NCBI GenBank assembly: GCA_045545475.1
Contig: JAZQAZ010000034.1
Span: 33,287-97,286 of the forward strand
Length of the DNA stretch: 64,000 bases
Direction of reading: 5' to 3'
Source: Clostridia bacterium
Lineage (GTDB): Bacteria; Bacillota; Clostridia; CAKSNL01; HGM11501
Part shown: piece by piece, positions 1 through 64,000 of the stretch
How positions within the stretch are numbered: position 1 is the stretch's first letter
How the letters are laid out: each line of letters begins with the position of its first letter
Translations under genes and position numbers: made by a program
The notes under the pieces: model-generated
Databases searched by the model: none
What the model saw: the letters and a program-made list of their open reading frames with translations, nothing else
What the model was told of the DNA's origin: nothing

Positions 1-126
1 CTGCTTGAGCAGATAAGGACAATTGATAAAAAGAGATTAAGGGAAAAGATTGGGCATCTGGATGATGAAAAAATGAAATCGGTAAACGAGGCACTTAACA
101 TAAGCTTCGGTTTGCCTGGAAACTGA
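1..126 (+). CDS. mazF: 3' end (41 codons) of a MazF/PemK (EndoA-like) type II toxin endoribonuclease; the 5' part lies outside the window
   Basis: Frame 1 reads [41 protein letters not shown]. This is colinear with the conserved MazF/EndoA C-terminus ([16 protein letters not shown]). It is absent from the ORF track because no start codon lies in the window. Confidence 0.8.
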
Positions 127-148
127 GGGATAAGAAAGGGGTATATTG

Positions 149-589
149 ATGAAGGGACAAAAGAAAAATATTTTTGTTATTACCTTGATACTGATGTTGC
201 TTTTTACAGCGGTTATAAAAGGTACTGTGGGATCGGAGGATGATCCTTTAATTTCTTTAAGCTATGTTGAAAATGTAATTATGCCCTATATTGATGAGGT
301 CGCAGGTGAAAACGACGGCTTTACCGTGGTGGAAGTTGAAAAGGGAAGCAGCATAGAATTTCATGCTGGTGCCGAAATTATTTTAAGAAGCGGTGAAGGC
401 GTTATTGTAATTCCCAAAAGTGCGGGCGGCGGTTTTACAGATGTAACCTCCGGTGTGGATAAGGCCACAGGCACTTTAGCTGAGGCAAACCATCTTTTAA
501 TTTGTCCAAGAAGTGACGGACGCAGAATAAAGGCTAACTCCAAGCTTTATATTATGGTAAGAGGAAGCTATGAAATTATTCAGGGGTGA
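149..589 (+). CDS. Hypothetical secreted or membrane-anchored protein (146 aa)
   Basis: ATG at 149 lies 6 nt after aaagggg. N-terminal hydrophobic segment IFVITLILMLLFTAVI. No family recognised. The stop overlaps the spoIID start region. Confidence 0.5.
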   Translation: MKGQKKNIFVITLILMLLFTAVIKGTVGSEDDPLISLSYVENVIMPYIDEVAGENDGFTVVEVEKGSSIEFHAGAEIILRSGEGVIVIPKSAGGGFTDVTSGVDKATGTLAEANHLLICPRSDGRRIKANSKLYIMVRGSYEIIQG

Positions 590-594
590 AGAGA

Positions 595-1854
595 ATGAAA
601 AAATTGCTCGTTGCCCTGACGCTCCTTTTGTCTGCTTTGTTTATTAATTGCTCTGCCATGGAAATTCCTGATTTTGTAAGAGTTGGAATAAATGCATCAA
701 ACCTGACAGAACAAGTTATTCTTGAAGCAGACGGAGGAGTTTATACGGAGGCTCTCTTTGCCATGCCCGAAGAAGGCGGTGAAGGTTCGGCCTTTTATAT
801 AGCGGAAAGGGCAGAAGTTACCGTTTCCGAAAACGGTACATTAATATGTAACGGTATAGAAACCGACGAAACCGAGGTTGACTTTTTAAAGACTTCGGAA
901 TTTATCGTGTGTCAGGGGAAAAAATACCGAGGAGCCATAAGGCTTAGTGTAAGACACGGAAAAATTCTGATAATAAGCGTTTTATCGATGGATGAATATC
1001 TTTACGGAGTTGTGGGAAAGGAAATGTCTGAAAGCTTTCCCCTTGAAGCGTTAAAGGCACAGAGCGTTGCGGCAAGAAACTATACCGTAATTTCCATGGG
1101 ACGTCATGAAAGTCAGGGCTTTGACCTGTGTAACGGCATCCACTGTCAGGCCTACGGTGCAGTGGCATCGGAGGGCAGTAAAGTAAGGCAGGCGGTGGAC
1201 GAGACAACAGGAAAGCTTTTATATTATGAAGGTGAAGTGGTTCAGTGCTACTATTATTCTTCAAACGGAGGCTACAGCGAAAGCTCGGAAAACGTATGGG
1301 TATCCGAAATCGGCTACCTTAAGGGAAAGGCCGACCCCTTTGAGGACGGCACAAGAATTCCCGGGTATAACTGGGAAGTAACCTTTACGGCAGAGGAAAT
1401 AAGAAACAATCTTGCATCCCGAGGCATTGACATAGGGGACATTGTAAATGTGGAAGTTACGGAGTATTCCGAGAATAACCATGTTACGGAAATAAAAATT
1501 GAAGGCACAAAGGACGATAAATATTATTATAAGGATAACATCAGAGCAGCCTTTCCTCAAAGCCTCAAAAGTACATATTTCACAGTTTCTTCGGGAAATA
1601 AAGAAGCATCGGTAAGAGTTTTATCAATAAACGGTATGGAAACCGTAAAAATAGCTCCGTCCTATGTCCTTAGCGGAAGCGGACTGGCTTATGTAGAGGG
1701 AAAAGGACAAGAAGGCGAATTTACATTTACCGGAAGCGGCTACGGCCACGGCGTGGGAATGAGCCAGTACGGTGCTTACTTTATGGCGGAGCAGGGTTAC
1801 ACCTTTGATGATATACTTAAATTTTACTATACAGACACGGAGATTTCAGAATAA
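595..1854 (+). CDS. spoIID: Stage II sporulation protein D (SpoIID/LytB-domain lytic transglycosylase)
   Basis: Signal peptide, then the SpoIID signature region [28 protein letters not shown] and a C-terminal [16 protein letters not shown] 595 follows ggggtg; GTG 586 is an alternative start. Confidence 0.9.
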
Positions 1855-2882
1855 TGAGAGTAGAAGATTTTGATTATTACCTTCCCGAGGAGCTTATAGC
1901 TCAGGAGCCTCTGGCAGACAGGTCCTCCTCAAGGCTTCTTACATTGGAAAAGAATACGGGAAAAACGGAGCATAAAATATTTAAAGACATTGTTACCATG
2001 CTTAACAAGGGTGATTGCCTGGTTTTGAATAATACCAGGGTAATTCCTGCAAGGCTTATCGGAACCAAGGAGAAAACAGGCGGTGCCATTGAGATGCTCC
2101 TTTTAAAAAGGGTAAATACCTCTGACTGGGAGGTTGCCTTAAAACCCGGAAAAAGAGCAAAGGTAGGGGCGATGTTTGTTTTCGGCCCCAATGAGGAACT
2201 AAAGGCCGAAATTCTTGAAATTGTAGAGTGCGGAAACAGAATCGTACGTTTTTACTACGACGGTCTTTTTGAAAATGTGCTTGATAAATTAGGGCAGATT
2301 CCACTTCCCGGTTACATAACAAAAAAGCTTGAAGATAAGGAACGCTATCAGACCGTTTATGCAAAGTACGACGGAAGTGCGGCAGCACCGACGGCGGGGC
2401 TTCACTTTACAAAGGAGCTTTTATCCTCCATTTCGGAAAAGGGCGTAAAAATTGCATATGTTACGTTGCATGTTGGCCTTGGAACATTCCGTCCGGTAAA
2501 GGTGGATAACATTGAAGAGCACACCATGCACTCGGAATATTTCATAATTGATGAAAAAGCGGCAAGTATTATAAATGAAACAAAGTCATCAGGCGGCAGA
2601 GTTATTGCCGTCGGAACAACCTCCTGCAGAACTCTTGAATCTGCGGCAGATGAAAACGGACATATATCACCCTGCGAAATGAATACGTCAATTTTCATTT
2701 ATCCGGGCTATAAGTTCAAGGCGATTGATGCACTTATTACAAATTTCCATCTGCCCAAATCAACTCTTGTTATGTTGGTTTCGGCTCTTGCGGGAAGAGA
2801 AAATGTGCTTTCTGCATATAAAGAGGCAATTGAAAACCGATATCGCTTCTTCAGCTTCGGCGATGCGATGTTTATAAAATAA
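1854..2882 (+). CDS. queA: S-adenosylmethionine:tRNA ribosyltransferase-isomerase
   Basis: N-terminus [27 protein letters not shown] and TAGLHFT are classic QueA motifs. TAATG overlap with the spoIID stop. tgt lies downstream. Confidence 0.95.
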
Positions 2883-3014
2883 AAGAAATTGTTCGTCCGA
2901 GATCCTTCATTGCGTCACAACGCACTGTCATTCTCGAGCGAAGCGAAGAATCCCGCGTGGCGACGCAGTTCAAGGATGACACGGGCGAGGTTCTTATATC
3001 CCGTACACATCGTT
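2877..3014. repeat. Structured intergenic repeat (MITE/REP-like) with the tgtcattct..gcgaagcgaagaatc core
   Basis: Imperfect inverted arms (cgagatccttcattgcgtcac / gcgacgcagttcaaggatgacacg) surround tgtcattctcgagcgaagcgaagaatc. A related copy lies at 21416-21515. The element is flanked by a diverged duplicate of the queA 3' end. Confidence 0.55.
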
Positions 3015-3178
3015 GATGCGATGTTTATTAATTGAAATTTTATTTGTAATATCGTTTTTCAGAACGGCTTGCCCGTTCCGAAAAACAAAAGGGCAGGAGC
3101 TCTTCTCCTGCCCTACAGTATTGCATAAATCAATACCATAGAAATGGAAAATTTTGCACTTAATAAGGGGGGCGGCGG

Positions 3179-3586
3179 ATGAAAAGGCACAGATATCTCT
3201 TTTTAGCAATAGGATTTTTAATTCTTTCTGGAATATCGGCTTTGTTTTTCACAGAAACCTTTTCTTCTGATTTCACTCTGTTTATGGGGTTCGGTCTTTT
3301 GCCGGTTTCCCTTGCTTTGACCATTGGCTTTTTAGCAGCATGGCTATTTGAAATTTTCAAAAAAAGCGGAAAAAAACCGGGCCTTACGGTGAGTTTTATT
3401 TTGGTAACGGCTTCTGCTTTAATAATTGCGGGAATAGCAACATGGGATGTTTTATTCAGCAATGAAAGCTTTTTCCCTGGGCTGTTCGGATTGATTTTAT
3501 TTATTTTTGCTCTGCCGCCTTTGGCGGTTGCGGCAATAACGCTTCTTGTAATAATGATAGTGAAGAGAACGAGAAATGCAAAATGA
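3179..3586 (+). CDS. Hypothetical polytopic membrane protein (135 aa)
   Basis: ATG follows ggggggcgg. About four hydrophobic helices. No family recognised. Confidence 0.55.
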   Translation: MKRHRYLFLAIGFLILSGISALFFTETFSSDFTLFMGFGLLPVSLALTIGFLAAWLFEIFKKSGKKPGLTVSFILVTASALIIAGIATWDVLFSNESFFPGLFGLILFIFALPPLAVAAITLLVIMIVKRTRNAK

Positions 3587-3638
3587 ATAATTTTGCATAA
3601 CCCATTTTGCGTTTTACATTTAACAAAGGAGGACAGAA

Positions 3639-4769
3639 ATGTTTGAGCTTTTAAAGACTGAAAACAAGGCGAGGCGAGGTCGTTTTACTACGCCTCACGG
3701 TGTAATAGAAACCCCGGTTTTTATGAACGTTGGAACATCTGCCGCAATTAAAGGCGGCTTATCCGCCGAGGATTTAAGCGAGCTTCACTGTCAGGTGGAG
3801 CTTTCCAATACATATCATCTTCATGTACGTCCGGGGGATGAAGTCGTGAGAGACCTTGGCGGTATAAGAAAATTTATGAATTGGAACGGACCTGTATTAA
3901 CCGACAGTGGCGGCTTTCAGGTTTTCTCCCTTGCAGACCTTCGTAAAATAAAGGAAGAGGGCGTGTCTTTCAAGTCCCATCTTGACGGAACAAGAATTTT
4001 CATGGGACCCGAAGAGAGTATGCAGATTCAGTCAAATCTGGCATCCACCATTGCCATGGCCTTTGACGAGTGTATAGAAAATCCGGCACCCAAGGATTAT
4101 GTTAAAAACTCCATTGCGAGAACCACAAGATGGCTCCATCGCTGTAAGGCGGAAATGGCAAGGCTCAATTCCCTTCCCGACACAATAAATAAAGAGCAGA
4201 TGCTTTTTGGCATCAATCAGGGCGGAACTTATCCCGACCTCAGAATTGAGCACATGAAGGAAATTTCCGAGCTTGACCTTCCCGGCTACGCCATAGGCGG
4301 CCTTGCGGTGGGGGAAACCGCCGAAGAAATGTATGACATAATAGATGCTGTTGAACCCTTTATGCCAAAGGACAAGCCCCGTTACTTAATGGGTGTGGGA
4401 ACACCTGTAAATATTTTGGAAGGCGTGGCCCGAGGTGTTGACTTTTTCGATTGTGTAATGCCCAGCCGTAATGCCCGCCACGGCCTTTTATTTACCAGCG
4501 TGGGAATTATAAATTTAAACAATAACAGATATTTAAGGGACGAAAACCCCATAGACCCGAATTGCGACTGCCCTGCCTGCAGAAAGCATTCCCGCGGTTA
4601 CATCCGTCACCTTTTAAAGGCAAAGGAAATGCTTGGTATGCGTCTTTGTGTAATTCACAACATTCATTTCTACAATCAGATGATGCAGGATATAAGAGAC
4701 GCTCTTGACGAGGGCCGTTTTACGGAATTTTATAAAGAAAAAGTGGAGCTTTACGGTTCGAGATATTAA
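3639..4769 (+). CDS. tgt: Queuine tRNA-ribosyltransferase
   Basis: RRGRFTTPHGVIETPVFMNVGT, LTDSGGFQVFSL and the Zn site CDCPAC..H match Tgt. RBS aaaggagg. Confidence 0.95.
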   Translation: MFELLKTENKARRGRFTTPHGVIETPVFMNVGTSAAIKGGLSAEDLSELHCQVELSNTYHLHVRPGDEVVRDLGGIRKFMNWNGPVLTDSGGFQVFSLADLRKIKEEGVSFKSHLDGTRIFMGPEESMQIQSNLASTIAMAFDECIENPAPKDYVKNSIARTTRWLHRCKAEMARLNSLPDTINKEQMLFGINQGGTYPDLRIEHMKEISELDLPGYAIGGLAVGETAEEMYDIIDAVEPFMPKDKPRYLMGVGTPVNILEGVARGVDFFDCVMPSRNARHGLLFTSVGIINLNNNRYLRDENPIDPNCDCPACRKHSRGYIRHLLKAKEMLGMRLCVIHNIHFYNQMMQDIRDALDEGRFTEFYKEKVELYGSRY

Positions 4770-4836
4770 AAAGGACTTGCAAAGTTTTGGAAAATAGTAT
4801 ATAATTAGTAAAAAATATTTTTGGAGGTTTACTTTT

Positions 4837-5214
4837 ATGTTAATGATGATGTTAATGTCCATGCCTCAGGGTATGGGTGACACGGCAACAACAGAGGCTG
4901 TTACACAGACAACGGAAGCTGCAACTCAGAGCGGCAGTTCATGGATAACTTTCCTTCCCATGATTATAGTTTTGGTGGCTATGTACTTTATCTTGATTCT
5001 TCCTCAGAAGAAGCAGGAAAAGAAGCAGCGTTCCATGATTGATGCCCTTGTTCCCGGTGATGAAATTGTTACCATCGGCGGTATTTACGGTAATGTTGTT
5101 TCCGTAAAGGATGATTGCATCGTAATCGAATCTTCTGCTGATAAGACAAAGATAAAAATCGCAAAGTCTTCCGTAAGCAGATGCTTAACCGTTCACGAAG
5201 AAGAAAAGAAATAA
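4837..5214 (+). CDS. yajC: Preprotein translocase subunit YajC
   Basis: Single TM helix followed by ILPQKKQEKKQRSMIDALVPGDEIVTIGGIYG, the YajC signature. Position between tgt and secDF. Confidence 0.9.
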   Translation: MLMMMLMSMPQGMGDTATTEAVTQTTEAATQSGSSWITFLPMIIVLVAMYFILILPQKKQEKKQRSMIDALVPGDEIVTIGGIYGNVVSVKDDCIVIESSADKTKIKIAKSSVSRCLTVHEEEKK

Positions 5215-5264
5215 GTAATTAAAACGCCTTTTCCCGAATAGACTTATTTGGGGAGGCGTTTTTT

Positions 5265-5663
5265 ATGGATGAAAAAGAAAAAAGAAAAGGCCTGGATATG
5301 CTTTATGCGGTTCTCGGCTCACTTTTAACGGCACTTGTGCTTACAGGGCTTTCGCTTCTGATTATTTCGGTAATTTATCTTTCAAGAGATTTATCTGACG
5401 AAACGGCAAGAAGCCTGGTTACGGCGGCGGCTCTTGTTTCGGTGTTTGTGTCTGCCTTAATTTCCGGCAGAAAAATGAAAAGCAGAGGCCTTTTAACAGG
5501 CTCGCTTGTGGGGGCGGCCTATTCTTTGTGCCTTTATATCACAGGGGTTCTTGCCTTTGGGATAATGCACTTTTCAAAAAGCTTTTTCGGAATCCCGGCA
5601 CTTTCGGTATTCATCGGGGCCCTGGGCGGAATTGCAGGAGTAAATCTTAAGGGCAAAAAATAA
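5265..5663 (+). CDS. Small four-helix membrane protein (recalled as TIGR04086/YrzE-like)
   Basis: Four hydrophobic segments. RBS ggggagg. Lies in the yajC-secD gap where such genes occur in Firmicutes; the family assignment is from memory only. Confidence 0.5.
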   Translation: MDEKEKRKGLDMLYAVLGSLLTALVLTGLSLLIISVIYLSRDLSDETARSLVTAAALVSVFVSALISGRKMKSRGLLTGSLVGAAYSLCLYITGVLAFGIMHFSKSFFGIPALSVFIGALGGIAGVNLKGKK

Positions 5664-5680
5664 CAGGGCAAAAGACTTAA

Positions 5681-5720
5681 AAAGATGCGGAGTTTTTAAA
5701 ATATCCGCATCTTTTATTTT
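5681..5720 (+). terminator. Rho-independent terminator
   Basis: Hairpin aaagatgcgga / tccgcatcttt followed by a T-rich run. Confidence 0.7.
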
Positions 5721-5740
5721 GCTCTTTTAACAAATTTTAG

Positions 5741-5769
5741 TTGACTAAACGCTCCGAAAGTTATATAAT
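5741..5769 (+). promoter_or_regulatory. Sigma-A-type promoter for secDF
   Basis: ttgact, 17-nt spacer, tataat. Confidence 0.5.
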
Positions 5770-5803
5770 AGATGTGCTATACATTTTTTAAGGAGGATAA
5801 AGC

Positions 5804-7108
5804 ATGAGAGCAAAAAACATTATTGCACTTATCTTAATTGCGGCAGTTATATTCATGATGTGCTTCGTATGCCTGTTTGATGTAACTATCGGCGATTACA
5901 GATTCCCGGATGCTCTTGATGAAGAGTACGGAATTAAGCAGGGCCTTGACCTGGTGGGAGGTTCGCTTATTGAATTTAAACCTGATACAGAGGAAACACC
6001 TTCTGCAGACCAGATGGCAACGGTTAATTCCATTATGAGAAACCGTCTGGACTCCCAGAGCTATTATGATGCAACGGTAGCAATTCAGGCTGACAATACC
6101 ATAAGAATTGAAATTCCCAACGTGGATGACCCTTCCGAGGCAGTTTCAATTCTCGGTTCCACAGCAAAGCTTACCTTCAGAGATTATGAGGGTAACGTTC
6201 TTATGGAAGGCTCCGAAGAATTCGTTGCAGATGCACAGATGCAGTACGGACAGACTTCCGAGGTTGGTGTAGCACAGTATTATGTTGCACTTACACTTAC
6301 CGCTCAGGGAAGAGAAGCTTTCAAGGCAGCAACAGAGGCTGTTCTTAACTACACTTCCGAGGGTAATAACTACATCGCAATTTATCTTGACGAAACACCC
6401 TTCAGCCAGCCCATGGTATCTGAAGTAATCGATGCAGAATCCTGCGTAATCACAGGTGATTTCTCAAGAGAAAGTGCTGAAACACTTGCGGCACAGATCA
6501 GAAGCGGTCAGCTTCCCTTTAATCTTGCCGTTTCTCAGCTTCAGAGCGTAGGTCCCACACTCGGTGAGGAAGCTCTTTCAAAGAGCCTTGTTGCAGCAGG
6601 TATTGGTATTCTTCTTGTAATCATTTTCATGATTGCATTGTACAGACTTTCCGGTGTTACTGCGGCAATCAGCCTTTGTGCTTACGCAGCACTCGTTGTA
6701 ATCATTCTTATAAGAATCGGTGCAACACTTACACTTTCAGGTATTGCAGGTTTGGTTCTTTCAATCGGTATGGCGGTTGACGCTGACTGTATTATATTTG
6801 AAAGAATGAAGGAAGAACTTCGTACAGGAAAAACCATTGGTGCATCACTTGATGCAGCATTCAACCGTGCAATGGTTGCAATTTTCGACGCTAACGTAAC
6901 AACATTGATCTGTGCTGTAGTGCTTTACTTCTTCGGTACAGGCTCTATCAAGGGCTTCGCTGTTACACTCGGCGTTGGTACATTGGTAAGCTTCTTTACA
7001 GCAATCGTTCTTACAAAGGTTATATTAAAGCTTATCGTTAAAGGCTTTGGAATCAAAAGTTCCGGCTGGTTCGGTGTGAAAGGAGTGGCTATTGATGAAA
7101 CAGTATAA
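5804..7108 (+). CDS. secD: Protein translocase subunit SecD
   Basis: Large periplasmic-type loop, then six C-terminal TM helices with LSGIAGLVLSIGMAVDADCIIFERM. Overlaps secF. Confidence 0.92.
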   Translation: MRAKNIIALILIAAVIFMMCFVCLFDVTIGDYRFPDALDEEYGIKQGLDLVGGSLIEFKPDTEETPSADQMATVNSIMRNRLDSQSYYDATVAIQADNTIRIEIPNVDDPSEAVSILGSTAKLTFRDYEGNVLMEGSEEFVADAQMQYGQTSEVGVAQYYVALTLTAQGREAFKAATEAVLNYTSEGNNYIAIYLDETPFSQPMVSEVIDAESCVITGDFSRESAETLAAQIRSGQLPFNLAVSQLQSVGPTLGEEALSKSLVAAGIGILLVIIFMIALYRLSGVTAAISLCAYAALVVIILIRIGATLTLSGIAGLVLSIGMAVDADCIIFERMKEELRTGKTIGASLDAAFNRAMVAIFDANVTTLICAVVLYFFGTGSIKGFAVTLGVGTLVSFFTAIVLTKVILKLIVKGFGIKSSGWFGVKGVAIDETV

Positions 7109-8024
7109 TTTTACAAAAAACAGTAAAATATTTGCCATCGTTTCTCTGGTTCTCATTCTTGCCGGAATCGTAGGCCTTGTAATAAACGGCGGTCTTAACT
7201 ACGGTATCGACTTTACAGGCGGTACAAACATTCAGCTTTCCATGAAAACAGAAAGCTATGAAATTTCCGCAACAACAGACGAAATTGAAGACCTTGTGTC
7301 AGGCGTTCTTGGCGGTGCTGAGGTTCAGGCGCAGTCTCTCGGAACAGAGGCCATTGTTATAAAGACTGTTGAGCTCGGCGGATATTTAGATGCAGAGGCT
7401 GAAGCAGTTGAGGGCGAAAGCGATGTTGAAAAGGTTTTCGCAGCAATTGAAGAAGCATATGGCATTTCCATTCCCGAAGAGGAGAGAAACGTAACCACAA
7501 TCAGCGCATCCACAAGTAAGAAAATCTTAACCGATTCTCTTTCTGCAACATTACTTGCTGTTGTGCTTATGCTGCTCTACATCACCGTAAGATTCGAATT
7601 CCTGTCAGGTGCTGCAGCTGTTATCGGTCTTATCCATAACATCGTAATTATGATCGGTGCATATGCACTCTTCCGTCTTCCCATAAACAACTCCTTTGTT
7701 GCGGCAGTTCTTACAATTGTAGGTTACTCCATCAACAATACAATCGTTATTTTCGACCGTGTGCGTGAAAACGTTAAGAAGGAGAGAAAGCTTTCCTATA
7801 AAGATATTGCTGACAAGAGCGTAACTCAGTCTTTAGCCCGAACAATCAACAGCTCTATTACCACACTTCTTACAATAGGAATGCTTTATATCATGGGCGT
7901 AAACTCCATAAGAGAGTTTGCACTTCCCATCATCATCGGTATCGTTGCAGGTACCTACTCTTCAATTTTCCTTTGTGCACCTCTTTGGGTTAAGATGAAG
8001 GAAGCCTTCATTAAGAAAAGATAA
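7095..8024 (+). CDS. secF: Protein translocase subunit SecF
   Basis: GIDFTGGT motif and C-terminal SecF TM bundle (GYSINNTIVIFDRVREN). ATG 7095 lies 9 nt after aaaggag. Confidence 0.92.
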   Translation: MKQYNFTKNSKIFAIVSLVLILAGIVGLVINGGLNYGIDFTGGTNIQLSMKTESYEISATTDEIEDLVSGVLGGAEVQAQSLGTEAIVIKTVELGGYLDAEAEAVEGESDVEKVFAAIEEAYGISIPEEERNVTTISASTSKKILTDSLSATLLAVVLMLLYITVRFEFLSGAAAVIGLIHNIVIMIGAYALFRLPINNSFVAAVLTIVGYSINNTIVIFDRVRENVKKERKLSYKDIADKSVTQSLARTINSSITTLLTIGMLYIMGVNSIREFALPIIIGIVAGTYSSIFLCAPLWVKMKEAFIKKR

Positions 8025-8037
8025 AAATGAAAATAAT

Positions 8038-8070
8038 AAACGGCCAAGGCTTGCCTTGGCCGTTTATATT
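8038..8070 (+). terminator. Terminator after secF
   Basis: Hairpin aaacggccaaggc / gccttggccgttt followed by a T-rich tail. Confidence 0.65.
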
Positions 8071-8098
8071 TGACTTTTCATTACGAAAGGTGTATAAT
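8070..8098 (+). promoter_or_regulatory. Sigma-A-type promoter for the 8128 gene
   Basis: ttgact, 17-nt spacer, tataat. Confidence 0.5.
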
Positions 8099-8127
8099 GA
8101 CCTTACAATTTATAAGGAGAGATGACA

Positions 8128-9951
8128 ATGAAAAAGAAATTTTTTGCGGCAATATGTGTTTTTGTGCTTGCCATGGCGGCACTCACTCTTACTTCCTTTG
8201 CGGCAAGAAAGGAGAGTTTGCCCATAACTCTTCGCACAACGGGATATAAAACAGTGAATGAAACGGTAATTACAAGGTTTGAAGTTACCGAAATTGAATC
8301 TTACTACAATGACCAGATACAACTGTGCTTCGAAATGGACAGAATAGTGGTTTCCGGAAGCAACTCAATCAGCATGGAAGTGGACTGCTTCGATGCTGAG
8401 GGCGAATATATAAAAACGGTATACTTAAGTTCATACAGCGATTATATACTGGTACCCGACAATACCGCAACAATTGAACTTAAGGCAGATACCCCTGCAT
8501 CCGACAGCGAAAGCTATGTTTACCGCAAATATGTAGCATTATACAATATTGACGGGGCAACTGCACAGGTTACTAATATACAGGCAGCTACTTATCAGGA
8601 AAACGGATGGCGTACCGCAGCACAGTATAACAATATTAAGAGAACGCTTCCCATTAACCTGGTTTATGATGACGGTGATATTACAACTATAAGTGCATTT
8701 GATATTACAAAAGTAGAAACCGCATGGGATGGAGATCTCAGGCTGAGCTATTCGCTGGAATATGAGTATACAAGAGGATACAGCGGCCCATCTATATACA
8801 TAAGATGTTACAATTCTTCAAGAGAATGTGTTGATACAATGTTAGTTTCGGAGTACGGTTCATATGTGGATGTTCCCTATGATACCACCGATATTGAGCT
8901 GTTTACCAAGTATGGTGCAGCAGACAGCCAGAGCTATCTCATAAGCAATTATTCCACGATGTATTCATCCGACGGAAGAAGCATAGTTGTAAGTGATTTG
9001 CAGATATCTTCCTATGAGGCTGTGGGTTGGGCACTTGCGGTTCCCGTTTACGCTTATGAAAACGGAGAATTTACGAGAATGACTTATATAAGTCCTTATG
9101 ACGTTTCTTCGTGGCAGGCTGTAGGCTGGTACAGCTATGAAGAAACCTGCAATGCCGAAACCTTGTATGCAATGGATGAAAACGGTAAGTTTACGAGAAC
9201 ACTTAAGGTTCCGCAGAGGTTGGTATCTGCATATACGGCGGTTGGTTGGTATACCTATTCTCAGAAAAATGATATTGAAACTGCCGTAACTTTGTACGCA
9301 CCGGATGCAAACGGAAACTTCACAAGAACCATAAGCGTGCCTGCAAAGGATGTTGCCGCATATACGGCGGTTGGTTGGTATACAAAAGAGGAAGCCTTTA
9401 AGAAAACGAGTCTTCCTGTTATATTCTGCAATGCCAATGGCGGAACAATTACATTCAGTAACTTTACGGTTAACGGCGTAAGTAAAGATGATGACGGCAG
9501 AACAAAGATTGAATATGAAATCGGATACACAAATAACAGTAACTCGAATTTTAAGATTTTATATAATCTTTATGATGCGTACGGCAATCTTTACGGGTCC
9601 GTCACGAGCAGTCATACGACAAGAGGCTCAGAAAAGGAAAATTGGACACTCCGAACAGATAGTAAAATTGCAAAAATTGAAATAAAATTAGACGGCGGAG
9701 CAAGTAACAGCCAGACTTATGTATACAGTAATATGATAACAGTATATGCCTCCGACGGAAGAACCATGGAAATTTATGATTTGCAGCTTCCCGTTTACGA
9801 AGCTGTGGGCTGGTACTCATCGCCGGAAGCGGCAAATGCTCCTCCTCCCGGGTCCGAGCCGGAAGAACCCCAGGAGCCGGAAGAACCGGCTGCAGGTTCA
9901 GCCCCCAAAGGTGAAAAGCCTTCCAAGCCCAGCAGACCTCCACGCTCATAA
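8128..9951 (+). CDS. Secreted modular repeat protein with reiterated Y-x-A-V-G-W-Y motifs and a Pro-rich basic tail
   Basis: Signal peptide (KKKFFAAICVFVLAMAALTLTSFA). Three modules of about 130 aa, each ending ..DG(R/A)..V....Q...YEAVGW. Three repeats of about 40 aa (LYA.D.NG.FTRT..VP...V.AYTAVGWY). No family recognised. Confidence 0.7.
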   Translation: MKKKFFAAICVFVLAMAALTLTSFAARKESLPITLRTTGYKTVNETVITRFEVTEIESYYNDQIQLCFEMDRIVVSGSNSISMEVDCFDAEGEYIKTVYLSSYSDYILVPDNTATIELKADTPASDSESYVYRKYVALYNIDGATAQVTNIQAATYQENGWRTAAQYNNIKRTLPINLVYDDGDITTISAFDITKVETAWDGDLRLSYSLEYEYTRGYSGPSIYIRCYNSSRECVDTMLVSEYGSYVDVPYDTTDIELFTKYGAADSQSYLISNYSTMYSSDGRSIVVSDLQISSYEAVGWALAVPVYAYENGEFTRMTYISPYDVSSWQAVGWYSYEETCNAETLYAMDENGKFTRTLKVPQRLVSAYTAVGWYTYSQKNDIETAVTLYAPDANGNFTRTISVPAKDVAAYTAVGWYTKEEAFKKTSLPVIFCNANGGTITFSNFTVNGVSKDDDGRTKIEYEIGYTNNSNSNFKILYNLYDAYGNLYGSVTSSHTTRGSEKENWTLRTDSKIAKIEIKLDGGASNSQTYVYSNMITVYASDGRTMEIYDLQLPVYEAVGWYSSPEAANAPPPGSEPEEPQEPEEPAAGSAPKGEKPSKPSRPPRS

Positions 9952-9954
9952 ACA

Positions 9955-9991
9955 AAAAGATACCGCATCCGTCGGATGCGGTATCTTTTTT
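9955..9991. terminator. Bidirectional terminator between convergent genes
   Basis: aaaaagataccgcatcc-gtc-ggatgcggtatcttttt, a 12-bp stem flanked by A and T runs. Confidence 0.8.
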
Positions 9992-9994
9992 AAC

Positions 9995-11173
9995 TTACTT
10001 TAATTCTCTTGCACCATCGCCGATATCGAAGATGTAGAAGGATGCTTCATAGCCGATTTTTTCCTTATAAATCTTACCAACGGTTTCGATGAAATTATCT
10101 ATCGCATCATTTTTAACAATGCTTACTGTGCATCCGCCAAAGCCTGCACCTGTCATTCTGCTTCCGATTACGCCATCTACCTTCTGTGCGGTCTCAGCCA
10201 GGGTGTCAAGCTCAACGCCCGTTACCTCGTATAAATCCTTTAAGGAAGCGTGGGATTGATTTAAATACTGACCGAAGGTGGCAATGTCGCCTTTCTTTAA
10301 GGCTTCAACGCTCTTTAATACTCTGTCATCCTCGTAAATTACGTGGGTAACTCTGTTTTTAACGATTTCGTCCTTAATTACATCTTTGTGAGCTTCAAAC
10401 TCCGCAGGTGTGATTTCACCGAGGCAGGTTTTTTCGGGCATCACTTCGTGTAAAAGACGGAAGCCTTCCTCGCACTGACTTCTTCGCTCGTTGTATGCCG
10501 ATGCGCCAAGCTTGTGCTTTTTGTTGGTGTTGGAAAGAACCAACTTGCAGTCGCCGATTTCAGCGGGAACCATTTCACACTCCAATGTATCGCACTTTAA
10601 GAACATGGCCATGTTCTTAACACCGTTTGCCGATGCAAACTGGTCCATAATACCGCAGTTTACGCCGACATACTTGTTCTCGGCACGCTGTCCGATTAAG
10701 GCAAGCTCGGTTTTGTTAGCTTCTTTTCCGCCCATCTCGCCTGAGAAGGTGGAGAAAATCTTTGCTGTTACAACCTCGATTGCGGCAGAGGAAGAAAGAC
10801 CGCTTCCGTGGGGAACGCTGTCCTCATAGAGTAAGTCGGCACCCGTTAAAATGTAGCCGTCCTTCATAAGCTCGCAGAGTACGCCTGCCTGATAGTTGCC
10901 GTAGTCAATGTCCTTGTAGTCGCCGATTTTGTCAAGGTCAAGGGTTACGATTCCGTCTAAATCCGTTGCCTTTAAGCGTACAATTCTGTCCGCTCTTTTT
11001 CTTACCGCAACGGTGCTTTCTGCGGAAATTGCCGCAGGGAAAACGAAACCTCCGTTATAGTCGGTGTGTTCGCCTATCAAATTAACTCGTCCGGGAGAAG
11101 CGAAAAAACGGATTTCGCCGCCCTCACCGTAGATTTTTTCAAACTCTTTTTTAAGTGCACATAAATCTGCCAT
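9995..11173 (-). CDS. galK: Galactokinase
   Basis: GRVNLIGEHTDYNGG (galactokinase signature) and GHMP motif PHGSGLSSSAA. The start MADL.. has RBS aaagga. Confidence 0.93.
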   Translation of the reverse strand: MADLCALKKEFEKIYGEGGEIRFFASPGRVNLIGEHTDYNGGFVFPAAISAESTVAVRKRADRIVRLKATDLDGIVTLDLDKIGDYKDIDYGNYQAGVLCELMKDGYILTGADLLYEDSVPHGSGLSSSAAIEVVTAKIFSTFSGEMGGKEANKTELALIGQRAENKYVGVNCGIMDQFASANGVKNMAMFLKCDTLECEMVPAEIGDCKLVLSNTNKKHKLGASAYNERRSQCEEGFRLLHEVMPEKTCLGEITPAEFEAHKDVIKDEIVKNRVTHVIYEDDRVLKSVEALKKGDIATFGQYLNQSHASLKDLYEVTGVELDTLAETAQKVDGVIGSRMTGAGFGGCTVSIVKNDAIDNFIETVGKIYKEKIGYEASFYIFDIGDGARELK

Positions 11174-11235
11174 AAAAATCATCCTTTCGATCATTTGCTT
11201 TATATTCTATCATAAAACAAGATGATTTACAAGAA

Positions 11236-12768
11236 TTAATTTCTGAAATCAAAAGAAAGTGTGTTTCCGTCGGACTTGATTTCTTTCTCTGAAACGGCAC
11301 AGCCACAGGTAAGCTTAACCTTGTATGAAACGCCCGAAAAGGAAAGTGTAAGTTCCTTTTCGCTTACACTTTTCACTTCATAGGAATGGGGGCATTCGAT
11401 GCCGATTGCATTTTTAAGTGTAAAGGGCATTTTGCCTTCAATTTTCATGCCGCTTTCCGTGAGAGTAATCGTAATGTCTGAAAATTCAGCTTTGGCAGAG
11501 CCGTTGCTCAAATCTGTAAATTTCATTTCGCTATTTTCGGGAAAGCTTCCGTCTTCAAATGTAATAAATCCGCCTGCTCTCACGCCTTTCCCGGTAAAGC
11601 GACAGCCGTCAATAAAGGGAAGTGCCTCGTAAGTTGCACAGTTTTCGGTGCATACGGAATCAAGGAAGGGGTCTTTAAGGCTGTCAGAATAAATGTGAAG
11701 ATCGCGGATACGTACGCCTTTTTCGTCGGAATAAATATTAACTCTGAAAAATTTGCTTGAATACCAGAGGGAATTTTTGCCCTCGTCGTCAAAAGCAGTG
11801 TGCGCCGTAATTGCCGAGGCGGGAGTGTCGGAAAAGGTTTTTTTATACCATCTGCCCGTTTCGCCTGCTGTTTCAACGGTGATTTTTCCCTCCCTCTGAA
11901 GCTTTTCAAAAAGCGGGAACTGATAATTAAGCCCATCTTTCATTTTGCTCCAGCCGAAGGAATTTTCCTGACCTGCCTGGGTATAGCCAAAGGAAAGACA
12001 GTCGCCGTTAAAGTTTTCCTTCATATACCAGTCAATCCATTTTGGGTTTCCGCCGCATCCGGGATATACAGGCTCTAAAGAGATAACGTCCTGGCGATTG
12101 TAGCTTTCTGCATTTTCATCAAGCTTGTAGTCATATTGATAAACAGGGTCCGATCCCAGCATTCTGAATAGGGGCACCGGCAGCATATTTTCCTTATTTA
12201 CAGCAGGAAGGAACACGTTTTTGCGGTTGGGATAATAGCCCTGACCGTAGTATCCGCCCCAGAGGGTGTATCCGTCGGTGCCGAACTGCTCTTTACAGTT
12301 CATAAAAGCATCAATGCCGTAGTGCTCGTTGGCATATACTGCCGTGTGGGAATCAAAAAGCCAGGAGCCGAAGGTTTTGGGATAGCAGCCAAAAACCTCG
12401 TGGAATTTTGAGAAAAGTACATCGATGAGCTTTTCGCGTTCTTCTTTTGTGTAGCCCACGGAAAAGCCTGTATCTGTGTGCCAGTCCCAGGAATAGCGTC
12501 CGCGCCATGTAAGATTTGCCGCTTCAACGTGGGGCTGGGTGATTTCATACCAAACGCCGATTTCAAACTGACCGGGGTCAAGCTCCTTTAAAAGATCCTG
12601 ATAAAAGGGCATAATCAGTGCATCATACTGAAGCAGAAAGGTTGCCTTTAAATTGTGCTTTTTAAGAAGAGAAATCTGTTCCTTTACGGGAGTTTCCAGA
12701 TCCATGGGAAGACGTGGTTCAACGGCTCTTATAAAGTTTACTATATTTACAATTTGTCTTTTTTTCAT
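11236..12768 (-). CDS. Hypothetical cytoplasmic carbohydrate-active-like protein (510 aa)
   Basis: The internal ATG at 12768 has RBS aaaaggag. The track's upstream 66 codons run through the divergent promoter region. Adjacent to galK. No confident family. Confidence 0.5.
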   Translation of the reverse strand: MKKRQIVNIVNFIRAVEPRLPMDLETPVKEQISLLKKHNLKATFLLQYDALIMPFYQDLLKELDPGQFEIGVWYEITQPHVEAANLTWRGRYSWDWHTDTGFSVGYTKEEREKLIDVLFSKFHEVFGCYPKTFGSWLFDSHTAVYANEHYGIDAFMNCKEQFGTDGYTLWGGYYGQGYYPNRKNVFLPAVNKENMLPVPLFRMLGSDPVYQYDYKLDENAESYNRQDVISLEPVYPGCGGNPKWIDWYMKENFNGDCLSFGYTQAGQENSFGWSKMKDGLNYQFPLFEKLQREGKITVETAGETGRWYKKTFSDTPASAITAHTAFDDEGKNSLWYSSKFFRVNIYSDEKGVRIRDLHIYSDSLKDPFLDSVCTENCATYEALPFIDGCRFTGKGVRAGGFITFEDGSFPENSEMKFTDLSNGSAKAEFSDITITLTESGMKIEGKMPFTLKNAIGIECPHSYEVKSVSEKELTLSFSGVSYKVKLTCGCAVSEKEIKSDGNTLSFDFRN

Positions 12769-12964
12769 AAAAAAGTCTCCTTTTCCATTTTTTGCGATTA
12801 TACTGCCGCTCGCATAAAAAGTCAACCGAAAACAGAGAATTGTGTTATTAAATTTAATTTTGTACGATTTTATAATTTTAAAATGTACTTGTATAAAATG
12901 GGAAATTGATGTATAATGAATAAAATATGCAGAGAATGCATTTTGCAAAAAAGGAGGGAGAACC

Positions 12965-13648
12965 ATGCTTCTTGAAGATGAAAAAATTGAAGAGCTTGGG
13001 ATTGAAGGCTTAAGGCTTATTCAATCGGACAAGCTTTTTAAGTACGGCACTGATGCGGTGCTTCTTTCAAAATTCGCCAAGGTGAAAAAAGGTGGCGAGG
13101 TTTTGGACTTTTGCACAGGAAGCGGAATAATTCCTCTCCTTATGTATGCCCGAAACAAGGAATGCTCCTTCGATGCCCTTGAAATAACGGAAAAAGCCTC
13201 GGATATGGCAAGGCGGAGTATGGAATTAAATAACCTTTCCGATAAAATAAAGGTAACAAAGGGCGATATCAAAAACGCCCGTGAAATTTATAAGGGCAGA
13301 CAGTTTGATTTAATAACCTGCAATCCCCCTTATATGGATGCAGGGGGAGGTTTAGTTAATCCCGACACGGATAAAGCCTGTGCAAGGCATGAAATTTTCT
13401 GCACGCTGGAGGATGTAATAAGGGAAGCATCCCACTTAGTGCGTCCCGGCGGATTTTTCTCAATGGTGCATCGTCCACGCCGCTTAACCGACATAATGTG
13501 CTTTATGAGAGAGTATAAGTTAGAGCCGAAACGCCTCACCTTCGTGGCAGACTCACCGGGTAAAGAGCCTGATATGATTTTGATTGAAGGTTTGAAATGC
13601 GGCGGAAAGTTCTTGAAAACAGACATCCTCTATTTAAAGGAGAATTGA
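12965..13648 (+). CDS. trmN6: SAM-dependent N6-adenine methyltransferase, tRNA1(Val) m6A37 type (YfiC/YabB-like)
   Basis: SAM motif VLDFCTGSG and catalytic NPPY (ITCNPPYMD). Sits directly upstream of rsmI, as yabB-yabC does in Bacillus. Confidence 0.75.
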   Translation: MLLEDEKIEELGIEGLRLIQSDKLFKYGTDAVLLSKFAKVKKGGEVLDFCTGSGIIPLLMYARNKECSFDALEITEKASDMARRSMELNNLSDKIKVTKGDIKNAREIYKGRQFDLITCNPPYMDAGGGLVNPDTDKACARHEIFCTLEDVIREASHLVRPGGFFSMVHRPRRLTDIMCFMREYKLEPKRLTFVADSPGKEPDMILIEGLKCGGKFLKTDILYLKEN

Positions 13649-13649
13649 T

Positions 13650-14486
13650 ATGGCAGGAAAACTTTATTTATGTGCAACACCCATCGGAAATTTGTCCGAT
13701 ATTACTCTTCGCTGTTTAGAAGTTCTGGAATCGGTTGACTTAATTGCGGCGGAGGATACAAGGCACACCTTAAAATTACTTAACCATTTTGAAATTACAA
13801 AGCCATTAACCAGCTACTATGAGCATAACCGAAAGGAAAAAGGCTATATGCTGGCAGATGAAATACTGGCAGGTAAAAATATCGCCCTGGTTTCCGATGC
13901 GGGCACTCCCGCAATCAGCGACCCCGGCGAGGATCTGGTTGCAATATGCATAGAAAAGGGGATTGATGTTGTCCCCGTTCCCGGATGCGTTGCGGCTATA
14001 AATGCTTTAATCGGAAGCGGTATGCCCACGGGCAGATTTTGCTTCGAAGGCTTTTTAAGCGTAAACAAGCAAAGCAGAAAAGAGCATTTAGAGGCGATAA
14101 AAGACGAAACAAGAACGATGATTTTCTACGAAGCTCCCCATAAATTACTTGCTACATTAAAGGATTTTGAAAAGGTGTTCGGTGGTGACCGCAGAATTTC
14201 CCTTTGCCGTGAGCTTACTAAAATCCACGAGGAATATGTAAGGCTTACTGTTTCCGAGGCAATAGCTAAATATGAAGAAACGCCCCCAAAGGGAGAGTTT
14301 GTGCTGGTGGTATCGGGGGCAGAGGAAAAAATCGAGGACTTTTCATCCTTGTCCATATCAGACCACGTTGAAATGTATATAAACGAAGGTTTATCTGAAA
14401 AGGACGCCATGAAGGCGGTTGCAAAGGACAGAGGAATTAAAAAAAGCGATATATACGCAGAATATAAATTAGGGAAGTGCGACTAA
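13650..14486 (+). CDS. rsmI: 16S rRNA (cytidine1402-2'-O)-methyltransferase
   Basis: LYLCATPIGNLSDITLR..L..VDLIAAEDTRHT and SDAGTPAISDPG are RsmI hallmarks. Confidence 0.93.
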   Translation: MAGKLYLCATPIGNLSDITLRCLEVLESVDLIAAEDTRHTLKLLNHFEITKPLTSYYEHNRKEKGYMLADEILAGKNIALVSDAGTPAISDPGEDLVAICIEKGIDVVPVPGCVAAINALIGSGMPTGRFCFEGFLSVNKQSRKEHLEAIKDETRTMIFYEAPHKLLATLKDFEKVFGGDRRISLCRELTKIHEEYVRLTVSEAIAKYEETPPKGEFVLVVSGAEEKIEDFSSLSISDHVEMYINEGLSEKDAMKAVAKDRGIKKSDIYAEYKLGKCD

Positions 14487-15133
14487 TGGAAAAGACAAGA
14501 ATGATTTTCGTCCGCCACGGCGAAAGCGAAGGAAATAAGGTACACGCCTTTTTGGGCCATTCCGATGCCAATCTTTCGGAAAAGGGACACCTTCAGGCGG
14601 AAAAGACAGCGGAATACTTAAAAAACGAAAAAATTGACGCGTTTTATTCAAGTGACCTAAAGAGAGCCTATCAGACGGGCTGTCACATCGCAGGCCGTCA
14701 CGGATGTGCACCCATTCCGGATGAGCAGCTTCGTGAGGTTTTTGCAGGTGAGTGGGAATGGAAAAAGTTTGAGGATTTATTAATAGAATATCCCGTAAGC
14801 TTCGGCATATGGAAGGATAACGTGGGCGAGGCACACCCCGACGGGGGCGAGGCGGTAAGTCACCTTTATGACAGAATTATAAAAAGGGTTTGGGAAATTG
14901 CAAGGGAAAACCTTGGCAAAACCGTTTTAATCACGTCCCACGCAACGCCGATCCGTGCCCTTCGCGCCTATTGGGAAGGCTTGCCCGCCGGGGATATGAA
15001 GCTTTTCCCCTGGGCAAGCAATGCTTCGGTTTCAATTGCAGATTACTATGAGGATGGTCACATTGAGCTTGTATGCTACAGCGACGATTCTTTTATGGGG
15101 GATATTGCAACAGCATTACCCAAGAATGTGTAA
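14486..15133 (+). CDS. Histidine phosphatase family protein (phosphoglycerate mutase-like)
   Basis: RHGES motif (MIFVRHGESEGN) and a downstream ITSHATPIRAL His. TAATG overlap with rsmI. Confidence 0.8.
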   Translation: MEKTRMIFVRHGESEGNKVHAFLGHSDANLSEKGHLQAEKTAEYLKNEKIDAFYSSDLKRAYQTGCHIAGRHGCAPIPDEQLREVFAGEWEWKKFEDLLIEYPVSFGIWKDNVGEAHPDGGEAVSHLYDRIIKRVWEIARENLGKTVLITSHATPIRALRAYWEGLPAGDMKLFPWASNASVSIADYYEDGHIELVCYSDDSFMGDIATALPKNV

Positions 15134-15235
15134 GGGAAAAATTTTCACTTGTCAACGTCAGCGGCGAATATTTCCTGTTTGTAATGCTCTTTATGATATT
15201 AAGAAAATCAATAAGAACATATGAAAGGACACAGA

Positions 15236-15472
15236 ATGATTGATAAGAAAAAAATCGAGGAATTGTTCAATTACAGTGCAACTATTCCTCTGAACAATGA
15301 AGGACTTAGAAAAGAATATAGGAAGAATTTGTTGTCGGAACTTGGAGAAAACAAGGAAGAGGTTATCCTTTTTATCTCGAATGCAGACGATGACACACGT
15401 TTTATGCTGGATGAAATCTATGAGGAACTGGCTGAGAAGTTTGGCGAAGAGATTGATGATGTGTTGTATTAA
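15236..15472 (+). CDS. Small acidic hypothetical protein (78 aa)
   Basis: ATG 15236 lies 6 nt after aaagga. Strongly acidic C-terminal half. No family recognised. Confidence 0.4.
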   Translation: MIDKKKIEELFNYSATIPLNNEGLRKEYRKNLLSELGENKEEVILFISNADDDTRFMLDEIYEELAEKFGEEIDDVLY

Positions 15473-15536
15473 AAATTAGAACCTCAAAAGCTTCTCGCAG
15501 GCTATTACTTTGAAGGAACAAAGATGAAACAAAGGG

Positions 15537-15812
15537 GTGCTATTTTTGAACAGTACAGTATTCACGGTTTTTGTTTTACCTTATTTTATCGGAATAATTA
15601 TAAGACTGATATTTGTTAAGTGGAAAAAAGGATATATTTTAACGGGAGCTTTTGCTGCTCTCTCGGTTATAGCGTGGATATGGACAAAGCACCTTACAAA
15701 TCACGGAGTTGACGGAACTGTAATGCTTTGGGCTTTGATGATGACAGAGCTTACTGTGGGGGCCTTGATTACAGGCGTAATAAGGCTTTTAATAAAAAAG
15801 CTAAAGCGTTAA
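15537..15812 (+). CDS. Small membrane protein (about 90 aa, 3 TM)
   Basis: Hydrophobic helices. The start is uncertain (GTG 15537 or TTG 15546 after aaagggg). Confidence 0.4.
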   Translation: MLFLNSTVFTVFVLPYFIGIIIRLIFVKWKKGYILTGAFAALSVIAWIWTKHLTNHGVDGTVMLWALMMTELTVGALITGVIRLLIKKLKR

Positions 15813-15828
15813 AAATGCTTTAGCTATC

Positions 15829-15862
15829 GGCATAACGCTTTGGCGTTGTGCCTTTTATTTTT
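15829..15862. repeat. Left copy of a 34-bp perfect direct repeat (orphan copy of the araC-family gene 3' end)
   Basis: ggcataacgctttggcgttgtgccttttattttt is identical to 16407-16440. On the minus strand it reads KIKGTTPKRYA followed by DS*. Confidence 0.9.
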
Positions 15863-16358
15863 ATGTATCGGATAACATGTTGCATATGTCTCTGACAATA
15901 TCATCAATATTTTTTTCTGCTGTAATAGGTGTTTCGTTCAACACATCGGAAAAATCTTTTTCGCGCCACCATCTGCGCATATCTTCCTCACCAAATTCAT
16001 GGCAATTGGATTTTGTCTGATGTCTCTTCAAAGTTTCCTCGAAAGGTAAATCAAAATAGAAAGCGTATATTTCCGAATTATATAGTTTATTGGAGAGTTC
16101 AAATAATGGCTTATACCAATCTGCATTCATTATTCCTTCCAATATAACGATATCGCAATGCTTGTGACCGTATATCAAAAGTTCTTTCATAAGCGGCAGT
16201 GCGAGGGTGTTTTCGCCATCTTTAACTTTAAGCATATCTCTTCTTATTACATCCTGCGAAATAAGCATAGTATTAAATCCGAATCTGTCTTGTAATTCTC
16301 TCGCAATCGTGGATTTTCCGCTGCCTGAATTACCTCGGAGTATAATTAATTTTTTCAT
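15861..16358 (-). CDS. P-loop kinase / AAA-type NTPase (165 aa)
   Basis: Walker A ILRGNSGSGKSTIA close to the N-terminus. Size and layout fit a small-molecule or nucleotide kinase fold. RBS agaggtg. Confidence 0.7.
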   Translation of the reverse strand: MKKLIILRGNSGSGKSTIARELQDRFGFNTMLISQDVIRRDMLKVKDGENTLALPLMKELLIYGHKHCDIVILEGIMNADWYKPLFELSNKLYNSEIYAFYFDLPFEETLKRHQTKSNCHEFGEEDMRRWWREKDFSDVLNETPITAEKNIDDIVRDICNMLSDT

Positions 16359-16394
16359 ATTTACACCTCTATGAAAATTTATAATTCTATCTGC

Positions 16395-17216
16395 CTAAAT
16401 ATCATTGGCATAACGCTTTGGCGTTGTGCCTTTTATTTTTTTAAAAAGCTGAACGAAATAGGGAACGTCGGAAAAGCCTGAGCCTTCCGCCGCTTCCGAC
16501 ACGGAAGAGCCGTTTTTAAGCATCTTGCATGCCTCGGAAATCCTTACCCCGTTAAGATAGGAAAGGTATGTAATTCCCGCACTTTCCCGAAACTTTGTGC
16601 AGAAATAAAACTTACTGTAGCCCATTTTTTCCGCTATGTCGGAAATAGAAATTTTCTCACGGAAATGAAGCTTGGTATAGTTTATAATTTCCCGAAGCTC
16701 ACTTTCGTCAAAGGCGTTACCCGATGGGAGAACTTCCTCACGGCTGAAGGTGCGAAGATGAGAAAAAAGGGATACGGCAATGCTTGTTGCCGAAAATATA
16801 TCTTCGGCTTTTGCCAAAGCGTTCACAATGGGCAAAATTTCATCAAAGCAGTCGGGATTTACGTCAATTGACATAAGGCTTTTTCCCTCGGATGCCAAAA
16901 GTGCCTCAAAGCTCAAAAAGGGCGAAAAGCCCTCGGGGGAAAGCTTTACGTTTAAGAGATTACCGCTGCTTTTTTTATAGCTCATTGAATGAACTGTTTC
17001 CGGCGGAATATAAAAAACCTGATTGCCCGACAGCTTATAGCGGTGTCCTCCTATAATCACCTCGCCCGTCGCCCCTGAAAAAAGCAAAATCTCAACAGTT
17101 TCCGCATAGTGGGGTGCGACAAGCTCATCACGGTCAAAGGTCGTATAAATCACCGAAAAAGGTATGCTTTTTGAAAAATCTTTATGCTCTTTAAAAGCGG
17201 TGAAAATATTGTTCAT
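16395..17216 (-). CDS. AraC family transcriptional regulator (cupin sensor plus HTH)
   Basis: C-terminal AraC HTH (ISDIAEKMGYSKFYFCTKFRE..G.T...YL). Divergent from the glycyl-radical-enzyme operon. Confidence 0.85.
   Translation of the reverse strand: MNNIFTAFKEHKDFSKSIPFSVIYTTFDRDELVAPHYAETVEILLFSGATGEVIIGGHRYKLSGNQVFYIPPETVHSMSYKKSSGNLLNVKLSPEGFSPFLSFEALLASEGKSLMSIDVNPDCFDEILPIVNALAKAEDIFSATSIAVSLFSHLRTFSREEVLPSGNAFDESELREIINYTKLHFREKISISDIAEKMGYSKFYFCTKFRESAGITYLSYLNGVRISEACKMLKNGSSVSEAAEGSGFSDVPYFVQLFKKIKGTTPKRYANDI
16407..16440. repeat. Right copy of the 34-bp direct repeat (functional 3' end of the araC-family gene)
   Basis: Identical to 15829-15862. Here it encodes KIKGTTPKRYA followed by NDI*. 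Confidence 0.9.
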
Positions 17217-17323
17217 AGCCCCATTATATATTAAATAACAAAATATTGCAACATTTTTCCTTAATATTTCCCATTGAAACGGGACTTTTTTCGCACTATA
17301 ATATAATAAAAGGAGGTTTTATT

Positions 17324-18427
17324 ATGATTAAAGCTGTAATTATTGGTTGTGCACATATGCACGTTAACGAAATTGCCTTATATATAACCGAGGCGGAGGG
17401 GATAAATCTGGTTGCCGCCGCCGACCTTGTGCCGGATACCGCAGAAATCGTAAAGGCGAGATACACAAGGGACTGGAATAAGGAAAACATTAAAAATAAC
17501 TATTGTGACAACATTTACGACGACTATATTAAAATGCTTGATACTGAAAAGCCTGACTGGGCGTTTATCTTAACGGAGAACAAAAACAAGCCTGCCGTGG
17601 TGGAAGAGTGTGCAAAAAGGGGAATTAACGTAAGCATCGAAAAGCCCATTGCCGTAAGCTATGAAGAGGCATTAAAAATCGAAGAATCCGTTAATAAGTA
17701 CGACATCGAGGCAATTGTAAACTGGCCCGTAATCTGGCGCCCCTATATGTATGAAATGATAAATGCATATAGACTCGGTCTGGTGGGAGACCTTAAAAAG
17801 CTTTACTACATAAACGGTCACACAGGCCCCCTTGGTGCAGGTGCAAAGCACAGAGGCGTTTCCGACACCGCCGAGGAAATGACGGACGAGGCAAGAAGCA
17901 AAACCTGGTGGTATCAGAAGAATCAGGGCGGCGGTGCCATCCTTGACATTCTGTGCTACGGTGCAATGTATTCTGCACTATTACAGGAAGGCGATGCAAA
18001 AAGCGTTTATGCCTATTCCGACAACTTAAATACGCCCTACTCCGATGCGGAGGACAACGTGAGTGCGGTAATCAAATACGATAACACCTACACCGTTGCC
18101 GAGGGAACATGGACAATTCCTCAGCTTGTTCTTCCTGGCGGCCCCGTACTTATGTGCGAAAAGGGTGCAATTTACACTAAAAAGGAAGACGGTGTATGCA
18201 CCGTTCTCGCTGTTGATATGTACGGAAATCCCTTGGAAATTCCCAAATGCGAATTTCCAAAGTATATGAAAAACATTGCAGAGCATCTTACTTATGTAAA
18301 GAAAACGGGTTCGCCCCTTACAAAGGAAGTAACCCTTTCACAGAATATGAAGGTTATGGCAATTTTAGATGCGGCGAAAAAATCCACCGAATCGGGATGC
18401 GAGGAAAAGGTAGTATGCAGACCGTAA
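17324..18427 (+). CDS. Gfo/Idh/MocA family NAD(P)-dependent oxidoreductase
   Basis: N-terminal Rossmann segment MIKAVIIGCAHMHVNE and the EKP motif (VSIEKPIAVS). ATG 17324 follows aaaggagg. Confidence 0.85.
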   Translation: MIKAVIIGCAHMHVNEIALYITEAEGINLVAAADLVPDTAEIVKARYTRDWNKENIKNNYCDNIYDDYIKMLDTEKPDWAFILTENKNKPAVVEECAKRGINVSIEKPIAVSYEEALKIEESVNKYDIEAIVNWPVIWRPYMYEMINAYRLGLVGDLKKLYYINGHTGPLGAGAKHRGVSDTAEEMTDEARSKTWWYQKNQGGGAILDILCYGAMYSALLQEGDAKSVYAYSDNLNTPYSDAEDNVSAVIKYDNTYTVAEGTWTIPQLVLPGGPVLMCEKGAIYTKKEDGVCTVLAVDMYGNPLEIPKCEFPKYMKNIAEHLTYVKKTGSPLTKEVTLSQNMKVMAILDAAKKSTESGCEEKVVCRP

Positions 18428-19194
18428 AAGGAATCGTCGCTGACATTCAGCGCTCATCCATCCACGACGGGCCGGGGATAAGAACCACCGTGTTCTTAAA
18501 GGGCTGTCCCTTAAACTGCAGTTGGTGTCACAACCCCGAATGTATAAAAAAAGAGCCCGAAACCCTTTTCTATCCCGAAAAGTGCATCGGCTGTAATATG
18601 TGCGATAAGGGTTGTTTTTCCGGGGCAAAAGTCATTTGCGGAAAGGAAATGACTTCTTACGAGGTTTTAGCCGAGGTTATGCTTGATAAGGCATATTATA
18701 AAAACGATGGCGGCGTCACTTTCTCGGGGGGCGAGCCTATGCTGCAAAAGGAATTTGTGGCGCACCTTTCCGACCTTTGTCACGAAAACGGAATCAACAC
18801 AGCCATTGAAACATCAATGTATATTTTCGACAGCGACGTTTTATCGAAAATGGACTACATAATGTGCGACGTTAAAATATGGGATGACGAAAAGCACAAA
18901 AAATACACCGGCGTGTCGGGCGAAAAAATAAGGGAAAACATTAAAAAAGCGGATAAGCTTGGTATCCCGATTTTAATAAGAACGCCCATAATACCGGGAA
19001 TTAATGACACGGTTGATGAAATTAAAAACATAAAAAGCTTCGTTATGTCCCTTGAAAATGCGGCAGGTTATGAGCTTTTGCCCTATCATCCGCTGGGAGA
19101 CGGGAAGAGGGCGGCGTTGGGACTTATCGCACCCGAATTTAACATTCCCGAAAAAGAAAAAATGGAGGAATTAAAAAGCTATGCTCACATATAA
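18415..19194 (+). CDS. Glycyl-radical enzyme activating protein (radical SAM)
   Basis: SIHDGPGIRTTVFLKGCPLNCSWCHNPE (CX3CX2C) plus an auxiliary CIGCNMCDKGC cluster motif. Overlaps the upstream gene by 13 nt and the downstream gene by 14 nt. Confidence 0.9.
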   Translation: MQTVKGIVADIQRSSIHDGPGIRTTVFLKGCPLNCSWCHNPECIKKEPETLFYPEKCIGCNMCDKGCFSGAKVICGKEMTSYEVLAEVMLDKAYYKNDGGVTFSGGEPMLQKEFVAHLSDLCHENGINTAIETSMYIFDSDVLSKMDYIMCDVKIWDDEKHKKYTGVSGEKIRENIKKADKLGIPILIRTPIIPGINDTVDEIKNIKSFVMSLENAAGYELLPYHPLGDGKRAALGLIAPEFNIPEKEKMEELKSYAHI

Positions 19195-21397
19195 AGACAG
19201 ACTTTCAAGTATGAGGGAAACAAAAATCCGTCATACTCTCTTAAAAAGAAAGCAAAACGGCTTTACCGATTTAGACGATTTCGGCACAGTGCCCATTTCC
19301 GAGGGCTATGCCGTAACACCCTGGTACAACAGCGAAAACGGAAGCTTTTACGGACTTGACGGAATGTGTGAAAACTTCTGCCGTGTACTTGATGCCCACG
19401 AGCCATATGTTGACCCCATGGAAATGCTTTGCGGTCGCTGGAGAGATATGCTTGTAAACTACAGAGGCGACCTTCACTATATGCCCGACTGGCTTAAGAA
19501 CAACCTTAAAAATCTTGAGTTTATCAAAAACGGTGCCACAAATCAGTGGAGTAAGCGTTGGGACGAACAGCGTTTTCCCTATGACCACTTAAAGCCCTGG
19601 CAGGAAAAGTACAACATCACCACCGGCATTGACGGGGATGCCCACTTTGCCTGCGACTATAAAATCGGCTTTGAGCTTGGCTTTGGCGGTTTCCTTGACA
19701 AAATTAAAAAATACCGCGAAATAAATCCCGATAAAAAGGCGTTTTACGATGCGGAAGAGCGATGCGTTCTTGCGATAGTTGCCTTTATCGACCGCCATAT
19801 TGCAAAAATCGGAGAGATGATAAAAACGGAAAACCGCTCCGAAATAAAGGAAAATCTTGAAACGATGAAAAAGGTCTGTGAAAATATTCGCCTGGGTGCA
19901 CCGCAAACCTTCCACGAGGCTTGTCAATGGACGGCGTTTTTCAACTGCGCATCCCGAATTTACACCCGTGACGGTGCAGGCTTTCAGCTTGACGGGCTTT
20001 TATATCCCTTCTACGAAAAGGACGTAAAGGACGGAATAATAGACGATGAAACAGCAAAATTCTTAATTGCAAACCTTCTTTTAATTGATCCCCATTACTA
20101 TCAGATTTCGGGCGTTGACGAAAATGATTGCGATATGACAAATAAGCTTTCCTACCTTATTCTTGACGCGGCAGATTCCATAAACATCGCCTGCAACTTA
20201 ACCGTAAGGGTGCATCCTGCCTGCGATAAGGAGTTTCTTAAGAAAGCGGTTTCCTGCCTTCTTAAAAATAAAAACGGATGGCCCAGATTCTGTAACGATA
20301 AAGCTCTTTGCGAGGGCTATATGAGAAACGGCGTGGACAAGAAAACCGCCCGTGAAAGAATTGCCGTGGGCTGTAACTGGATGTGCGTGCCCGGCAAGGA
20401 ATTCCCCATGAATGACACGGTAAAAATCAACGTGGCAAAGGTTATGGAAGAAGCCTTAAAGGATATGAAATCGGAAAAGGAAAAATCCACCACCCGACTT
20501 TTTGAAATTTACAATGAGCATCTTAAAAAAGCGGTTGAAATCACCGCCGAGGGCATAAATCTTCATATTGACCACGCCCACGACGTAACCCCCGAGCTTA
20601 TTATGAATTTAATGATGCATAACACTTTGGAAAAAGGCCTTGATATATCAGAGTGTGCCTCTCTTTACACCGTGGGCATTGACGGAGCGGGCCTTGCTGT
20701 GGTTGCCGATTCCTTCGGTGCTATGGAAAGCCGCATCGAAAAGGAAAAACTTCTTACCTGGGATGAGCTTTACGGGGCACTGGAGAGTAATTTTGCCGAT
20801 GAGCGAATCCGCCTTATGTTAAATTCAGCACCCCGCTACTGCGGCGGCGAAACGGTGTCGGATATTTGGGCAAATCGTCTTACAGAGTCCTGGGTTAAAA
20901 CCGTCAAGGGGCAGAAAATGCCTGAGGGCAGGTGTTTAGTTCCCGGTTGGTTTTCCTGGAGCAGAACCATTGAATATGGTTCTAAGGTTGGCGCAACCCC
21001 CAACGGCAGAAGGGCAGGGGAGCCCATTTCCCATGGTGCAAACCCCAATCCCGGCTTCCGTCGTGACGGTGCCGTTACCGCGCAGAGCGAGGGCATCGCA
21101 AAAATTCAGTGCGGCTACGGAAACACAGCACCGTTGCAGCTTGAGTTTGATCCCAATCTTGCAAATGACGAGGCGGGAATTGACACGGTTACAAGCTTAA
21201 TTGAAGCACATTTTGAAAACGGCGGAACATTAATAAACATCAACATCCTTGATAAGGATAAGCTTCTTGCCGCCAACGAAAACCCCGACCTTTACCCCGA
21301 CCTGGTTGTAAGAGTAACAGGCTTCACCGCATATTTTGCAAGCCTTTCACCACGTTTCCGTCAGCTTGTGGTAGACAGGTTCTTAGAAGGTATGTAA
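19181..21397 (+). CDS. Glycyl radical enzyme (PFL-fold), uncharacterised subclass, 738 aa
   Basis: C-terminal fingerprint VVRVTGFTAYF (Gly714). Candidate thiyl Cys398 in AVGCNWMCVPGKE lies 316 residues upstream, comparable to PFL Cys419-Gly734. A dedicated activase lies upstream. Confidence 0.85.
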   Translation: MLTYKDRLSSMRETKIRHTLLKRKQNGFTDLDDFGTVPISEGYAVTPWYNSENGSFYGLDGMCENFCRVLDAHEPYVDPMEMLCGRWRDMLVNYRGDLHYMPDWLKNNLKNLEFIKNGATNQWSKRWDEQRFPYDHLKPWQEKYNITTGIDGDAHFACDYKIGFELGFGGFLDKIKKYREINPDKKAFYDAEERCVLAIVAFIDRHIAKIGEMIKTENRSEIKENLETMKKVCENIRLGAPQTFHEACQWTAFFNCASRIYTRDGAGFQLDGLLYPFYEKDVKDGIIDDETAKFLIANLLLIDPHYYQISGVDENDCDMTNKLSYLILDAADSINIACNLTVRVHPACDKEFLKKAVSCLLKNKNGWPRFCNDKALCEGYMRNGVDKKTARERIAVGCNWMCVPGKEFPMNDTVKINVAKVMEEALKDMKSEKEKSTTRLFEIYNEHLKKAVEITAEGINLHIDHAHDVTPELIMNLMMHNTLEKGLDISECASLYTVGIDGAGLAVVADSFGAMESRIEKEKLLTWDELYGALESNFADERIRLMLNSAPRYCGGETVSDIWANRLTESWVKTVKGQKMPEGRCLVPGWFSWSRTIEYGSKVGATPNGRRAGEPISHGANPNPGFRRDGAVTAQSEGIAKIQCGYGNTAPLQLEFDPNLANDEAGIDTVTSLIEAHFENGGTLININILDKDKLLAANENPDLYPDLVVRVTGFTAYFASLSPRFRQLVVDRFLEGM

Positions 21398-21415
21398 TAA
21401 GGAGAGGTAAAAAAG

Positions 21416-21515
21416 AGATTCTTCCTCGGCATAGCCTTCATCAGAATGACATAGGTGTACTATGCTGTCATTCTGATAGAGGGGATTCTGAAAGCCCCGA
21501 AGGAAGAATCTGAAA
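21416..21515. repeat. 100-bp MITE-like hairpin element
   Basis: Terminal inverted repeats agattcttcctcgg / ccgaaggaagaatct. Inner inverted repeat atcagaatgaca / tgtcattctgat. Flanked by direct repeats aaggaga(g/t)gtaaaaaa(a)g at 21399-21415 and 21516-21533. Confidence 0.65.
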
Positions 21516-21801
21516 AAGGAGATGTAAAAAAAGTCCAGACCGCAAAAAGGCAAATAAATTAGTGGGTTGGGCAAAGTTACAAACTCTATGTTGTAAAATA
21601 GTGTTGAAAAATCGCATTCCTGCGATTTTTCTTCATTTTGAGCCTTTTTGCTACGAACAAACTTCACCCTCAACGTATCTATATACGCCTTCGGGTAACT
21701 TTCGAAAAGTCTGTAAACAGACTTTCTCAATTCAGTTTGTCCGTTCTGAAGCATTTTTTCCTATCTCCTGAAAAAGGGGCTGTAATTATTTTACAGCCCC
21801 T

Positions 21802-24636
21802 TTATTTTACAAGATATGCACTTATTTCCTTTACGGTAATTGTACCTGCACCGGTATCTGTTTTGGGTGTAACGGATATTTTCTTAACACAGATTGGTTT
21901 TGTGAAAGTGTAAAGGGATGCACCTGTTGTTATGTCATAGTCGCTGACTCCAACGGACAGTTTATTTCCCTCCGAGTCATATATGTGAACTTCCATTTTC
22001 ATATATTCATCTGATAAGACTGCCGAAATGCTTACACCATCTATCACAAGACCTTCTTTGCCGGGAAACTCCACCATAAGAGTTTTGTCATGAAGAAAAT
22101 CAATGACTTCTGCACTGTCTGTTTCATCAAGAACTGCGGCGGCGGGAAGGTAGGAGGTGTCCTTTTCTATCTTATAGGCGGACCACCCTGTTTTGTTTAC
22201 GAAAGCCTTTTCTCCTGTGGAAGCGTTAAGTGTTGCTATAGTTTCGTCGTTATTTTTTGCTGTGAAGAGACCGCCTATGGCAATGCCACCAAATACGATA
22301 ATGGCAATAGAGGCGATGAGAACCATGAACTTGAAGTTTTTTCCGGAAACTATTTTATTGAAAACACGTTTAATCGGGGAATAATGCTCGCTTACTATTC
22401 CGGATATAACTTTTTTGAATTCCAAAGTGAGGTCTTTATATTCAGGGTGAAGTACCGATACATTATCAAGCTCTTTTTTCAGCTTTTTTATATTACGGTC
22501 ATTGGTTAAAAGTGTATTGTGACGAATGAAAAATTTACGCAGTGACTCATAAAATGATGTGAGGACGGTAAAGTCTGTTCTGATTCCGGGGATATCCCTT
22601 ACAATACGCCCGTTTTTGGTCATAGGTGGAATAAAGAGGTTTGATGATAAAAACCACTCTATGAATTCAAAGGGAGGAATTGATTGCTCCTTATCTATAA
22701 ATTCCAGAATGCTGTCAAAATCCACCTGAGCACGGGAATCCTTTGAACCGTAAATATAAAACAAAATTATGTAAACAATGCGTCTCGGAGAGTCCTTCTT
22801 TTCCTTTATACAACGGAGAAGTAGGGCTTTGAGCAAATCTTCTTTAGCTTTACCGTCTGATTGAGAGTCTGCAAAGTTTGCCCTTATGTTTTCAAAACCG
22901 AAGGCATCATAGTGAACAAATGACATGGCCATATCGTTGGTTAATGCCATTATTTCCTTTGCAGCCATTGCGATTTTGTGTTTGACAGTACATTCTTCGT
23001 TGATTGCTTCTCCGTCGGCAAGGGGGAATTTTTCAATTTTTGCAAGGTTGAGCTCCGAAATATCCAGCGTGGTCATATAGTTTTCAAGAGCATAACGATA
23101 AATTACGTTAAAGAGGGAGGCGTTATCAGGATGCTTGTCTTTAAGGGCAAGACACTTCTCCTCAAGATACTTAACTGCCTCAAAGCGGTCGCCCGAAGTA
23201 TCATAAAGTTGCATTGCTCTTTGCTGTATCATTGATATAATAAGCTCGCTGTCGGCAAGCTGAGGCATTTCGGAAAAAATACTGTCCGCAAATTCCATAA
23301 CCGAATGAACGGTTTTACGCTGTTCGATAAGATAGGTGAAATAGCGTGTTATTAAGCGGTTGCTTTTTGCCATTTTATGCTCTATTAATTTGTTATACAG
23401 CTCGCTGCTTCCTCTGGATGAGTCGATGTGCATGAAAAGAATTTCATTTTCCGAGGATTTAAGGCAGGAATCTATATCCAGCGTTATAAGGTCATAAAGT
23501 TCGTCTTTCTGCTTTTCTGGACAAAGGTCGTATGTTGAAACCAGTCTTTTGAGAATTTCCGGAGGGATCAGTATTTCCTTGCTTTTAATATAGCGTCTGT
23601 AAAGCTTTATAAATTCAGAATAAGAGGCGAGCAGACCTGGTTTGTCATCAGAACGCAAAAATTCTGCAAAAACTGTTGTAATTCTGCCGAGTCTTTGAGG
23701 AAGTGTTTCCTCGTTATCCTTTAAGTTATATATATAGGCAAGGTCGTTATAAAAACGCAGTGACAGAATTTTTTCTGTGGGAAAAGCACGTTCAGCTTCT
23801 CTGGCAAAAGCAAAAAAGTCTGAAAGTGAGGTGCCTGTGGCAAAGCTTGTTGATACAAAGGAAAGGTATTCCTCAGAAAGAGCTTCCTTTGTGTCAGGAA
23901 CCTGAGAACGGTTTTTCTTGCTGAAATTGAATATATAATCCTTTGAAGCGTCATAGGATTCGATTGAAAATCTTCCGCTGGGCGAGACTTTATCGTCGGG
24001 AATAAAGTAGATATTTATTTCGGGGCGAATCTCTGTTTCTCCGAAAAGAGTGCAAAAGCCGGTTTTGCTTCTCATAAAAAAGGGAAGGTATTCGTAGAGT
24101 CCGTACATTATGGCACATATTTTATCAATGTCTGTTTTTCTGGGAAGAGCAATGAAAATTTTTCTGTTTTGCTCAACAGATGCGAAAACAGCGGCGAGAA
24201 GTGCCATGTATTCTGTATGAGACATGTTAAGGGAGGCAAAAGCTTTTTTCAGGAAAGTGCTGCGTTCTTTTGTAAAAGGAAGTTCCTTTAGCGACGGCAG
24301 ATATGGGTTTTTTGCATCATCGGGTTCAGGGAGAGCCAAAATGGCAGCAGGGTCGGAAACAACGGCAGATACATCATCCTGAGGAATGATGTAATTATGG
24401 ATGCAGGAATAAGGTTCTGTAGCCGATTTCATTCCCGTGCCGATTAAAAGACCGCCACCCGATAAAGGAATGAAGCTTTTGTATCCGGGCGAGTCTTTGC
24501 CCTCTAGATAAAAGAGATCCAGCATGGAGTAAAAAGGACGGATTGCATTGTCGATATATTCTTCGGTTAACGTTGTGGATTTTGAAGAAGTTTCAAGTCC
24601 AATTCCCGTTTTTATGTAAATTTGCTGTTCTATCAT
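21802..24636 (-). CDS. Large orphan single-pass membrane protein (944 aa)
   Basis: Strong RBS aaaaaggagg. About 740 cytoplasmic residues, one TM helix (FKFMVLIASIAIIVFGGIAIGGLF), then a beta-rich exodomain of about 160 aa ending ..GAGTITVKEISAYLVK. No family recognised. Confidence 0.7.
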   Translation of the reverse strand: MIEQQIYIKTGIGLETSSKSTTLTEEYIDNAIRPFYSMLDLFYLEGKDSPGYKSFIPLSGGGLLIGTGMKSATEPYSCIHNYIIPQDDVSAVVSDPAAILALPEPDDAKNPYLPSLKELPFTKERSTFLKKAFASLNMSHTEYMALLAAVFASVEQNRKIFIALPRKTDIDKICAIMYGLYEYLPFFMRSKTGFCTLFGETEIRPEINIYFIPDDKVSPSGRFSIESYDASKDYIFNFSKKNRSQVPDTKEALSEEYLSFVSTSFATGTSLSDFFAFAREAERAFPTEKILSLRFYNDLAYIYNLKDNEETLPQRLGRITTVFAEFLRSDDKPGLLASYSEFIKLYRRYIKSKEILIPPEILKRLVSTYDLCPEKQKDELYDLITLDIDSCLKSSENEILFMHIDSSRGSSELYNKLIEHKMAKSNRLITRYFTYLIEQRKTVHSVMEFADSIFSEMPQLADSELIISMIQQRAMQLYDTSGDRFEAVKYLEEKCLALKDKHPDNASLFNVIYRYALENYMTTLDISELNLAKIEKFPLADGEAINEECTVKHKIAMAAKEIMALTNDMAMSFVHYDAFGFENIRANFADSQSDGKAKEDLLKALLLRCIKEKKDSPRRIVYIILFYIYGSKDSRAQVDFDSILEFIDKEQSIPPFEFIEWFLSSNLFIPPMTKNGRIVRDIPGIRTDFTVLTSFYESLRKFFIRHNTLLTNDRNIKKLKKELDNVSVLHPEYKDLTLEFKKVISGIVSEHYSPIKRVFNKIVSGKNFKFMVLIASIAIIVFGGIAIGGLFTAKNNDETIATLNASTGEKAFVNKTGWSAYKIEKDTSYLPAAAVLDETDSAEVIDFLHDKTLMVEFPGKEGLVIDGVSISAVLSDEYMKMEVHIYDSEGNKLSVGVSDYDITTGASLYTFTKPICVKKISVTPKTDTGAGTITVKEISAYLVK

Positions 24637-24706
24637 ATCCTTTTCCTCCTTTTTTGAAATTCATAAATATATTCTATCAAAAGTCAGTACATTTTTCAAG
24701 TTATTC

Positions 24707-24735
24707 TTGACAAATGAATGAAAATTTTTTATAAT
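24707..24735 (+). promoter_or_regulatory. Sigma-A-type promoter for tRNA-Thr
   Basis: ttgaca, 17-nt spacer, tataat, ending 20 nt before the tRNA 5' end. Confidence 0.6.
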
Positions 24736-24755
24736 ATTAAATGTTGTGAATATAT

Positions 24756-24831
24756 GCTGGTGTGGCTCAGTCGGTAGAGCAATTGATTCGTAATCAATAG
24801 ATCGTCGGTTCAAGTCCGATCACCAGCTCCA
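24756..24831 (+). tRNA. tRNA-Thr (anticodon CGT), CCA encoded
   Basis: Cloverleaf folded by hand: acceptor GCTGGTG/CACCAGC, D arm GCTC..GAGC, anticodon arm ATTGA-TTCGTAA-TCAAT, T arm GTCGG-TTCAAGT-CCGAT, discriminator T, CCA. Confidence 0.9.
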
Positions 24832-24871
24832 AAAAAGAGAGAGCTACGCAAAGCGTGGCTCTCTCTTTTTT
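24832..24871 (+). terminator. Terminator after tRNA-Thr
   Basis: aaaaaagagagagc..gctctctctttttt hairpin with a T run. Confidence 0.8.
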
Positions 24872-24894
24872 GAATCTTAATGACGGACTTGAAA

Positions 24895-24936
24895 GGGCGG
24901 TCCAAACAAACAGTCCGGCGGACTGTTTGTCCGCCC
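24895..24936. other. Long GC-rich hairpin of unknown role
   Basis: gggcgg-tc-caaa-caaacagtcc-ggc-ggactgtttg-t-ccgccc (10-bp inner plus 6-bp outer stem). Lies between tRNA T-loop-like fragments. Confidence 0.6.
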
Positions 24937-25132
24937 GTGGCTTTTCCGCAGAAAAGCAAGTCCGATCACAAATAAAAGTATAGCTGTTTTTTGAATTTGT
25001 AATTGGCGGAGCGAACTTGTCTTAGGCGAAATTACCCGAAGGGAATTTAGCCGGAGGCAACGCTCAAGGTCCGCCGTGAGGTTAAGCGTTGACTGATTAT
25101 GGGAGCGAACTTGTCTGGCGTGTTTTTTTCTA

Positions 25133-25161
25133 TTGAAAAAGACACAATAATATGATAAAAT
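25133..25161 (+). promoter_or_regulatory. Sigma-A-type promoter for glsA
   Basis: ttgaaa, 17-nt spacer, taaaat. Confidence 0.45.
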
Positions 25162-25190
25162 TTATTTATTAATATTTGACGGTGATAAAA

Positions 25191-26105
25191 ATGAAAAAAT
25201 TACTTGATAAAATACTCAGAGAAACTTATGATTTAAGAAAAGAAGGAAAGGTTGCTTCCTATATCCCGGAACTAGCTAAGGCAAATATCGACAAAATGGG
25301 AATATGCATTGTCAATGCAGAAGGTGAATATTTTGCCGGGGACTACGATGAAAAATTTACCATGCAGAGCGTGGTAAAACCTGTAATACTTCTTCTGGCT
25401 CTTATGGATAGAGGAATGGATGCCGTCCGTGCATTGGTGGGAGTTGAGGCGACGGGAAAGCCCTTTGATGCCTTTAATTACAGCGACCAGGCACTAAAGG
25501 AAGACCACATAAATCCTATGATAAATACGGGTGCAATTGCTCTTTGTACATTGATTTCAGGAGAAAATTATGATGAAAAGTTTAACCGCCTTTTAAATCT
25601 TGCAAGAAAAATGGCGGATAATCCGAATCTTTCCCTTGATAAAAGCGTGTATCTTTCTGAGAAGGCGACCGGGAATAAAAACAGGGCACTTGCCTACATG
25701 CTTAAGGCTTACGGAATGATAGAAGATGATGTTGAAAGTGTGGTTGACTGTTATTTCAAGGCCTGCTCTGTTAAGGTGGACTCATCTGACCTTGCAAAAA
25801 TTGCCTACGTCCTTTCAAATAAGGGAGTGAATCCTAAAACCGGCGAAAGGCTTTTCAATGAGGAATATGCAAGGTTTGTAAATGCTGTTTTAACAACGTC
25901 GGGTATGTACGATGGCTCCGGAGAATTTGCTATAAATGTGGGAATTCCGGCAAAAAGCGGTGTCGGCGGCGGAATTATGGGCGTTGTGCCGGGTAAAATG
26001 GGAATAGGAATATATTCTCCGGCCCTTGATAAAAAAGGAAACAGTGTTGCAGGAGTAAAGGCGATGGAGGCCTTGAGCAGACATCTTGACTTAAGTATTT
26101 TCTGA
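25191..26105 (+). CDS. glsA: Glutaminase A
   Basis: Serine-beta-lactamase-like glutaminase motifs: YIPELA, FTMQSVVKP, NPMINTGAI, SGVGGGIMGVVPG. Confidence 0.9.
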   Translation: MKKLLDKILRETYDLRKEGKVASYIPELAKANIDKMGICIVNAEGEYFAGDYDEKFTMQSVVKPVILLLALMDRGMDAVRALVGVEATGKPFDAFNYSDQALKEDHINPMINTGAIALCTLISGENYDEKFNRLLNLARKMADNPNLSLDKSVYLSEKATGNKNRALAYMLKAYGMIEDDVESVVDCYFKACSVKVDSSDLAKIAYVLSNKGVNPKTGERLFNEEYARFVNAVLTTSGMYDGSGEFAINVGIPAKSGVGGGIMGVVPGKMGIGIYSPALDKKGNSVAGVKAMEALSRHLDLSIF

Positions 26106-26109
26106 TATC

Positions 26110-26138
26110 TTGACAAAAGGAATAATCCGTTATAAAAT
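26110..26138 (+). promoter_or_regulatory. Sigma-A-type promoter for ilvBN
   Basis: ttgaca, 17-nt spacer, taaaat. Confidence 0.45.
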
Positions 26139-26161
26139 CAATGATTAAAGGAGGCGTTTTT

Positions 26162-27826
26162 ATGTTGCTTTCAGGTGCAGATATTATAGTAAAAACTTTA
26201 ATAGAGCAAAATTGCGAAGTTGTTTTCGGCTACCCCGGAGGGCAGATATTGAACGTCTACGATTCGCTTTACAAATACAAAGATGAAATCCGCCATATCT
26301 TAACGGCTCACGAGCAGGGTGCCGCTCATGCGGCAGACGGTTATGCAAGAGCCACGGGCAAGGTTGGAGTTGTTATGGCAACAAGCGGCCCCGGTGCTAC
26401 AAATCTTGTCACCGGAATTGCTACGGCTCATCTTGATTCCGTTCCTATGGTGGCGATTACAGGTAACGTAATATCAAGCCAGATAGGTAATGACAGCTTT
26501 CAGGAAATTGACATAACAGGTATCACACTTCCTATTACAAAACACAACTATTTCGTTGACGATATTTCCGAGTTAGCGGATACTATCAGAGAGGCTTTTG
26601 CTCTTGCAAAAAGCGGAAGACCAGGCCCGGTCTTAGTTGACGTTCCGAAGGATGTACAGATGGCTTTTTATGAATATGAAAAAGAGGAGCCTGTAGAGCC
26701 TTACGAAGCTTTCCCCGCAAAGGAAATAAGGATAAAGGAAGCGGCAAAAACCATAAATAAAGCTAAAAAGCCTTTTATTTATTTCGGAGGAGGTCTTCTG
26801 TCATCGGGGGCAAAAGAGGAAATGCTTGCCTTGGCTGAAAAAATCGATGCCCCCATCGGTTGCTCTCTTATGGGGCTTTCGGTAATTCCTACGGATCACC
26901 CACGCTTTTTAGGAATGCAGGGGATGCACGGTAATTTAGCCTCGACGCTTACCATGCATGCATCGGATTTAATTATTGCCCTCGGCGTCCGCTTTTCAGA
27001 ACGTGTGGTTGGAAGAAGGAATAAGTTTTCTCCAGATGCAAAAATTGTGCATATTGATATTGACGGTGCGGAGTTATCAAAGATACTGTCAACAGAGCAC
27101 GCCTTGAGGGGAGATATAAAGGAAACGCTTACAAAGCTTATTCCTCTTATACGCACAAAGCATAATGAAGAATGGAATGATACGGTAGTAAAAAACAGAG
27201 AAAAAGCGGCGTCTCTTTCTGACAGCAGAGAGGGAATGACACCAAAGAACATACTCGGACTTTTAGGAGAATTTTTAAGTGAGGATACCCCGGTTGCAAC
27301 GGATGTGGGACAGCATCAGATGTGGTCGGCACAGTATCTCAAATTCAGAAAAGAACGGAAATTCCTAACCTCCGGGGGACTTGGTACAATGGGCTTTGGT
27401 TTAGGAGCGGCAATCGGTGCATCTGTCGGAACAGACGAACGGAGTGTTTTAATAACAGGCGACGGAAGCTTCGGCATGAATTTAACTGAGCTTGCAACGG
27501 CGGTTAGTGAAAAAGTTCCTGTTGTGATAATTATAATGAATAACGGGGTACTGGGAATGGTCCGCCAGTGGCAGACTCTTTTCTTCGATAAGCACTATTC
27601 GGAGACGGAGCTTTTAAGAAAAACCGATTTCTGTGCTGTGGCAAAGGCTTTCGGTGCAACAGGCGAAAAGGCAGAAAATCTTTCGGAGCTTAAGGCGGCA
27701 CTTGAAAAAGCCTTTAAGGAGGAAGGACCTTTCGTTATTGATTGCAAGGTTTGTAAAGACGAATTTGTTCTTCCCATGCTTCCACCGGGAGGCTCGGTTT
27801 CCGATATAATAACAGAAAAGGAGTAA
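26162..27826 (+). CDS. ilvB: Acetolactate synthase (AHAS) large subunit
   Basis: ThDP enzyme motifs GYPGG..L..YD, HEQGAAHAADGYAR, GDGSFGMN..ELAT. Followed by the small subunit gene. Confidence 0.92.
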   Translation: MLLSGADIIVKTLIEQNCEVVFGYPGGQILNVYDSLYKYKDEIRHILTAHEQGAAHAADGYARATGKVGVVMATSGPGATNLVTGIATAHLDSVPMVAITGNVISSQIGNDSFQEIDITGITLPITKHNYFVDDISELADTIREAFALAKSGRPGPVLVDVPKDVQMAFYEYEKEEPVEPYEAFPAKEIRIKEAAKTINKAKKPFIYFGGGLLSSGAKEEMLALAEKIDAPIGCSLMGLSVIPTDHPRFLGMQGMHGNLASTLTMHASDLIIALGVRFSERVVGRRNKFSPDAKIVHIDIDGAELSKILSTEHALRGDIKETLTKLIPLIRTKHNEEWNDTVVKNREKAASLSDSREGMTPKNILGLLGEFLSEDTPVATDVGQHQMWSAQYLKFRKERKFLTSGGLGTMGFGLGAAIGASVGTDERSVLITGDGSFGMNLTELATAVSEKVPVVIIIMNNGVLGMVRQWQTLFFDKHYSETELLRKTDFCAVAKAFGATGEKAENLSELKAALEKAFKEEGPFVIDCKVCKDEFVLPMLPPGGSVSDIITEKE

Positions 27827-27830
27827 TTTT

Positions 27831-28337
27831 ATGGAGAGATATACTCTTGCGGTACTGGTAAGAAACCGTTTCGGTGTTCTTAACAGAGTAACCAGCATGT
27901 TCAGAAGAAGAAGGTTTAATATAAGTGCCCTTACGGTTAGTGAAACGGAATCTGCGGATTTTTCACGAATTACTGTGGTTTTCGACGGGGATGACGACAA
28001 CAAGGATCAGCTTATCAATCAGCTTTACAAGCTTCCTGATGTGTCCTCAATTCGTGAGCTTAACAAGTCGGAGTCCGTAAGCTGTGAGCTTATGCTTATA
28101 AAGATGGAAAATAATCCCGAAACAAGAGAGGATATATTAACGGCAGCTGATGCCTTCGGTGCAAAAACCGTTAACTATACAAAGGATGCCATTATGTTCC
28201 GTCTGACGGGAGACAGCGTGAAAATTGATGAATTCATAAACCTTATGCGTGATTTCAACATTCTTGAAATCTGCCGAACCGGAAGCGTTTCCCTTGAAAA
28301 GGGCGCAACCACCATAAGGAAGGTAACAAATTTATAA
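27831..28337 (+). CDS. ilvN: Acetolactate synthase small (regulatory) subunit
   Basis: ACT-domain N-terminus YTLAVLVRNRFGVLNRVTSMFRRRRFNISALTV. Confidence 0.9.
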   Translation: MERYTLAVLVRNRFGVLNRVTSMFRRRRFNISALTVSETESADFSRITVVFDGDDDNKDQLINQLYKLPDVSSIRELNKSESVSCELMLIKMENNPETREDILTAADAFGAKTVNYTKDAIMFRLTGDSVKIDEFINLMRDFNILEICRTGSVSLEKGATTIRKVTNL

Positions 28338-28340
28338 GAT

Positions 28341-28377
28341 AAAAAACCGTCGCATATGCGGTGTACTCATAAGGACA
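28341..28377 (+). repeat. Left copy of an inverted repeat (27-nt perfect core 28351-28377)
   Basis: aaaaaaccgtcgcatatgcggtgtactcataaggaca. The reverse complement recurs at 34643-34680. It starts 4 nt after the ilvN stop. Confidence 0.9.
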
Positions 28378-28384
28378 GTAATTT

Positions 28385-28424
28385 AAAAAGGCAGAAACAA
28401 TTAAATTTGTTTCTGCCTTTTTTT
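28385..28424 (+). terminator. Terminator after ilvN
   Basis: aaaaaggcagaaacaa-ttaaat-ttgtttctgccttttttt. Confidence 0.85.
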
Positions 28425-28440
28425 CTGCCTTTTTATTGTA

Positions 28441-28461
28441 GGGGCGATTCGCGAATCGCCC
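28441..28461. repeat. Perfect 20-nt GC-rich palindrome (REP-like)
   Basis: gggcgattcg|cgaatcgccc is self-complementary. It resembles a palindromic intergenic repeat type I recall from gut Firmicutes. Only one copy is present in this window. Confidence 0.5.
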
Positions 28462-28484
28462 ATTTTTAAGGTCTTAGGATTATC

Positions 28485-28515
28485 CTAAAATATTGGAAGA
28501 TGCCATACATCTTCC
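28485..28515 (-). terminator. Terminator of the reverse-strand five-gene operon
   Basis: ggaagatg-ccata-catcttcc hairpin. On the minus strand it is followed by aatatttt, about 27 nt after the EamA stop. Confidence 0.6.
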
Positions 28516-28541
28516 CTGCTTGTTACAATGCCGGACATAAT

Positions 28542-29417
28542 TTATTTGTTCGAAATATATATTCCCGTTGTAATGAGCAAAAATGATATAATATATTGCA
28601 TTTTAAATATATTCTCGCCTAAAATCAAAGCTCCAAATATACATGCAAACACCGGTTCTGCAAATTTTACGATAAATAGTTTTGAAAGCTCCCCGTTTTT
28701 CACCACGGAAAACCAGATGCAATAGCTGAAAATTGATGCAAAACATATGTAAACCATGACAAATGCAGATTTGCTAAAGGCAAAGTCCATCCCCCCGCCC
28801 AGGAGATTGCCTATAATCAATAAAACTATACCGCCAAACAATTGTGATATTCCTGTTGATGTAATCGGTTTTACTGTTTGAAATACCTTTTTACTAATTA
28901 CATTTGAAAAAACGGTGCAAAAAGACGCTGCAATAATTAGTGCATCGCCAATATTAAAACTTATTCCACCAAAATTTGCATTTATCGCAACAATACCCAC
29001 AAATCCTATAAGTACGCCAATCAGTTTTTTTGCAGTAAGCTTGTCTTCTTTAAAAAACATAGAGGAAAAGCAAACATAAAATAATACACCAACTTGTTTT
29101 AATATTGCAGTTTTAGAACTATCTGTGAGCTTCAATGCACTATATGTAAAGCTATAATGCAAGATTATTGCAAAAAGTCCTGATAAAAGAACAGGAACTA
29201 ATGCATTTTTTGCATCTTTAAAGGAAACCTTATCTGTAATAAAAGTATACAAGCATATAAGTGCACCGCATATAGTAAACCTAACTCCGGCGAAAAACAG
29301 AATATCTCCGGTTGTTACAATGTTGTATGCACCATAACCGAGCTTTACCATAGGAAAAAGCGTTCCCCAAAGGAGCATTACCAAAAGTGCATAAAGCATA
29401 GATTTATTTTTACTCAT
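28542..29417 (-). CDS. EamA/DMT family transporter (10 TM)
   Basis: Two EamA-like five-helix halves. Very AT-rich. 8-nt overlap with the upstream gene. Confidence 0.8.
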   Translation of the reverse strand: MSKNKSMLYALLVMLLWGTLFPMVKLGYGAYNIVTTGDILFFAGVRFTICGALICLYTFITDKVSFKDAKNALVPVLLSGLFAIILHYSFTYSALKLTDSSKTAILKQVGVLFYVCFSSMFFKEDKLTAKKLIGVLIGFVGIVAINANFGGISFNIGDALIIAASFCTVFSNVISKKVFQTVKPITSTGISQLFGGIVLLIIGNLLGGGMDFAFSKSAFVMVYICFASIFSYCIWFSVVKNGELSKLFIVKFAEPVFACIFGALILGENIFKMQYIISFLLITTGIYISNK

Positions 29418-30396
29418 TGCACACTCTCAAAACCACTTTGCCTATGTTTTCTCCTCTTTCTAAAATATCCAAAGCCTCGTTTGCCTCTTCCAAAGGCAGA
29501 ACCTTATATATGGATGGCTTCATTTCGCCTTTTTCAATTTTTGGCCATACTTTTTCTACAAGTTCAGCAAGAAGCAAAGCTTTTTCTTCGCTTGTGCGTT
29601 TTCTGAGCATGCTTCCAACAAGGTGAAGCCCTTTTGTAAGAAGAGGTCTTAACATAATATTTGTCTCTGTACCCGCAAGAGTTGAAATAACTACCCAATA
29701 TCCGCCTTCTGCCATATAAGGCAGGCTTTTACCAAGGGTTTCTCCGCACAGACAATCCATTGACATATTGACAGGAGTACCTTTTAATTCTTCTTGTTTT
29801 AAAAATTCCGAAACATCCTGCTTGGTGGAAATTATAACCACATCCGCACCAAGTGATACAATTTTTTCGGCAATTTCATCAGACAAAACGGAAGTAATAA
29901 CTCTTGCGCCAAAAGCTTTTGCCATAGGAATTGCAACAGATGCAAGGCCACTGGCGCCGGCAGGAATAAAAGCGGTTTGCCCCACTTTAAGATGCCCCTC
30001 CCAAAATAAATTCAAATATGAAGTTGCATATGCTTCAGGCAAGGTCGCCGCTTCTTCAAAGGATAAATTTTTTGGCATTGGCATAACCATTCCTTCCGGG
30101 GCACAAACATACTGTGCATAACCGCCTCCGCCTAAAAGGGCACAAACAGAATCGCCGATTTTAAATCTTCCCTTTTGTTTTGCGGTCTCTCCCATAGCGT
30201 CAACAGTCCCTGATACTTCAAGACCGGGCCACTCGGGCCAACCCTTTGGAGACGGATATGTCCCCTTCTTTTGCAAAAGGTCAGCACGATTTATGCCAAT
30301 CGCCTTGACTTTTATACGTATTTCATCGTCACCTGCATTTGGTATTTCCGCGTCTGTCAATAACAGCTTTTCTTCTTTAACAGTCATTGCTTTCAT
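29410..30396 (-). CDS. Quinone oxidoreductase-like MDR family NAD(P)H dehydrogenase
   Basis: IRIKVKAIGINRADLLQKKGTYP and the Rossmann segment IPAGASGLASVAIPMAKAFGA. The start MKAMTV.. has RBS aaagga. Confidence 0.8.
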   Translation of the reverse strand: MKAMTVKEEKLLLTDAEIPNAGDDEIRIKVKAIGINRADLLQKKGTYPSPKGWPEWPGLEVSGTVDAMGETAKQKGRFKIGDSVCALLGGGGYAQYVCAPEGMVMPMPKNLSFEEAATLPEAYATSYLNLFWEGHLKVGQTAFIPAGASGLASVAIPMAKAFGARVITSVLSDEIAEKIVSLGADVVIISTKQDVSEFLKQEELKGTPVNMSMDCLCGETLGKSLPYMAEGGYWVVISTLAGTETNIMLRPLLTKGLHLVGSMLRKRTSEEKALLLAELVEKVWPKIEKGEMKPSIYKVLPLEEANEALDILERGENIGKVVLRVCNE

Positions 30397-30412
30397 ATCA
30401 ATCAGTTCCTTT

Positions 30413-31468
30413 CTATAATCTGTAAACCACTTCGCCGTCTGCAATAGTCAAGATGCATCTGTATCCGTATTTGCTTTCAATGTGATTTTTGGCTGCGTCT
30501 GTCAGGTCAAAGCCTTCATCGGTATAGTCAAATACTGCAAGGTCAGCACGTCTGCCAACCCTTAAATATCCCCATTCGTTTTCTTTATGGAGAGCTTTTG
30601 CAGGGGCACAAGTTACTGCGCGGAAAATATTTTCTTCATTCATGCCAAGTGCTTTCGCTATGTTCATACACATAGTCATTCCGTATCTTCCGCCACGCTT
30701 ATAGGCGCTGAATTTAGTAATATCCGTGCTTATTGTATCCGGCAGATTTCCGTTCTTTATCGCACTTTCAAATACCGCAAAATCCGTATGGACATTTCCG
30801 GCAAAACCTGCATCAATAATAATTCCCTTTTCTTTTGCTTTGCTTAAGCACTCAAAATTATCTAAGGAAGCGTTATTTCCTCCGCCGTGGTATGCGTGAG
30901 TTATTATGTCGCCTTTGTTTAAGGTTTCTGAAATTTCAGACATACTGACAGGGGCGCCTGTCGTATGAACCATAACAATAAGGTCATTTCTTTTTGCATA
31001 ATCGCAAACTTCTTTCAGCGGATTAGTATCTCGCACATCCGAACTGTTAGTGTCAAAGTACACTTTTATTCCTGCCGCCTTTTCTCCGTAATATTCGAGT
31101 AATTTGATGGTGTTATCGAGTTGTGCTTTATTATCTTTAAAGTCAGCACGGAGGAAGACCTTATTTTTTATAAGGGAATTACTATACTGCTCTTTGCGGT
31201 CAGGCTCTGCTGAAGCATCAGCCGCCGCCGTAACACCAAAGGGAATACAGCTCATTTCTGCGTTTATTCCCCAGTAGCCAAACATATGCGTATGAATATC
31301 AACAAGCCCGGTCGAAACAACCTTTCCGTCCGCATCATATATGTAGTCGGCACTCTCTTTTATATCAGGCGCTATTGAGTGGATATGTCCGTTGTCTGTC
31401 AGAATGTCAGCGTATAAAAATTGTTCTCCGTCCCATACTTTCCCGTTTTTAATCAATATTTTTCCCAA
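30413..31468 (-). CDS. Amidohydrolase superfamily metallohydrolase
   Basis: GLVDIHTHMF metal-binding HxH and later VHTTG / HAYHGGG motifs. TTG start 10 nt after aggtgg. 20-nt overlap with the upstream gene. Confidence 0.72.
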   Translation of the reverse strand: MGKILIKNGKVWDGEQFLYADILTDNGHIHSIAPDIKESADYIYDADGKVVSTGLVDIHTHMFGYWGINAEMSCIPFGVTAAADASAEPDRKEQYSNSLIKNKVFLRADFKDNKAQLDNTIKLLEYYGEKAAGIKVYFDTNSSDVRDTNPLKEVCDYAKRNDLIVMVHTTGAPVSMSEISETLNKGDIITHAYHGGGNNASLDNFECLSKAKEKGIIIDAGFAGNVHTDFAVFESAIKNGNLPDTISTDITKFSAYKRGGRYGMTMCMNIAKALGMNEENIFRAVTCAPAKALHKENEWGYLRVGRRADLAVFDYTDEGFDLTDAAKNHIESKYGYRCILTIADGEVVYRL

Positions 31469-32462
31469 AGAATTTCACACCACCTATTATTTCACTTAAT
31501 ACCTCTTGCACAGCATATTCATGTTCGTATGTAAAAGGATTTTCTTTTGTGCCGTTGATATAAGCATAAAAATCTTTCATCATTTCATCGTATCTGCCTG
31601 TGTCAGTATTATCTTCAAACGGAATAAAAATCTTTCTGTCCTCATAGGTGGCATCTGCAATTGATGTATCAGAATATGTCATTGTAAGCGGACGCTCAAT
31701 CGGACAGATATTAACAGTTCCTTTGCTGCCTGACACCATAAACTGCCGTCTTCCAAATCCATTGACCTCAACAGAAGAAACAAAAACTCTTGCCAGTGCC
31801 TTTTCATATTCCAGAACAGCAAGATTATTATCCGCGAAATCAATGTCTTCTAACATTGTGTGCTTTAGGAATGCTGTTATATTATCGGGTTTTCCCAAGA
31901 TGTAAACTATTAAGTCAACCAAGTGAGAACCTAATATATACATAATTCCGCCACCGAAATTTGTGAGCCACCTTTTATAATCCTTTGGGTGATATGTACT
32001 CATTTCAGCATTGATAGAATAAATCTCACCGAGCTTGCCGTCTTTTATCAGTTCAAAGCATTTCTGTACTGCCGGATTATAACGAAACATATATGCTAAC
32101 TGTACAATAAGATTTTGTGCTTTTGCTGACTCTAACAAGCTTTTGTATTCTTCCAATGTGCCGCTTGCAGGCTTATCCATATGAATATGCTTTCCTGCAT
32201 CCACACATTTTTTTGCAGTTTCGGTTAAATCCCATACATCTGTTTCAATCAGCAAAGCATCGCATTTATGGATTAATTCATCCACCTGATATCTTGTTAA
32301 TCCTTCATATCCTTTTGCTTTACCACGTTTCTTTATCCATTCTTCGTTTTCTTCAGCAAAGCCAATGATTTCAAATAGTTCAGGAAATTTTCTGATTGCA
32401 AGCATTTTATCTTCGCCGTGATTATGTCCTATTCCAATTTGTCCGATTTTTATTTTTTTCAT
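31449..32462 (-). CDS. Gfo/Idh/MocA family oxidoreductase
   Basis: MKKIKIGQIGIGHNHG Rossmann N-terminus and the HMDKP motif. The ATG overlaps the upstream TGA (TGATG). Confidence 0.85.
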   Translation of the reverse strand: MKKIKIGQIGIGHNHGEDKMLAIRKFPELFEIIGFAEENEEWIKKRGKAKGYEGLTRYQVDELIHKCDALLIETDVWDLTETAKKCVDAGKHIHMDKPASGTLEEYKSLLESAKAQNLIVQLAYMFRYNPAVQKCFELIKDGKLGEIYSINAEMSTYHPKDYKRWLTNFGGGIMYILGSHLVDLIVYILGKPDNITAFLKHTMLEDIDFADNNLAVLEYEKALARVFVSSVEVNGFGRRQFMVSGSKGTVNICPIERPLTMTYSDTSIADATYEDRKIFIPFEDNTDTGRYDEMMKDFYAYINGTKENPFTYEHEYAVQEVLSEIIGGVKFFGKNID

Positions 32463-33463
32463 CACATATTCCTCCAATCAAATACTGTTCCCATCGGGAA
32501 GTTTTTGTCGTCGCAAAGTTCGTTGTAAATCTGCGGTGCATTTTCAGGCGATTCTATGCGTGATATAATAGGCTCTACCTGAATTCGCTTTGATGCTATC
32601 ATATCAAGGATTGCTCTGCAATCATCGTGATGTGTCCAGTGGTGCGGATAGGATTCAAACTTAGGACGCACAAAATTATGTGCACCGATAAGCTTAACAC
32701 CCGGGCGATGCACCTGCTGATAATAGTCGACTGCACTGTCCGAAACTCTTGTACAACCAAGAAGAGATATTCTTCCCATCCAGGACGCACACTCAAGTGC
32801 CTGATTCATAGCCTGTGCTATTCCCGTAACCTCAACACAGCCGTTTACCCCTTTACCCTTTGTAACTTCTTTTACTTTTTCCACAAAATCTTTGTCTGAC
32901 GGATCAAAAGCATAGTCGGCGCCAAGCTTTAATGCAAGCTCACGTCTTTGTGGATTAAGGTCTACTGCAATTACAGGATTTGCACCGGAAAGTCTTAAAA
33001 ACTGCGTTGCAAATATTCCAAGCAGGCCCTGTCCCATAACCATTGCGCTTTCGCCAAGCTCTATTTCCAGCTTCCTGACTCCGCCAAGCCCCATGGAAGC
33101 GATAATTACAAATGCCGCTTCAAGGGATGAAACATTATCATTTTCGACCTTTGTTATATCATCTTCGGTGCGGATATTATATTTAGAATGGCAGCCGTGA
33201 TAAACTAAAACTCTGTCGCCAACTGACACCTTTTTTACATCCTTGCCGATTTCTTCTACATATCCTACACCACAGTACCCCAGAGACATAGGGAATTTTT
33301 GCGAAGTATTGTTCATTCCTAAAATGCAGGCTCTTTCTGTACCGCCACTCACAACTGTATATTCCATTTTCGCAAGCACTTCATTTTCTTTTACTTTGCG
33401 GACTTCATTTTCTAAAAGCTCCGCCTTGTGAACATCTGTAAAAAATATCTGTTTATTTAACAT
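32462..33463 (-). CDS. Zinc-type alcohol/polyol dehydrogenase (MDR family)
   Basis: GYCGVGYVEEIGKDV..GDRV and the Rossmann segment VMGQGLLGIFATQFLRLSGA. RBS gaggtg. Confidence 0.85.
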   Translation of the reverse strand: MLNKQIFFTDVHKAELLENEVRKVKENEVLAKMEYTVVSGGTERACILGMNNTSQKFPMSLGYCGVGYVEEIGKDVKKVSVGDRVLVYHGCHSKYNIRTEDDITKVENDNVSSLEAAFVIIASMGLGGVRKLEIELGESAMVMGQGLLGIFATQFLRLSGANPVIAVDLNPQRRELALKLGADYAFDPSDKDFVEKVKEVTKGKGVNGCVEVTGIAQAMNQALECASWMGRISLLGCTRVSDSAVDYYQQVHRPGVKLIGAHNFVRPKFESYPHHWTHHDDCRAILDMIASKRIQVEPIISRIESPENAPQIYNELCDDKNFPMGTVFDWRNM

Positions 33464-33821
33464 ATTGCACCTCACTATATCTTTTTCATATTATCAATCA
33501 CAGCTTTAACTGTTTTTAAATCAAGCTGTTCCATTGTACTGCTTTGGGAAAATCTGCCGACACAGAATATTATCTGCCCCGTCATACATACAATTTTTGA
33601 TTTCTGCAATTGCGTCTTTTGCAGTTTTTTCTCGGATAGCTCCTGCAATAGCAGGTGCCTGTAGTTTTGATAACACTTTCATAAAATCACCTCTTGATGC
33701 CATTATACAAAAGAGTGAAATAAAACGAAATAGCAAATATGATATTTTTATCAAATTTGCTACAAAATTATTGACAAAATATTTTCTATGATTTACAATT
33801 ATTCCAAAAGGTGTGATATAT

Positions 33822-34580
33822 ATGAATTTAGAAATTTTATCAGATTTGATTATTACCAAAGTCTATTCTGCAACTACAATGTATACAGAAAAAAATGCAA
33901 AAACTGAAAGAAATAATCGTCCAAACTGGGCAATTGTTATCAAATACGAAGGGGAAACCCTGTATGTTTCCGGTGGAAAATCCTATCTCTCAGACATAAA
34001 CAATCTTGTTATTTTACCAAAGGGCTGTTCTTATGAATGGCGGTGTACACATTCTGGACACTTTTCAATTATTGAATTTGAAAGCGAACTTGTATGTAAT
34101 GACATTTTCAGTTTTTATGTGAAGAACAGCGAGAAATTTTTAAAGCTTTTCAAGGAGCTGGAATATCAAAGAACTCTCAGAAAGCCGATGTATGAGGCTG
34201 AAAGTATTCGTGACACATATTCGATTCTGCTGATGCTGATACAATCTGTACAAAAAAAGTATTTACCTACCGAAAAAATAAATAAAATCAGTCCTGCATT
34301 AGATTATATTGCTAAAAACTATAATATAAATATTAAAAACGACATTCTGGCAAATCTTTGCAATCTATCAACTGTTTATTTCAGAAAACTATTTACCGAA
34401 ATTATGGGCACTTCACCAATATCGTATGTGCATGAACTGCGCATAAAAAAAGCCAAGGAAATGCTGAAAAGCGATTACGGCAGCATAACTGATATAGCAC
34501 AATCCTTGGGATATTTAAATATTTACGATTTTTCAAGAACTTTTAAAAAGTATGTTGGTATTTCACCATCAAAATACTAA
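33822..34580 (+). CDS. AraC family transcriptional regulator, divergent from the five-gene operon
   Basis: C-terminal HTH ..LCNLSTVYFRKLFTEIMGTSPISYV..LRIKKAKEML. ATG 33822 (GTG 33813 is possible). Confidence 0.8.
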   Translation: MNLEILSDLIITKVYSATTMYTEKNAKTERNNRPNWAIVIKYEGETLYVSGGKSYLSDINNLVILPKGCSYEWRCTHSGHFSIIEFESELVCNDIFSFYVKNSEKFLKLFKELEYQRTLRKPMYEAESIRDTYSILLMLIQSVQKKYLPTEKINKISPALDYIAKNYNINIKNDILANLCNLSTVYFRKLFTEIMGTSPISYVHELRIKKAKEMLKSDYGSITDIAQSLGYLNIYDFSRTFKKYVGISPSKY

Positions 34581-34630
34581 AAAAGAGGCATAAATTATTG
34601 AAGTAGTCAATAATTTATGCCTCTTTTTTT
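34579..34630 (+). terminator. Terminator after the AraC gene at 33822
   Basis: aaaaaagaggcataaattattg-aagtag-tcaataatttatgcctcttttttt (16-bp stem). Confidence 0.85.
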
Positions 34631-34642
34631 CTTTAACCATTA

Positions 34643-34680
34643 TGTCCTTATGAGTACACCGCATATGCGGCGTTTTTTTT
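34643..34680 (-). repeat. Right copy of the inverted repeat (27-nt perfect core 34643-34669)
   Basis: tgtccttatgagtacaccgcatatgcggcgtttttttt. It directly abuts the stop of the reverse-strand AraC gene (34679-34681). Confidence 0.9.
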
Positions 34681-35551
34681 ACTTTATGCTTGCTATATAA
34701 GCCTTAGGGGAAAAGCCGGTAGCTTTTTTGAAACTGCGGGAAAAGTTATGGATACTCGAATAGCCGAAAAGGTCAGATATCTGGCTTACAGACAGTGTTT
34801 TCGTGCGGAGCAGCCTCTTTGCCTCGCTTACGCGTAAGCTGTGATAATATTCTATAGGGCTTTGTCCAGTATCGTCACGGAAAAGCTTGCATAGCTGACT
34901 CTTTCCGATGGAGAACTTATCGCACACGGCACTAAGGGTAACGGTGCTGTATACGTTGGATGCAAGAAAATTTTTTACAAGCTCAATAACGGAGCTGTCG
35001 GTGAGGGTGCGGTTTTCCTCTTGAGTTGGAATTCTCATGAAATAGGAGTTTTTCTCACGGTAGAGCTTTATTAAAAATTCCGTCAGATAGCAGGATAAAA
35101 GCTGTGTTGCACCGAAGGGAGCATTTGAGAAATCAGGACTGTCGTGCTTTTCCTGAAATCTTCTGAATTTTCCCAGCGTTTGCTGTGCTTCTTTTATGAA
35201 AAGGGAGAGAAGGGTTTTTTCCGTGCTGTCCAAAGTGAAAATTTTCTTTTTGAAATAGTCCATAGCTTCCCCTTCCACACTGAAGGAAATGACAAGCATA
35301 TTATTTGGCACCTTCTGGTCGGAAATATGGGCGTGCAAATCATTGGGCTCGTGGAAAATTACCTGCCCCTGGGAAAGATGGGTGCTTACTCCGTCGGTTA
35401 CGGCGATGATTTCTCCATTATCCACATACACCAGCTCCCAGAAGTCGTGGCTTTCGGGGGCGTGGGTGAAATCCTTGGTGAACTCAAAGTAATATATGCT
35501 GTAAAAGCCAAGAACGTTTATTTCATTTTTTATTTTCTGAAGTTCGTACAT
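34679..35551 (-). CDS. AraC family transcriptional regulator
   Basis: Cupin N-domain plus HTH (..SQLCKLFRDDTGQSPIEYY..LRVSEAKRLL). Divergent from the PIG-L / NagB-like pair. Confidence 0.85.
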   Translation of the reverse strand: MYELQKIKNEINVLGFYSIYYFEFTKDFTHAPESHDFWELVYVDNGEIIAVTDGVSTHLSQGQVIFHEPNDLHAHISDQKVPNNMLVISFSVEGEAMDYFKKKIFTLDSTEKTLLSLFIKEAQQTLGKFRRFQEKHDSPDFSNAPFGATQLLSCYLTEFLIKLYREKNSYFMRIPTQEENRTLTDSSVIELVKNFLASNVYSTVTLSAVCDKFSIGKSQLCKLFRDDTGQSPIEYYHSLRVSEAKRLLRTKTLSVSQISDLFGYSSIHNFSRSFKKATGFSPKAYIASIK

Positions 35552-35674
35552 CTATGTCACCTCGTCGGAATAAATGATACAAAATAGAACCAAAGTGATA
35601 AATACTTTTTATTTTTTTTATTATATAATAATAGTAGCGTAATGTCAATTTTAATTTGAAAGAGAGGTATATTT

Positions 35675-36373
35675 ATGAAAGTTCTGGCAGTTGGATGTCA
35701 TCCCGATGACGTTGAAATCGGATGCAGCGGCACACTCATCAAATGTGTAAAAAGAGGCGACGAGGTTATGGTTTGCCACGTAGCTAACGGCGATATGGGA
35801 CATGCTATTATTATGCCCCCCGAACTTCGTGAAATAAGAATAGGAGAGGCAAAAAAGGCAGGAAGTCTTGCCGGTATCAAGGTTACAACACTTGACATCG
35901 GAGACCTTATGCCCAATGCGGCTATCCAGGAACAGCGTGATAAGATGGTTAAGCTCTTAAAAGAGTTCCAGCCTGATTTTATTATTACTCACGCTCCCAA
36001 CGACTATATGCCCGACCACAGAGAGGTTTCAAAGCTTGTGTTTGACGCATCCTTTGCGGCAAGCGTACCTCACTACGGTGCAGAAGGTTCTGCTGCAGTA
36101 ACTCCCATTTTCTATATGGACAATCTTGCGGGAACAAACACCATTCCCACAGAGTATGTTGATATCACTGATGAAATCGACTTAAAGCTTCAGATGCTTG
36201 AATGCCACGAAAGCCAGCTTAAGTGGATGAGAGACCATGACCACATCGACTTTGCTGAGTTTGTAAAGAGCTGTTCACGCTTCCGCGGAATCCAGGCAAG
36301 CTGCGGCTATGCAGAAGGCTACACACAGGAGCTTTCCTGGCCCAGAATCACAACAAAGAGACTCTTACCGTAA
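35675..36373 (+). CDS. PIG-L/LmbE family N-acetyl-sugar deacetylase
   Basis: MKVLAVGCHPDDVEIGCSGTL and HPDH-type motifs (THAPNDYMPDH). Confidence 0.85.
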   Translation: MKVLAVGCHPDDVEIGCSGTLIKCVKRGDEVMVCHVANGDMGHAIIMPPELREIRIGEAKKAGSLAGIKVTTLDIGDLMPNAAIQEQRDKMVKLLKEFQPDFIITHAPNDYMPDHREVSKLVFDASFAASVPHYGAEGSAAVTPIFYMDNLAGTNTIPTEYVDITDEIDLKLQMLECHESQLKWMRDHDHIDFAEFVKSCSRFRGIQASCGYAEGYTQELSWPRITTKRLLP

Positions 36374-36393
36374 AATAAAAGGAGGAAAAAAAC

Positions 36394-37332
36394 ATGGATT
36401 TTTTAACAACAGTAAAAGGCAGTCTTCTTGAAGGCTTCTATCCCAAGGGATGGGATATGGCTAAAATTGACGCTTGCTGCGACAAGGGCGTTGCAAGAGA
36501 GGATTTCTGGCATAAGGATTTCAATCCTGTTGAGTGCCAGAACATCTATGAATTTGACACACTTATGGGTCACGAAATTGCTCTTCAGATTAAGAAGGCA
36601 AAGGAAGAGGGTATTAAGCTTGCTATGATTCTTCCCGTAGGTCCCATGGGTATGTACAAGTGGGCATCCTACTTCATCAACGAATGGAACATCAAGTGCG
36701 ACCACGTTTACACATTTAATATGGACGAATGGGCTGACGGTGACGGAAATACTCTTGAAAACACCAACCCCGCTTCCTTCGAATACAGCATGAAGCAGGC
36801 ATTTTTCGATAAGCTTGGAGAAAATACAGTTCCTCCCGCTCAGAGAAATTTTGCTACAAAGGCAAACCTTCCCACATATCCCGAAAAGATTGCAGCGTTA
36901 AAGGCTGAAGGTGCACGTCTTGTTCTTGTATTCGGTATCGGAAGAATGTGCCACATCGCATTCTGGGAGCCTCACTTTGCTGACGACTTTAACTCTGTTG
37001 AAGAGTGGAAGAGCCAGTGCTACAGAATCGGAGCTAAGCTTCATCCTCTTACAATAGAGCAGAACGCTATTACAAGCTTTAAGAGCCGTTCTACACTTGT
37101 TCCCTGCAGAGCTAACACAATCGGTCCCGGCCTCTTCTTACAGGCTGACTATATTATCGGCGGATGCGACGGTGCTCTCGGTAGAGGAATGGGCTGGCAG
37201 GGTATGAGCTTTTTAACAACTCTCCACTACGGTCCCGAAATCAGCATTCCTTCAACATTTATGCCTACAATGCCCGGAAGACTCTTCTATCTTTCTGAGC
37301 TTGCAGGTCCGTTAGTTGCTGAATGTAACTAA
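36394..37332 (+). CDS. Glucosamine-6-phosphate deaminase/isomerase (NagB/SugarP-isomerase) superfamily protein, atypically long (312 aa)
   Basis: Weak by-eye resemblance to the NagB fold ([13 protein letters not shown].., FNMDEW). Paired with the PIG-L deacetylase. Confidence 0.6.
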
Positions 37333-37349
37333 GAAAATAACATAGGAAT

Positions 37350-37384
37350 AAAAAACTGTCATCCGTCAGGATGACAGTTTTTTA
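37350..37384. terminator. Bidirectional terminator
   Basis: aaaaaactgtcatcc-gtca-ggatgacagtttttt. Confidence 0.85.
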
Positions 37385-39727
37385 TTATATTTCTTCTACA
37401 GTTCCGCCAGATGGTACAGGAACTGGAACCTGAGGGGGTTCCGGGGAAGGGGTATCTTCAACTTCCGGAGCTGGGGTTATAGTTTCTGTGGTAGCAGTTT
37501 CGCTTGTGGAAGGAAGAGAGGGAGAGGAGGGTGAGGAGGGTGAGGAGGGAGTGATTGTCGATTCTCCTGTAGCCGTACCGTTTTCCGGTGAAGTTAAAGT
37601 TCCATCGGTACCCGGTAATGCTTCGAGTTCTTCTTCAGAAATGTGCTCTTCGGGAGTACATTTTTTTATACTGTAGGCCACATCCTCTTCCATATATACT
37701 CTGTATGTTGTTTCCAGTGCTGTGCATACGCTTGTAGCACGGAGTCCGCTCACGGTACACAAAGTACAACGCTGAAGATTATCAAAGCTTAAAACATCCT
37801 CAAATCTGTGTGGTTTATCCTCATAGTCGATCTGGGACATAACCTTTTTCCACAAATTAATCGCAGGGTTTCCGGAAACACTAATGTTTGTAGGAGTGTC
37901 ATAACCAACCCATGTGGCACCGATAAGTGAAGGTGTAAAGCCGACAAACCATTTGTCGTGGTTGTTTGTGGTGGTTCCTGTTTTACCTGCAAGGTCCACT
38001 CCGCTGAAGCGTGCGGAACTACCTGTACCTCCTGTTACAACCCCTGAAAGAAGCTCTGTCATTATGGTTGCTGTGGAGGACCTAATGGCTCTGTGTCTTA
38101 AGGGGTGCTTAGAATAGAGTAAGTTTCCGTTATAGTCATATATTTCGGTATAGGTGTGTGCTTCGGTATAATAACCCTTGCTTATGAAAGGTGTATATGC
38201 GGCGGCCATTTCTATGGGAGATATACCGTCGGTCAAACCTCCAAGAGACAAGGGGGCAAGGCTTTTGTCTGAAATGATTCCTTCATCGGTTTTGCGGCTT
38301 TCAACAAGAGTTGAAATTCCAAGGCCTTCTGTAAGAAATTCGTAGGATCGTTCGATTCCCATATCGTGAAGAACCTGAGCGGCAGGGACGTTGAGCGATC
38401 TTGAAATTGCAGTTTTGAGAGAGACGGGACCTGAATAGTAGCCGCCGGAGTTTCTTGGGGTCCAGGTCGTACCGTCATCCAGTGTGAAGGTGGTTTTAAC
38501 ATCGTTTAATACGCTTCCGCTGTGAATGATGCCAAAATCTAAGGCAGGAGCATATACTGATATAGGCTTTATTGAGGAGCCCGGCTGACGTGGTGCCGTT
38601 GCACGGTTGTATGTTCTTGAACCGCCTTTATCGCCTATGCCTCCGACAACGCCTTTTACCTCGCCTGTAACGGCTTCGATAACAACCATTGAGGATTGCA
38701 GAAGCTCGCCGTCTGCGTTTCTTATGAAATTAGCTTCGTCTTCGTATACACTTTCAAGAATTGCCTGTATTTCGGGATCTATCGTACATTTAATCTGCAG
38801 ACCGCCGGTGTACAGGAGATTTTGAGCCATTGCAGGGCTGTAATTATATCTTGTTTCAAGGTCTTCTAAAACTTCCTCGATAACCGTGTCAACAAAGTAG
38901 GAGTAATAAGATGTGTCAAACTCGGCCGCCCGCTCAAATATCAATTCGTAAGAAACGGCTTCGTCGTATTCCTCCTGAGTGATCATTTCAAGCTCAAGCA
39001 TTTTGGAAAGAACGGTAAGCTGTTTTTCCTTGTTTGCCTCCGGGTTAAGATAAGGGTCGTAAAGAGAGGGATACTGTGTTATTCCCGCTATGGAGGCACA
39101 TTCGGCCAGATTTAATTCACTGATATCTTTATCAAAGTAGATTTTGGAAGCAGAGCCGACACCGTTGCAGTTCTGACTGAGATAGATTGTGTTAAGGTAA
39201 AGTTCCAGTATATCGTTTTTGGATAAATCCTTTTCCAGTCTTATGGCACGATATATTTCCCTGAACTTACGGAGAATGGACCTGTCGTCTTCTTTTGTGA
39301 GGTTTTTTACAAGCTGCTGTGTGATAGTACTTCCGCCGTAAACGGAACGGTTTTTATCGAAAAGACGTAAAATGGTGTTTAGTCCTGCACCGGTAAGTCT
39401 TTTGATATCGAAGCCGGGGTGTGAATAAAAACGTTCATCCTCAATTGCAACGAAGGCGTTTTTCATATCAAGGGGAATCTCGTCAAAATTTACCCAGCTT
39501 CGGTTTTCTCCGCTGTATAGGTTCTGCATTATCACCTGTTCACCGTTATCATCCTCGTAGTACAGGACAGAAGTCATCTTCATGTTAAGCAATGAAGCGT
39601 CAATTGGTTCTGTCGTTATGCATATTGCAACGCCTGCAAGGATGGCGGTGAGCATGGCCAAAAGTACAAATGCCAGGGTAAAGCGAAGAAGCTTTTTGGC
39701 AATTTTCTTTTTACGTTTTTTAGCCAT
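37385..39727 (-). CDS. Class A penicillin-binding protein (PBP1A-type transglycosylase/transpeptidase)
   Basis: GT51 motifs AFVAIEDERFYSHPGFD and GGSTITQQL. Transpeptidase motifs SSIKP, SRN, KTGTT. Ser/Pro/Thr-rich C-terminal tail. Confidence 0.92.
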   Translation of the reverse strand: MAKKRKKKIAKKLLRFTLAFVLLAMLTAILAGVAICITTEPIDASLLNMKMTSVLYYEDDNGEQVIMQNLYSGENRSWVNFDEIPLDMKNAFVAIEDERFYSHPGFDIKRLTGAGLNTILRLFDKNRSVYGGSTITQQLVKNLTKEDDRSILRKFREIYRAIRLEKDLSKNDILELYLNTIYLSQNCNGVGSASKIYFDKDISELNLAECASIAGITQYPSLYDPYLNPEANKEKQLTVLSKMLELEMITQEEYDEAVSYELIFERAAEFDTSYYSYFVDTVIEEVLEDLETRYNYSPAMAQNLLYTGGLQIKCTIDPEIQAILESVYEDEANFIRNADGELLQSSMVVIEAVTGEVKGVVGGIGDKGGSRTYNRATAPRQPGSSIKPISVYAPALDFGIIHSGSVLNDVKTTFTLDDGTTWTPRNSGGYYSGPVSLKTAISRSLNVPAAQVLHDMGIERSYEFLTEGLGISTLVESRKTDEGIISDKSLAPLSLGGLTDGISPIEMAAAYTPFISKGYYTEAHTYTEIYDYNGNLLYSKHPLRHRAIRSSTATIMTELLSGVVTGGTGSSARFSGVDLAGKTGTTTNNHDKWFVGFTPSLIGATWVGYDTPTNISVSGNPAINLWKKVMSQIDYEDKPHRFEDVLSFDNLQRCTLCTVSGLRATSVCTALETTYRVYMEEDVAYSIKKCTPEEHISEEELEALPGTDGTLTSPENGTATGESTITPSSPSSPSSPSLPSTSETATTETITPAPEVEDTPSPEPPQVPVPVPSGGTVEEI

Positions 39728-39872
39728 CTGTTATCCTTCCTTTCCAAGAGAAAATAGCTAATAATATACAGCCTACATTATATCAGCTATTTTTTAAAAA
39801 AGTATTACAATCGCATATTTTTTTGATTACAGGTAAAAATGTTAAATGAATACTTGTGAAAGATGTGTTTTT

Positions 39873-40190
39873 ATGAAAAAAGTTTTATGTATGATTGCTG
39901 TGGCGGTAGCGGTATTTGCTTTTGCGTATTTTATTATCGGGAGCGAAAAGACAGTAAATGATGCATCAAGCGGGAAAATTGATTTGCCCGTGGCAAAAGA
40001 GAGTAGCTATATAATTTTAATTGAAGATGATGACGTGGTTTTATACAGGACAGAAAAAGGCGAAAAAATACTCATCAAACGGGAACGGCATATGCCGGCG
40101 AGAGAAGGTGACAGAGCATTGCTTCTTAAAGGGGTAAGGGTTGAAAGCTTAGAAGAGGCTCTTATGATTTTCGAGGATTTCATAAGCTAA
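39873..40190 (+). CDS. Small membrane-anchored hypothetical protein
   Basis: MKKVLCMIAVAVAVFAFAYFIIG anchor. The start could also be ATG 39846. Confidence 0.45.
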   Translation: MKKVLCMIAVAVAVFAFAYFIIGSEKTVNDASSGKIDLPVAKESSYIILIEDDDVVLYRTEKGEKILIKRERHMPAREGDRALLLKGVRVESLEEALMIFEDFIS

Positions 40191-40224
40191 TAAAAAAACT
40201 CCGATGCATTTGCATCGGAGTTTT
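40191..40224. terminator. Bidirectional terminator
   Basis: aaaaaaactccgatgca-ttt-gcatcggagtttt. Confidence 0.85.
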
Positions 40225-40231
40225 AAGTTTG

Positions 40232-41353
40232 TTAGTTAAGAATTGCAAGCTCTGTATCTTTGTCGAAGATGTGAAGTCTGTTTGTATCAAATACAACGTC
40301 AATCTTTTCGCCTGCTTTAGCCTTTGTTCTGGGGTTAACTCTTGCAACAGCGTGTGTGCCGTCGATATCAAGGTGAAGAAGAGTATCTGCACCAAGAGAT
40401 TCTGTTAAATCAACGTCAACAGTAATCATGCTGTCGGGCATTGTTGCGATGTAATTTTCTTCATCATGTACGTTTTCAGGACGGATACCGATGATAACTT
40501 CTTTTCCGATATACTCGGGATGTGTTTCCATTAGCTGCTTAGCCTTTCCTTCAACAAGGAAAATCTTGTGGCTTTCGCCGAAGGAAATAGCAACTCTTTC
40601 GCCTTCCTTATCAAGCTTTGCATTGATGAAGTTCATTTCGGGGCTTCCGATGAAGCCTGCAACGAAAAGGTTAACGGGATGATCGTAAAGTTCCTGAGGA
40701 GAGTCAACCTGCTGAATGTAACCGTCCTTCATAACAACGATCCTTGTACCCATTGTAAGAGCTTCTGTCTGGTCGTGTGTAACGTAGATGAATGTTGTCT
40801 GAAGTCTCTGATGAAGCTTGGAAATCTCAGCTCTCATCTGTACACGAAGCTTAGCGTCAAGGTTTGATAAAGGTTCGTCCATCAAGAATACCTTGGGCTC
40901 ACGAACGATAGCACGGCCGAGAGCAACACGCTGTCTCTGACCACCGGATAAAGCCTTGGGCTTTCTGTCAAGAAGGTGCTCGATGCCAAGAATCTTAGCT
41001 GCGTCAGAAACACGTCTCTTGATTTCATCCTTGGGAGTCTTTCTGAGCTTAAGACCGAATGCCATGTTATCAAATACTGTCATGTGGGGATAAAGAGCAT
41101 AGTTCTGGAAAACCATTGCGATGTCTCTGTCCTTGGGAGCAACGTCGTTCATAAGCTTGCCGTCGATATAAAGCTGGCCGGAAGAAATGTCTTCAAGACC
41201 TGCGATCATACGGAGAGTTGTGGACTTACCGCATCCGGAAGGACCAACGAGGATGATGAACTCCTTATCTTCGATTTCAAGACAAATGTCGTTTGCAGCG
41301 ATAACGCCGCCGGAATATTTCTTATAGATGTTTTTTAAACTTAAACCTGCCAT
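40232..41353 (-). CDS. Sugar ABC transporter ATP-binding protein (MsmK/MsmX/UgpC type), stand-alone
   Basis: Walker [10 protein letters not shown], signature LSGGQRQR, Walker [12 protein letters not shown], and a MalK-like regulatory C-domain. No adjacent permease genes. Confidence 0.9.
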
Positions 41354-41496
41354 ATCTGATTATTTCCTCCTAAATATTGTTAAAATGATAGATTTATTAA
41401 CGATACATAAATAGGATACCACAATTTTGTAAAAAAAGAAAGTGTGTTTATTAACAAAAAAAGAAAAGTATCTTTGGCACAATTGCATAAATATAT

Positions 41497-42183
41497 CTAA
41501 AAAATACTTTCGTCCGGCTTTAAGGGGCGATATTCACCTTCTTTGAGGCTTTTGTCCAGCATAAGCTTGCCGAATTTTATCCTTTTTAAATATACAACTT
41601 TATTGCCTCTTGCCTCAAACATAAGCTTGACCTGATGGAACTTTCCTTCGGTTATTGTAAGATGAGCACTTTTTTCGGAAAGGATTGAAAGTTTTGCGGG
41701 AAGAGTCTTTGTGCCGCCCGCTATAAAAACGCCTTCTTCGAAAGCAAGCTTGTCATCTTCGGTTATTAAAGTTTCTGTTTCCACATAGTAAGTTTTTTCC
41801 ACATGTGATTTCGGGGAGAGTGCTTTATGTGCCATTTCTCCGTCATTGGAAATGATTAAAAGACCTACGGTGTCTATATCAAGTCTTCCTACGGGGAATA
41901 AATCATAGTGGTCATATTTTTTGTCGATAAGCGACAATACGGTTTTCTTGCTTTTGTCTTCTGTGGCGGATATTACGCCTGCGGGTTTATTCATCATAAG
42001 ATAAATGAAGGGGGAATAGGTAACGGCCTGTCCCGAAAAAGTGACGGAATCTTTTTCGTCAACGTGAAATCCGGGATCTTTTATTATAACAGAATTTACT
42101 GTGACATTGCCTTTCTTTATGGCGTTTTTTATTTCGCTTCGACTGCCTAAGGCACAGTCGGCAAGGAATTTATCAAGTCGCAT
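41497..42183 (-). CDS. rsuA: RsuA-family pseudouridine synthase with S4 domain
   Basis: S4 N-terminus MRLDKFLADCALGSRSE and the catalytic motif PVGRLDIDTVGLL. Confidence 0.8.
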   Translation of the reverse strand: MRLDKFLADCALGSRSEIKNAIKKGNVTVNSVIIKDPGFHVDEKDSVTFSGQAVTYSPFIYLMMNKPAGVISATEDKSKKTVLSLIDKKYDHYDLFPVGRLDIDTVGLLIISNDGEMAHKALSPKSHVEKTYYVETETLITEDDKLAFEEGVFIAGGTKTLPAKLSILSEKSAHLTITEGKFHQVKLMFEARGNKVVYLKRIKFGKLMLDKSLKEGEYRPLKPDESIF

Positions 42184-42186
42184 AAT

Positions 42187-42597
42187 TTACTCCTTTTTGC
42201 TAAGAGGAATCATATCTCCCGACAGGGAAGGATTGAGTATATCTCCGCCGCAGATTTCACCTTCTGAAATTAGAATATTTGCCAGAGTATATTCACTGTT
42301 TGTCAGCCTGAAGGAATAACGCATAATTGTTTTTCCTCTGAAAGGCGTAAGGTCAAATCCTGCTTCTTTTTGGAGATTGTTGTAGGATTCGTACACTTTT
42401 CCAAATCCCTCCGGAATGCTTATTTCTGAAATTTCATAAGGCTTTTTTTCAAATGAATACCCTTGCTCTTTCAGAAATTTTCTACAAAGAGATACGTTTT
42501 TATCGCAGGGCAAGACGGACAGAAAAAGGGCTGTAATAATTATGGCAATCAAAAGAACGGAGAGTATAATCTGACTTTTCTTAACAACAAAAAACAT
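42187..42597 (-). CDS. Hypothetical membrane-anchored protein (possibly DUF4830-like)
   Basis: N-terminal TM helix. The family assignment is from memory and weak. Confidence 0.45.
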   Translation of the reverse strand: MFFVVKKSQIILSVLLIAIIITALFLSVLPCDKNVSLCRKFLKEQGYSFEKKPYEISEISIPEGFGKVYESYNNLQKEAGFDLTPFRGKTIMRYSFRLTNSEYTLANILISEGEICGGDILNPSLSGDMIPLSKKE

Positions 42598-42648
42598 ATA
42601 AGCACCCCTTATTATGAGTTATTATATGTTTATGTAAAAAATAAGCTT

Positions 42649-42906
42649 TTATTCTAAATTGTTTTTTGCATCAAGCAATGCTTTTGCCAACTGGTCAGGG
42701 CAGCTTGTCTGTTTAAAACCGCATTTTATGCCTGCTAAGGATGCGATAATCTCATCTGCGGATTTGCCTTCGCAAAGAGCGGCTATACCCTGAAGGTTTC
42801 CGTGGCATCCGCCTTCAAAGGAAACGGCTGAAACAGTTCCGTTTTCTGATATGTCAAAGCTTACGCTTCTTGAGCAGGTCCCCTGGTTTTTTCTTGTGTA
42901 TTTCAT
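42649..42906 (-). CDS. TSCPD-domain small protein (TIGR03905-like, four Cys)
   Basis: CSRSVSFDI..G.V..VSFEGGCHGNLQGI..L..G......I..L.GIKCG...TSCPDQLA. Confidence 0.72.
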   Translation of the reverse strand: MKYTRKNQGTCSRSVSFDISENGTVSAVSFEGGCHGNLQGIAALCEGKSADEIIASLAGIKCGFKQTSCPDQLAKALLDAKNNLE

Positions 42907-42919
42907 AAAATCTTCCTTT

Positions 42920-43432
42920 CTATAATAGCTCTCTTGGTATGTGATCGGGGTCTTCTTTAAGCATTCCTGCTTCTTTTAAATCCGAAAACCCGGTCTGACG
43001 AAGCGCCTCGTATATCATTATAGCAACGGAATTTGAGAGATTTAAGCTTCTTGCCTCATCAATCATGGGAATACGGACCGAGGAGTCGGGGTTGTCCCAT
43101 ATAAGAGTTTCCGGAAGCCCCCGTGTTTCCTTTCCGAAAACAAGAAAATCTCCATCCTCATAGGATATATCGGAATAAACCTTTTTTGCCTTTGTTGTGG
43201 CGAAAAACAATCTTTTCCCTTTGGCATATTCCAAAAATGCTTCAAGATTGTCATGATATGTAATATTTAAAAGATGCCAGTAGTCAAGACCTGCACGCTT
43301 TAACTTTTTGTCGTCGATTTCAAAGCCAAGGGGACGAACCAGATGAAGTGCGGCACCGGTTGCCGCACAGGTTCTTGCAATGTTTCCTGTGTTCTGGGGG
43401 ATTTCAGGCTCGATTAAAACTATGTTGAACAT
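42920..43432 (-). CDS. trmL: tRNA (cytidine/uridine34-2'-O)-methyltransferase (SpoU family)
   Basis: MFNIVLIEPEIPQNTGNIARTCAATGA.LHLV and LNLSNSVAIMIYEALRQ. Confidence 0.85.
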   Translation of the reverse strand: MFNIVLIEPEIPQNTGNIARTCAATGAALHLVRPLGFEIDDKKLKRAGLDYWHLLNITYHDNLEAFLEYAKGKRLFFATTKAKKVYSDISYEDGDFLVFGKETRGLPETLIWDNPDSSVRIPMIDEARSLNLSNSVAIMIYEALRQTGFSDLKEAGMLKEDPDHIPRELL

Positions 43433-43448
43433 ATAAAAATCCTTTCTT

Positions 43449-44072
43449 TTATGTTGTTCCCGATGCATAGAGGGAAGGTATTTCTCCTGCTATTACTGTT
43501 TCGGAAAGCGGAAGAAGCATTTCTGCCTCCGTAACCTTATTTGAAAATGGTGCCATAAGCCGAAGAGATACTTTTGCATTTATGTATACGGAATGCTTTG
43601 TCTGATTAATGCCTGCCGATGAAAATTCCGAACTGACGGTTGCGTCTATGCTTCCCAATTGGACAATCCTCAGCGGAATCTTCATCCCTCTGCCTGAAAG
43701 GAGAGGGATTCCGGTCAGGTTACCCAAAGGGATGTTAAAAACCGAATAATCATCCTTTGCCAGCGTGCTGTTGGCTTTACTTGCAAAGGATGATGTTATT
43801 TTGTTAACCTTGGCAGAATTTAAAGAGATGCCGCATATTTTGCCGTTTTCTCTCAAAATTACCGAAAGGTCAGAAAAGTCTTCGCTTTCAGAAACAGAGT
43901 TTAAAGCTTCGTACAGTGCCGCACGGGCAATGTTGGAAGCACCGGATTCTGCAAGAACGCTGAAAGCTGAGGACATAAAAACCGCAGAAAGTGTAATAAA
44001 AATAAAAACGGTAATAAGAGAAAGCGTTATAAAAGGAAGAAACCGTCTTTTCTTTAAATTAAGCCTTTTCAT
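43449..44072 (-). CDS. yunB: Sporulation protein YunB
   Basis: N-terminal TM helix plus the conserved block IPLGNLTGIPLLSGRGMKIPLRI..LGS....V.SEF.SAGINQTKH. Confidence 0.72.
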   Translation of the reverse strand: MKRLNLKKRRFLPFITLSLITVFIFITLSAVFMSSAFSVLAESGASNIARAALYEALNSVSESEDFSDLSVILRENGKICGISLNSAKVNKITSSFASKANSTLAKDDYSVFNIPLGNLTGIPLLSGRGMKIPLRIVQLGSIDATVSSEFSSAGINQTKHSVYINAKVSLRLMAPFSNKVTEAEMLLPLSETVIAGEIPSLYASGTT

Positions 44073-44223
44073 TATATCACCCCTGAAACAGTTTATGCAG
44101 TTTCATAAAAGGGGTTACTGAGTATTATACACTATTTTGGCAGATTATGCAAGAGAAGAAATCTTGACTATTTTTGATAACTGGTATATAATAACAGAGA
44201 ATGAACTTATAAAGGAAGATTTT

Positions 44224-44976
44224 ATGAAGGAAGTAACCGTAAAGAACATTAAAATATGTTATAATGATGAAGGCGAGGGAAAATGCATTCTTTTGCTTCA
44301 CGGCTGGGGAGCAAACAAGGAAAGTCTTTCGCCGATATTCAATTCGCTTAAAAATTCCTTCAGGGTAATCGCTCCTGATCTTCCCGGTTTTGGTGCATCG
44401 GGAGAACCTTCTGATGCATGGAATGCGAAAGATTATGCCGATTTTCTTTTGGAATTCATAAAGGTTCTTGATATTAAACCCTTTGCTGCACTGGGGCATT
44501 CCAACGGCGGAAGAATACTTATTAAAGTATCGGAAACTTTTTCTCCTGAAAAGCTTATTCTTATGGACAGTGCAGGGATAAAGAAAAAGCATGGCCCCAT
44601 ATATTATGCTAAAGTATATTCGTATAAGCTTGGCAAAAAGATATTAAAACTTCCTTTATTAAATAAAACGGGACTTTACGAAAAATTAATTAAAAATGCA
44701 GGAAGCGACGATTATAAAAATTCTTCGCCTGTAATGCGGGCAACTATGAGTAATTTGCTTTCAGAAGATCTTACGGGAATGCTTCCGGGAATAAAATCGG
44801 AAACGCTTCTTATCTGGGGTACGCTTGATACGGCAACGCCAATAGCGGACGGTCGCAAAATGGAAAAGCTCATAAAAGGGTCGGGGCTCGTTGAGGTTGC
44901 CGGCGGAGGACATTTTTCCTATCTTGACAATCCCGGAAAGGTTATGGGAGCTATAAACTATTTTCTCACACATTAA
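44224..44976 (+). CDS. Alpha/beta hydrolase
   Basis: LLLHGWGAN and nucleophile elbow GHSNGG. ATG 44224 follows aaaggaag. Confidence 0.8.
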   Translation: MKEVTVKNIKICYNDEGEGKCILLLHGWGANKESLSPIFNSLKNSFRVIAPDLPGFGASGEPSDAWNAKDYADFLLEFIKVLDIKPFAALGHSNGGRILIKVSETFSPEKLILMDSAGIKKKHGPIYYAKVYSYKLGKKILKLPLLNKTGLYEKLIKNAGSDDYKNSSPVMRATMSNLLSEDLTGMLPGIKSETLLIWGTLDTATPIADGRKMEKLIKGSGLVEVAGGGHFSYLDNPGKVMGAINYFLTH

Positions 44977-44989
44977 TATATAGGAAGGA

Positions 44990-46534
44990 ATGAACCTTTT
45001 GAACTATTTGTTTTTGGTGGCAGCCTTTGCGTTTTTGCTGTTTTTTGCATTCAGCGGAACGTATTACATACATATGCTTCAGTTAAACTCATATAAAATA
45101 GAAAGATACGGTAAGTGGCTTTGCGAAAACAAGGGAAAGATTTTTGCTTTAAGGGCAATCTGGCCTGCTTTATCACTTGCACTTTTCGCTTTAGGAGATA
45201 CGGCGGTATACGTGGCGTTTTCCGTGCTTATGATTCTGGCTGTTCCGTTTAAGAAAAAGAAGGCTAAAAAGCCTCTTGTTTATACGGCCAGAGTTAAAAG
45301 ACTTATTATTGTATATATGATTCTTGGAACAGCAATTGCTGCGGGGGCTTTTTTTGTAAAAGATGGCATATGGAAAGCGGCAGTACTTGTTGTGGGGGCA
45401 TTTTTAATTCCGCATATAATTTCTCTTGCTCTTATCGTTGCGGAGCCCATGGAAAAGGGAATTTCTCAATATTATTATAACGATGCAAAGAAGATCCTTG
45501 CTTCGGCAAAGGATCTTATCGTAATAGGCGTAACAGGCTCTTACGGTAAGACAAGTATGAAGTACATAATAACAAGCCTGCTTTCCGAGAAATATAATGT
45601 GCTTATGACTCCCGGAAGCTTTAACACCACCATGGGAGTGGTGAGAACCGTAAGAGAGCAGCTTAAGCCTACCCATCAGGTATTTGTGGTTGAGATGGGA
45701 GCGAAAAACAAAGGGGATATCAAGGAGATTTGCGATCTTGTAAAGCCGGGATACGGAGTTATTTCGTCAATAGGCCCTCAGCACCTTGAAACCTTTAAGT
45801 CAATTGAAAATATAATTTCAACGAAGTTTGAACTTGCAGAGGCGGTACGCGAAAACGGAGGAACGGTATTCCTTAATTACAGCAACGACTATATAAAAAA
45901 TTACGGATTTTCCGGAAAGTTTGTTTCTTTTGGTAACAGTGAAGAGTGTACTTACAGAGCTATGGATATGAAGTGTTCATCTTCAGGTGCAAGCTTTACG
46001 ATAAAGGGCGAAGAACTTAAGACTACACTTCTCGGAGACTTCAGTGCGGTTAATATTGCCGGAGGTATGGCTGTGGCAGAGCATCTTGGCGTTAAGCTTG
46101 ATGATATAAAGGTGGCGGTTCGACGTTTGAAAGCCCCGGAACACAGACTTGAACTTAAGAAAAATCCGAGATATACGATAATTGATGATGCGTATAATTC
46201 AAATCCGGGAGGAAGCACGGCTGCACTTAAAACGCTGGCGTTGTTTGAAGAACGCAAGATTCTTGTCACCCCCGGAATGGTGGAGCTTGGAGAAGCTGAA
46301 TATGAGCTTAATAAGGAAATGGGCCGAAAGGCGGCTCATTCGGCGGATTACATAGTGCTTGTGGGTGAAAAACAGGCAAAGCCTCTGGCAGAAGGAATAA
46401 GGGAAGAGGGATTTTCTGAGGATAGGCTTTACATTGCGAAGGATATAAATGATGCTCTTTCGTATGTGTATGGGATTACGGATGTGCCTTCGGTGGTTCT
46501 TCTTGAAAACGACCTGCCGGACAATTTCCTTTGA
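44990..46534 (+). CDS. murF: MurF-like Mur ligase with a polytopic membrane N-domain of about 155 aa
   Basis: P-loop VIGVTGSYGKTSMK (about residue 180) and the C-domain DDAYNSNPGGSTAAL. Residues 1-155 form four to five hydrophobic helices. ddl lies downstream. Confidence 0.75.
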   Translation: MNLLNYLFLVAAFAFLLFFAFSGTYYIHMLQLNSYKIERYGKWLCENKGKIFALRAIWPALSLALFALGDTAVYVAFSVLMILAVPFKKKKAKKPLVYTARVKRLIIVYMILGTAIAAGAFFVKDGIWKAAVLVVGAFLIPHIISLALIVAEPMEKGISQYYYNDAKKILASAKDLIVIGVTGSYGKTSMKYIITSLLSEKYNVLMTPGSFNTTMGVVRTVREQLKPTHQVFVVEMGAKNKGDIKEICDLVKPGYGVISSIGPQHLETFKSIENIISTKFELAEAVRENGGTVFLNYSNDYIKNYGFSGKFVSFGNSEECTYRAMDMKCSSSGASFTIKGEELKTTLLGDFSAVNIAGGMAVAEHLGVKLDDIKVAVRRLKAPEHRLELKKNPRYTIIDDAYNSNPGGSTAALKTLALFEERKILVTPGMVELGEAEYELNKEMGRKAAHSADYIVLVGEKQAKPLAEGIREEGFSEDRLYIAKDINDALSYVYGITDVPSVVLLENDLPDNFL

Positions 46535-46578
46535 TTAATATATTCCTTATTATATAGGAAAGAAAGGTATTGATATAA

Positions 46579-47766
46579 ATGAAAATAAATCTTGCGGTGA
46601 TATTCGGAGGAAAAAGCGTTGAACATGAAGTGTCTGTAATATCTGCTGTTCAGGCGATGTACTCTCTGAATAAAGAAAAGTATGAAATCTTTCCTTTGTA
46701 TATGACAAAGAAAAATGAATTTTACACGGGAAAAAGACTCTTTGATATAGAAAATTATAAGGATATCCCGTCTCTTTTGAAAGGTTGCGAAAGAGTGATA
46801 TTTACTTCAGACGGTGATGAGGCTTATATTGAACATTATCCGGCAAAGAAATTCGGAAATAACCGCTTGGCCAGAATTGACGCAGCGTTGCCCATTGTCC
46901 ACGGCACCAATGTGGAGGACGGAATTCTTCAAGGTTATCTTGAAACTTTGGGTATTCCCTATGCGGGATGCGATGTTATATCAAGTGCAGTGGGAATGGA
47001 TAAATATGTAATGAAGGTTATGCTTAAAGAAGCCGGAGTAAATGTACTTCCCGGTTTTTGCTTTAGCTCAAAGGATTTTTACAGGGATCCTTCTGACATA
47101 CTTGATAAAATAGAACTTGAAATAGGTTATCCCGTAATCGTAAAACCCGTAAACTTGGGTTCCAGTGTGGGAATTAAAGTGGCATCCGACAGACAGAGCT
47201 TAGAAGCGGCACTTGAAAATGCGGCACTTTTCGCAGGAAGGATACTTACGGAAAGAGCGATAACAAATCTCAGGGAGATAAATTGCTCTGTACTTGGCGA
47301 TTATATGACGGCAAGAGCTTCGGTTTGCGAGGAGCCGCTGACGGCCGGAGAAATCCTGAGCTATGATGATAAGTATAAAGGCGGGACAAAGGGTTCAAAG
47401 GGCATGAGTTCGGCCATGAGAAAAATTCCGGCAGACCTTACGGAAGAAGAAAGAAATACAATTGAAGCCATGGCAGTTAAAACTTTCAGGGTTTTGGGAT
47501 GTGCAGGGGTCGCGAGAATAGACTGCATGATTGATAAGGACAGCGGAGAAATTTTTGTAAACGAGATAAATACGATTCCCGGTTCTCTTTCGTTTTATCT
47601 CTGGGAGCCTTCGGGAGTTACATATACGGAGCTGTTGGATGAGCTTATAGATATAGCATTGAAAAGAAATCGTGAAAAGCAGAAGCTGAGCTTCTCTTAT
47701 GATACAAATTTACTGTCTTTTAACTCACTTTCGGGTTTAAAAGGGGCAAAAGGTACAAAAAAATAA
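46579..47766 (+). CDS. ddl: D-alanine--D-alanine ligase (long form, 395 aa)
   Basis: MKINLAVIFGGKSVEHEVSVISA, ALPIVHGTNVEDG.LQG.LE..GIPY.G, and the ATP-grasp EINTIPG motif. Confidence 0.9.
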   Translation: MKINLAVIFGGKSVEHEVSVISAVQAMYSLNKEKYEIFPLYMTKKNEFYTGKRLFDIENYKDIPSLLKGCERVIFTSDGDEAYIEHYPAKKFGNNRLARIDAALPIVHGTNVEDGILQGYLETLGIPYAGCDVISSAVGMDKYVMKVMLKEAGVNVLPGFCFSSKDFYRDPSDILDKIELEIGYPVIVKPVNLGSSVGIKVASDRQSLEAALENAALFAGRILTERAITNLREINCSVLGDYMTARASVCEEPLTAGEILSYDDKYKGGTKGSKGMSSAMRKIPADLTEEERNTIEAMAVKTFRVLGCAGVARIDCMIDKDSGEIFVNEINTIPGSLSFYLWEPSGVTYTELLDELIDIALKRNREKQKLSFSYDTNLLSFNSLSGLKGAKGTKK

Positions 47767-47773
47767 AAAAAGC

Positions 47774-47802
47774 TTGACAAGAAGATGAGGTTATGCTATA
47801 GT
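47774..47802 (+). promoter_or_regulatory. Sigma-A-type promoter for rpmG-secE-nusG
   Basis: ttgaca, 17-nt spacer, tatagt. Confidence 0.5.
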
Positions 47803-47884
47803 AGTATTGCTTCATCTTCGGACGGAGCTTTTTTAGAGTGCAAAAAACGGGCCGGAAAGGCCGTTATTACAGGAGGTTTTAACA

Positions 47885-48034
47885 ATGAGAGTAAAGATTA
47901 CATTGGCATGCAGCGAATGCAAGCAGAGAAATTACGACACAGTAAAGAACAAGAAGAATACTCCCGACAGACTTGAACTTAGCAAATACTGTCCTTTCTG
48001 CCGTAAGCATACTATGCATAAAGAGGCTAAATAA
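47885..48034 (+). CDS. rpmG: 50S ribosomal protein L33
   Basis: Hand translation gives [49 protein letters not shown] after RBS aggagg. It is too short for the ORF track, whose 47785..47976 ORF is in the wrong frame. Confidence 0.9.
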
Positions 48035-48068
48035 TTTTGTTTAACTGAAGGAAGGAAGTGTACCTAAA

Positions 48069-48272
48069 ATGGCAGAGAAAAAGGGCAACATTTTCAAAAG
48101 AATCGTAAGATTTTTTAAGGACGTAAAATCTGAACTTAAGAGGGTTACCTGGCCTACAAAGAATCAGGCTGTTAAAAATACAGTTGTTGTATTGTTATTT
48201 TTAATAGTAATCGGTCTTTTCGTATTCTTGATTGACTTACTGTTCCAGGGAGTAGCAGGCTTTATCTGGTAA
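48069..48272 (+). CDS. secE: Preprotein translocase subunit SecE
   Basis: FFKDVKSELKRVTWPTK.....T..V followed by a single TM helix. Position between rpmG and nusG. Confidence 0.9.
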   Translation: MAEKKGNIFKRIVRFFKDVKSELKRVTWPTKNQAVKNTVVVLLFLIVIGLFVFLIDLLFQGVAGFIW

Positions 48273-48336
48273 ATCCCGTAAAGAGAATCGAAAGGAGGCT
48301 TTGTGCGTCGCTTGAGGGCGGCTGCACAGATTTGTC

Positions 48337-48864
48337 ATGGCTGATAGTTCTCAGGCTAAATGGTATGTAGCTCATACTTATTCGGGCTACGAAAATAAAG
48401 TTAAGGACAATATCGAAAAGTCCATCGAAAATCTCGGAATGCAGGATTTGATTTTTGAAGTTAAAGTTCCCGTGGAAGAGATTGTAGAAGAAAAGGAAAA
48501 CGGCGAAAAGAAAATTGTCCAGCATAAAATTTTCCCGTCTTATGTGTTCATTAAAATGATTATTACCAATGACAGTTGGTATGTTGTCAGAAACATAAGA
48601 GGCGTAACAGGTTTCGTAGGCCCCGGAAGCGATCCCGTTCCGCTTACGGAAGACGAAATCATCCGCATGAATATAGAAAAGAAAGAAGTTAAGGTTGATT
48701 TCGCAGAAGGCGACAGCGTAATTATTACAGACGGTCCCTTCAGAGATTATGTTTGCACAGTCGATAAAATCGACATGGACAAACAGGTTGTTACCGTACT
48801 TGTTCCCATGTTTAACGGCGATACTCCCGTTGAGCTTGAGTTCGGACAGGTTGACACATTATAA
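48337..48864 (+). CDS. nusG: Transcription termination/antitermination factor NusG
   Basis: KWYVAHTYSGYENKV, FPSYVFIKM and the KOW motif GDSVIITDGPF. Confidence 0.95.
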   Translation: MADSSQAKWYVAHTYSGYENKVKDNIEKSIENLGMQDLIFEVKVPVEEIVEEKENGEKKIVQHKIFPSYVFIKMIITNDSWYVVRNIRGVTGFVGPGSDPVPLTEDEIIRMNIEKKEVKVDFAEGDSVIITDGPFRDYVCTVDKIDMDKQVVTVLVPMFNGDTPVELEFGQVDTL

Positions 48865-48964
48865 GGTAACATTTTAAAGGTGATAAGCCGCATGCGGCTT
48901 GTTATAGTGGGAGGATGTTAAAGCATCCGCTCTTTACCACATTTTTTTAAGGAGGTGCAATTAG

Positions 48965-49390
48965 ATGGCTCAGAAAGTAGTAGGATACATTAAACTTCAG
49001 ATTCCTGCTGGTAAAGCGACTCCGGCTCCCCCCGTTGGTCCCGCTCTCGGTCCCTACGGTGTAAGCGCTCCTCAGTTTGCAAAGGAATTCAATGAGAGAA
49101 CATCAAAAGATGCAGGTCTCATCATTCCCGTTGTAATTACTGTTTACGCTGACAGAAGCTATTCCTTTATCACAAAGACTCCGCCTGCAGCAGTTCTTTT
49201 AAAGAAGGCTTGCGGACTTGAATCAGGAAGCGGCGTACCTAACAAGACAAAGGTTGCTACTGTAAAGAAAGAAGACGTAAGAAAGATCGCAGAGCAGAAG
49301 ATGCCTGACCTTAACGCGGCATCAATTGAAGCTGCAATGAGCATGGTTGCCGGAACGGCAAGAAGCATGGGCATTGTAGTAGAGGACTAA
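48965..49390 (+). CDS. rplK: 50S ribosomal protein L11
   Basis: [21 protein letters not shown]. Confidence 0.97.
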
Positions 49391-49454
49391 TCATTTAATT
49401 TAATTTTGTGGGAGAAAGCATTGACTTTCGCATGACCACAGGGAGGTTTTGAAA

Positions 49455-50141
49455 TTGGGTAAAAAGTATATAGATAGTGTTAAAACTATCAACTCCGCCG
49501 AATTATATGATCCCGCTGCTGCAGTAGCTCTTGCAAAGAGCACAGCAAAGGCGAAATTCGACGAGACAATTGAGTGCCACATCAGACTTGGTGTTGACTC
49601 AAGACATGCAGATCAGCAGGTTAGAGGTGCAATCGTTCTTCCTCACGGAACAGGTAAGAAGGTTAGAGCTCTTGTTTTCGCTAAGGGCGACAAGGTTCAG
49701 GAAGCACTTGATGCAGGTGCTGATTACGCAGGCGGCGAAGAACTCGTTGCAAAGATCCAGGGCGAAAACTGGTTCGAGTTTGACGTTGTTATAGCTACTC
49801 CCGATATGATGGGTGTAGTAGGACGTATCGGTAGGGTCCTCGGTCCTAAGGGACTTATGCCCAACCCCAAGTCCGGAACAGTTACCATGGACGTGGCAAA
49901 GGCTGTTGCAGAAGTTAAGGCCGGTAAAATCGAATACCGTCTTGACAAGACCAACATCATTCACTGCCCCATCGGTAAGGCTTCATTTACTGAAGATCAG
50001 CTTAAAGAGAACTTCGACGCTCTCTTAGGTGCTGTTATTAAGGCTAAGCCCGCTGCAGCTAAAGGTCAGTATATCAAGAGCGTTGCTGTAGCAAGCACAA
50101 TGGGCCCCGGTGTAAAAATTAATCCTGCAAAAGTTGGTTAA
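49455..50141 (+). CDS. rplA: 50S ribosomal protein L1
   Basis: GKKYIDS.., [15 protein letters not shown] and [11 protein letters not shown] 49455 lies 8 nt after gggagg; the track start at 49449 is only 2 nt from the RBS. Confidence 0.93.
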
Positions 50142-50150
50142 TTTTTATAC

Positions 50151-50179
50151 TTGACAAAATAAGGATTATATGATATTAT
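50151..50179 (+). promoter_or_regulatory. Sigma-A-type promoter for rplJL
   Basis: ttgaca, 17-nt spacer, tattat. Confidence 0.5.
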
Positions 50180-50182
50180 AAT

Positions 50183-50312
50183 CAACGCAGTTATCCATAG
50201 ACAGCAGGCATAAAGGTAAGTCCTGCCGAGGAAGGTGCAAAAATCCATGAGATTTATGCGGCTTTGTCTATGTGACCAAGCCGCTTTTTTGCGGCTATAA
50301 ATTAAGAAGGAG
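50183..50312 (+). promoter_or_regulatory. Candidate ribosomal protein L10 autoregulatory leader
   Basis: A structured 5' UTR of about 130 nt between the promoter and the rplJ RBS, ending in hairpin agccgc-tttttt-gcggct. L10 leaders are established in Firmicutes. The match is by position and shape only. Confidence 0.4.
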
Positions 50313-50321
50313 GTGCCACAT

Positions 50322-50909
50322 ATGCCCAGTACACAGATATTGGAACAGAAGAAGCAGTTGGTAAACGAAATGGTTGAGAAGTTCAAATCAGCTTCCGCCG
50401 GCGTTTTCGTTGACTATTGCGGTCTTACTGTTGAAGAAGATACAGAACTTCGTAGAAAGTTCCGTGAAGCAGGCGTTGAGTACAAGGTTGTAAAGAATAC
50501 TCTTACTTCAAGAGCAGCTAAGGAAGTTGGCTTAGAAGCATTGGATCCTATTCTTAACGGCCCCACAGCTCTCGCTATGAGCGTTGATAATCCCGTTGCT
50601 CCTGCAAAGATTATCGCAGAATTCGCTAAGAAGCACGAAGCACTTGAGGTTAAGGCAGGTTTCATGGATGGTGCAGTTATGTCCATTGATGAAGTAAATG
50701 TACTTGCTGCTACACCTACAAGAGAAGAACTCTTAGCAAAGATGATGGGAAGCATGAAGTCTCCTATTTCCGGCCTCGTAAGATTGCTTAATACAATCGT
50801 TGAAGGTGGAGTAGAGATGGTTGATCTCGCAGCTAATAAGGCTGCAGAAGCTGCTCCCGCAGAAGAAGCTACTGAAGCTCCCGCAGAGGAAGCTCCCGCA
50901 GCTGAATAA
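50322..50909 (+). CDS. rplJ: 50S ribosomal protein L10, with an Ala/Glu/Pro-rich C-terminal tail
   Basis: [35 protein letters not shown] 50322 lies 10 nt after aaggagg. Confidence 0.95.
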
Positions 50910-50965
50910 TTCCAGGCAATATTAAAAAGAAAAAAATAAAATTTTATAAACGGAGGTATATTAAA

Positions 50966-51337
50966 ATGGCAGATTTAAATCAGATCTTAGATTCCATTAA
51001 GGAATTAAAGTTATTAGAAGTTGCTGAACTCGTTAAGATGATGGAAGAGGAGTTCGGTGTTAGCGCAGCAGCTGCAGTAGTAGCAGCAGCTCCCGGTGCA
51101 GTAGCAGGTGCAGCTGCAGAAGAAAAGACAGATTTCGACGTAGTTCTTACAGAAGCAGGTGCAAACAAGCTTGCTGTTGTTAAGCTCGTTAAGGAAATCA
51201 CAGGTCTTGGTCTTAAGGAAGCTAAGGACGCTGTTGACAACGCTCCTTCTACCCTTAAGGAAGGCATCGGCAAGGAAGATGCTGAAAAGTATAAGGCTCA
51301 GCTTGAAGAAGCTGGTGCAAAGGTTGAACTTAAGTAA
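50966..51337 (+). CDS. rplL: 50S ribosomal protein L7/L12
   Basis: [19 protein letters not shown], an Ala-rich hinge, and [17 protein letters not shown]. Confidence 0.97.
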
Positions 51338-51350
51338 TTTTGTTCATGTG

Positions 51351-51389
51351 AAAATCCGTCTGCATCTGCAGGCGGATTTTTGTTTTTTT
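51351..51389 (+). terminator. Strong terminator after rplL
   Basis: aaaatccgtctgca-tc-tgcaggcggatttt followed by tgttttttt. Confidence 0.85.
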
Positions 51390-51402
51390 GGGATAATATG
51401 TA

Positions 51403-51431
51403 TTGACAAAATAAGACAATTAAAGTATAAT
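51403..51431 (+). promoter_or_regulatory. Sigma-A-type promoter for the TM2 gene
   Basis: ttgaca, 17-nt spacer, tataat. Confidence 0.55.
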
Positions 51432-51459
51432 GAAACAAAATATATAGGAGGAATGAAAA

Positions 51460-51846
51460 ATGTTTTGTAAAAACTGTGGCGAAAGCATCAATGAAAATCA
51501 GGCAATTTGTGTTAAATGTGGCGTTAAAGTAGGAGATGGTTCTACATTTTGTGCTAACTGCGGGCAGACCGTGAATGGCGATGCAGACGTTTGTATGAAC
51601 TGTGGCGTCGCTATTAAAAAGGCTGCGGGCGGAAATCTCAACGGTCAGGATAAGGTTACAATGATTATCGTTTGCTTATTCCTCGGCGGTCTTGGTATAC
51701 ACAACTTTATGATGGGCGAAAGCAAGAAGGGCGTATTTAAGATAATAATGTCATTTTTGTGTGGCATCGGCGGTATCCTTGCTCTTATTGACCTTGTCAA
51801 AATTGCAATGGGTACTTACGTTGTAGATCCCACAAAGCTTGTTTGA
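51460..51846 (+). CDS. Zinc-ribbon plus TM2-domain membrane protein
   Basis: Three CxxC pairs (CKNCG, CVKCG, CANCG, CMNCG), then a TM2-like GGLGIHNFMMGESKKG. Confidence 0.8.
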   Translation: MFCKNCGESINENQAICVKCGVKVGDGSTFCANCGQTVNGDADVCMNCGVAIKKAAGGNLNGQDKVTMIIVCLFLGGLGIHNFMMGESKKGVFKIIMSFLCGIGGILALIDLVKIAMGTYVVDPTKLV

Positions 51847-52054
51847 TTTAGACTCGCTTCAAAAATGTGGATGTAGGAAATGTCGGTAGTGACTTACTGA
51901 TTCGTATTTACAATGTAAAAAAATGCAGGCACAACGTGTCTGCGTTTTTTTTGTGTTTTGCAGAGGCGAAATTACGACATGGAGTAAATGAGATTTTGAG
52001 ATGTTTTGCCTGACAATGCAAATGTTAAAAATTTCACAAAAATGCAAAAATATA

Positions 52055-52083
52055 TTGAAATGCAGCTTTTCATATGTTATAAT
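52055..52083 (+). promoter_or_regulatory. Sigma-A-type promoter for the 52119 operon
   Basis: ttgaaa, 17-nt spacer, tataat. Confidence 0.5.
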
Positions 52084-52118
52084 TTAGAAAAGATGATTTT
52101 TTTATATCGGAGAAACAG

Positions 52119-53417
52119 ATGAAAATAATAGTTACAGAGCTTATGAAAAAGTTAATACTGTTTATCCTGCTGCTTGGTTTTTTGTGGTTAGCTCTGGTAG
52201 GTGCTTGCACCATCCCCAATGAAAAAATCAGAGAAAATATGGAAAAAAGTGCACTTTACTATAAAAATACCGAGGCATTTTCTTATAAAAACGGTGAGAA
52301 GCTTAATGCCGTTTCCGACAATTATGCCGACAGTATACTTCTTAATCTGAGCTATAATATGGGGCGTGGTACATGCTTAAGGGCGAGTCTTGATACTGCA
52401 TATTATGCTGGAGAAGAAGGGCTTAATCTGGCACTTTACCGTACGGTACATGAGGATGTATTGCCTGATACAGCTTATACAAGATACTGGCACGGAACTG
52501 CGATGGTTGTACGATTTATGCATCTTTTTACCGATATTTCCGGGATAAAAACGGCAGGAATAATAAAGGTTATAATTTTTCTTTTTATAAATCTTTTTGT
52601 TCTAATAAAAAGGAAAAATTATGTAACTGCACTTTCTCTTTCGTTTGCAGCAGTTTTTATCCATATATGGAATGTGGGGCTTTCTCTTGAATATCAGAGT
52701 AGTTTTGTTATAGGTTTTCTTATGTGCATTCTGTTTCTTCAGGCAGAGCGGAAAAAGGAAAAAGCCTTATCATATATAGCACTTGCAGGTGGCGTTTTGG
52801 TTGCGTTTTTTGACTTTCTTACAACAGAAACCGTTGCGATTTTACTTCCGCTTATTCTTGTAACATCCGCAAGGCTGGAAGAAGGAAGGCTTAACGATAT
52901 TGAAAAATACGGAAAAACTCTTATAAACTGCGTCATATCCTATGCATCAGGCTATGCTCTTACATTTATTTCAAAGTGGGTTCTGGTAGGAGTTTTTACC
53001 GGAATGAACAGATTTTCAGAGGTTTTTTCTAAATCGCAGGCACTTTTTGAGAAAAGCGGTGAGACGGCAAACAATATATTTATCCGCATGATAAATGCAG
53101 TCGCGGCAAATTTTACAGTACTTTTTGGAGGGATTTATCGTATAGATTATTTTCTGGTGTTTATATACTTTGTCGTTATTTCTGTGTTGATATTATCTCT
53201 TTTATATCTTTTTGGAAAGAAGCGTAAAATAAATGGCTTGTTTCTTCTTCCTCTCTTAGGTGCAATAGTAATTTTGAGATACATTGCTTTGCCGGGGCAT
53301 TCCTATATGCATAATTTCTTTACATACAGAGCACTTATCTCAACACTTACGGCAATTTTTGCGACAACCGGAATCAGCATAACTTCAAGGCGGGTGAAAA
53401 AGAATGGAAAAGCTTGA
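52119..53417 (+). CDS. Polytopic membrane protein (432 aa), possible GT-C-type glycosyltransferase
   Basis: About 10 or more TM helices with an extracytoplasmic loop after TM1. 14-nt overlap with the downstream GT2 gene. The function is inferred from context only. Confidence 0.5.
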   Translation: MKIIVTELMKKLILFILLLGFLWLALVGACTIPNEKIRENMEKSALYYKNTEAFSYKNGEKLNAVSDNYADSILLNLSYNMGRGTCLRASLDTAYYAGEEGLNLALYRTVHEDVLPDTAYTRYWHGTAMVVRFMHLFTDISGIKTAGIIKVIIFLFINLFVLIKRKNYVTALSLSFAAVFIHIWNVGLSLEYQSSFVIGFLMCILFLQAERKKEKALSYIALAGGVLVAFFDFLTTETVAILLPLILVTSARLEEGRLNDIEKYGKTLINCVISYASGYALTFISKWVLVGVFTGMNRFSEVFSKSQALFEKSGETANNIFIRMINAVAANFTVLFGGIYRIDYFLVFIYFVVISVLILSLLYLFGKKRKINGLFLLPLLGAIVILRYIALPGHSYMHNFFTYRALISTLTAIFATTGISITSRRVKKNGKA

Positions 53418-54084
53418 ATTTACCATACTGATGCCCTGCCTGAACGAGGAAAAGTCCATAGGCTTCTGCATAAACGAAGCGAAAGAATATATAGAGAAAA
53501 ACAGCCTTTCGGCAGAAATTTTAATTGCGGATAACAAAAGCAGCGATTCTTCAAGAGAAATTGCTGAAAGTCTTGGAGCACGAGTGGTTATTTGTGAAGA
53601 TAAGGGCTACGGAAATACGCTTCGCAAAGGAATAAGAGAAGCAAAAGGAAAATACATAATAATGGGCGATTCCGACGGAAGCTATGATTTTTCCAATCTT
53701 TCGCCCTTCTGCGAAAAACTTCGTGAAGGCTATGACCTTGTAATGGGAAATCGGTTTTCCGGTAAAATAGAAAAAGGGGCAATGCCGTTTTTGCACAAAA
53801 TCGGAGTTCCTGCTCTTTCTCTTCTCGGAAGGCTTCGCTACGGCGTCAAAACAGGCGATTTTCATTCAGGGCTTCGGGGCTTTTTGAGAGAAGCTGCCAT
53901 GAAAATGGAATTTAAGGCTACGGGAATGGAATTTGCTACTGAAATAATCGGAAAATTTGCGGAAAAAAACAAAAAAATGTGTGAAGTGCCAATAAATTTA
54001 CGGTGCGACAAACGGGACGGAAAATCTCATATAAGAACATTCCGCGACGGATTAAGACACGTTTTTTTGATATTAAATAAGTAA
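53404..54084 (+). CDS. Family 2 glycosyltransferase (polyprenol-phosphate sugar synthase-like)
   Basis: FTILMPCLNEEKSIG, ILIADNKSSDSS and the DxD motif IIMGDSDGSYD. Confidence 0.85.
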   Translation: MEKLEFTILMPCLNEEKSIGFCINEAKEYIEKNSLSAEILIADNKSSDSSREIAESLGARVVICEDKGYGNTLRKGIREAKGKYIIMGDSDGSYDFSNLSPFCEKLREGYDLVMGNRFSGKIEKGAMPFLHKIGVPALSLLGRLRYGVKTGDFHSGLRGFLREAAMKMEFKATGMEFATEIIGKFAEKNKKMCEVPINLRCDKRDGKSHIRTFRDGLRHVFLILNK

Positions 54085-54107
54085 TCAATTTAAAAGGAGG
54101 ACAATAT

Positions 54108-55946
54108 ATGAAGAAAAAATTAAAGGGGCTCATTTCAATCTATCTTGCGGTGATTATGGCTTTATCTATGGCACTTTCAGCCTTTGCGGCAAATCCCGCA
54201 ATGCTTTATACGGGTGATGAGGCAATAGAAGTTAATGATAACAAAGACCACAGCGAGTTTGATGAAATCAATATAAATTTCAGTAAGAAGCTTAATAAAC
54301 AGATAGATGTGACTGTTCCCGACAATCATGAGCATACAGGCTGGAAAATCTGGGGAGCAAATGAATCCGGCGGTCTTAACTTCTACGAAGAACCTGACGA
54401 GGTTGATGTTGATTTTACGGTTACCGAAGATTATTATAATGAAATTGTTGACTTCGGTTATCTTTTGGTTATCGAGCCTGTGTTTACAGAAAAACACGAT
54501 CATTCTTACATCTATGAAGCAGACGGTGCGATCCTCACTGAAAGCTATGACTGCGGCTGTACGGGACATACAGAAACTGCTGAAATTGCAGCACCCGACG
54601 ACCTCGTTTATAACGGAAAAGCGAAAAAGGCGACGGTTTCCTATTCCGACAACTGGCAGGGCGGGAAGCTTGAAATCACCTATGCTCCTTCCGATATTAT
54701 AAATTGCGGAAGCATAGAAGCAAGCATTGAAAAAGATGGAGAAGTTGCAAGTATAACTTATGAAATTGCGGAAAAGCCCGTTGATGAAGAAATTGACCTT
54801 GCAAAGCCTAAGGCGAACAGGACTCCTGTGACAGAGCTTGAAACAGATGAATACAATGCTACGGTTTCCTGGGAGGCGGACGATGAAAGGTTTGGATACG
54901 AAACTGTTTATACGGCAACCATTGAAATAACTGCAAAGGCAAACTATACCACAGAGGGGGTAGAATTTACCGTTCCCGGTGCGGATGAAGTTTCGCAGGC
55001 GGGAGATACCGTTACAGCGGTATTCCCCAAGACAGGTAAGAAACATACCGGAAGCAGCGGAGGAGATACAGGGTCCAGAACATACAATGTACAGTTTGAA
55101 TCAAATGGCGGTAGCTATGTTAAAATTCAGAGCGTTGAAGAAGGAAAAAAGCTTATAGAGCCTGAAGAACCCACTAAGGACGGAGCTGAATTTGCAGGCT
55201 GGTATAAAGATACTGAACTTGCCGAAGAATATGATTTTGATGAAAAGGTAACGAAGGGCTTCACTCTCTATGCTGCCTGGACAGAAGATGAGGAAGATGT
55301 AACCGGCAAAGATGAAAAGGATAAAACCGACGGAAATGGCAAGGAAAGTGCAGACTCAACCGGTGGCGGAGATGACGAATGTGCGAGAAATATTGAATGT
55401 CCTATCACTCCTTTCAAGGACGGAAATCCGAAGGCCTGGTATCATGACGGTGTTCACTATTGTCTTGATAAAGAGTATATGATAGGTTGCGGGGATGACA
55501 TGTTTTATCCCAACGCTACACTTACCCGTGCGATGATTGTTACTATTCTCTGGAGAATAGACGGAGAAACAGAGGCGGAATATGAGCTTGAGTTTGCTGA
55601 CGTAAGTGAAGATGCGTACTATTATGTACCAGTTAAGTGGGCAAGTGCTGAGGGGATTGTTGCAGAGAGTGAAAATTTCAGACCCGACGAAGTGATTACA
55701 AGAGAAGAGTTTGCCGTGATGCTTTACAATTATGCAAAGTATAAGGGTATGGATATGACTGCGGGTGAAAATACCAATATTCTCTCCTACGAAGATTTTG
55801 ATAAGGTTTCTGAAGAAGCAATTCCCGCAATGCAGTTTGTGACATCAACAAAAGTTGTAATAGGTAAAACTTCTACTACATTAAATCCCAAGGATACTAT
55901 TACAAGAGCAGAATTTGCTGAAATGATATATAGATTTTTAGGATAA
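54108..55946 (+). CDS. Cell-surface protein with a Listeria-Bacteroides repeat and three C-terminal SLH domains
   Basis: Signal peptide. YNVQFESNGGS...G.....P.EPTKDGAEFAGWY.D......YDF...V....TLYAAW. SLH motifs (F.D..P.AWY...V.Y, FADVSEDAYYY..V.WA, ITREEFAVMLYNY). Confidence 0.85.
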   Translation: MKKKLKGLISIYLAVIMALSMALSAFAANPAMLYTGDEAIEVNDNKDHSEFDEININFSKKLNKQIDVTVPDNHEHTGWKIWGANESGGLNFYEEPDEVDVDFTVTEDYYNEIVDFGYLLVIEPVFTEKHDHSYIYEADGAILTESYDCGCTGHTETAEIAAPDDLVYNGKAKKATVSYSDNWQGGKLEITYAPSDIINCGSIEASIEKDGEVASITYEIAEKPVDEEIDLAKPKANRTPVTELETDEYNATVSWEADDERFGYETVYTATIEITAKANYTTEGVEFTVPGADEVSQAGDTVTAVFPKTGKKHTGSSGGDTGSRTYNVQFESNGGSYVKIQSVEEGKKLIEPEEPTKDGAEFAGWYKDTELAEEYDFDEKVTKGFTLYAAWTEDEEDVTGKDEKDKTDGNGKESADSTGGGDDECARNIECPITPFKDGNPKAWYHDGVHYCLDKEYMIGCGDDMFYPNATLTRAMIVTILWRIDGETEAEYELEFADVSEDAYYYVPVKWASAEGIVAESENFRPDEVITREEFAVMLYNYAKYKGMDMTAGENTNILSYEDFDKVSEEAIPAMQFVTSTKVVIGKTSTTLNPKDTITRAEFAEMIYRFLG

Positions 55947-56021
55947 ATTTATATTTCTGCGGGAGAGGAATCGGTAATACTTGACATTCTGCGGATACTT
56001 ATACTATTGATACAGAGTAAT

Positions 56022-56055
56022 AAAAAAGAGTAACAGCAACGCTGTTACTCTTTTT
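56022..56055 (+). terminator. Terminator after the SLH gene
   Basis: aaaaaagagtaacagc-aac-gctgttactcttttt. Confidence 0.85.
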
Positions 56056-56157
56056 CGTAAAATGAAAAAAGGGCTATGCAATTTGACAAATGGCAATAAT
56101 ATATGGTAAAATTATATAAGGTGGGTATTTTGGCTGAAGCAAAAGGAGAGTGGCGGA

Positions 56158-64000: not shown

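Follow-up and report, generated by a model that had tools for sequence, protein, structure and literature searches.

In the window analysed here (the whole stretch of 64,000 nucleotides of Clostridia DNA), a P-loop kinase gene is bracketed by two exact direct copies of the 3' end of the neighbouring araC gene, and on balance this arrangement probably reflects the insertion of a small cassette together with a recombination-made duplication of the araC end, followed by the loss of the inverted repeats of the cassette. The kinase gene would be the cargo of a non-autonomous cassette of about 0.75 kb, which comprises one gene with its own promoter and ends in two inverted repeats of about 85 bp from a dispersed hairpin-repeat family. 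Such a cassette appears to have moved among the sister species of an uncultured Clostridia clade, and would have landed in the convergent junction of araC and the operon of the histidine phosphatase gene (His_Phos). The features of the locus are as follows.

14486-15133, plus strand: histidine phosphatase (His_Phos) gene, the conserved convergent neighbour of araC and the other edge of the insertion site
15134-15529, plus strand: strain-specific low-GC insertion with an 83-aa ORF (15221-15472), missing from same-species contigs
15537-15812, plus strand: gene of a 91-aa predicted membrane protein, its stop 16 nt before the orphan terminator
15797-15825, minus strand: second hairpin AGCTAAAGC-N9-GCTTTAGCT, then TTTTTTATT, found by folding of both strands
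15829-15862 (15826-15862 with one mismatch), plus strand: left (orphan) repeat copy, a hairpin followed by TTTTATTTTT
15861-16358, minus strand: P-loop kinase gene, 165 aa, the inserted cargo gene (Pfam AAA_33; Walker A GNSGSGKST)
16359-16398, minus strand: kinase leader, cassette-derived by alignment with L232, L010, L011 and L142
16395-17216, minus strand: araC, an AraC-family regulator of 273 aa (Pfam HTH_18, HTH_AraC), the target gene with the duplicated 3' end
16407-16440 (16404-16440 with one mismatch), minus strand: right repeat copy, within the 3' coding end of araC, encoding (K)KIKGTTPKRYA

The 34-mer GGCATAACGCTTTGGCGTTGTGCCTTTTATTTTT occurs exactly twice in the whole 64-kb window with 0 mismatches (15829-15862 and 16407-16440), as a preliminary description of this DNA had stated, and the chance expectation in dinucleotide shuffles was 0.00 matches, even when up to three mismatches were allowed. 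A repeat search extended the pair to 37 nt with one mismatch (15826-15862 and 16404-16440, spacing 578). The right copy falls inside the coding end of araC (...KKIKGTTPKRYANDI) and the left copy is non-coding, its equivalent frame reading ...IKIKGTTPKRYADS, in agreement with the earlier assignment of the right copy as the true araC end and of the left copy as an orphan with its own in-frame stop. The stop codon of the kinase gene (15861-15863) overlaps the left copy in the final 2 nt of that copy. Relatives of the locus were reached via homologues. The repeat pair is not an assembly artefact, because seven independent metagenome contigs of this species carry it (L001-L007). Both copies are exact in L001-L005 and L007, and the orphan of L006 carries one substitution, which weakens the stem in this one strain; the contigs L008 and L009 stop short of the second copy. 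An apparent 10-codon deletion in the kinase gene of L007 results from a stretch of N in the scaffold and not from decay.

Between the repeat copies the kinase gene is the only long ORF with a protein-family match, the other ORFs being shorter and overlapping. The preliminary description had placed there one Walker-A kinase gene with its ribosome-binding site, downstream of araC and co-oriented with it, and this was confirmed: both genes lie on the minus strand, the ribosome-binding site is GAGGTG, and the kinase gene starts 36 nt past the araC stop. It forms a low-GC island (35.5% GC vs 43-48% in the host genes on either side). The kinase scores 36.4 with AAA_33 (cut-off 27) and reaches NCBIfam models of the PRK06762 type (NF005255, 176.4 with cut-off 140; NF005253, 175.7 with cut-off 159; NF005257, 202.8 with cut-off 202), although the NCBIfam models that it matches all carry the name 'hypothetical protein'. 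A fold search returned the generic gluconate/NMP-kinase fold only, a sequence search of PDB gave no match, PADLOC gave weak P-loop matches only, and exact-sequence look-ups of the kinase and AraC proteins of the window found no match. On its other side, araC is divergent from genes of a GFO, a radical-SAM and a glycyl-radical enzyme. The 27 nt before the ATG of the kinase gene are identical to L232, and the alignment extends to about 40 nt. This leader contains the ribosome-binding site as well as a -10-like TATAAA (16383-16378), preceded in the window by a weakened -35 (ATGATA, 16405-16400), at which L232 has the promoter-like TTGATA.

The preliminary description had suggested looking in relatives for an empty site, and one was found in the sister genome L137, in which the araC stop is followed by 56 bp and then by His_Phos, with a single repeat copy (at 1160-1193) and no kinase gene. 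AraC of L137 shares 73% of its amino acids with that of the window and 82% with that of L010. The kinase gene is also missing from L016, L012/13 and L138. The tail of the orphan (GCC-GAT) matches the araC tail of L137, and the araC stop codon of the window (TAG, 16395-16397) sits in cassette-derived leader DNA; by this comparison, it is the orphan side that seems to hold the original place in the chromosome. On the His_Phos side, the alignment with same-species contigs jumps from 15530 to 15133, and the segment missing there (15134-15529) is, as judged from this alignment, a further insertion in the araC/His_Phos intergenic site. Insertions have landed repeatedly in the convergent junction of araC and His_Phos, where at least three of them, all low in GC, lie nested.

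In the relatives L010, L011 and L232 the kinase gene lies between two inverted repeats of about 85 bp, at the same distances from the gene; the core GGGGGATTGCGATTTCCCCC continues with CCCCTTGAAACGC in a hairpin repeat of about 85 nt. L142 shows the upstream inverted repeat, and its contig stops within the downstream one. These cassettes occupy three sites: between araC and His_Phos (L010, L232), between Aldo_ket_red and DUF1648 (L011), and downstream of a SASA-like gene (L142). The insertions outside the araC site also lie just past gene 3' ends, and those of L011 and L142 carry no araC sequence. At the site shared by L010 and L232 the types of the inverted repeats are swapped between the two genomes. 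No short target duplication was found at the inverted-repeat ends in L011, and no further araC-site insertions were found among about 230 fetched loci. The repeat of about 85 bp is itself a multi-copy intergenic family, present mostly as single units, with a conserved hairpin whose stem is kept by compensatory changes, and its copies often break assemblies. It has no Rfam match (nor did Rfam give a match near the direct repeats and the kinase gene of the window), and the repeat unit found no match in plasmid, phage and viral collections, nor did the 34-mer in viral contigs. In 120 loci with the dispersed repeat, no recurrent protein family (transposase, recombinase, RAYT-like or IS gene) was found within 2 kb of it. 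Among 80 metagenome kinase loci with 70-80% identity, 79 lack the inverted repeats, as do the contexts L222-225 and L226-231, and the cassette form is, by these comparisons, confined to the window's own clade.

The preliminary description had regarded the kinase gene as a mobile single-gene cassette, and the empty sites, the other insertion sites and the low dS of the kinase gene support an inserted unit of one gene that probably moves horizontally. Between the window and L010 the dS of the kinase gene is 0.41 (bootstrap 0.26-0.60), vs 0.81-1.77 for six neighbouring genes; GFO gives 0.62-0.99 and PFL 0.71-0.98. These divergences support a kinase gene that is likely younger at the site than the divergence of its hosts. 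Between the window and L232 it is 0.10. The His_Phos end of L232 matches L137 in 21/22 nt and is unlike that of the window, the host of L232 being assigned from these 22 nt and one spacer match (p about 0.01). Within a lineage the two copies of the araC end are nearly identical (34/34 in the window; 67/69 in L010, where both share the L010-specific CTG and CCG), and because this holds despite a kinase dS of 0.41, gene conversion, selection or separate recent duplications would be needed.

It is unlikely that a single old insertion, with its duplication, took place in the ancestor of the window, L010 and L137 and was inherited vertically, with gene conversion between the copies and a loss in L137 via the repeats. 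Such a history agrees with the same site, the same orientation and the same araC-end duplication in the window and L010, whose kinases are mutual nearest relatives if L232 is set aside, and recombination from repeat to repeat would restore a clean empty site like that of L137. However, the dS of the kinase gene is lower than that of each neighbouring host gene, the kinase gene of L232 is very close to that of the window and yet has an L137-like flank and a different structure, and neither the swapped inverted repeats at one and the same site nor the cassettes at other sites in sister genomes are in line with vertical inheritance.

The junctions point instead to the preferred reading, an insertion with a duplication made by recombination. 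In L010 the araC-end duplication measures 69 nt (97% identity), its orphan starts within the 8-nt TGTCCCCT, which is common to araC and the inverted-repeat terminus (in this one genome only), and about 54 bp of unrelated sequence lie between the first repeat copy and the end of the cassette. Within the window there is neither an inverted-repeat core within 3 mismatches nor an inverted repeat flanking the kinase gene, and the window therefore holds a decayed derivative and not a cassette. Compared with the 69-bp orphan of L010, its orphan has lost sequence at both ends. After the kinase stop, AAATAA continues with CCCCTTG in L232 and L010 vs AAGGCAC in the window, where the araC gene has AAAAAAATAA before AAGGCAC; from this alignment the downstream deletion junction (AAAAATAA) is clear. 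Upstream, the identity with L232 breaks off after 27 nt, and the short TGCC is tentatively taken as the junction. Two extensions of these alignments, a stretch of about 45 bp common to the flanks of L010 and L011 and a continuation of the L010 duplication past 69 bp plus tail, were not significant against shuffles and were rejected.

We infer that 69 bp or more of the araC 3' end was duplicated upon insertion, most likely by recombination and not by transposase or integrase chemistry. One candidate route is a single-crossover (Campbell-type) integration; the other is homology-facilitated illegitimate recombination, in which the conserved araC end would serve as the homologous anchor and a single further join would be made at a microhomology. 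In the lineage of the window both inverted repeats would have been deleted later: a downstream deletion between two AAAAATAA octamers may have cut the orphan to 34 nt, and an upstream deletion may have fused the araC end to cassette DNA, which would have given araC its new tail of four codons and a stop. Two observations count against this scheme. In L232, the closest cassette relative, the His_Phos side of the araC/His_Phos site lacks an orphan, and the state of the window therefore cannot be reached by deletions alone from one like that of L232. The other is the near-identity of the two copies within each lineage.

The preliminary description had favoured an att-type event in which a cassette brings a replacement araC end, and we now regard this as improbable. 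A trans-acting tyrosine-type recombinase would have integrated a circular kinase cassette with the araC 3' end as attP, the repeats being attL and attR. Direct repeats around exactly one inserted gene fit this well, as do the palindrome in the repeat, the occupation of the same intergenic site in three host lineages (window, L010 and L232), and empty sites that resemble precise single-copy versions. The length of the repeat is not fixed, however (34-37 nt in the window vs 69 nt in L010), and its edges are microhomologies (TGTCCCCT in L010, AAAAATAA and tentatively TGCC in the window) or deletion junctions; no araC-like sequence accompanies the cassettes of L011 and L142 or lies on the His_Phos side of L232, and long inverted repeats as cassette ends are unlike integrase-type elements. 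The same description was right that no recombinase is nearby: a Pfam search of the long ORFs up to about 12 kb away in either direction found no recombinase, integrase or transposase (housekeeping families only where Pfam matched, and three ORFs without a family match), and the gene calls of related loci, including L010 and L011, contained no recombinase or transposase. It was also sound in regarding 34 bp as too much for the target-site duplication of a transposase. Such duplications typically measure 2-15 bases and abut the ends of the element, and the one here has 34-69 nt.

We give small weight to the idea that the hairpin repeats of about 85 nt are the ends of undescribed elements of gut Clostridia, mobilised in trans, which would capture single genes, insert beside 3'-end hairpins with a long target duplication and prefer the araC site. 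A true long target-site duplication, by an insertion enzyme whose cuts in the two strands around a hairpin lie tens of bases from each other, much as Cas1-Cas2 duplicates a whole CRISPR repeat, is very improbable. The duplicated segment does contain a strong palindrome, it touches the end of the cassette in L010, and the position of other cassettes just past gene 3' ends would suit such an enzyme, but there is no flanking duplication at L011, L232 lacks an orphan towards His_Phos, the first copy in L010 is separated from the cassette end by unrelated DNA, and no candidate enzyme recurs beside the repeat family. Chance similarity or an assembly artefact, which has virtually no probability and in whose favour stands only the generic conservation of the AraC-family motif FKKIKGxTPxxY, is already refuted by the shuffles, by both copies in seven independent assemblies and in L010, and by araC orthologues at a greater distance, which encode this protein motif and lack the DNA repeat.

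On the plus strand the 34-mer has a 10-bp G+C-rich stem (6 G-C pairs) and a 4-nt loop followed by TTTTATTTTT, a terminator-like nature that is absent from the preliminary description. A terminator scan was positive for the orphan hairpin, its folding gave -17.8 kcal/mol (z = -4.05), and the orphan and the neighbouring hairpin give a two-hairpin fold with z = -5.6. With its G+C-rich stem-loop, its U-tract and a co-oriented gene upstream, the orphan is a predicted intrinsic terminator, located 16 nt past the stop of the plus-strand ORF 15537-15812. The 91-aa protein encoded there is conserved, with about 70 homologous clusters (60-97% identity) and no Pfam family, and its gene is present in same-species contigs and absent from L010, L137 and L232. 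The second hairpin (15797-15825) is, from its predicted fold, the likely terminator of the kinase transcript, and the two hairpins would form a back-to-back terminator module. The orphan remnant would terminate the small plus-strand gene, and it may persist because it coincides with this predicted hairpin and U-tract.

Several known systems resemble parts of the locus. Islands flanked by att sites at the 3' ends of tRNA or protein genes likewise have 3'-end direct repeats, an intact target and an orphan copy, but here no integrase was found within about 12 kb, the core is not fixed, and cassettes at other sites have no araC sequence; the insert, about 0.5-0.75 kb, comprises one gene and ends in inverted repeats. 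The attC sites of integrons are imperfect palindromes of roughly 57-141 nt with paired core sites, used with an IntI/attI platform; the palindrome of the direct repeat is only 24 nt long, and no integrase lies nearby. The succession of a palindromic 34-nt repeat, a spacer and a second repeat could suggest a CRISPR-like locus, but this was rejected, the 'spacer' being a 544-bp gene and the repeat of L010 measuring 69 nt. Repeats of the REP or MITE type are, like the cassette ends, multi-copy, intergenic and provided with a conserved hairpin, although the cassette repeat has neither an Rfam match nor a RAYT-like or IS gene, and an inverted pair that brackets a gene is unusual for REP.

Mobile insertion cassettes (MICs) carry a passenger gene between two inverted repeats, without a transposase gene (PMC3913671). 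The cassette is like MIC231 of Bacillus cereus and mic-qnrD of Proteeae in its passenger unrelated to transposition, its own expression signals, its two inverted repeats, the lack of a transposase inside or nearby, and its different sites in related genomes. It is unlike them in that its repeats of about 85 bp belong to a dispersed family, that no short target-site duplication was found (L011), and that neither an IS with matching ends nor a mobilising transposase was found (120 loci, 2 kb); moreover, the inverted-repeat bracket is found in L010, L011 and L232 and not in the window. Homology-facilitated illegitimate recombination combines, in the available part of its account, one homologous anchor with one illegitimate join (PMC3240628), and L010 may be similar, with the conserved araC end on one side and the 8-nt TGTCCCCT on the other (at one junction), although that process usually leads to deletion or replacement and here recipient sequence was duplicated. 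In T6SS effector/immunity arrays, as far as the accessible part of the report describes them, orphan 3' modules arise via sequential displacement (PMC5361080): incoming DNA recombines in a conserved gene end and the old end is displaced downstream, which would be comparable to the araC site, except that those orphan modules are immunity genes, whereas the orphan here has 34-69 nt, encodes nothing and is apparently kept as a predicted terminator.

The locus is a real but fairly ordinary case of bacterial genome evolution. It provides a worked example of a long perfect direct repeat around one gene that mimics an att site without being one; on the preferred reading, the repeat is what later deletions have left of a larger duplication. 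It also draws attention to a structured, multi-copy and so far unannotated repeat family in uncultured gut Clostridia, of which an inverted pair brackets a horizontally moving kinase gene. If it is true that this repeat family is mobile DNA, it would offer a route for the transfer of single genes in gut Clostridia.

An exact search of the window gives two copies of the 34-mer GGCATAACGCTTTGGCGTTGTGCCTTTTATTTTT, where chance would produce none, and the repeat extends to 37 nt if one mismatch is allowed (spacing 578). The right copy codes for the C-terminal end of the AraC-family regulator (...KIKGTTPKRYANDI, then stop), whereas the left copy is an orphan outside araC that reads ...KIKGTTPKRYADS, then stop; this agrees with the preliminary description, and the same arrangement of repeat and kinase was present in seven independent same-species metagenome contigs, whose identity to the window is ~97% in this region. 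The kinase is a member of family PRK06762, which is uncharacterised, and has a generic gluconate/NMP-kinase fold. The features at the site are:

15134-15529: low-GC segment, 397-bp, with an acidic 83-aa ORF at 15221-15472 (no family match)
15537-15812, + strand: 91-aa predicted membrane protein (~70 homologous clusters, 60-97% identity)
15829-15862: left (orphan) copy of the 34-mer, by exact search of the window
15861-16358, - strand: AAA_33 P-loop kinase gene, 165-aa product
16395-17216, - strand: AraC-family regulator gene
16407-16440: right copy of the 34-mer in the araC end, by exact search of the window

In one same-species contig (L004, 5859-6356) the kinase carries an in-frame nonsense codon (…WWR-stop-KDF…), which suggests that this strain can do without it; the "short" kinase of another (L007) is a mere run of N.

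The kinase is an insertion and a horizontally moving single-gene unit. The empty site that the preliminary description proposed to seek in relatives was found in the sister-genome locus L137, where the araC stop is followed by 56 bp and then by the histidine phosphatase gene (His_Phos), and where only one repeat copy, bearing a single substitution, is present and the tail reads GCC GAT GAG GTA AGA TGA (its araC is 73% identical to that of the window and 82% to that of the sister locus L010). Farther relatives (araC ~55%) have neither the kinase nor a hairpin in the araC end, and carry a separate terminator after the stop codon. From the His_Phos stop to the araC stop (15134-16394) the window is a low-GC island (~35-36% vs 43-48% in flanking host genes). 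Between the window and L010, dS of the kinase is 0.41 (bootstrap 0.26-0.60) and that of six neighbouring host genes 0.81-1.77 (bootstrap 0.62-0.99 for GFO and 0.71-0.98 for the glycyl-radical enzyme gene PFL, both beyond araC); between the window and the sister locus L232, kinase dS is 0.10 (bootstrap 0.03-0.18), and between the window and L137 dS of host genes is ~0.9-1.2. The cassette moved between lineages, because the flank of L232, a locus whose host is assigned on little sequence, resembles the L137 lineage and not that of the window. The earlier idea of a single-gene mobile unit is thus borne out by the empty sites, the low kinase dS and the occurrence of the unit elsewhere in sister genomes.

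L010 has the same synteny as the window (araC 73%, kinase 85% identity); its kinase lies between two ~85-bp inverted repeats with the core GGGGGATTGCGATTTCCCCC, and its duplicated araC end measures 69 nt (97% identity). Units of inverted repeat, kinase and inverted repeat, with identical repeat-to-kinase distances in all of them, were located in sister genomes as follows:

L010, repeats at 6873-6960 and 7510-7597: araC/His_Phos site
L011, repeats at 5860-5945 and 6510-6600: between Aldo_ket_red and a DUF1648 gene
L142, 460-1146: after a SASA-like gene
L232, 1-730: a second case at the araC/His_Phos junction, in another state

L232 has both inverted repeats, an L137-like His_Phos end (21/22 nt) and a spacer homologous to that of L137 (p ~0.01), with no orphan on the His_Phos side; therefore deletions alone cannot turn an L232-like arrangement into that of the window. 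The two repeat types swap sides (A-kinase-B in L010; B-kinase-A in L011, L142 and L232), although the orientation of the kinase relative to His_Phos is the same in L010 and L232; internal inversion with re-insertion, or conversion between the repeats, could account for the swap. In other Clostridia, kinases with 70-85% identity are encoded by ordinary chromosomal genes that lack the inverted repeats.

The window contains zero copies of the inverted-repeat core. Downstream of the kinase stop, L232 and L010 read AAATAA and then CCCCTTGAA..., running into the inverted repeat, whereas the window reads AAATAA and then AAGGCACAACG..., which is the orphan; at the matching point araC itself has AAAAAAATAA followed by AAGGCACAACG. 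The junction looks like the product of a deletion from one AAAAATAA octamer to another, in which the downstream inverted repeat would have been lost along with approximately the first half of an orphan that was once longer and similar to that of L010. On the other side, the 27 nt preceding the kinase ATG are identical to L232 (alignable to ~40 nt), so the araC stop codon lies in cassette-derived DNA, and the window araC ends in NDI and stop vs DEVR or GEVRV and stop in relatives. The upstream breakpoint may, tentatively, be placed in TGCC, which the end of the repeat shares with the inward-facing end of the inverted repeat. The opposite edge of the orphan retains GCC-GAT of the L137-type tail, and a further insertion follows. 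With deletion or insertion junctions at both edges, the present repeat length is set by these junctions and not by a recombination core.

As to how the duplication arose, the start of the L010 orphan falls inside TGTCCCCT, an octamer that forms the outer end of the inverted repeat and also the araC codons for (D)VPY, and the sequence past this orphan is colinear with the L137 tail and spacer (p ~0.07), which places the orphan in the original chromosomal position. These alignments fit recombination by either of two routes. Incoming DNA may already have carried an araC end beside the cassette and integrated through one crossover within the conserved end of araC, or homology-facilitated illegitimate recombination (as defined in PMC3240628) may have made the second join at the TGTCCCCT microhomology. 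The att-type recombination proposed earlier leaves a similar repeat-flanked outcome, and so do orphan 3' modules from sequential displacement (PMC5361080), but no integrase was found here. A dedicated att system is not supported: repeat length varies, cassettes elsewhere are without araC sequence, no flanking duplication was found at the L011 insertion site, and, as had been noted before, no recombinase was found near the kinase (long ORFs within about 12 kb on either side in the window; gene calls of L010 and L011). A transposase target duplication had rightly been dismissed, as it would be far shorter than the repeat. Recombination being the preferred route, the window repeat is what trimming has left of a larger duplication probably generated in this way, and its surviving part coincides with the predicted terminator. 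Within each lineage the copies are nearly identical (34/34 in the window; 67/69 in L010, both copies of which have the L010-specific CTG and CCG) despite the kinase dS of 0.41, for which the candidate causes are gene conversion, selection and duplications that took place separately and recently.

The terminator-like feature, missed by the preliminary description, is a G+C-rich 10-bp hairpin on the + strand of the 34-mer, followed by TTTTATTTTT (-17.8 kcal/mol, z = -4.05 on folding). The orphan lies 16 nt past the stop of the 91-aa ORF, and a second hairpin directly adjoins it, with UUUUUUAUU after it on the - strand, which would mark the predicted end of the kinase transcript; the orphan and this neighbour thus make up a predicted module of two back-to-back terminators that separates convergent transcription units. 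The araC coding end itself holds a hairpin (at codons G-T-T-P-K-R-Y-A; window 16407-16430; L137 1170-1193), a feature confined to the window/L010/L137 clade, in which the coding sequence thus doubles as an antisense terminator-like hairpin. Distant araC orthologues (…TPRQYI or TPKQYV; L016 5165-5200, L012 1185-1215) have no such hairpin, and a separate bidirectional terminator lies past the stop.

The 91-aa gene, whose product falls in a conserved family of small proteins but in no Pfam or NCBIfam family, is absent at this position in L010, L137 and L232 and was therefore also acquired here. Four same-species contigs (L001, L002, L005, L007) are without the 15134-15529 segment, the alignment jumping from 15530 to 15133; judged from these alignments, the segment is the third insertion at this intergenic site and is specific to the strain. 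Same-species contigs are ~97% identical on the araC/kinase/GFO/PFL side (15530-21518) and ~94% on the His_Phos/methylase side (12886-15133), a divergence step at the insertion site that suggests a recombination mosaic. From 21519 to 24636, past the glycyl-radical enzyme gene, the window differs from both its own species and L010; Aldo_ket_red, present there in L002 (1-694), L004 and L010 (438-1580), is missing. Further ORFs of the window are:

8122-9951, + strand: 609-aa ORF, no Pfam match at 1e-5
11236-12966, - strand: 576-aa ORF, no Pfam match at 1e-5
21802-24636, - strand: 944-aa ORF in place of Aldo_ket_red, no Pfam match

Of the known systems, mobile insertion cassettes (MICs), in which two inverted repeats enclose a passenger gene and no transposase (PMC3913671), come closest, but neither a short target duplication (sought at L011) nor, among the repeat loci listed, an IS with matching ends was found. 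Having lost its inverted repeats entirely, the window copy acts like a decayed MIC-type cassette and is not classed as a MIC. The inverted repeats themselves are members of a dispersed multi-copy family in uncultured Clostridia MAGs (>120 loci among the matches listed in the genome collection, mostly single copies, often at contig ends, with many copies in some MAGs; Ca. Fimadaptatus has >25 contigs with the repeat among the matches listed). Members of the family share a conserved stem of 5 bp with a loop of 10 nt and, downstream, CCCCTTGAAACGC, the hairpin being GGGGG-ATTGCGATTT-CCCCC, lengthened by covarying flanks and followed by CCCCTT(G/A)AAACGC; beside the core the stem is maintained by differing base pairs (pairing is 92% at the first position of the flank). 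The repeat is often preceded by another hairpin and sometimes tandem (e.g., L031). It had no match in Rfam, nor in plasmid, phage or viral collections, and no enzyme gene recurs beside it among the loci listed. The finding is a clear case history and not a new kind of system, and the dispersed hairpin repeat of related genomes is its most novel lead.

Follow-up and report, generated by a model that had tools for sequence, protein, structure and literature searches.

A glycyl radical enzyme clade with a Cys-x-Trp loop and its predicted sugar-modifying gene module in Clostridia

The 64-kb window analyzed here, that is, the whole stretch of 64,000 nucleotides, comes from a gut Clostridia genome and encodes a four-gene module built around a glycyl radical enzyme (GRE) which, judged by sequence, belongs to an exclusive clade of GREs of ~700-775 aa that is marked by a Cys-x-Trp loop and by further signature changes. 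We read the module as an AraC-controlled anaerobic unit that modifies sugars or cyclitols, in which radical C-O cleavage by the GRE would be combined with the action of an NAD-dependent ketoreductase/dehydrogenase, GFO366. This reading is tentative, with a probability of roughly 45%. All four ORFs of the initial annotation were recovered in the window at the same positions, and the module is real (Table 1).

Table 1. Features of the module and its flanks; positions are those of the window.
Feature	Position	Strand	Remarks
AraC/XylS-family regulator, 273 aa	16395..17216	-	Divergent; N-terminal cupin-like sensor and C-terminal HTH
Divergent control region, 107 bp	17217..17323	.	Back-to-back promoter-like sites and dehydrogenase ribosome-binding site
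Gfo/Idh/MocA-family oxidoreductase GFO366, 367 aa	17324..18427	+	PF01408 and PF22725; constant partner of the GRE
Glycyl radical enzyme activase (radical SAM), 259 aa	18415..19194	+	TIGR02494; one short Cys-rich insert
Glycyl radical enzyme (GRE), Cys-x-Trp clade, 738 aa	19181..21397	+	PFL-like and Gly_radical domains
Cys-loop codons, A395-V-G-C398-N-W400-M-C402-V-P-G-K406	20363..20398	+	Alignment to PflD/GDH
Gly-loop codons, R711-V-T-G714-F-T-A-Y-F719	21311..21337	+	Sequence read
Structured 3' region	21416..21631	+	Long hairpin 21416-21511, then terminator-like hairpin and T-run 21606-21631

For the dehydrogenase, ATG 17324, preceded by AAGGAGG, is the most likely start, and the stop lies at 18427; this start was favored over the first in-frame TTG, at 17246, which was rejected. 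The activase ATG at 18415 creates a 13-nt overlap with the dehydrogenase stop, and the GRE ATG at 19181, preceded by a GGAGGA site, a 14-nt overlap with the activase stop at 19194, so that the translationally coupled trio proposed initially was borne out by our reading of starts and stops. Within the control region, consensus matching gave a putative forward promoter at 17274-17302 (TTGAAA-17-TATAAT, 11/12 matches) and a putative reverse promoter at 17251-17223 (TTGCAA-17-TATAAT, 10/12 matches). Downstream of the GRE, the 3' region had a predicted RNA fold of -78.7 kcal/mol (z = -6.6), and the block that is 95% identical to related strains stops at 21518.

The GRE contained PFL-like (6.6e-92) and Gly_radical (5.9e-16) Pfam domains, and its AlphaFold model (pLDDT 91.6) superimposed on PflD, glycerol dehydratase, and propanediol dehydratase with TM 0.83-0.84 at 20-23% identity. 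Tight clustering with a characterized family was not seen: identity to any characterized GRE did not exceed ~20-23%, and all curated cut-offs were missed, including those of every NCBIfam GRE model. A June 2026 review describes no class of this kind. The glycyl fingerprint RVTGFTAYF was found as noted previously, with an invariant G714 at the tip of a hairpin (709-718) in the model, and the Cys loop lay at the tip of a second hairpin (394-402). When the GRE was aligned by HMMER with PflD (8yjo) and with glycerol dehydratase (1r8w), Cys398 fell at the position of the catalytic Cys and Trp400 at that of the Glu in GCVE, in agreement with the earlier proposal that the loop with the thiyl Cys has neither a Cys-Cys pair nor a Glu at +2; a different, canonical Cys loop was looked for in the alignments and the AlphaFold model, and none was found. 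The spacing of 316 residues between Cys398 and Gly714 was counted correctly, but it does not exactly match E. coli PFL (C419-G734), where it is 315. As had also been remarked, the enzyme is shorter than those of the eliminase type.

The activase exceeded the cut-off of its family model (TIGR02494, 269.6 bits versus 174) and carried both expected motifs, the radical SAM motif C31-x3-C35-x2-C38 (CPLNCSWC) and CIGCNMCDKGC; C43, C57, C60, C63, C67, and C75 were 88-100% conserved among 75 homologues. The GRE looks catalytically competent, because Gly714 and Cys398 are invariant at the hairpin tips, the model is confident, and the coupled activase scores above its family cut-off.

The Trp at +2, initially treated as peculiar to one gene, proved to be the hallmark of the whole clade. 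C398 and W400 were invariant in 200/200 close homologues and in 27/27 clade members sampled, and the CXE Glu was replaced in every clade member, a change accompanied by several others: a deletion ahead of beta3, PE(L/I) for PxPF, NP for SP, QxE for NxK, and R259. This clade formed the deepest split among sampled PFL2-like sequences. The second Cys at +4, Cys402, was likewise present, but it was conserved in the close family only (98% of 200 sequences, with A/S/N/G/V elsewhere in the clade), so that a general catalytic role for it is unlikely. D412 and E472 were invariant, along with C398, W400, and G714, in the 200 sequences; D412 was found in 100% of the clade versus 32% of CXE enzymes, and H155 was 88% conserved in the clade. 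In the literature searched, no experimental data on any clade member were found.

The best sequence and fold match to the GRE was PflD (E = 2.4e-56, TM 0.84). PflD/YbiW (PDB 8yjo, 8id0, 8id7) are GRE isomerases that open the rings of 1,5-anhydromannitol-6-P and 1,5-anhydroglucitol-6-P, and they have in common with the GRE a PFL2-like fold, one catalytic Cys located at the loop tip, an Asp at Cys+14 (Asp412 here), the first-strand His, and a sugar context. However, identity is only ~23%, and PflD/YbiW keep the CXE motif, whose Glu deprotonates the C2-OH, where the GRE has Trp. The GRE is also ~40-70 residues shorter and lacks the loop before beta3, and while PflD/YbiW act on phosphorylated substrates with aldolase partners, the module has Gfo/Idh/MocA oxidoreductases and no kinase, PTS, or aldolase. 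The B12-independent C-O eliminases glycerol dehydratase and 1,2-propanediol dehydratase (PDB 1r8w, 5i2a, 9rco; TM 0.83) likewise have an adjacent PFLE_PFLC-type activase. Alignment to glycerol dehydratase spanned residues 151-731 and matched Cys433 to C398, His164 to H155, Asp447 to D412, and Tyr339 to Y307, whereas Glu435, the proposed base, corresponded to Trp400, the Ser282 loop was shortened, and Tyr640 was replaced by Phe591. The PFL2-3 subfamily model scored 290 bits on the GRE against a cut-off of 678, and unlike these dehydratases the module has neither microcompartment genes nor Pdu/Dha-type aldehyde or alcohol dehydrogenases.

GFO366 had both GFO_IDH_MocA domains (N-terminal PF01408, 6.9e-12; C-terminal PF22725, 1.8e-09) and a confident AlphaFold model (pLDDT 92.1). 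Its nearest solved folds were sugar-ring oxidoreductases, and we compared it with 1,5-anhydro-D-fructose reductase (2glx), DgpA (9m37/9m3d), aldose-aldose oxidoreductase (5a03), GFOR, RgNanOx (6z3c), and inositol 2-dehydrogenase, the model being likened to the first five. The first of these belongs to anhydro-sugar metabolism related to that of PflD/YbiW. Shared features comprised the two-domain fold (TM 0.72-0.76), an EKP motif, a GGG-x3-D-x3-Y segment, and, following strand beta2, the acidic residue D34; the invariant residues of GFO366 were G8/H11/H13, E106-K107-P108, G202-G203-G204, D208, and Y212. In contrast, identity to any solved Gfo/Idh/MocA member was 13-18%, with phmmer E-values of only ~1e-4, GxGxxG is replaced by G-C/F-A/S-H-M-H in the glycine-rich loop, and every NCBIfam equivalog model was far below cut-off.

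The divergent regulator matched HTH_18 (2.4e-17) and HTH_AraC (1.1e-13), with AraC_binding at 21.2 bits (cut-off 21.1); its best NCBIfam matches, RhaS/AraC, were far under their cut-offs. An AraC-family gene occurred in 61 of the 78 related loci. The close family, with a GRE ~80% identical among many gut and rumen Clostridia, nearly always places the GRE behind the same oxidoreductase and activase, in the order GFO366-activase-GRE and with GFO366 no more than two genes upstream in 65 of 78 loci, usually together with extra Gfo/Idh/MocA genes and an AraC regulator. These loci also hold a TIM barrel protein resembling hydroxypyruvate/2-oxo-tetronate isomerase; weighing against the favored reading, a conserved kinase, aldolase, or transporter was absent from the close-family operon. 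Across hosts the GRE remained ~80% identical while the activase (~58%) and GFO366 (~52%) diverged and upstream gene sets varied, a pattern that fits many inputs leading to one common GRE substrate. More distant clade members adjoined sugar transporters and sugar regulators: one at 50% identity lies after a CUT2 sugar ABC transporter and before a ROK gene, one at 38% adjoins an AraC regulator with a sugar-binding-protein domain, and one at 30% is near an Inos-1-P-synthase-like gene, an SDR epimerase, beta-helix proteins, and a CUT1 ABC transporter. The earlier suggestion of a pathway for sugars or polyols is consistent with these conserved neighborhoods and with the predicted fold of GFO366.

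Genes for known GRE eliminases often adjoin that of a dehydrogenase handling the carbonyl product; glycerol dehydratase and 1,3-propanediol dehydrogenase form one such pair, HypD and P5C reductase another. In the proposed pathway, the activase would use SAM and a reduced [4Fe-4S] cluster to form a radical on Gly714, which would be transferred to Cys398. The resulting thiyl would take H from a carbon in the ring of an uncharged, hydroxylated substrate, candidates being pyranoses, anhydro-hexitols, and inositol-type cyclitols, and the neighboring C-O bond would be cleaved in a dehydration or ring-opening isomerization. As in glycerol dehydratase and PflD/YbiW, His155 may act as proton donor and Asp412 may bind a hydroxyl, and the product radical would regain H from Cys398 to give a carbonyl product. 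GFO366, with NAD(H), would interconvert a ring hydroxyl and ketone adjoining the GRE step, most likely by reducing the carbonyl product and less likely by preparing the substrate. In other genomes, the extra Gfo/Idh/MocA paralogues and the Hyi-like isomerase could feed related stereoisomers to the same GRE.

Every characterized eliminase/isomerase uses a Glu to deprotonate the substrate hydroxyl, and this residue is absent from the GRE, so canonical ketyl-assisted C-O cleavage is not to be assumed. The invariant Trp in its place probably makes a stacking contact with the ring and changes the shape of the pocket, which also lacks the pre-beta3 loop. Any base assisting catalysis must then come from elsewhere, and the clade-invariant Glu472 is one candidate, in a region that by homology is not a known active-site strand.

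Less probable than C-O cleavage, yet the foremost of the alternatives, is radical chemistry unlike that of any known GRE class: GFO366 would first oxidize a ring hydroxyl, and the resulting keto-sugar or inosose would be the substrate on which the GRE performs C-C cleavage, ring contraction, rearrangement, or epimerization. The clade-wide loss of the CXE Glu, the accompanying changes, and the depth of the split are all consistent with this, as are the coupling of GFO366 directly upstream and the behavior of some of its structural relatives (DgpA, NAD-dependent glycosidases, RgNanOx), which oxidize a sugar C-OH and so enable later bond breaking. However, clade members at 38-55% identity had no Gfo/Idh/MocA neighbor, and pre-oxidation is therefore no general requirement; moreover, the GRE keeps His155 and Asp412, which C-O-cleaving enzymes typically have, and no precedent for such chemistry is known.

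A non-carbohydrate substrate, an aromatic or hydrophobic small molecule handled in the manner of the arylacetate decarboxylases or X-succinate synthases while the oxidoreductases serve another part of the pathway, appears improbable. In the close family the predicted pocket is rich in aromatics (W400, F168, W590, F591, W593) and would also suit such a molecule, and phenylacetate decarboxylase likewise lacks the +2 Glu, having CxQ instead. Yet apart from W400 these aromatics vary across the clade, the GRE resembles decarboxylases and succinate synthases far less than it does PflD/GDH, no small subunits are encoded nearby or in the close-family operon, and the context consistently consists of sugar transporters, sugar regulators, and sugar-type oxidoreductases.

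We consider a pyruvate or 2-ketoacid formate-lyase very improbable: although source annotations say 'formate acetyltransferase' and the superfamily, PFL-like Pfam domain, and approximate Cys-to-Gly spacing are shared, the GRE lacks the adjacent Cys-Cys pair, which according to the 2026 review only PFL and TdcE use, it scores 75 bits on TIGR01255 (cut-off 994), PFL structures align to its C-terminal third only (E = 2e-22), with very weak similarity outside the glycyl radical domain, and CoA-related partners are missing. Equally hard to credit is a decayed or non-catalytic paralogue whose odd loop reflects lost function, as the missing catalytic residue might suggest, given an intact, translationally coupled frame, a dedicated activase that always adjoins it, ~80% identity across many Clostridia families, and the five residues invariant in 200 sequences.

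The favored reading, radical C-O cleavage on a sugar or cyclitol, would place this chemistry in a large GRE branch that carries Trp where its relatives keep a catalytic glutamate. If the GRE instead acts on a pre-oxidized keto-sugar or inosose, it would have no need of the hydroxyl-deprotonating Glu, and the absence of that residue would be accounted for.

The initial annotation had placed an AraC-type regulator, a Gfo/Idh/MocA oxidoreductase, a radical SAM activase, and a glycyl radical enzyme (GRE) in one operon-like module, and all four open reading frames were present in the window. Specifically, reading of the junctions bore out the overlaps that had been described, of 13 nt between the activase ATG and the oxidoreductase stop, and of 14 nt between the GRE ATG (GGAGGA upstream) and the activase stop. 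The most plausible start of the oxidoreductase (hereafter GFO366) was an ATG with AAGGAGG upstream, and the earliest in-frame start, a TTG at 17246, was disfavored. Translation recovered the activase cysteines (C31-x3-C35-x2-C38 plus a CIGCNMCDKGC insert) and the GRE motifs, namely RVTG714FTAYF and the loop A-V-G-C398-N-W400-M-C402-V-P-G-K. Pfam and NCBIfam agreed on the identities of all four proteins. The GRE matched PF02901 (6.6e-92) and PF01228 (5.9e-16), corresponding to a PFL-like barrel and a C-terminal glycyl radical domain, while the activase scored 269.6 bits (cut-off 174) against TIGR02494, the model for glycyl-radical activating proteins. The AraC/XylS regulator matched HTH_18 (63.4 bits) and HTH_AraC (51.4 bits), its AraC_binding match being borderline (21.2 vs 21.1 bits). 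Back-to-back promoter-like sites, which are near-consensus sequence matches only, were located in the 107 bp that separate araC from the oxidoreductase gene.

Positions of the four-gene module and of other features in the window
Feature	Position	Strand	Remarks
ORF	8122-9951	+	609 aa; no Pfam match at E <= 0.001
GHMP galactokinase gene	9995-11194	-	lies between the 609-aa and 576-aa ORFs
ORF	11236-12966	-	576 aa; no Pfam match at E <= 0.001
AAA_33 kinase-like gene	15861-16358		absent from relatives
AraC-family gene	16395-17216	-	divergent from the three other module genes
Segment shared with related contigs	16407-21518		95% nucleotide identity
GFO366 gene	17324-18427	+	367 aa
Activase gene	18415-19194	+	259 aa
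GRE gene	19181-21397	+	738 aa
Long near-perfect hairpin	21416-21511		~95 nt; directly 3' of the GRE stop
Terminator-like stem with T-run	21606-21631		downstream of the long hairpin
GAP1-M-matching gene	21802-24636	-	944 aa; follows the GRE
tRNA gene	24756-24828		Rfam match
EamA-family transporter gene, then four ORFs	28542-33475	-	four consecutive ORFs of ~340-350 aa
Ribosomal protein L10 leader	50177-50298		Rfam match

HMMER alignment to solved structures placed Cys398 on the catalytic Cys, with A-V-G-C398-N-W over V-V-G-C-V-E of Escherichia coli PflD and over I-I-G-C433-V-E435 of Clostridium butyricum glycerol dehydratase (GDH). Because these alignments pair C-N-W with C-V-E, Trp400 stands at the position of the glutamate in the Cys-x-Glu (CXE) loop motif of known GRE eliminases and isomerases. 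In the same alignments His155 corresponded to GDH His164, Asp412 to GDH Asp447 (Cys+14, which is an Asp in PflD too), and Tyr307 to GDH Tyr339; relative to GDH, the Ser282 loop was shortened and Tyr640 was replaced by Phe591. In the AlphaFold model of the GRE (26 sequences; pLDDT 91.6, pTM 0.92), two hairpins, 394-402 and 709-718, carried C398 and G714, respectively, at their tips. A Foldseek search with this model returned PflD, HypD, CutC, and the glycerol and propanediol dehydratases (TM 0.83-0.84, identity 19-23%). Both the alignments and the model identify Cys398 as the predicted thiyl cysteine.

The domains, the Gly of the RVxG fingerprint (Gly714, invariant among homologues), and the cognate radical SAM activase make the window enzyme a member of the GRE superfamily (PFL-like, IPR004184). 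Every curated GRE model scored below its cut-off, including PFL2-3/TIGR01774 (290 vs 678 bits) and the HypD, HpfG, HpsG, CutC, and PRK09983 models (150-228 bits vs cut-offs of 1000-1109). The loop C398-N-W400 also lacks the CXE motif required of 1,2-eliminases and isomerases (glycerol dehydratase or GD, PD, HypD, CutC, IslA, HplG, PflD, and YbiW). The first-strand His and the Cys+14 Asp of diol- and sugar-acting GREs were present (H155 and D412) and were kept in the clade described below. Asp447 contacts substrate hydroxyls in GDH. The role of His164 is described in a June 2026 review of GREs, which recognizes seven classes and confines two loop cysteines to PFL and TdcE.

Several other assignments were rejected. 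A formate lyase or ketoacid lyase of the PFL/TdcE type would have an adjacent Cys-Cys pair, which is missing here, the second Cys being at +4, and TIGR01255 scored 75.2 vs 994.2 bits. Nor is Cys402 likely to act as a second catalytic thiol in the manner of PFL or RNR, as it was not conserved beyond the close family, that is, GREs about 80% identical to that of the window. Aminoacyl radical enzymes are defined by replacement of the radical-bearing Gly with Ala, Ser, or Thr (2024 aminoacyl radical enzyme paper), and Gly714 was present and invariant. A decarboxylase or X-succinate synthase was discounted on weak similarity, the lack of small subunits, and the wrong genomic context, and a pseudogene was rejected on account of the extreme conservation.

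Among 1.84 billion cluster representatives searched, relatives formed a gradient of identity that began at 55% and extended to about 26%. All aligned relatives of about 695-775 aa had Trp at +2 from the catalytic Cys (GCNWM, GCHWF, GCFWY, GCQWY, or GCPWY), with GCVE instead in longer, more distant relatives. In a neighbor-joining reconstruction of 99 sequences, 27 Cys-x-Trp proteins formed an exclusive clade split from all others. Glu472 was present in 100% of this clade vs 3% of CXE enzymes, and Asp412 was invariant vs 32% in CXE enzymes. The signature also comprised conserved Arg259, Pro651, and Thr713, Asn621 in place of the Ser of an S-P motif, Q-x-E for N-x-K near residue 655, and P-E-(L/I) for P-x-P-F. 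Additionally, 15-23 residues were deleted before strand beta3 and the loop preceding the G-R-x-D motif was shorter, deletions that account for the short GRE length remarked on in the initial annotation. The atypical loop to which that annotation had drawn attention is real, but its hallmark is the clade-wide Trp with the accompanying signature rather than the +4 Cys: Cys402 occurred in 98% of 200 close-family sequences, and elsewhere in the clade the position held Ala, Ser, Asn, Gly, or Val. Overall, the earlier interpretation of a GRE with unassigned sugar or polyol chemistry was supported, and the window enzyme belongs to an uncharacterized, deep-branching, gut-prevalent clade with an altered catalytic loop. 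One clade member, P0127 (1052 aa), was a natural fusion of an N-terminal radical SAM activase to a C-terminal GRE.

More than 120 clusters (at the 90% identity level) were at least 79% identical to the window GRE. The few with a named source came from Clostridia, Monoglobaceae, Lachnospiraceae, and the isolate Qingrenia yutianensis, and their annotations went no further than formate acetyltransferase or PFL family protein. A scan of GTDB, with one genome per species, returned 557 related stretches, of which the best 80 were 74-99% identical. These 80 all belonged to Clostridia assemblies of gut or rumen origin, with few exceptions metagenome-assembled, and included Oscillospiraceae, Lachnospiraceae, Acutalibacteraceae, Ruminococcus, Faecalimonas, and Tyzzerella, with one bin labeled Selenomonadales; their hosts included humans (Hadza among them) and ruminants. 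Median identity was 80% for the GRE vs 58% for the activase and 52% for the oxidoreductase. Some metagenome-assembled genomes held two copies of the GRE operon (loci L016/L036, L026/L051, and L045/L070), with GREs 79-90% identical to each other and different sets of upstream Gfo/Idh/MocA and isomerase genes.

We clustered the open reading frames of 93 loci and took counts on the 78 close-family loci that had enough upstream sequence. The activase was adjacent to the GRE in 73 of the 78, and the 366-aa Gfo/Idh/MocA protein (GFO366) was directly upstream in 65. At least one Gfo/Idh/MocA gene was nearby in 73/78 and an AraC-family gene in 61/78. The window has the minimal layout, AraC / GFO366 / activase / GRE. 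In the recurrent larger layouts (GFO followed by a number denoting further Gfo/Idh/MocA genes) the order was AraC / GFO433 / Hyi-like TIM-barrel isomerase / GFO371 / GFO366 / activase / GRE; AraC / GFO365 / GFO366' / GFO371 / GFO366 / activase / GRE; or AraC / GFO371 / GFO334 / activase / GRE, the last often with an FAD-dependent oxidoreductase next. The only models that the extra operon genes matched were generic ones for sugar/inositol dehydrogenases and hydroxypyruvate/2-oxo-tetronate isomerases, no match reaching its cut-off, and the clustered close-family loci contained no conserved kinase, aldolase, or transporter. Distant members of the Cys-x-Trp clade were without a Gfo/Idh/MocA gene. 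Specifically, a relative of 50% identity was preceded by a CUT2-type sugar ABC transporter and followed by a ROK gene, one of 38% had a neighboring AraC regulator bearing a periplasmic-binding-protein domain, and one of 30% was near an Inos-1-P-synthase-like gene, an SDR epimerase, beta-helix proteins, and a CUT1 ABC transporter. For a relative of 55%, only a PFK-family gene lay close by, and one of these distant members was the activase-GRE fusion P0127.

The module behaves as a unit amid a variable neighborhood. The shared segment in the window (AraC-GFO366-activase-GRE) aligned to the related metagenome contigs L005/L015, and also to L014 and L040; the similarity ended just beyond the AraC stop and at the downstream limit of the segment, and the flanks were dissimilar. 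In these relatives an aldo-keto-reductase/Fe-S gene followed the GRE, instead of the GAP1-M-matching gene of the window. The 243-nt region 3' of the GRE was predicted to fold at -78.7 kcal/mol (z = -6.6), and it may serve to terminate transcription, stabilize RNA, or mark a recombination boundary. No cis-regulatory RNA described in Rfam matched within the module at the gathering score, the tRNA gene and the L10 leader being the only such matches in the whole window. Elsewhere, two of the four ORFs that follow the EamA-family transporter gene were scanned and were zinc-type alcohol/polyol dehydrogenases, and this stretch may be a further polyol or sugar-alcohol cluster.

GFO366 matched PF01408 (46.6 bits, cut-off 24) and PF22725 (38.1 bits, cut-off 27), giving an N-terminal Rossmann domain and a C-terminal alpha/beta domain. 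The fold search with its AlphaFold model (pLDDT 92.1) agreed with the Gfo/Idh/MocA domains; by sequence, its best match in the PDB had an E of about 1e-4. The model resembled sugar-ring enzymes, all at 13-18% identity, including Thermotoga TM0425, 1,5-anhydrofructose reductase, and DgpA C-glycoside oxidases, as well as aldose-aldose oxidoreductase, GFOR, RgNanOx, NAD-dependent glycosidases, GenD2, and KanD2. It carried the EKP motif as well as the catalytic His/Tyr segment that lies downstream, with E106-K107-P108, G202-G204, D208, and Y212 invariant. Its glycine-rich loop, G8-C-A-H11-M-H13, kept the first Gly alone of GxGxxG, and this variant (G-C/F-A/S-H-M-H) was invariant in the family. An acidic residue, D34, following strand beta2 suggests that the putative cofactor is NAD rather than NADP. 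Activases of the close family were 255-259 aa, with a single Cys-rich insert whose six conserved cysteines would be enough for about one auxiliary cluster. The activases that accompany more distant Cys-x-Trp GREs (L009, L011, and L095) were 296-300 aa with double-ferredoxin matches, and the comparison suggests that one auxiliary cluster was lost in the close-family lineage.

Our main reading, to which we assign a probability of roughly 0.45, is a radical C-O cleavage of a sugar, anhydro-hexitol, or cyclitol, with GFO366 reducing the product. It builds on a GRE and activase pair that is complete and shows every hallmark of the superfamily, on a Cys loop that has been retooled, and on a His and an Asp, both retained, which in diol- and sugar-acting GREs make contact with hydroxyls of the substrate, together with a carbohydrate-type context across the clade and, in the close family, a dedicated sugar-ring oxidoreductase partner. 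The radical would pass from Gly714 to form the thiyl of Cys398, which would take a hydrogen from a ring carbinol carbon; the adjacent C-O bond would be broken with His155 as the acid, and hydrogen returned from Cys398 would leave a carbonyl product for GFO366 to reduce. Other GRE eliminases are paired with a reductase that acts on their product, and the proposed role of GFO366 would parallel this. The variable upstream oxidoreductases and the isomerase would epimerize related compounds into a single GRE substrate, a funnel that fits because the GRE is highly conserved while the gene sets vary.

The missing CXE glutamate is the chief difficulty for the C-O-cleavage model. According to the June 2026 review, CXE is retained by all eliminases and isomerases, and its Glu binds substrate in every characterized one and, in YbiW and PflD and in GD under the updated mechanism, deprotonates a substrate hydroxyl. 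The same review reports as essential Gln484 of phenylacetate decarboxylase, which by our reading of the numbering is at +2 from the catalytic Cys. With the glutamate absent, the Cys-x-Trp clade must therefore use another base, a substrate for which no base is needed, or different chemistry, and it is for this reason that the C-O-cleavage model is held at the stated probability. Glu472, conserved as it is, is a candidate substitute base; by homology it falls off any known active-site strand. A less likely alternative order of events is that GFO366 acts first, making a keto-sugar on which the GRE then runs a reaction type new to GREs.

Beyond the C-O-cleavage model, the Cys-x-Trp enzymes might constitute a further GRE class, deep-branching and prevalent in gut and rumen, which performs carbohydrate or cyclitol radical chemistry without a glutamate base, obligately paired with its own Gfo/Idh/MocA oxidoreductase, and by a reaction unprecedented in GREs. 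We regard this as less likely than not; were it true, a keto-sugar or inosose might, for example, be rearranged or cleaved at a C-C bond, or sugars might serve as electron sink in a reductive dehydroxylation. Such a class is not described in the June 2026 review, which states that whole GRE clades are still without assigned function, nor are these enzymes covered in the 2024 aminoacyl radical enzyme paper. Our full-text literature search found no GRE linked to Gfo/Idh/MocA partners or to a Cys-x-Trp loop.

GRE reactions in the gut affect the host, for example through the formation of trimethylamine, p-cresol, skatole, and H2S, and through hydroxyproline use. The Cys-x-Trp clade is large, about 80% identical across many families of Clostridia, and lacks the residue underpinning the accepted eliminase and isomerase mechanism. 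The system is compact, consisting of three genes and a regulator, and is carried by a cultured isolate, Q. yutianensis GCA_014385105.1. Assignment of its substrate would expose a widespread anaerobic transformation of carbohydrates or cyclitols, and would also probe whether bond cleavage by a GRE is possible in the absence of the CXE glutamate.

Follow-up and report, generated by a model that had tools for sequence, protein, structure and literature searches.

A 944-amino-acid open reading frame lies beside a tRNA-Thr gene in a 64-kb stretch of DNA from a Clostridia bacterium (hereafter the window), and raises the question of what kind of protein it encodes and why it is found next to a tRNA gene. 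A first-pass annotation of this gene (positions 21802..24636, minus strand) had described the product as an orphan with no recognisable catalytic motif that could be a surface sensor or a conflict-system or phage-receptor-type protein. From the ORF call, 21 full-length relatives (42-99% identity), hhalign comparisons and dN/dS estimates, we assign it as a solo, divergent GAP1-like membrane protein. Metagenome-assembled genomes that carry the gene include GCA_045588365.1, GCA_054274415.1, GCA_030705805.1, GCA_045123995.1, GCA_963426225.1 and GCA_045644565.1.

GAP1 (GTPase-associated protein 1; Pfam PF20013/PF20014) belongs to DO-GTPase conflict systems, which are known from a single comparative-genomics paper that calls the GAP1-GTPase pair inseparable (Kaur, Burroughs, Iyer & Aravind, eLife 2020; PMC7159879). 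That work describes a tight linkage of GAP1 to the DO-GTPase, the two co-evolving without exchange of partners; it infers that the GAP1-N type co-evolves with the GTPase type, and it describes transmembrane (TM) helices and extracellular domains for many GAP1-N2 proteins (PMC7159879). We observed that residues 131-260 of the 944-aa protein (23857..24246, minus strand) form an alpha/beta GAP1-M domain: PF20014 matched residues 144-221 (E = 3.6e-5) with 24.4 bits against a cut-off of 24, all 21 relatives matched the same model (best E = 3.6e-8), and the signature LP..R...GF.T..E is kept, with 12 of 27 conserved positions retained. The protein is therefore neither an orphan nor devoid of recognisable motifs. 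When aligned to canonical GAP1-N2 proteins with hhalign, it matched over 704 columns, from residue 1 to approximately residue 760, with a probability of 100% (E = 2.1e-55). A family profile search returned 174 relatives; the ten that were scanned were all GAP1-N2 plus GAP1-M proteins, and one intermediate relative, P0022, clears the GAP1-N2 cut-off with 31.9 bits. At the level of sequence comparison, these results establish homology to canonical GAP1 across the entire cytoplasmic part, from residue 1 to the TM helix. GAP1 is the scaffold of predicted DO-GTPase conflict systems, which agrees with the earlier suggestion that the protein is a surface sensor or acts in a conflict system. The annotation had also proposed that assignment to a well-known housekeeping family by a sensitive profile search would count against it; a profile search did lead to a known family, but not to a housekeeping one.

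Compared with canonical GAP1-N2 proteins, the 944-aa protein is alike in domain order, in length and in having a TM helix near residue 770 with a beta-rich domain on its extracellular side. An N2 domain, an M domain, a helical solenoid, a TM helix and an outer domain are thus the architecture common to the family. It differs in its N-terminal domain, in an ectodomain that is unrelated to canonical tails, and in a strict pairing with tRNA-Thr(CGU). Residues 1-130 (24247..24636, minus strand) align to canonical GAP1-N2 as a degenerate domain: it keeps 10 of the 37 positions that are conserved in canonical proteins, has lost nearly all of the polar ones among them, and lacks two conserved loops through deletion (8 aa, with loss of R.GIFRS; 6 aa, with loss of DFTG.R). 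This domain fails the Pfam model: the GAP1-N models (PF20012/PF20013) gave no match at E ≤ 1 in the 944-aa protein or at E ≤ 0.1 in the 21 relatives. The loss points to N2 as the GTPase interface.

In the predicted structure, residues 1-23 have low model confidence, residues ~50-260 are alpha/beta, and residues 261-765 (22342..23856, minus strand) are all-helical, with pLDDT mostly >90. The cytoplasmic part had been described as largely helical, which holds for residues ~261-765 but not for ~50-260. By predicted structure and alignment, the helical solenoid is the equivalent of the GAP1-C/helical region; it resembles ARM/HEAT-type solenoids in structure comparison and is the most conserved region across the family. 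It is followed by a single TM helix, residues 771-793 (22258..22326, minus strand), that was identified by hydropathy scan and charge bias. The flanking charges (K+R, 5.1 on the N-side and 2.5 on the C-side; D+E, 0.4 and 3.0, respectively) follow the positive-inside bias and indicate an N-in/C-out topology, and in most canonical relatives the hydropathy scan likewise places a single TM helix at ~740-800. An NFKF motif directly before the helix (N767 F768 K769 F770) is invariant across relatives, and invariant positions are also numerous in the helical core and the ectodomain. The TM scan, predicted structure and fold comparison together agree with the proposed layout, in which a large scaffold inside the cell is joined through one TM helix to a discoidin-like ectodomain. 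The earlier statement that P-loop, HTH and nuclease motifs are lacking likewise stands, as the protein has no Walker A motif and searches of Pfam, NCBIfam, PADLOC and PHROGs returned no catalytic, HTH or nuclease family. NCBIfam gave no meaningful match of any kind, the defence-system and phage libraries (PADLOC, PHROGs) gave no match, and sequence searches of solved structures with the protein itself and with the family, canonical and ectodomain profiles gave nothing significant.

The ectodomain, residues 795-944 (21805..22254, minus strand), comprises 150 aa that are all-beta in the predicted structure, and structure comparison places it in the galactose-binding/discoidin-like jelly roll fold (CBM32, F5/8-C, fucolectin), in agreement with the first-pass annotation. 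While its fold is like that of CBM32, F5/8 type C (discoidin) and fucolectin modules, identity to the structural matches is mostly 7-19%, there is no sequence match to Pfam PF00754 or related CBM and F5/8-C families, the ectodomain profile found nothing significant among PDB sequences, and we identified no sugar-binding residues in it. We conclude that a CBM32-like ectodomain was gained in the lineage of the 944-aa protein. Unlike CBM32-type modules on glycoside hydrolases, it is joined via the TM helix to a large scaffold in the cytoplasm, and a sugar-binding-type ectodomain is a concrete candidate input for the GAP1 family. A similar arrangement is known from RsgI proteins, transmembrane polysaccharide sensors of Clostridia that combine a cytoplasmic signalling domain, one TM helix and an extracellular CBM; RsgI is an anti-sigma factor whose gene is paired with that of SigI. 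The 944-aa protein shares with RsgI the logic of an outer carbohydrate-binding module, one TM helix and a cytoplasmic protein-interaction domain, but the two are not known to be homologous, the 944-aa gene has no linked sigma factor gene, and its product is ~10 times larger in the cytoplasmic part.

The canonical relatives P0029 and P0028 sit in vWA-Tubulin_2-DO-GTPase-GAP1 operons, in which the GTPase and GAP1 genes overlap. In contrast to these loci, DO-GTPase, tubulin, vWA and FNIII genes are absent near the 944-aa gene. We searched for GTPase genes in the 64-kb window and in flanks of up to 10 kb at the relatives' loci, and found none within 8-10 kb in the source window, in six further distinct family contexts or at P0022; a GTPase gene is absent at every locus of the family that was examined. 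The ORFs of the window include no DO-GTPase, and its P-loop proteins (an AAA_33 kinase-like ORF, an ABC ATPase and one unassigned 234-aa ORF) are not GTPase-like. The genes called at the family loci, like the window neighbours, included none of the FNIII-repeat, tubulin/vWA, HSP70/GrpE or kinase/PP2C themes of GAP1-N2-type systems, and neither the small ORF at 21383-21754 nor the unannotated members of the canonical operon matched a Pfam family. The neighbours across family loci have a weak cell-wall theme (GH3, DHDPS, PdaC-like, Wzy_C, M23, S11) that is not conserved. A serine recombinase lies 3 kb from P0022, which is a distant solo relative.

We observed purifying selection on every domain, with dN/dS of ~0.09 for the whole gene and 0.04-0.17 across all domains, values that are approximate because dS is near saturation (1.4). 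This argues against an arms-race phage receptor (the first-pass annotation had offered a phage-receptor-type protein as one option), and at the domain level diversifying selection on the ectodomain (omega 0.16) is rejected. As a GAP1 scaffold that is under purifying selection without a cis-encoded GTPase and without most of the conserved N2 residues, the protein is a natural separation-of-function case, and its lineage shows which parts of GAP1 are able to work alone, namely the M domain, the solenoid, the TM helix and the outer domain.

The tRNA-Thr(CGU) gene (24756..24831, plus strand; ARAGORN, Rfam 73 bits) starts 119 bp from the ATG of the 944-aa gene in divergent orientation, confirming the reported adjacency, and occupies the same position at 16/16 assessable loci. 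The two genes have been passed on together in relatives with 42-79% protein identity, while the surrounding synteny is eroding but traceable (ilvBN-glsA in close relatives, DHDPS in distant ones). By consensus scan, the tRNA gene has a promoter with 12/12 consensus matches (TTGACA, 17 nt, TATAAT; 24707..24735, plus strand), and the GAP1-like gene has a promoter-like site with an upstream TG (TTGAAA, 17 nt, TAGAAT; 24671..24699, minus strand); their -35 boxes are 7 bp apart. Alignment of 11 loci defines a conserved back-to-back divergent promoter block (24663..24746), in which the tRNA promoter and the hexamers and spacing of the GAP1-like gene promoter are kept in 11/11 loci, and the core ATTTGTCAA.A.TAACTTGAAAA and both -10 regions are identical in at least 10 of the 11. 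Thus, a compact promoter region common to the gene and tRNA-Thr(CGU) is strictly conserved in a small group of gut Clostridia. The GAP1-like gene has a 5' UTR of only ~25 nt and the previously noted RBS, GGAGG, 8 nt upstream of the ATG (24645..24649, minus strand), which is kept in most relatives. With its own promoter-like site and a bidirectional intrinsic terminator hairpin (21773..21803, minus strand; 13-nt perfect arms over the stop codon, T run on both strands), it is monocistronic; a second hairpin (24830..24872, plus strand; 20-nt arms, 95% complementary, flanked by A/T runs) terminates the tRNA gene. An Rfam scan between the tRNA and the gene found the tRNA only, with no riboswitch, T-box or other known RNA. 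The invariant gene pair with its fixed promoter geometry provides a compact model for the question of whether divergent tRNA promoters influence neighbouring protein genes. The linkage may be passive and require no regulatory coupling, since breaks are unlikely to persist in a 120-bp region that is taken up by two needed promoters.

Because we found no experimental study of any GAP1 protein in the literature and no GAP1 among solved structures, we infer each functional step from the features above. In the explanation that we favour, to which we assign an even chance, the gene encodes a single-pass, N-in/C-out protein whose ancestor was the GAP1-N2 scaffold encoded in DO-GTPase conflict operons, with GTPase, tubulin and vWA genes no longer co-encoded. 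The ectodomain would bind a cell-wall or environmental glycan, and this signal would cross the membrane to the helical solenoid and GAP1-M module, which would recruit partners in the cytoplasm and no longer use the GTPase switch that was ancestrally encoded in cis. Transcription could be coupled to the adjacent consensus tRNA promoter via promoter occlusion or supercoiling, in which case expression of the GAP1-like gene would track growth-rate control.

Several other readings share parts of this evidence. The genes for a DO-GTPase and its effectors (tubulin, vWA, FNIII) could lie elsewhere in the genome, and the protein could then be a working GAP1 that regulates them in trans, sensing invasion or damage to the envelope from its place in the membrane. 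This would fit the homology of the full cytoplasmic part, the kept GAP1-M signature, purifying selection on all domains and the architecture described for those GAP1-N2 proteins that carry TM helices and an extracellular part (PMC7159879), but we consider it unlikely given the tight, non-exchanged linkage described for the pair, the overlapping GTPase and GAP1 genes of both canonical relatives examined, the lack of a GTPase at the solo loci and in the window, the near-complete loss of conserved polar N2 positions and the absence of a PADLOC match. We regard with similar doubt a structural or housekeeping envelope protein, such as an anchor or organiser of cell-wall polysaccharide that takes no part in signalling and is functionally unconnected to the tRNA. 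Vertical inheritance, a single copy, purifying selection, a glycan-binding-type ectodomain and the cell-wall theme among neighbours would all be expected of such a protein, yet that theme is weak and not conserved, and ~760 conserved cytoplasmic residues from a regulatory scaffold are hard to square with a passive anchor.

That the gene is instead a horizontally acquired phage-receptor or defence gene at a tRNA hotspot, as the first-pass annotation proposed, appears very unlikely. The gene does adjoin a tRNA gene, its family is predicted to act in biological conflicts, its dN is ~3 times that of its neighbours, and P0022 has a serine recombinase nearby. However, its GC content (0.400) is within 1 SD of that of the 33 other window genes (0.419 ± 0.034), so that the claim of a gene AT-richer than core genes, and with it an AT-rich island, is rejected; the supposed MITE-like element, a hairpin at 21416-21511, occurs once in the window, with no other MITE copy there; and we found no integrase among the neighbours scanned and no att repeat, as the tRNA 3' end is not duplicated. 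Islands that target tRNA genes insert at the tRNA 3' end, whereas this gene lies on the 5' side, across a common promoter region. Conservation of the pair in all 16 assessable loci at identities down to 42%, the residual synteny, one copy per genome in 10/10 genomes recovered among species representatives, and the low omega of the ectodomain argue in the same direction. Least probable of all, to the point of being nearly discounted, is a functionless, decaying remnant of a lost GAP1 operon that is held in place by a promoter region common with an essential tRNA. Loss of the operon partners and decay of the N2 motifs would be consistent with this, but the ORFs are intact (941-1004 aa) in 21 clusters at identities down to 42%, dN/dS is ~0.09 with each domain <0.2, invariant positions are many (helical core, NFKF, ectodomain), and the RBS and promoter are conserved.

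One structural lead concerns the DENN module (longin, DENN, d-DENN) of eukaryotic Rab GEFs, which is regarded as eukaryote-specific (PMC3521125). The comparison gave 4.5 Å rmsd to the DENN module of DENND1A-Rab35 (PDB 6ekk), with the aligned region not reported, the match not recovered by Foldseek and no sequence similarity; we treat the resemblance as a lead and claim no membership. A further reading, which seems decidedly improbable, takes the GAP1 N/M module for a bacterial GTPase-regulator fold of DENN-like type that this lineage has redeployed, in the absence of its GTPase, to sense glycans at the envelope, with expression hard-wired to a tRNA promoter via the fixed back-to-back arrangement; no protein-gene/tRNA-gene regulatory unit of that kind is known to have been described. 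If confirmed on canonical GAP1, a DENN-like fold would be relevant to the prokaryotic ancestry of GTPase regulators in eukaryotes.

Two minor observations concern the tRNA pairing. A codon-supply link between the gene and its tRNA neighbour is rejected: ACG makes up 9% of its Thr codons and 17% of those in the 33 other genes (Fisher p = 0.14), and the share among relatives ranges from 7% to 54%. A search of metagenomes with the promoter core gave five matches; one (L025) is treated as a chance match because it falls in GC-rich coding DNA without a tRNA, and the other four carry the same gene pair.

We confirmed the open reading frame that the first-pass annotation placed at 21802-24636; it runs on the minus strand and specifies a 944-aa protein, with the predicted ribosome binding site (GGAGG) 8 nt upstream of its ATG. 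We found a promoter-like site at 24699-24671 of the minus strand (TTGAAA, 17 nt, TAGAAT, with TG upstream) and a terminator hairpin with a perfect 13-bp stem at 21773-21803. Given its own ribosome binding site, promoter-like site and terminator, we conclude that this gene is a monocistronic unit. Its GC content (0.400, compared with 0.419 ± 0.034 for the 33 other genes of the window) does not bear out the earlier impression that it is AT-richer than core genes.

The sole Pfam match of this protein is the M domain of GTPase-associated protein 1 (GAP1-M, PF20014; residues 144-221), whose score of 24.4 bits only just clears the cut-off of 24. The same domain was matched by 21 of 21 full-length relatives (941-1004 aa, 42-99% identity to the window protein; best E 3.6e-8), all from uncultured gut Clostridia or Bacillota, and some family members are already tagged PF20014 in public precomputed Pfam annotation. 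A family profile run against 1.84 billion representative proteins recovered 174 relatives at E <= 1e-3, including 129 at E <= 1e-10, with alignments that mostly span the first ~310 residues and reach 550-670 in some. GAP1-N2 and GAP1-M were both present in 10 of the 10 profile relatives scanned (GAP1-N2 at up to 167 bits), and an hhalign comparison of the family with 30 canonical GAP1-N2 proteins gave a probability of 100% (E 2.1e-55, 704 columns) from residue 1 to just short of the transmembrane helix. As the family-wide match, the distant relatives and the profile-profile comparison agree, the match at cut-off is genuine, and a protein previously described as an orphan belongs to GAP1. This is a known family, described purely computationally; our searches yielded no experimental GAP1 paper and no solved GAP1 structure.

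Two architectural proposals of the first-pass annotation were upheld, as we observed one hydrophobic helix (residues ~771-793) and an all-beta final 150 residues. Across the family, K+R is higher in the N-terminal flank of this helix (5.1, compared with 2.5 in the C-terminal flank) and D+E is lower (0.4, compared with 3.0), indicating an N-in/C-out topology. Most canonical relatives also contain a single transmembrane helix, located at residues ~740-800 and leading into a variable tail, so this architecture is the family norm. In the structural model (mean pLDDT 79; >90 across residues ~270-630), residues ~261-765 are predicted to form an ARM/HEAT-like solenoid, whose Foldseek matches to BIRC6 and karyopherins are generic for this fold class. 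As a lead only, the modeled cytoplasmic part may resemble DENN, a match that has no sequence signal, was not recovered by Foldseek, and came from a tool that does not report the aligned residues. DENN/d-DENN has been described as known only from the eukaryotic module (PMC3521125), and a link to GAP1 is absent from both that paper and the GAP1 paper (PMC7159879).

GAP1 was defined as a partner of DO-GTPases (PMC7159879). The operons of two canonical GAP1-N2 relatives, P0029 (L023 1-12712) and P0028 (L024 510-12340), are of the textbook Firmicute type, encoding a vWA protein, Tubulin_2, a ~750-aa protein, a ~215-aa protein, a DO-GTPase and GAP1, with the GTPase stop overlapping the GAP1 start in both. 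The P0029 operon alone contains a second vWA protein, between the ~750-aa and ~215-aa proteins, and the 788-aa and 215-aa members scanned there have no Pfam family. Within 8-10 kb of the window gene, of its relatives in six other distinct family contexts, and of P0022, an intermediate, 28% identical relative, we found no GTPase, tubulin, vWA or FNIII genes. The only P-loop open reading frames in the 64-kb window encode a small AAA_33 kinase-like protein, an ABC ATPase and an unassigned 234-aa product.

The window family retains 30 of 79 canonical positions conserved at >=90%. The survivors comprise 10 of 37 N2 positions, 12 of 27 M positions (among them LP..R...GF.T..E) and 8 of 15 positions of the helical part. 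Within N2, the motif QQYYTR.R.GIFRS.EG.DT.AKS carries an 8-residue deletion, HPFC.YD.P substitutions, and ADFTG.R..F.THNY a 6-residue deletion. Because Kaur et al. (PMC7159879) inferred that the type of GAP1-N mirrors that of the GTPase, this decay fits the loss of a neighboring GTPase. The ectodomain is common to the window protein and P0022 (28% identity, E 2e-11) and has no homology to canonical GAP1 tails (hhalign probability 0.1%), making it a hallmark of the solo lineage, which lacks the GTPase operon. The likely order of events is a canonical operon ancestor, as in P0028, then a solo gene with a jelly-roll ectodomain, as in P0022, and finally, again likely, further N2 decay and tRNA pairing in the window's family. 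Downstream of P0022 by 3 kb (L020 15805-17322) are a large serine recombinase (Resolvase, Recombinase, Zn_ribbon_recom) and small HTH genes, hinting that P0022 may adjoin a mobile element.

Relative to the 79% identical protein encoded at L009, dN/dS is 0.09 overall (N2, 0.105; M, 0.087; helical, 0.082 and 0.038; transmembrane, 0.17; ectodomain, 0.164), values that are approximate because dS (~1.4) is near saturation. Its dN (0.129) exceeds roughly threefold the value for the syntenic genes glsA and ilvB (~0.044). From these data we conclude that the gene is functional and fairly fast-evolving. Purifying selection on every domain rules out a pseudogene and argues against a decaying remnant, to which we assign almost no weight; the ectodomain value leads us to reject a diversifying receptor at the domain level.

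A divergent tRNA-Thr(CGT) gene at 24756-24831 of the plus strand, 119 bp from the GAP1-like gene, confirms the adjacency noted earlier. Wherever a family locus extends far enough upstream, on 12 genome or MAG contigs (one of them the window's) and 4 metagenome contigs, it has a divergent tRNA-Thr(CGU) gene there, usually at 116-125 bp; three loci have gaps of 166, 197 and 245 bp. The outer neighbors on both sides of the pair fall into at least six differing arrangements. We found no tRNA at the canonical loci or at P0022. The interval consists of two back-to-back promoters with 7 bp between the -35 hexamers: a perfect tRNA promoter (TTGACA, 17 nt, TATAAT) and, across loci, a GAP1-like promoter of TTGAAA, 17 nt and (TG)TAAAAT or TAGAAT. 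At least 10 of 11 loci share identical copies of the promoter core ATTTGTCAA.A.TAACTTGAAAA and of both -10 regions, whereas the tRNAs have a mean pairwise identity of 79%, with compensatory stem changes, and the proteins fall to 42%. Among metagenome contigs the 22-nt core had five matches, four at a tRNA/GAP1-like pair and one in unrelated GC-rich coding DNA. Codon supply does not explain the link, as ACG is not enriched in the GAP1-like gene. The pairing may be passive, as there is no safe breakpoint where two needed promoters share only 120 bp. We only tentatively entertain real regulatory coupling between the promoters, which could operate if the strong tRNA promoter occludes its neighbor or if supercoiling activates it. 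GC-rich hairpins without an Rfam match occur at 24906-24930 and 25055-25094 (region 24880-25120), between the tRNA terminator and glsA.

The surroundings had been read as an acquisition hotspot between a MITE-like element and a tRNA gene. Islands that target tRNA genes insert at the tRNA 3' end. The GAP1-like gene sits on the 5' side of a conserved tRNA partner; we found no att-like repeat and, among the neighbors scanned, no integrase; GC content is normal; and residual synteny persists (ilvN-ilvB-glsA beside the tRNA in relatives of 79% and 66% identity, ilvBN in one of 63%, and DHDPS near several distant relatives). These observations speak against a hotspot and make an acquired island or defense gene very improbable. 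The supposed MITE, a hairpin at 21416-21511, is single-copy within the window; its nested inverted repeats (outer stem 11 bp, imperfect inner stem 26 nt) lie directly past the stop of a glycyl-radical enzyme gene and may be a terminator or structured 3' element. A 123-aa open reading frame (21383-21754, minus strand; AGGAG ribosome binding site, no Pfam family) begins right past the GAP1-like terminator, and its C-terminal half crosses this hairpin and overlaps the enzyme's stop; a spurious call or a gene remnant is the probable explanation. A cluster at 17246-21397 comprises genes for a GFO/IDH/MocA oxidoreductase, a radical-SAM activase and a PFL-like glycyl-radical enzyme that is short (738 aa). 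L009 lacks this cluster in the 8 kb that lie downstream of its GAP1-like gene, so the gene's 3' flank is a rearrangement boundary between close relatives.

With moderate confidence, we favor a GTPase-less GAP1 with a glycan-sensing ectodomain and expression tied to the tRNA promoter. The ectodomain would bind an extracellular glycan, the conserved solenoid and M module would relay the signal to partners in the cytoplasm independently of the ancestral GTPase encoded in cis, and expression would track the state of the tRNA promoter. In the searchable literature we found no description of a solo lineage that lacks the GTPase, of the CBM32-like ectodomain of such a lineage or of its strict tRNA-Thr(CGU) pairing. 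A still-working GAP1 that acts with an unlinked GTPase is unlikely in our judgment, and we are similarly doubtful of a passive envelope or housekeeping protein. A weak cell-wall theme recurs in the flanks of L001-L008, loci of the solo family (GH3, DHDPS, PdaC-like, Wzy_C, G5-M23 peptidase, Peptidase_S11), but it is too poorly conserved to argue for a functional link.

Elsewhere in the window, two terminator-like 37-nt hairpin sequences (15826-15862 and 16404-16440; 97% identical) flank the AAA_33 P-loop kinase-like open reading frame (15861-16358, minus strand, 165 aa), an arrangement that could be a small duplicated-terminator cassette. An imperfect 102-nt repeat at 9153-9383, in two copies with 74% identity and 129-nt spacing, lies within a 609-aa open reading frame (8122-9951).

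Follow-up and report, generated by a model that had tools for sequence, protein, structure and literature searches.

The window, by which we mean the whole 64-kb stretch of Clostridia DNA that was analysed, carries a 6.3-kb accessory block between ilvN and a convergent AraC-family gene (Table 1). The cargo of the block is a sugar-type catabolic operon of six genes under AraC regulation. Pfam assigned all of the block's ORFs except one of 112 aa that had no match, and there was no recombinase among them. Searches for transposase or recombinase domains were likewise negative in the block and in window ORFs of at least 165 aa with a Pfam match, and no recombinase was found among the 52 window ORFs scanned, 10 of which had no Pfam match. 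The original prediction put the base composition of the block at 25–38% GC against 57% for one line of ilvB. That contrast was overstated: the dip is genuine and small (37.8% in the block, 41.8% in the remaining window), and places the block below all 6.3-kb sliding windows sampled in 500-nt steps (minimum 0.380).

Table 1. Features of the block and its flanks (positions within the window).
Feature	Position	Strand	Basis
ilvN, acetolactate synthase small subunit, left host gene	27831..28337	+	Pfam ALS_ss_C, ACT_AHAS_ss; stop 28335-28337
5' half of split host bidirectional terminator, A6 + CCGTCGCA	28341..28354		matches left half of L003 hairpin 5151-5180
TA, left copy of duplicated target dinucleotide	28355..28356		invariant in 21/21 aligned ends
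Left terminal inverted repeat, TGCGGTGTACTCATAAGGACAGTA	28357..28380	+	profile R1, 29.1 bits
Element-borne bidirectional terminator T1, AAAAAGGCAGAAACAA / TTGTTTCTGCCTTTTT + repeated T-rich arm	28385..28435		perfect 16-nt inverted repeat I7/I8; fold
Second hairpin, GGGCGATTCGCGAATCGCCC	28442..28461		terminator-like; kept in L001, L115
Conserved module of about 70 nt (69 nt): GTAACAAGCAGG, sequence-variable hairpin, TTAGGAnnTCCTAA	28467..28535	-	present in 10 other loci
EamA/DMT transporter, cargo	28542..29417	-	Pfam EamA
Zinc-type alcohol dehydrogenase, cargo (start codon approximate)	29410..30444	-	Pfam ADH_N, ADH_zinc_N
Amidohydrolase, cargo (start codon approximate)	30413..31468	-	Pfam Amidohydro_1, Amidohydro_3
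GFO/IDH/MocA oxidoreductase, cargo (start codon approximate)	31449..32477	-	Pfam
Second zinc-type dehydrogenase, cargo (start codon approximate)	32462..33475	-	Pfam
Divergent promoter region, operon / regulator	33476..33812		TTGACA-17-TACAAT at 33771-33799
AraC-family regulator of operon, cargo	33813..34580	+	Pfam HTH_18, HTH_AraC
Element-borne bidirectional terminator T2, 23-nt perfect arms	34579..34629		inverted repeat I2; terminator scan; fold
Right terminal inverted repeat, reverse complement TGCGGTGTACTCATAAGGACATAA	34640..34663	-	21/24 identical to left; R1 24.8 bits
TA, right copy of duplicated target dinucleotide	34664..34665		aligned ends
3' half of split host terminator, TGCGGCG + T8	34666..34680		aligns to L003 TGCGACGG + T7
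Host AraC-family gene, right flank, convergent with ilvN	34679..35551	-	Pfam; adjoins ilvN directly in L003

The block is bracketed by two copies of the 27-mer CGCATATGCGGTGTACTCATAAGGACA, at 28351-28377 on the forward strand and 34643-34669 on the reverse strand, and these are perfect inverted copies as originally predicted. The 27-mer has no third site in the window at up to three mismatches and did not occur in any of 100 shuffled sequences (chance expectation, zero). The near-perfect extension proposed at about 37 nt was borne out, the full inverted repeat comprising 42 nt at 90% identity (28336-28377 / 34643-34684). The surroundings of the two copies also agree with the earlier description of adenine runs, adjacent stop codons and inward terminators. 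An A6 run (28341-28346) precedes the left copy, starting 3 nt after the ilvN stop, and the right copy is flanked by T8 on the forward strand (A8 on the repeat strand; 34673-34680), which overlaps the reverse-strand AraC stop (34679-34681). Inward of each copy lies a strong hairpin with A and T runs (28385-28422 and 34579-34629). A weak third partial match of 16/18 nt at 29256-29275, within the EamA coding region, is probably due to chance (0.09 expected per window).

A relative, L003, was found to have the empty site that the original prediction had suggested looking for. Its ilvN and AraC genes are separated only by AAAAAACCGTCGCA-TA-TGCGACGGTTTTTTT, which forms an intact hairpin (5151-5180; -19.4 kcal/mol, z -6.7). 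The insertion point of the block is the loop of this bidirectional intrinsic terminator, common to the two convergent genes, and the repeat consists of two layers. Its outer layer (A/T run, CCGxCGCA and TA) is the host terminator cut in two. The inner layer of 24 nt, TGCGGTGTACTCATAAGGACAGTA, forms the terminal inverted repeats of an insertion that spans 28357-34663 (6,307 bp). Because the target is palindromic, its separated halves lengthen the apparent repeat from 24 nt to 37–42 nt and press it against both stop codons. The palindrome ccgcatatgcgg, previously taken for a component of the repeat, belongs together with the A/T runs and the nearness to both stops to the host terminator, outside the element's own repeat.

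Orthologous sites in other relatives are also occupied. In L002, which is 98.0% identical to L003 across ilvBN, the same loop holds another family member with other outermost repeat bases and other cargo, so that the site is filled in one and empty in the other of two close relatives. L001 shares with the window the left junction and, in the same orientation, the end of the block that bears EamA; the visible part of its element is 91–94% identical to the window, compared with 87% for ilvBN. The repeat profile found no copies at 26 ilvN loci other than these orthologous L001 and L002 sites. The closest EamA relatives, P0001 and P0007, lie on contigs too short to reveal a further insertion site of the window's own element, and there were no identical-protein records for ilvN or EamA. 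An exact 25-mer had no match in a one-genome-per-species collection without the source genome.

Two further readings of the repeats had been put forward, and the empty site bears on both. One holds that they let the 6.3-kb block undergo programmed inversion, as their perfect 27-nt match might suggest, and the 69-nt module is indeed reversed in L002. Among loci, this module, which matches no Rfam family, occurs either way round relative to the neighbouring gene or repeat. Neither the block nor the window ORFs of at least 165 aa with a Pfam match included an invertase or recombinase gene. The block itself is symmetric: both ends have a terminator and neither border a promoter, so a flip would change nothing obvious. 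L001, the only other genome seen with the block, has it in the same orientation, and the empty site and the insertion family account fully for the repeats. We therefore regard programmed inversion as extremely unlikely.

The other reading makes the repeat a REP-like element or a regulatory RNA element of 3' UTRs. Both copies are indeed found in 3' UTRs and face the same way with respect to the gene before them, and relatives of the repeat in metagenomes likewise follow stop codons. A profile scan, however, found exactly two copies in the 64 kb (runner-up score, 7 bits), and the ilvN loci scanned had only the two orthologous ones. The palindrome belongs to the host terminator, and no Rfam family reached its gathering score, the sub-threshold matches of the junction region being driven by terminator hairpins. 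Every copy outside the window marks the border of inserted DNA with a new terminator behind it. A role as a REP or 3'-UTR element is thus extremely unlikely, and of the three readings originally offered it is the non-autonomous island that was upheld, with its boundaries redrawn to the inner 24 nt: there is an empty site, no transposase, and the same repeats surround unrelated cargo.

This last point comes from a metagenome scan with the repeat core, which gave 37 matches beyond the window. Twelve were intergenic and shared a common layout of A run, stem arm, TA, repeat and terminator. The remaining 25 comprised 21 within long stop-free frames, which behave as chance matches should, and 4 in short frames without the layout. 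The same ends occur next to differing flanking genes at the 12 metagenome loci and at L116-L120, of which L117 and L118 are repeats of the L116 site. Including loci reached via shared cargo, eight elements are known with both ends (the window, L080, L082, L091, L107, L111, L116 and L119), spanning about 0.17–6.3 kb. Other members carry Fic, melibiase and deacetylase, an SHOCT membrane protein with a 23S-IVS protein, or unknown small ORFs, and one pair of 114-aa and 87-aa ORFs appears in four unrelated host contexts. Their scanned cargo proteins included no recombinase or transposase. Throughout the family the element has its own terminator inward of each repeat, and the repeat differs in its outermost 5 nt among lineages and sometimes between the ends of one element. 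These transposase-free cassettes of uncultured gut Clostridia apparently form an undescribed family; a literature search for the repeat strings returned nothing. A scan of viral contigs with a 16-nt core gave 29 single matches, which we regard as chance since their flanks were unrelated.

The window holds a single family element and no inner copies of the repeat, and a composite of two MITEs around the operon was rejected for the latter reason. The repeats are not a general vehicle for this operon either: the same operon, with homology spanning exactly 28539-34583, is present without them at at least five other loci in related Clostridia, and can thus also move by other routes.

Next to the repeat, TA is present at all 21 aligned ends. 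The two junctions of L111, and likewise those of L082, have nothing but TA in common, and a 6-bp duplication (CATAYG) made by a tyrosine recombinase, as suggested by L091, was dropped on this account. The window and L091 junctions share 10 and 6 nt respectively, so these two alone do not settle the duplication length; the extra shared bases are consistent with a palindromic CA-TA-YG target preference. In six of the eight elements with both ends, joining the two flanks through TA regenerated a terminator hairpin that has TA in its loop (z -4.6 to -6.7). No hairpin was regenerated at L080 and L119. Both of these contain palindromes in which TA links a partial repeat to a full one.

With its observed repeats, empty site, family, TA junctions, terminator-loop targeting and lack of a transposase, the block at 28357-34663 very probably arose by a single insertion, flanked by a duplicated TA, of a cargo transposon that is non-autonomous, belongs to the mobile-insertion-cassette type and is moved in trans. 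This genome gave no direct sign of current activity. Movement would be catalysed by an enzyme encoded elsewhere. The bias towards terminator loops may mean that this enzyme recognises the hairpin loop; alternatively, selection may keep only those insertions that fall in terminators. Because a strong bidirectional terminator lies just inside each repeat, ilvBN and the AraC gene would retain termination some 45–50 nt further on, and the cargo would be protected against read-through.

If the element is mobile, its likeliest mover is a TA-duplicating DDE transposase of the IS630/Tc1/mariner type, an assignment to which we give roughly even chances. The repeats match Mos1 mariner ITRs (TA|YCAGGTGTACAAGTA...; PMC2642840) at 12–15 of 24 positions in the same register after the TA, with shuffle p-values of 1e-2 to 1e-4 for what was a post hoc comparison. 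No transposase or autonomous copy was found beside the 21 aligned ends or beside 3 extra ends that had been picked up by profile or by eye, and no DD(E/D) transposase gene with paired helix-turn-helix domains was seen in the DNA examined. A cognate autonomous element with matching repeats was not found in the window or in plasmid and phage collections, in which block and repeat-joint queries had no match except one of 21 nt (E = 5). The variable outermost 5 nt would be unusual for a DDE transposon and count against this assignment.

Such variable bases would be less surprising beside a crossover site than where a DDE enzyme cleaves, and we also considered site-specific recombination, which we judge unlikely. 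On this view the cassette would form a circle in which the right and left repeats meet at TA as a palindromic attP. The acting enzyme, encoded elsewhere by the host or an integrative element, would be a tyrosine recombinase or a serine recombinase with its crossover at TA. Palindromic terminator hairpins would provide the attB, an arrangement that would resemble integron cassettes or Acinetobacter dif modules. In favour of this view, serine-recombinase sites are laid out in the same way, with a constant TA at the centre and symmetric arms; the targets are alike in structure (a hairpin) and little in sequence; no enzyme gene was found among the scanned proteins of any member; and L080 and L119 have the partial repeat-TA-full repeat palindromes. 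Against this, no recombinase was found. The target arms are fully variable, and of the known serine and tyrosine recombinases only integron integrases, which act on folded single strands, accept such variation. Moreover, TA-flanked inverted-repeat elements are usually mobilised by DDE enzymes.

The comparison with the dif consensus, meant as a lead only, also speaks against site-specific recombination. The family lacks the dif architecture of an 11-bp XerC arm, a 6-bp centre and a conserved 11-bp XerD arm: the repeat varies most at the positions beside the centre, an unconserved A run lies beyond the 19-nt core, and the host-side arms are unrelated terminator stems. A dif-like reading of the sequence (TGTACTCATAA-GGACAK-TAAT...) was rejected, its putative XerD arm being unconserved across the family. 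Acinetobacter dif modules nevertheless provide a precedent for recombinase-free cargo between inversely oriented, conserved half-sites that is shuffled among contexts (PMC13141974, PMC6449649, PMC10132070). They differ from the cassettes in being plasmid-borne with 28-bp XerC/XerD sites, whereas the cassettes are chromosomal, use terminator hairpins and have no conserved dif-like arm.

The preferred reading, a cargo transposon moved in trans, has closer parallels. Like mobile insertion cassettes and cargo MITEs, the elements combine terminal inverted repeats, a target duplication and passenger genes without a role in transposition with the lack of a transposase and presumed mobilisation in trans. 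For mobile insertion cassettes, of which MIC231 of Bacillus cereus is an example, and for MITEs, a parent IS with matching repeats has been identified, whereas none was found here. This family also differs in lying in terminator loops, in carrying a terminator of its own within each end, often with a promoter as well, and in cargo of up to a six-gene operon (MIC and MITE elements are discussed in PMC5444012, PMC4337579 and PMC10969869).

The TA at both junctions and repeats of about 24–28 bp are shared with IS630/Tc1/mariner elements and their MITEs, unlike which the family shows no DD(E/D) transposase and has variable outermost bases. The Correia elements of Neisseria are MITEs of this type for which, to our knowledge, no transposase has been described, as is the case for the cassettes. 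MITEs of the IS630 type are about 100 bp long, whereas the elements here are kilobases long and bear cargo; a bacterial MITE of this superfamily is RUP of S. pneumoniae, associated with IS630-Spn1 (PMC3049150).

In their choice of target the cassettes resemble two other groups. The IS3-family elements IS1397 and ISKpn1 likewise have the loop of an extragenic palindromic hairpin as the centre of insertion, in their case that of REP palindromes; they are autonomous IS with 3–4 bp duplications and target REPs rather than terminators. Class C bacterial group II introns also use intrinsic terminators as insertion sites; in contrast to them, the family is marked by inverted repeats and a duplicated TA, and shows no intron RNA domains, reverse transcriptase or Rfam match.

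A bolder suggestion, which we offer tentatively and hold to be improbable, is that the cassettes, with terminators and often a promoter of their own, belong to an unrecognised system of gut Clostridia. Its trans-acting enzyme would read the hairpin loop structure and central TA rather than the sequence of the arms, terminators would serve as generic safe-harbour attachment sites, and the orphan Gut-1 RNA motif would correspond to an array of subterminal hairpins in one branch of the family. If true, the link to Gut-1 would mean reclassifying this motif as mobile DNA.

Altogether, a puzzling long inverted repeat is explained by a transposon splitting a palindromic terminator, and a family of mobile cassettes is revealed in uncultured animal-gut Clostridia. 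These cassettes shift whole operons, Fic proteins and small unknown genes while carrying no transposase, and would restore termination to the genes they part. The enzyme, if found, would reveal how terminator loops come to be selected as neutral sites for insertion and could serve as a safe-harbour insertion tool. Such insertions would account for some of the accessory operons between conserved core genes in these genomes.

The block was inserted into the loop of a transcription terminator; inverted repeats bound it, TA flanks it, and it has no enzyme of its own. We compared it with relatives retrieved via ilvN, all of them uncultured animal-gut Clostridia. In one of these, L003, the same AraC gene lies directly after ilvN, and the spacer between them is TAAGAT-AAAAAACCGTCGCATATGCGACGGTTTTTTT and nothing more; this bidirectional terminator is a perfect palindrome (-19.4 kcal/mol, z -6.7). 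The window has the same hairpin, cut at its centre, and the two halves next to the element are host DNA; the repeat therefore appears to extend into the A/T runs and to touch both stop codons.

The 27-nt inverted repeat from which the block was recognized is present as one copy per strand, with no further copy in the window at up to 3 mismatches and none in any shuffle, and reaches 42 nt at 90% identity. The original prediction had correctly described the A/T runs beside the repeats, how near the repeats lie to both stop codons, and the terminator hairpins on the inward side. The low GC content is a real dip, since no sliding window of 6.3 kb, taken every 500 nt, had a value as low, but its contrast had been overstated (37.8% in the block versus 41.8% in the rest of the window). 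A profile built from aligned repeat ends finds just two copies in the 64 kb, the next-best score being 7 bits. At 29256-29275, in the EamA gene, the junction sequence has a third, partial match (TATAAGTGCACCGCATAT, 16/18); it is coding DNA, would span the host/element boundary, and is probably due to chance, since 0.09 such matches are expected per window.

The ilvN-AraC site has been struck at least twice. One relative, L001, carries the left junction of the window together with the EamA end, and the visible part of its element is 91-94% identical to ours versus 87% for ilvBN. A second, L002, has at that position a left end that is related but distinct: its outermost bases are TGAAT where the window has TGCGG, its 19-nt core (the inner, conserved part of the 24-nt repeat) differs at two places, and its cargo is another. 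The ilvBN tree is (window,(L001,(L002,L003))), and with 98.0% ilvBN identity between L002 and the empty L003, occupied and empty alleles coexist at near-species level. The interval is variable even where the element is absent, as seen in three further relatives (L004 to L006).

We aligned 21 element ends, anchored on the core, whose mean conservation is 86%. TA, located 5 nt outside TGTAC, is invariant, and the 5 nt between TA and the core depend on lineage. Our first reading was a 6-bp duplication, based on CATACG on both sides of the element in L091, and this was ruled out by two other loci: the junctions of L111 (GG-TA-AT and CC-TA-AC) have only TA in common, and so do those of L082 (CA-TA-TG and CC-TA-TG). 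The target duplication is therefore TA, and the longer stretches shared by both junctions in the window and L091 are compatible with a preference for palindromic CA-TA-YG targets. For six elements (window/L003, L091, L111, L116, L107 and L082), a strong terminator hairpin whose loop holds TA forms again once left flank, TA and right flank are joined (z -4.6 to -6.7). No such hairpin is rebuilt for L080 and L119, whose flanks hold partial copies of the inverted repeat. In these two loci (L080 1678-1722, L119 150-190) the partial repeat, TA and full repeat form palindromes, for example GACAGTACACCTCA-TA-TGAGGTGTACTGTC followed by TTTT, which may represent nested insertions, leftovers of lost elements, or sites similar to the joint that a circular form would have.

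The element belongs to a family present at many loci, with recent presence/absence variation. In a single metagenome scan, the degenerate core TGTACTCWWAAGGACAKWA matched 37 loci: 21 matches fell inside long stop-free frames, as expected of chance, and four lay in short frames and lacked the layout of the other 12, which were intergenic and shared one arrangement (A run, 5-8 nt stem arm, TA, 24-nt repeat, A run, terminator hairpin). Second ends were located by relaxed matching, the sequence profile and eye, and additional members were reached through homologues of one cargo protein. Both ends are known for eight elements (window, L080, L082, L091, L107, L111, L116, L119); the smallest is about 0.17 kb long, its repeats 135 nt apart, and the largest 6.3 kb. 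Typical members keep to one fixed order: repeat, terminator, inward promoter, cargo, optional conserved module, terminator, repeat. Cargo varies widely: a Fic protein, a melibiase with a polysaccharide deacetylase, a SHOCT membrane protein with a 23S-IVS four-helix protein, a 225-aa protein of unknown function, and a set without Pfam families, found in four unrelated host contexts. This set comprises a 114-aa protein, a ~29-aa ORF with a hydrophobic stretch (annotated as a gene in L119 only) and an 85-87-aa protein. Most of the 248 homologues of the 114-aa protein are on contigs shorter than 1.5 kb, which suggests a multi-copy element that breaks assemblies.

Two modules recur inside family members. 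The first, of ~70 nt, lies between cargo and terminal terminator in many of them and consists of GTAACAAGCAGG, a hairpin of variable sequence with conserved pairing, and TTAGG-N(1-4)-CCTAA; in the window, L001 and L115 it runs opposite to the nearest repeat, and it has no Rfam match. A diverged copy follows EamA in three loci without the repeats (L074-L076). The second, a right-end module of ~200 nt in three members, combines AGTGATATT direct repeats with an array of short GAAG/UUCG-type hairpins and ATAAAACT spacers, terminating in a diverged repeat plus TA. Two matches of the L111 copy to the orphan Rfam motif Gut-1 (RF01706) scored 40.3 and 35.3 bits, below the gathering score of 50, and Gut-1 may be a subterminal array of this cassette family.

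Features of the window and of other loci (L numbers; relatives and metagenome contigs)
Feature	Location	Remark
27-nt inverted repeat	window 28351-28377, 34643-34669
Host hairpin halves	window 28341-28354, 34666-34680	left, right
ORFs without Pfam family	window 21802-24636, 8122-9951, 11236-12966, 52119-53417	944, 609, 576, 432 aa, in that order
tRNA gene	window 24756-24828	Rfam, gathering score
Ribosomal protein L10 leader	window 50177-50298	Rfam, gathering score
Cargo operon	window 28539-34583	relatives L060-L066, L070, L071, L073, L074
ilvN-AraC interval	L004 10513-10898	other terminator, reverse-strand ORF of about 100 aa
ilvN-AraC interval	L005 3955-11298; L006 10508-17866	about 7.3 kb of other genes, including a 1757-aa ORF
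~70-nt module	window 28467-28535; L001; L002 11494-11561; L082; L089; L091 160-240; L107 5195-5255; L111; L115; L116
~200-nt right-end module	L111 1466-1662; L082 about 12524-12740; L002 11990-12095	L082 on reverse strand
114/87-aa cargo set	L107 4488-5207; L082 12860-13567; L116 6001-6725; L119 306-1032

The block encodes an EamA transporter, two zinc-type dehydrogenases, an amidohydrolase, a GFO/IDH/MocA oxidoreductase and a divergently transcribed AraC regulator, and no transposase or recombinase. Neither enzyme was found in the rest of the window (52 ORFs scanned in all, 10 without a Pfam hit), nor a recombinase among the scanned cargo proteins of the family. The other 42 ORFs are ordinary Clostridia genes, sporulation markers included; four large ORFs have no Pfam family at E <= 1e-5. 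At gathering score, Rfam matches nothing in the window except a tRNA gene and a ribosomal protein L10 leader.

In its mode of action the element is like a mobile insertion cassette or cargo-bearing MITE, and has all the defining features of these except an identified parent IS. Correia elements also have TA at their ends, and IS1397 likewise targets the loop of a palindrome. TA is shared, too, with IS630-derived MITEs (RUP, PMC3049150). The repeat strings had no match in the literature searched, and plasmid and phage records contained no match to the element. We consider it likely that the element is an inverted-repeat insertion mobilised in trans. The TA duplication and 24-nt repeats make the IS630/Tc1/mariner superfamily the first candidate, and, given mobilisation in trans, we put an enzyme of IS630/mariner type at roughly even chances. 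A post-hoc comparison with the Mos1 ITRs (PMC2642840), useful as a lead, shows that 12-15 of 24 positions of the family repeats agree with them in the same register, GGTGTAC at positions 4-10 among these. A site-specific recombinase that would act on a palindromic repeat-TA-repeat joint and on hairpin targets is the main rival, kept in play by the variable outermost repeat bases and by a target similarity that is purely structural. The dif modules (PMC13141974) resemble the element in being recombinase-less with inverted conserved half-sites, but the element has no dif-like arms.

Judging from the anatomy, the terminators just inside each repeat would insulate the cargo and restore termination of ilvBN and the AraC gene. 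In related genomes, operon homologues with 85-90% EamA identity occupy at least five other chromosomal loci, next to rpsI, gltX, a phage integrase and others, and none of these copies has the element repeats. In L073 the operon adjoins a phage-type integrase, and in L063 a CD-NTase/Cap15 (CBASS-like) pair and a restriction-modification system. The middle genes are modular and exchanged between versions (type I dehydroquinase, GDSL lipase, short-chain dehydrogenases, amidohydrolase). Because the operon occurs elsewhere without the repeats, and its homology to the window begins exactly at one stop and ends exactly at the other, the repeat-plus-terminator frame and the cargo have separate histories. 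The AraC-to-EamA operon is a modular accessory unit that also moves by itself.
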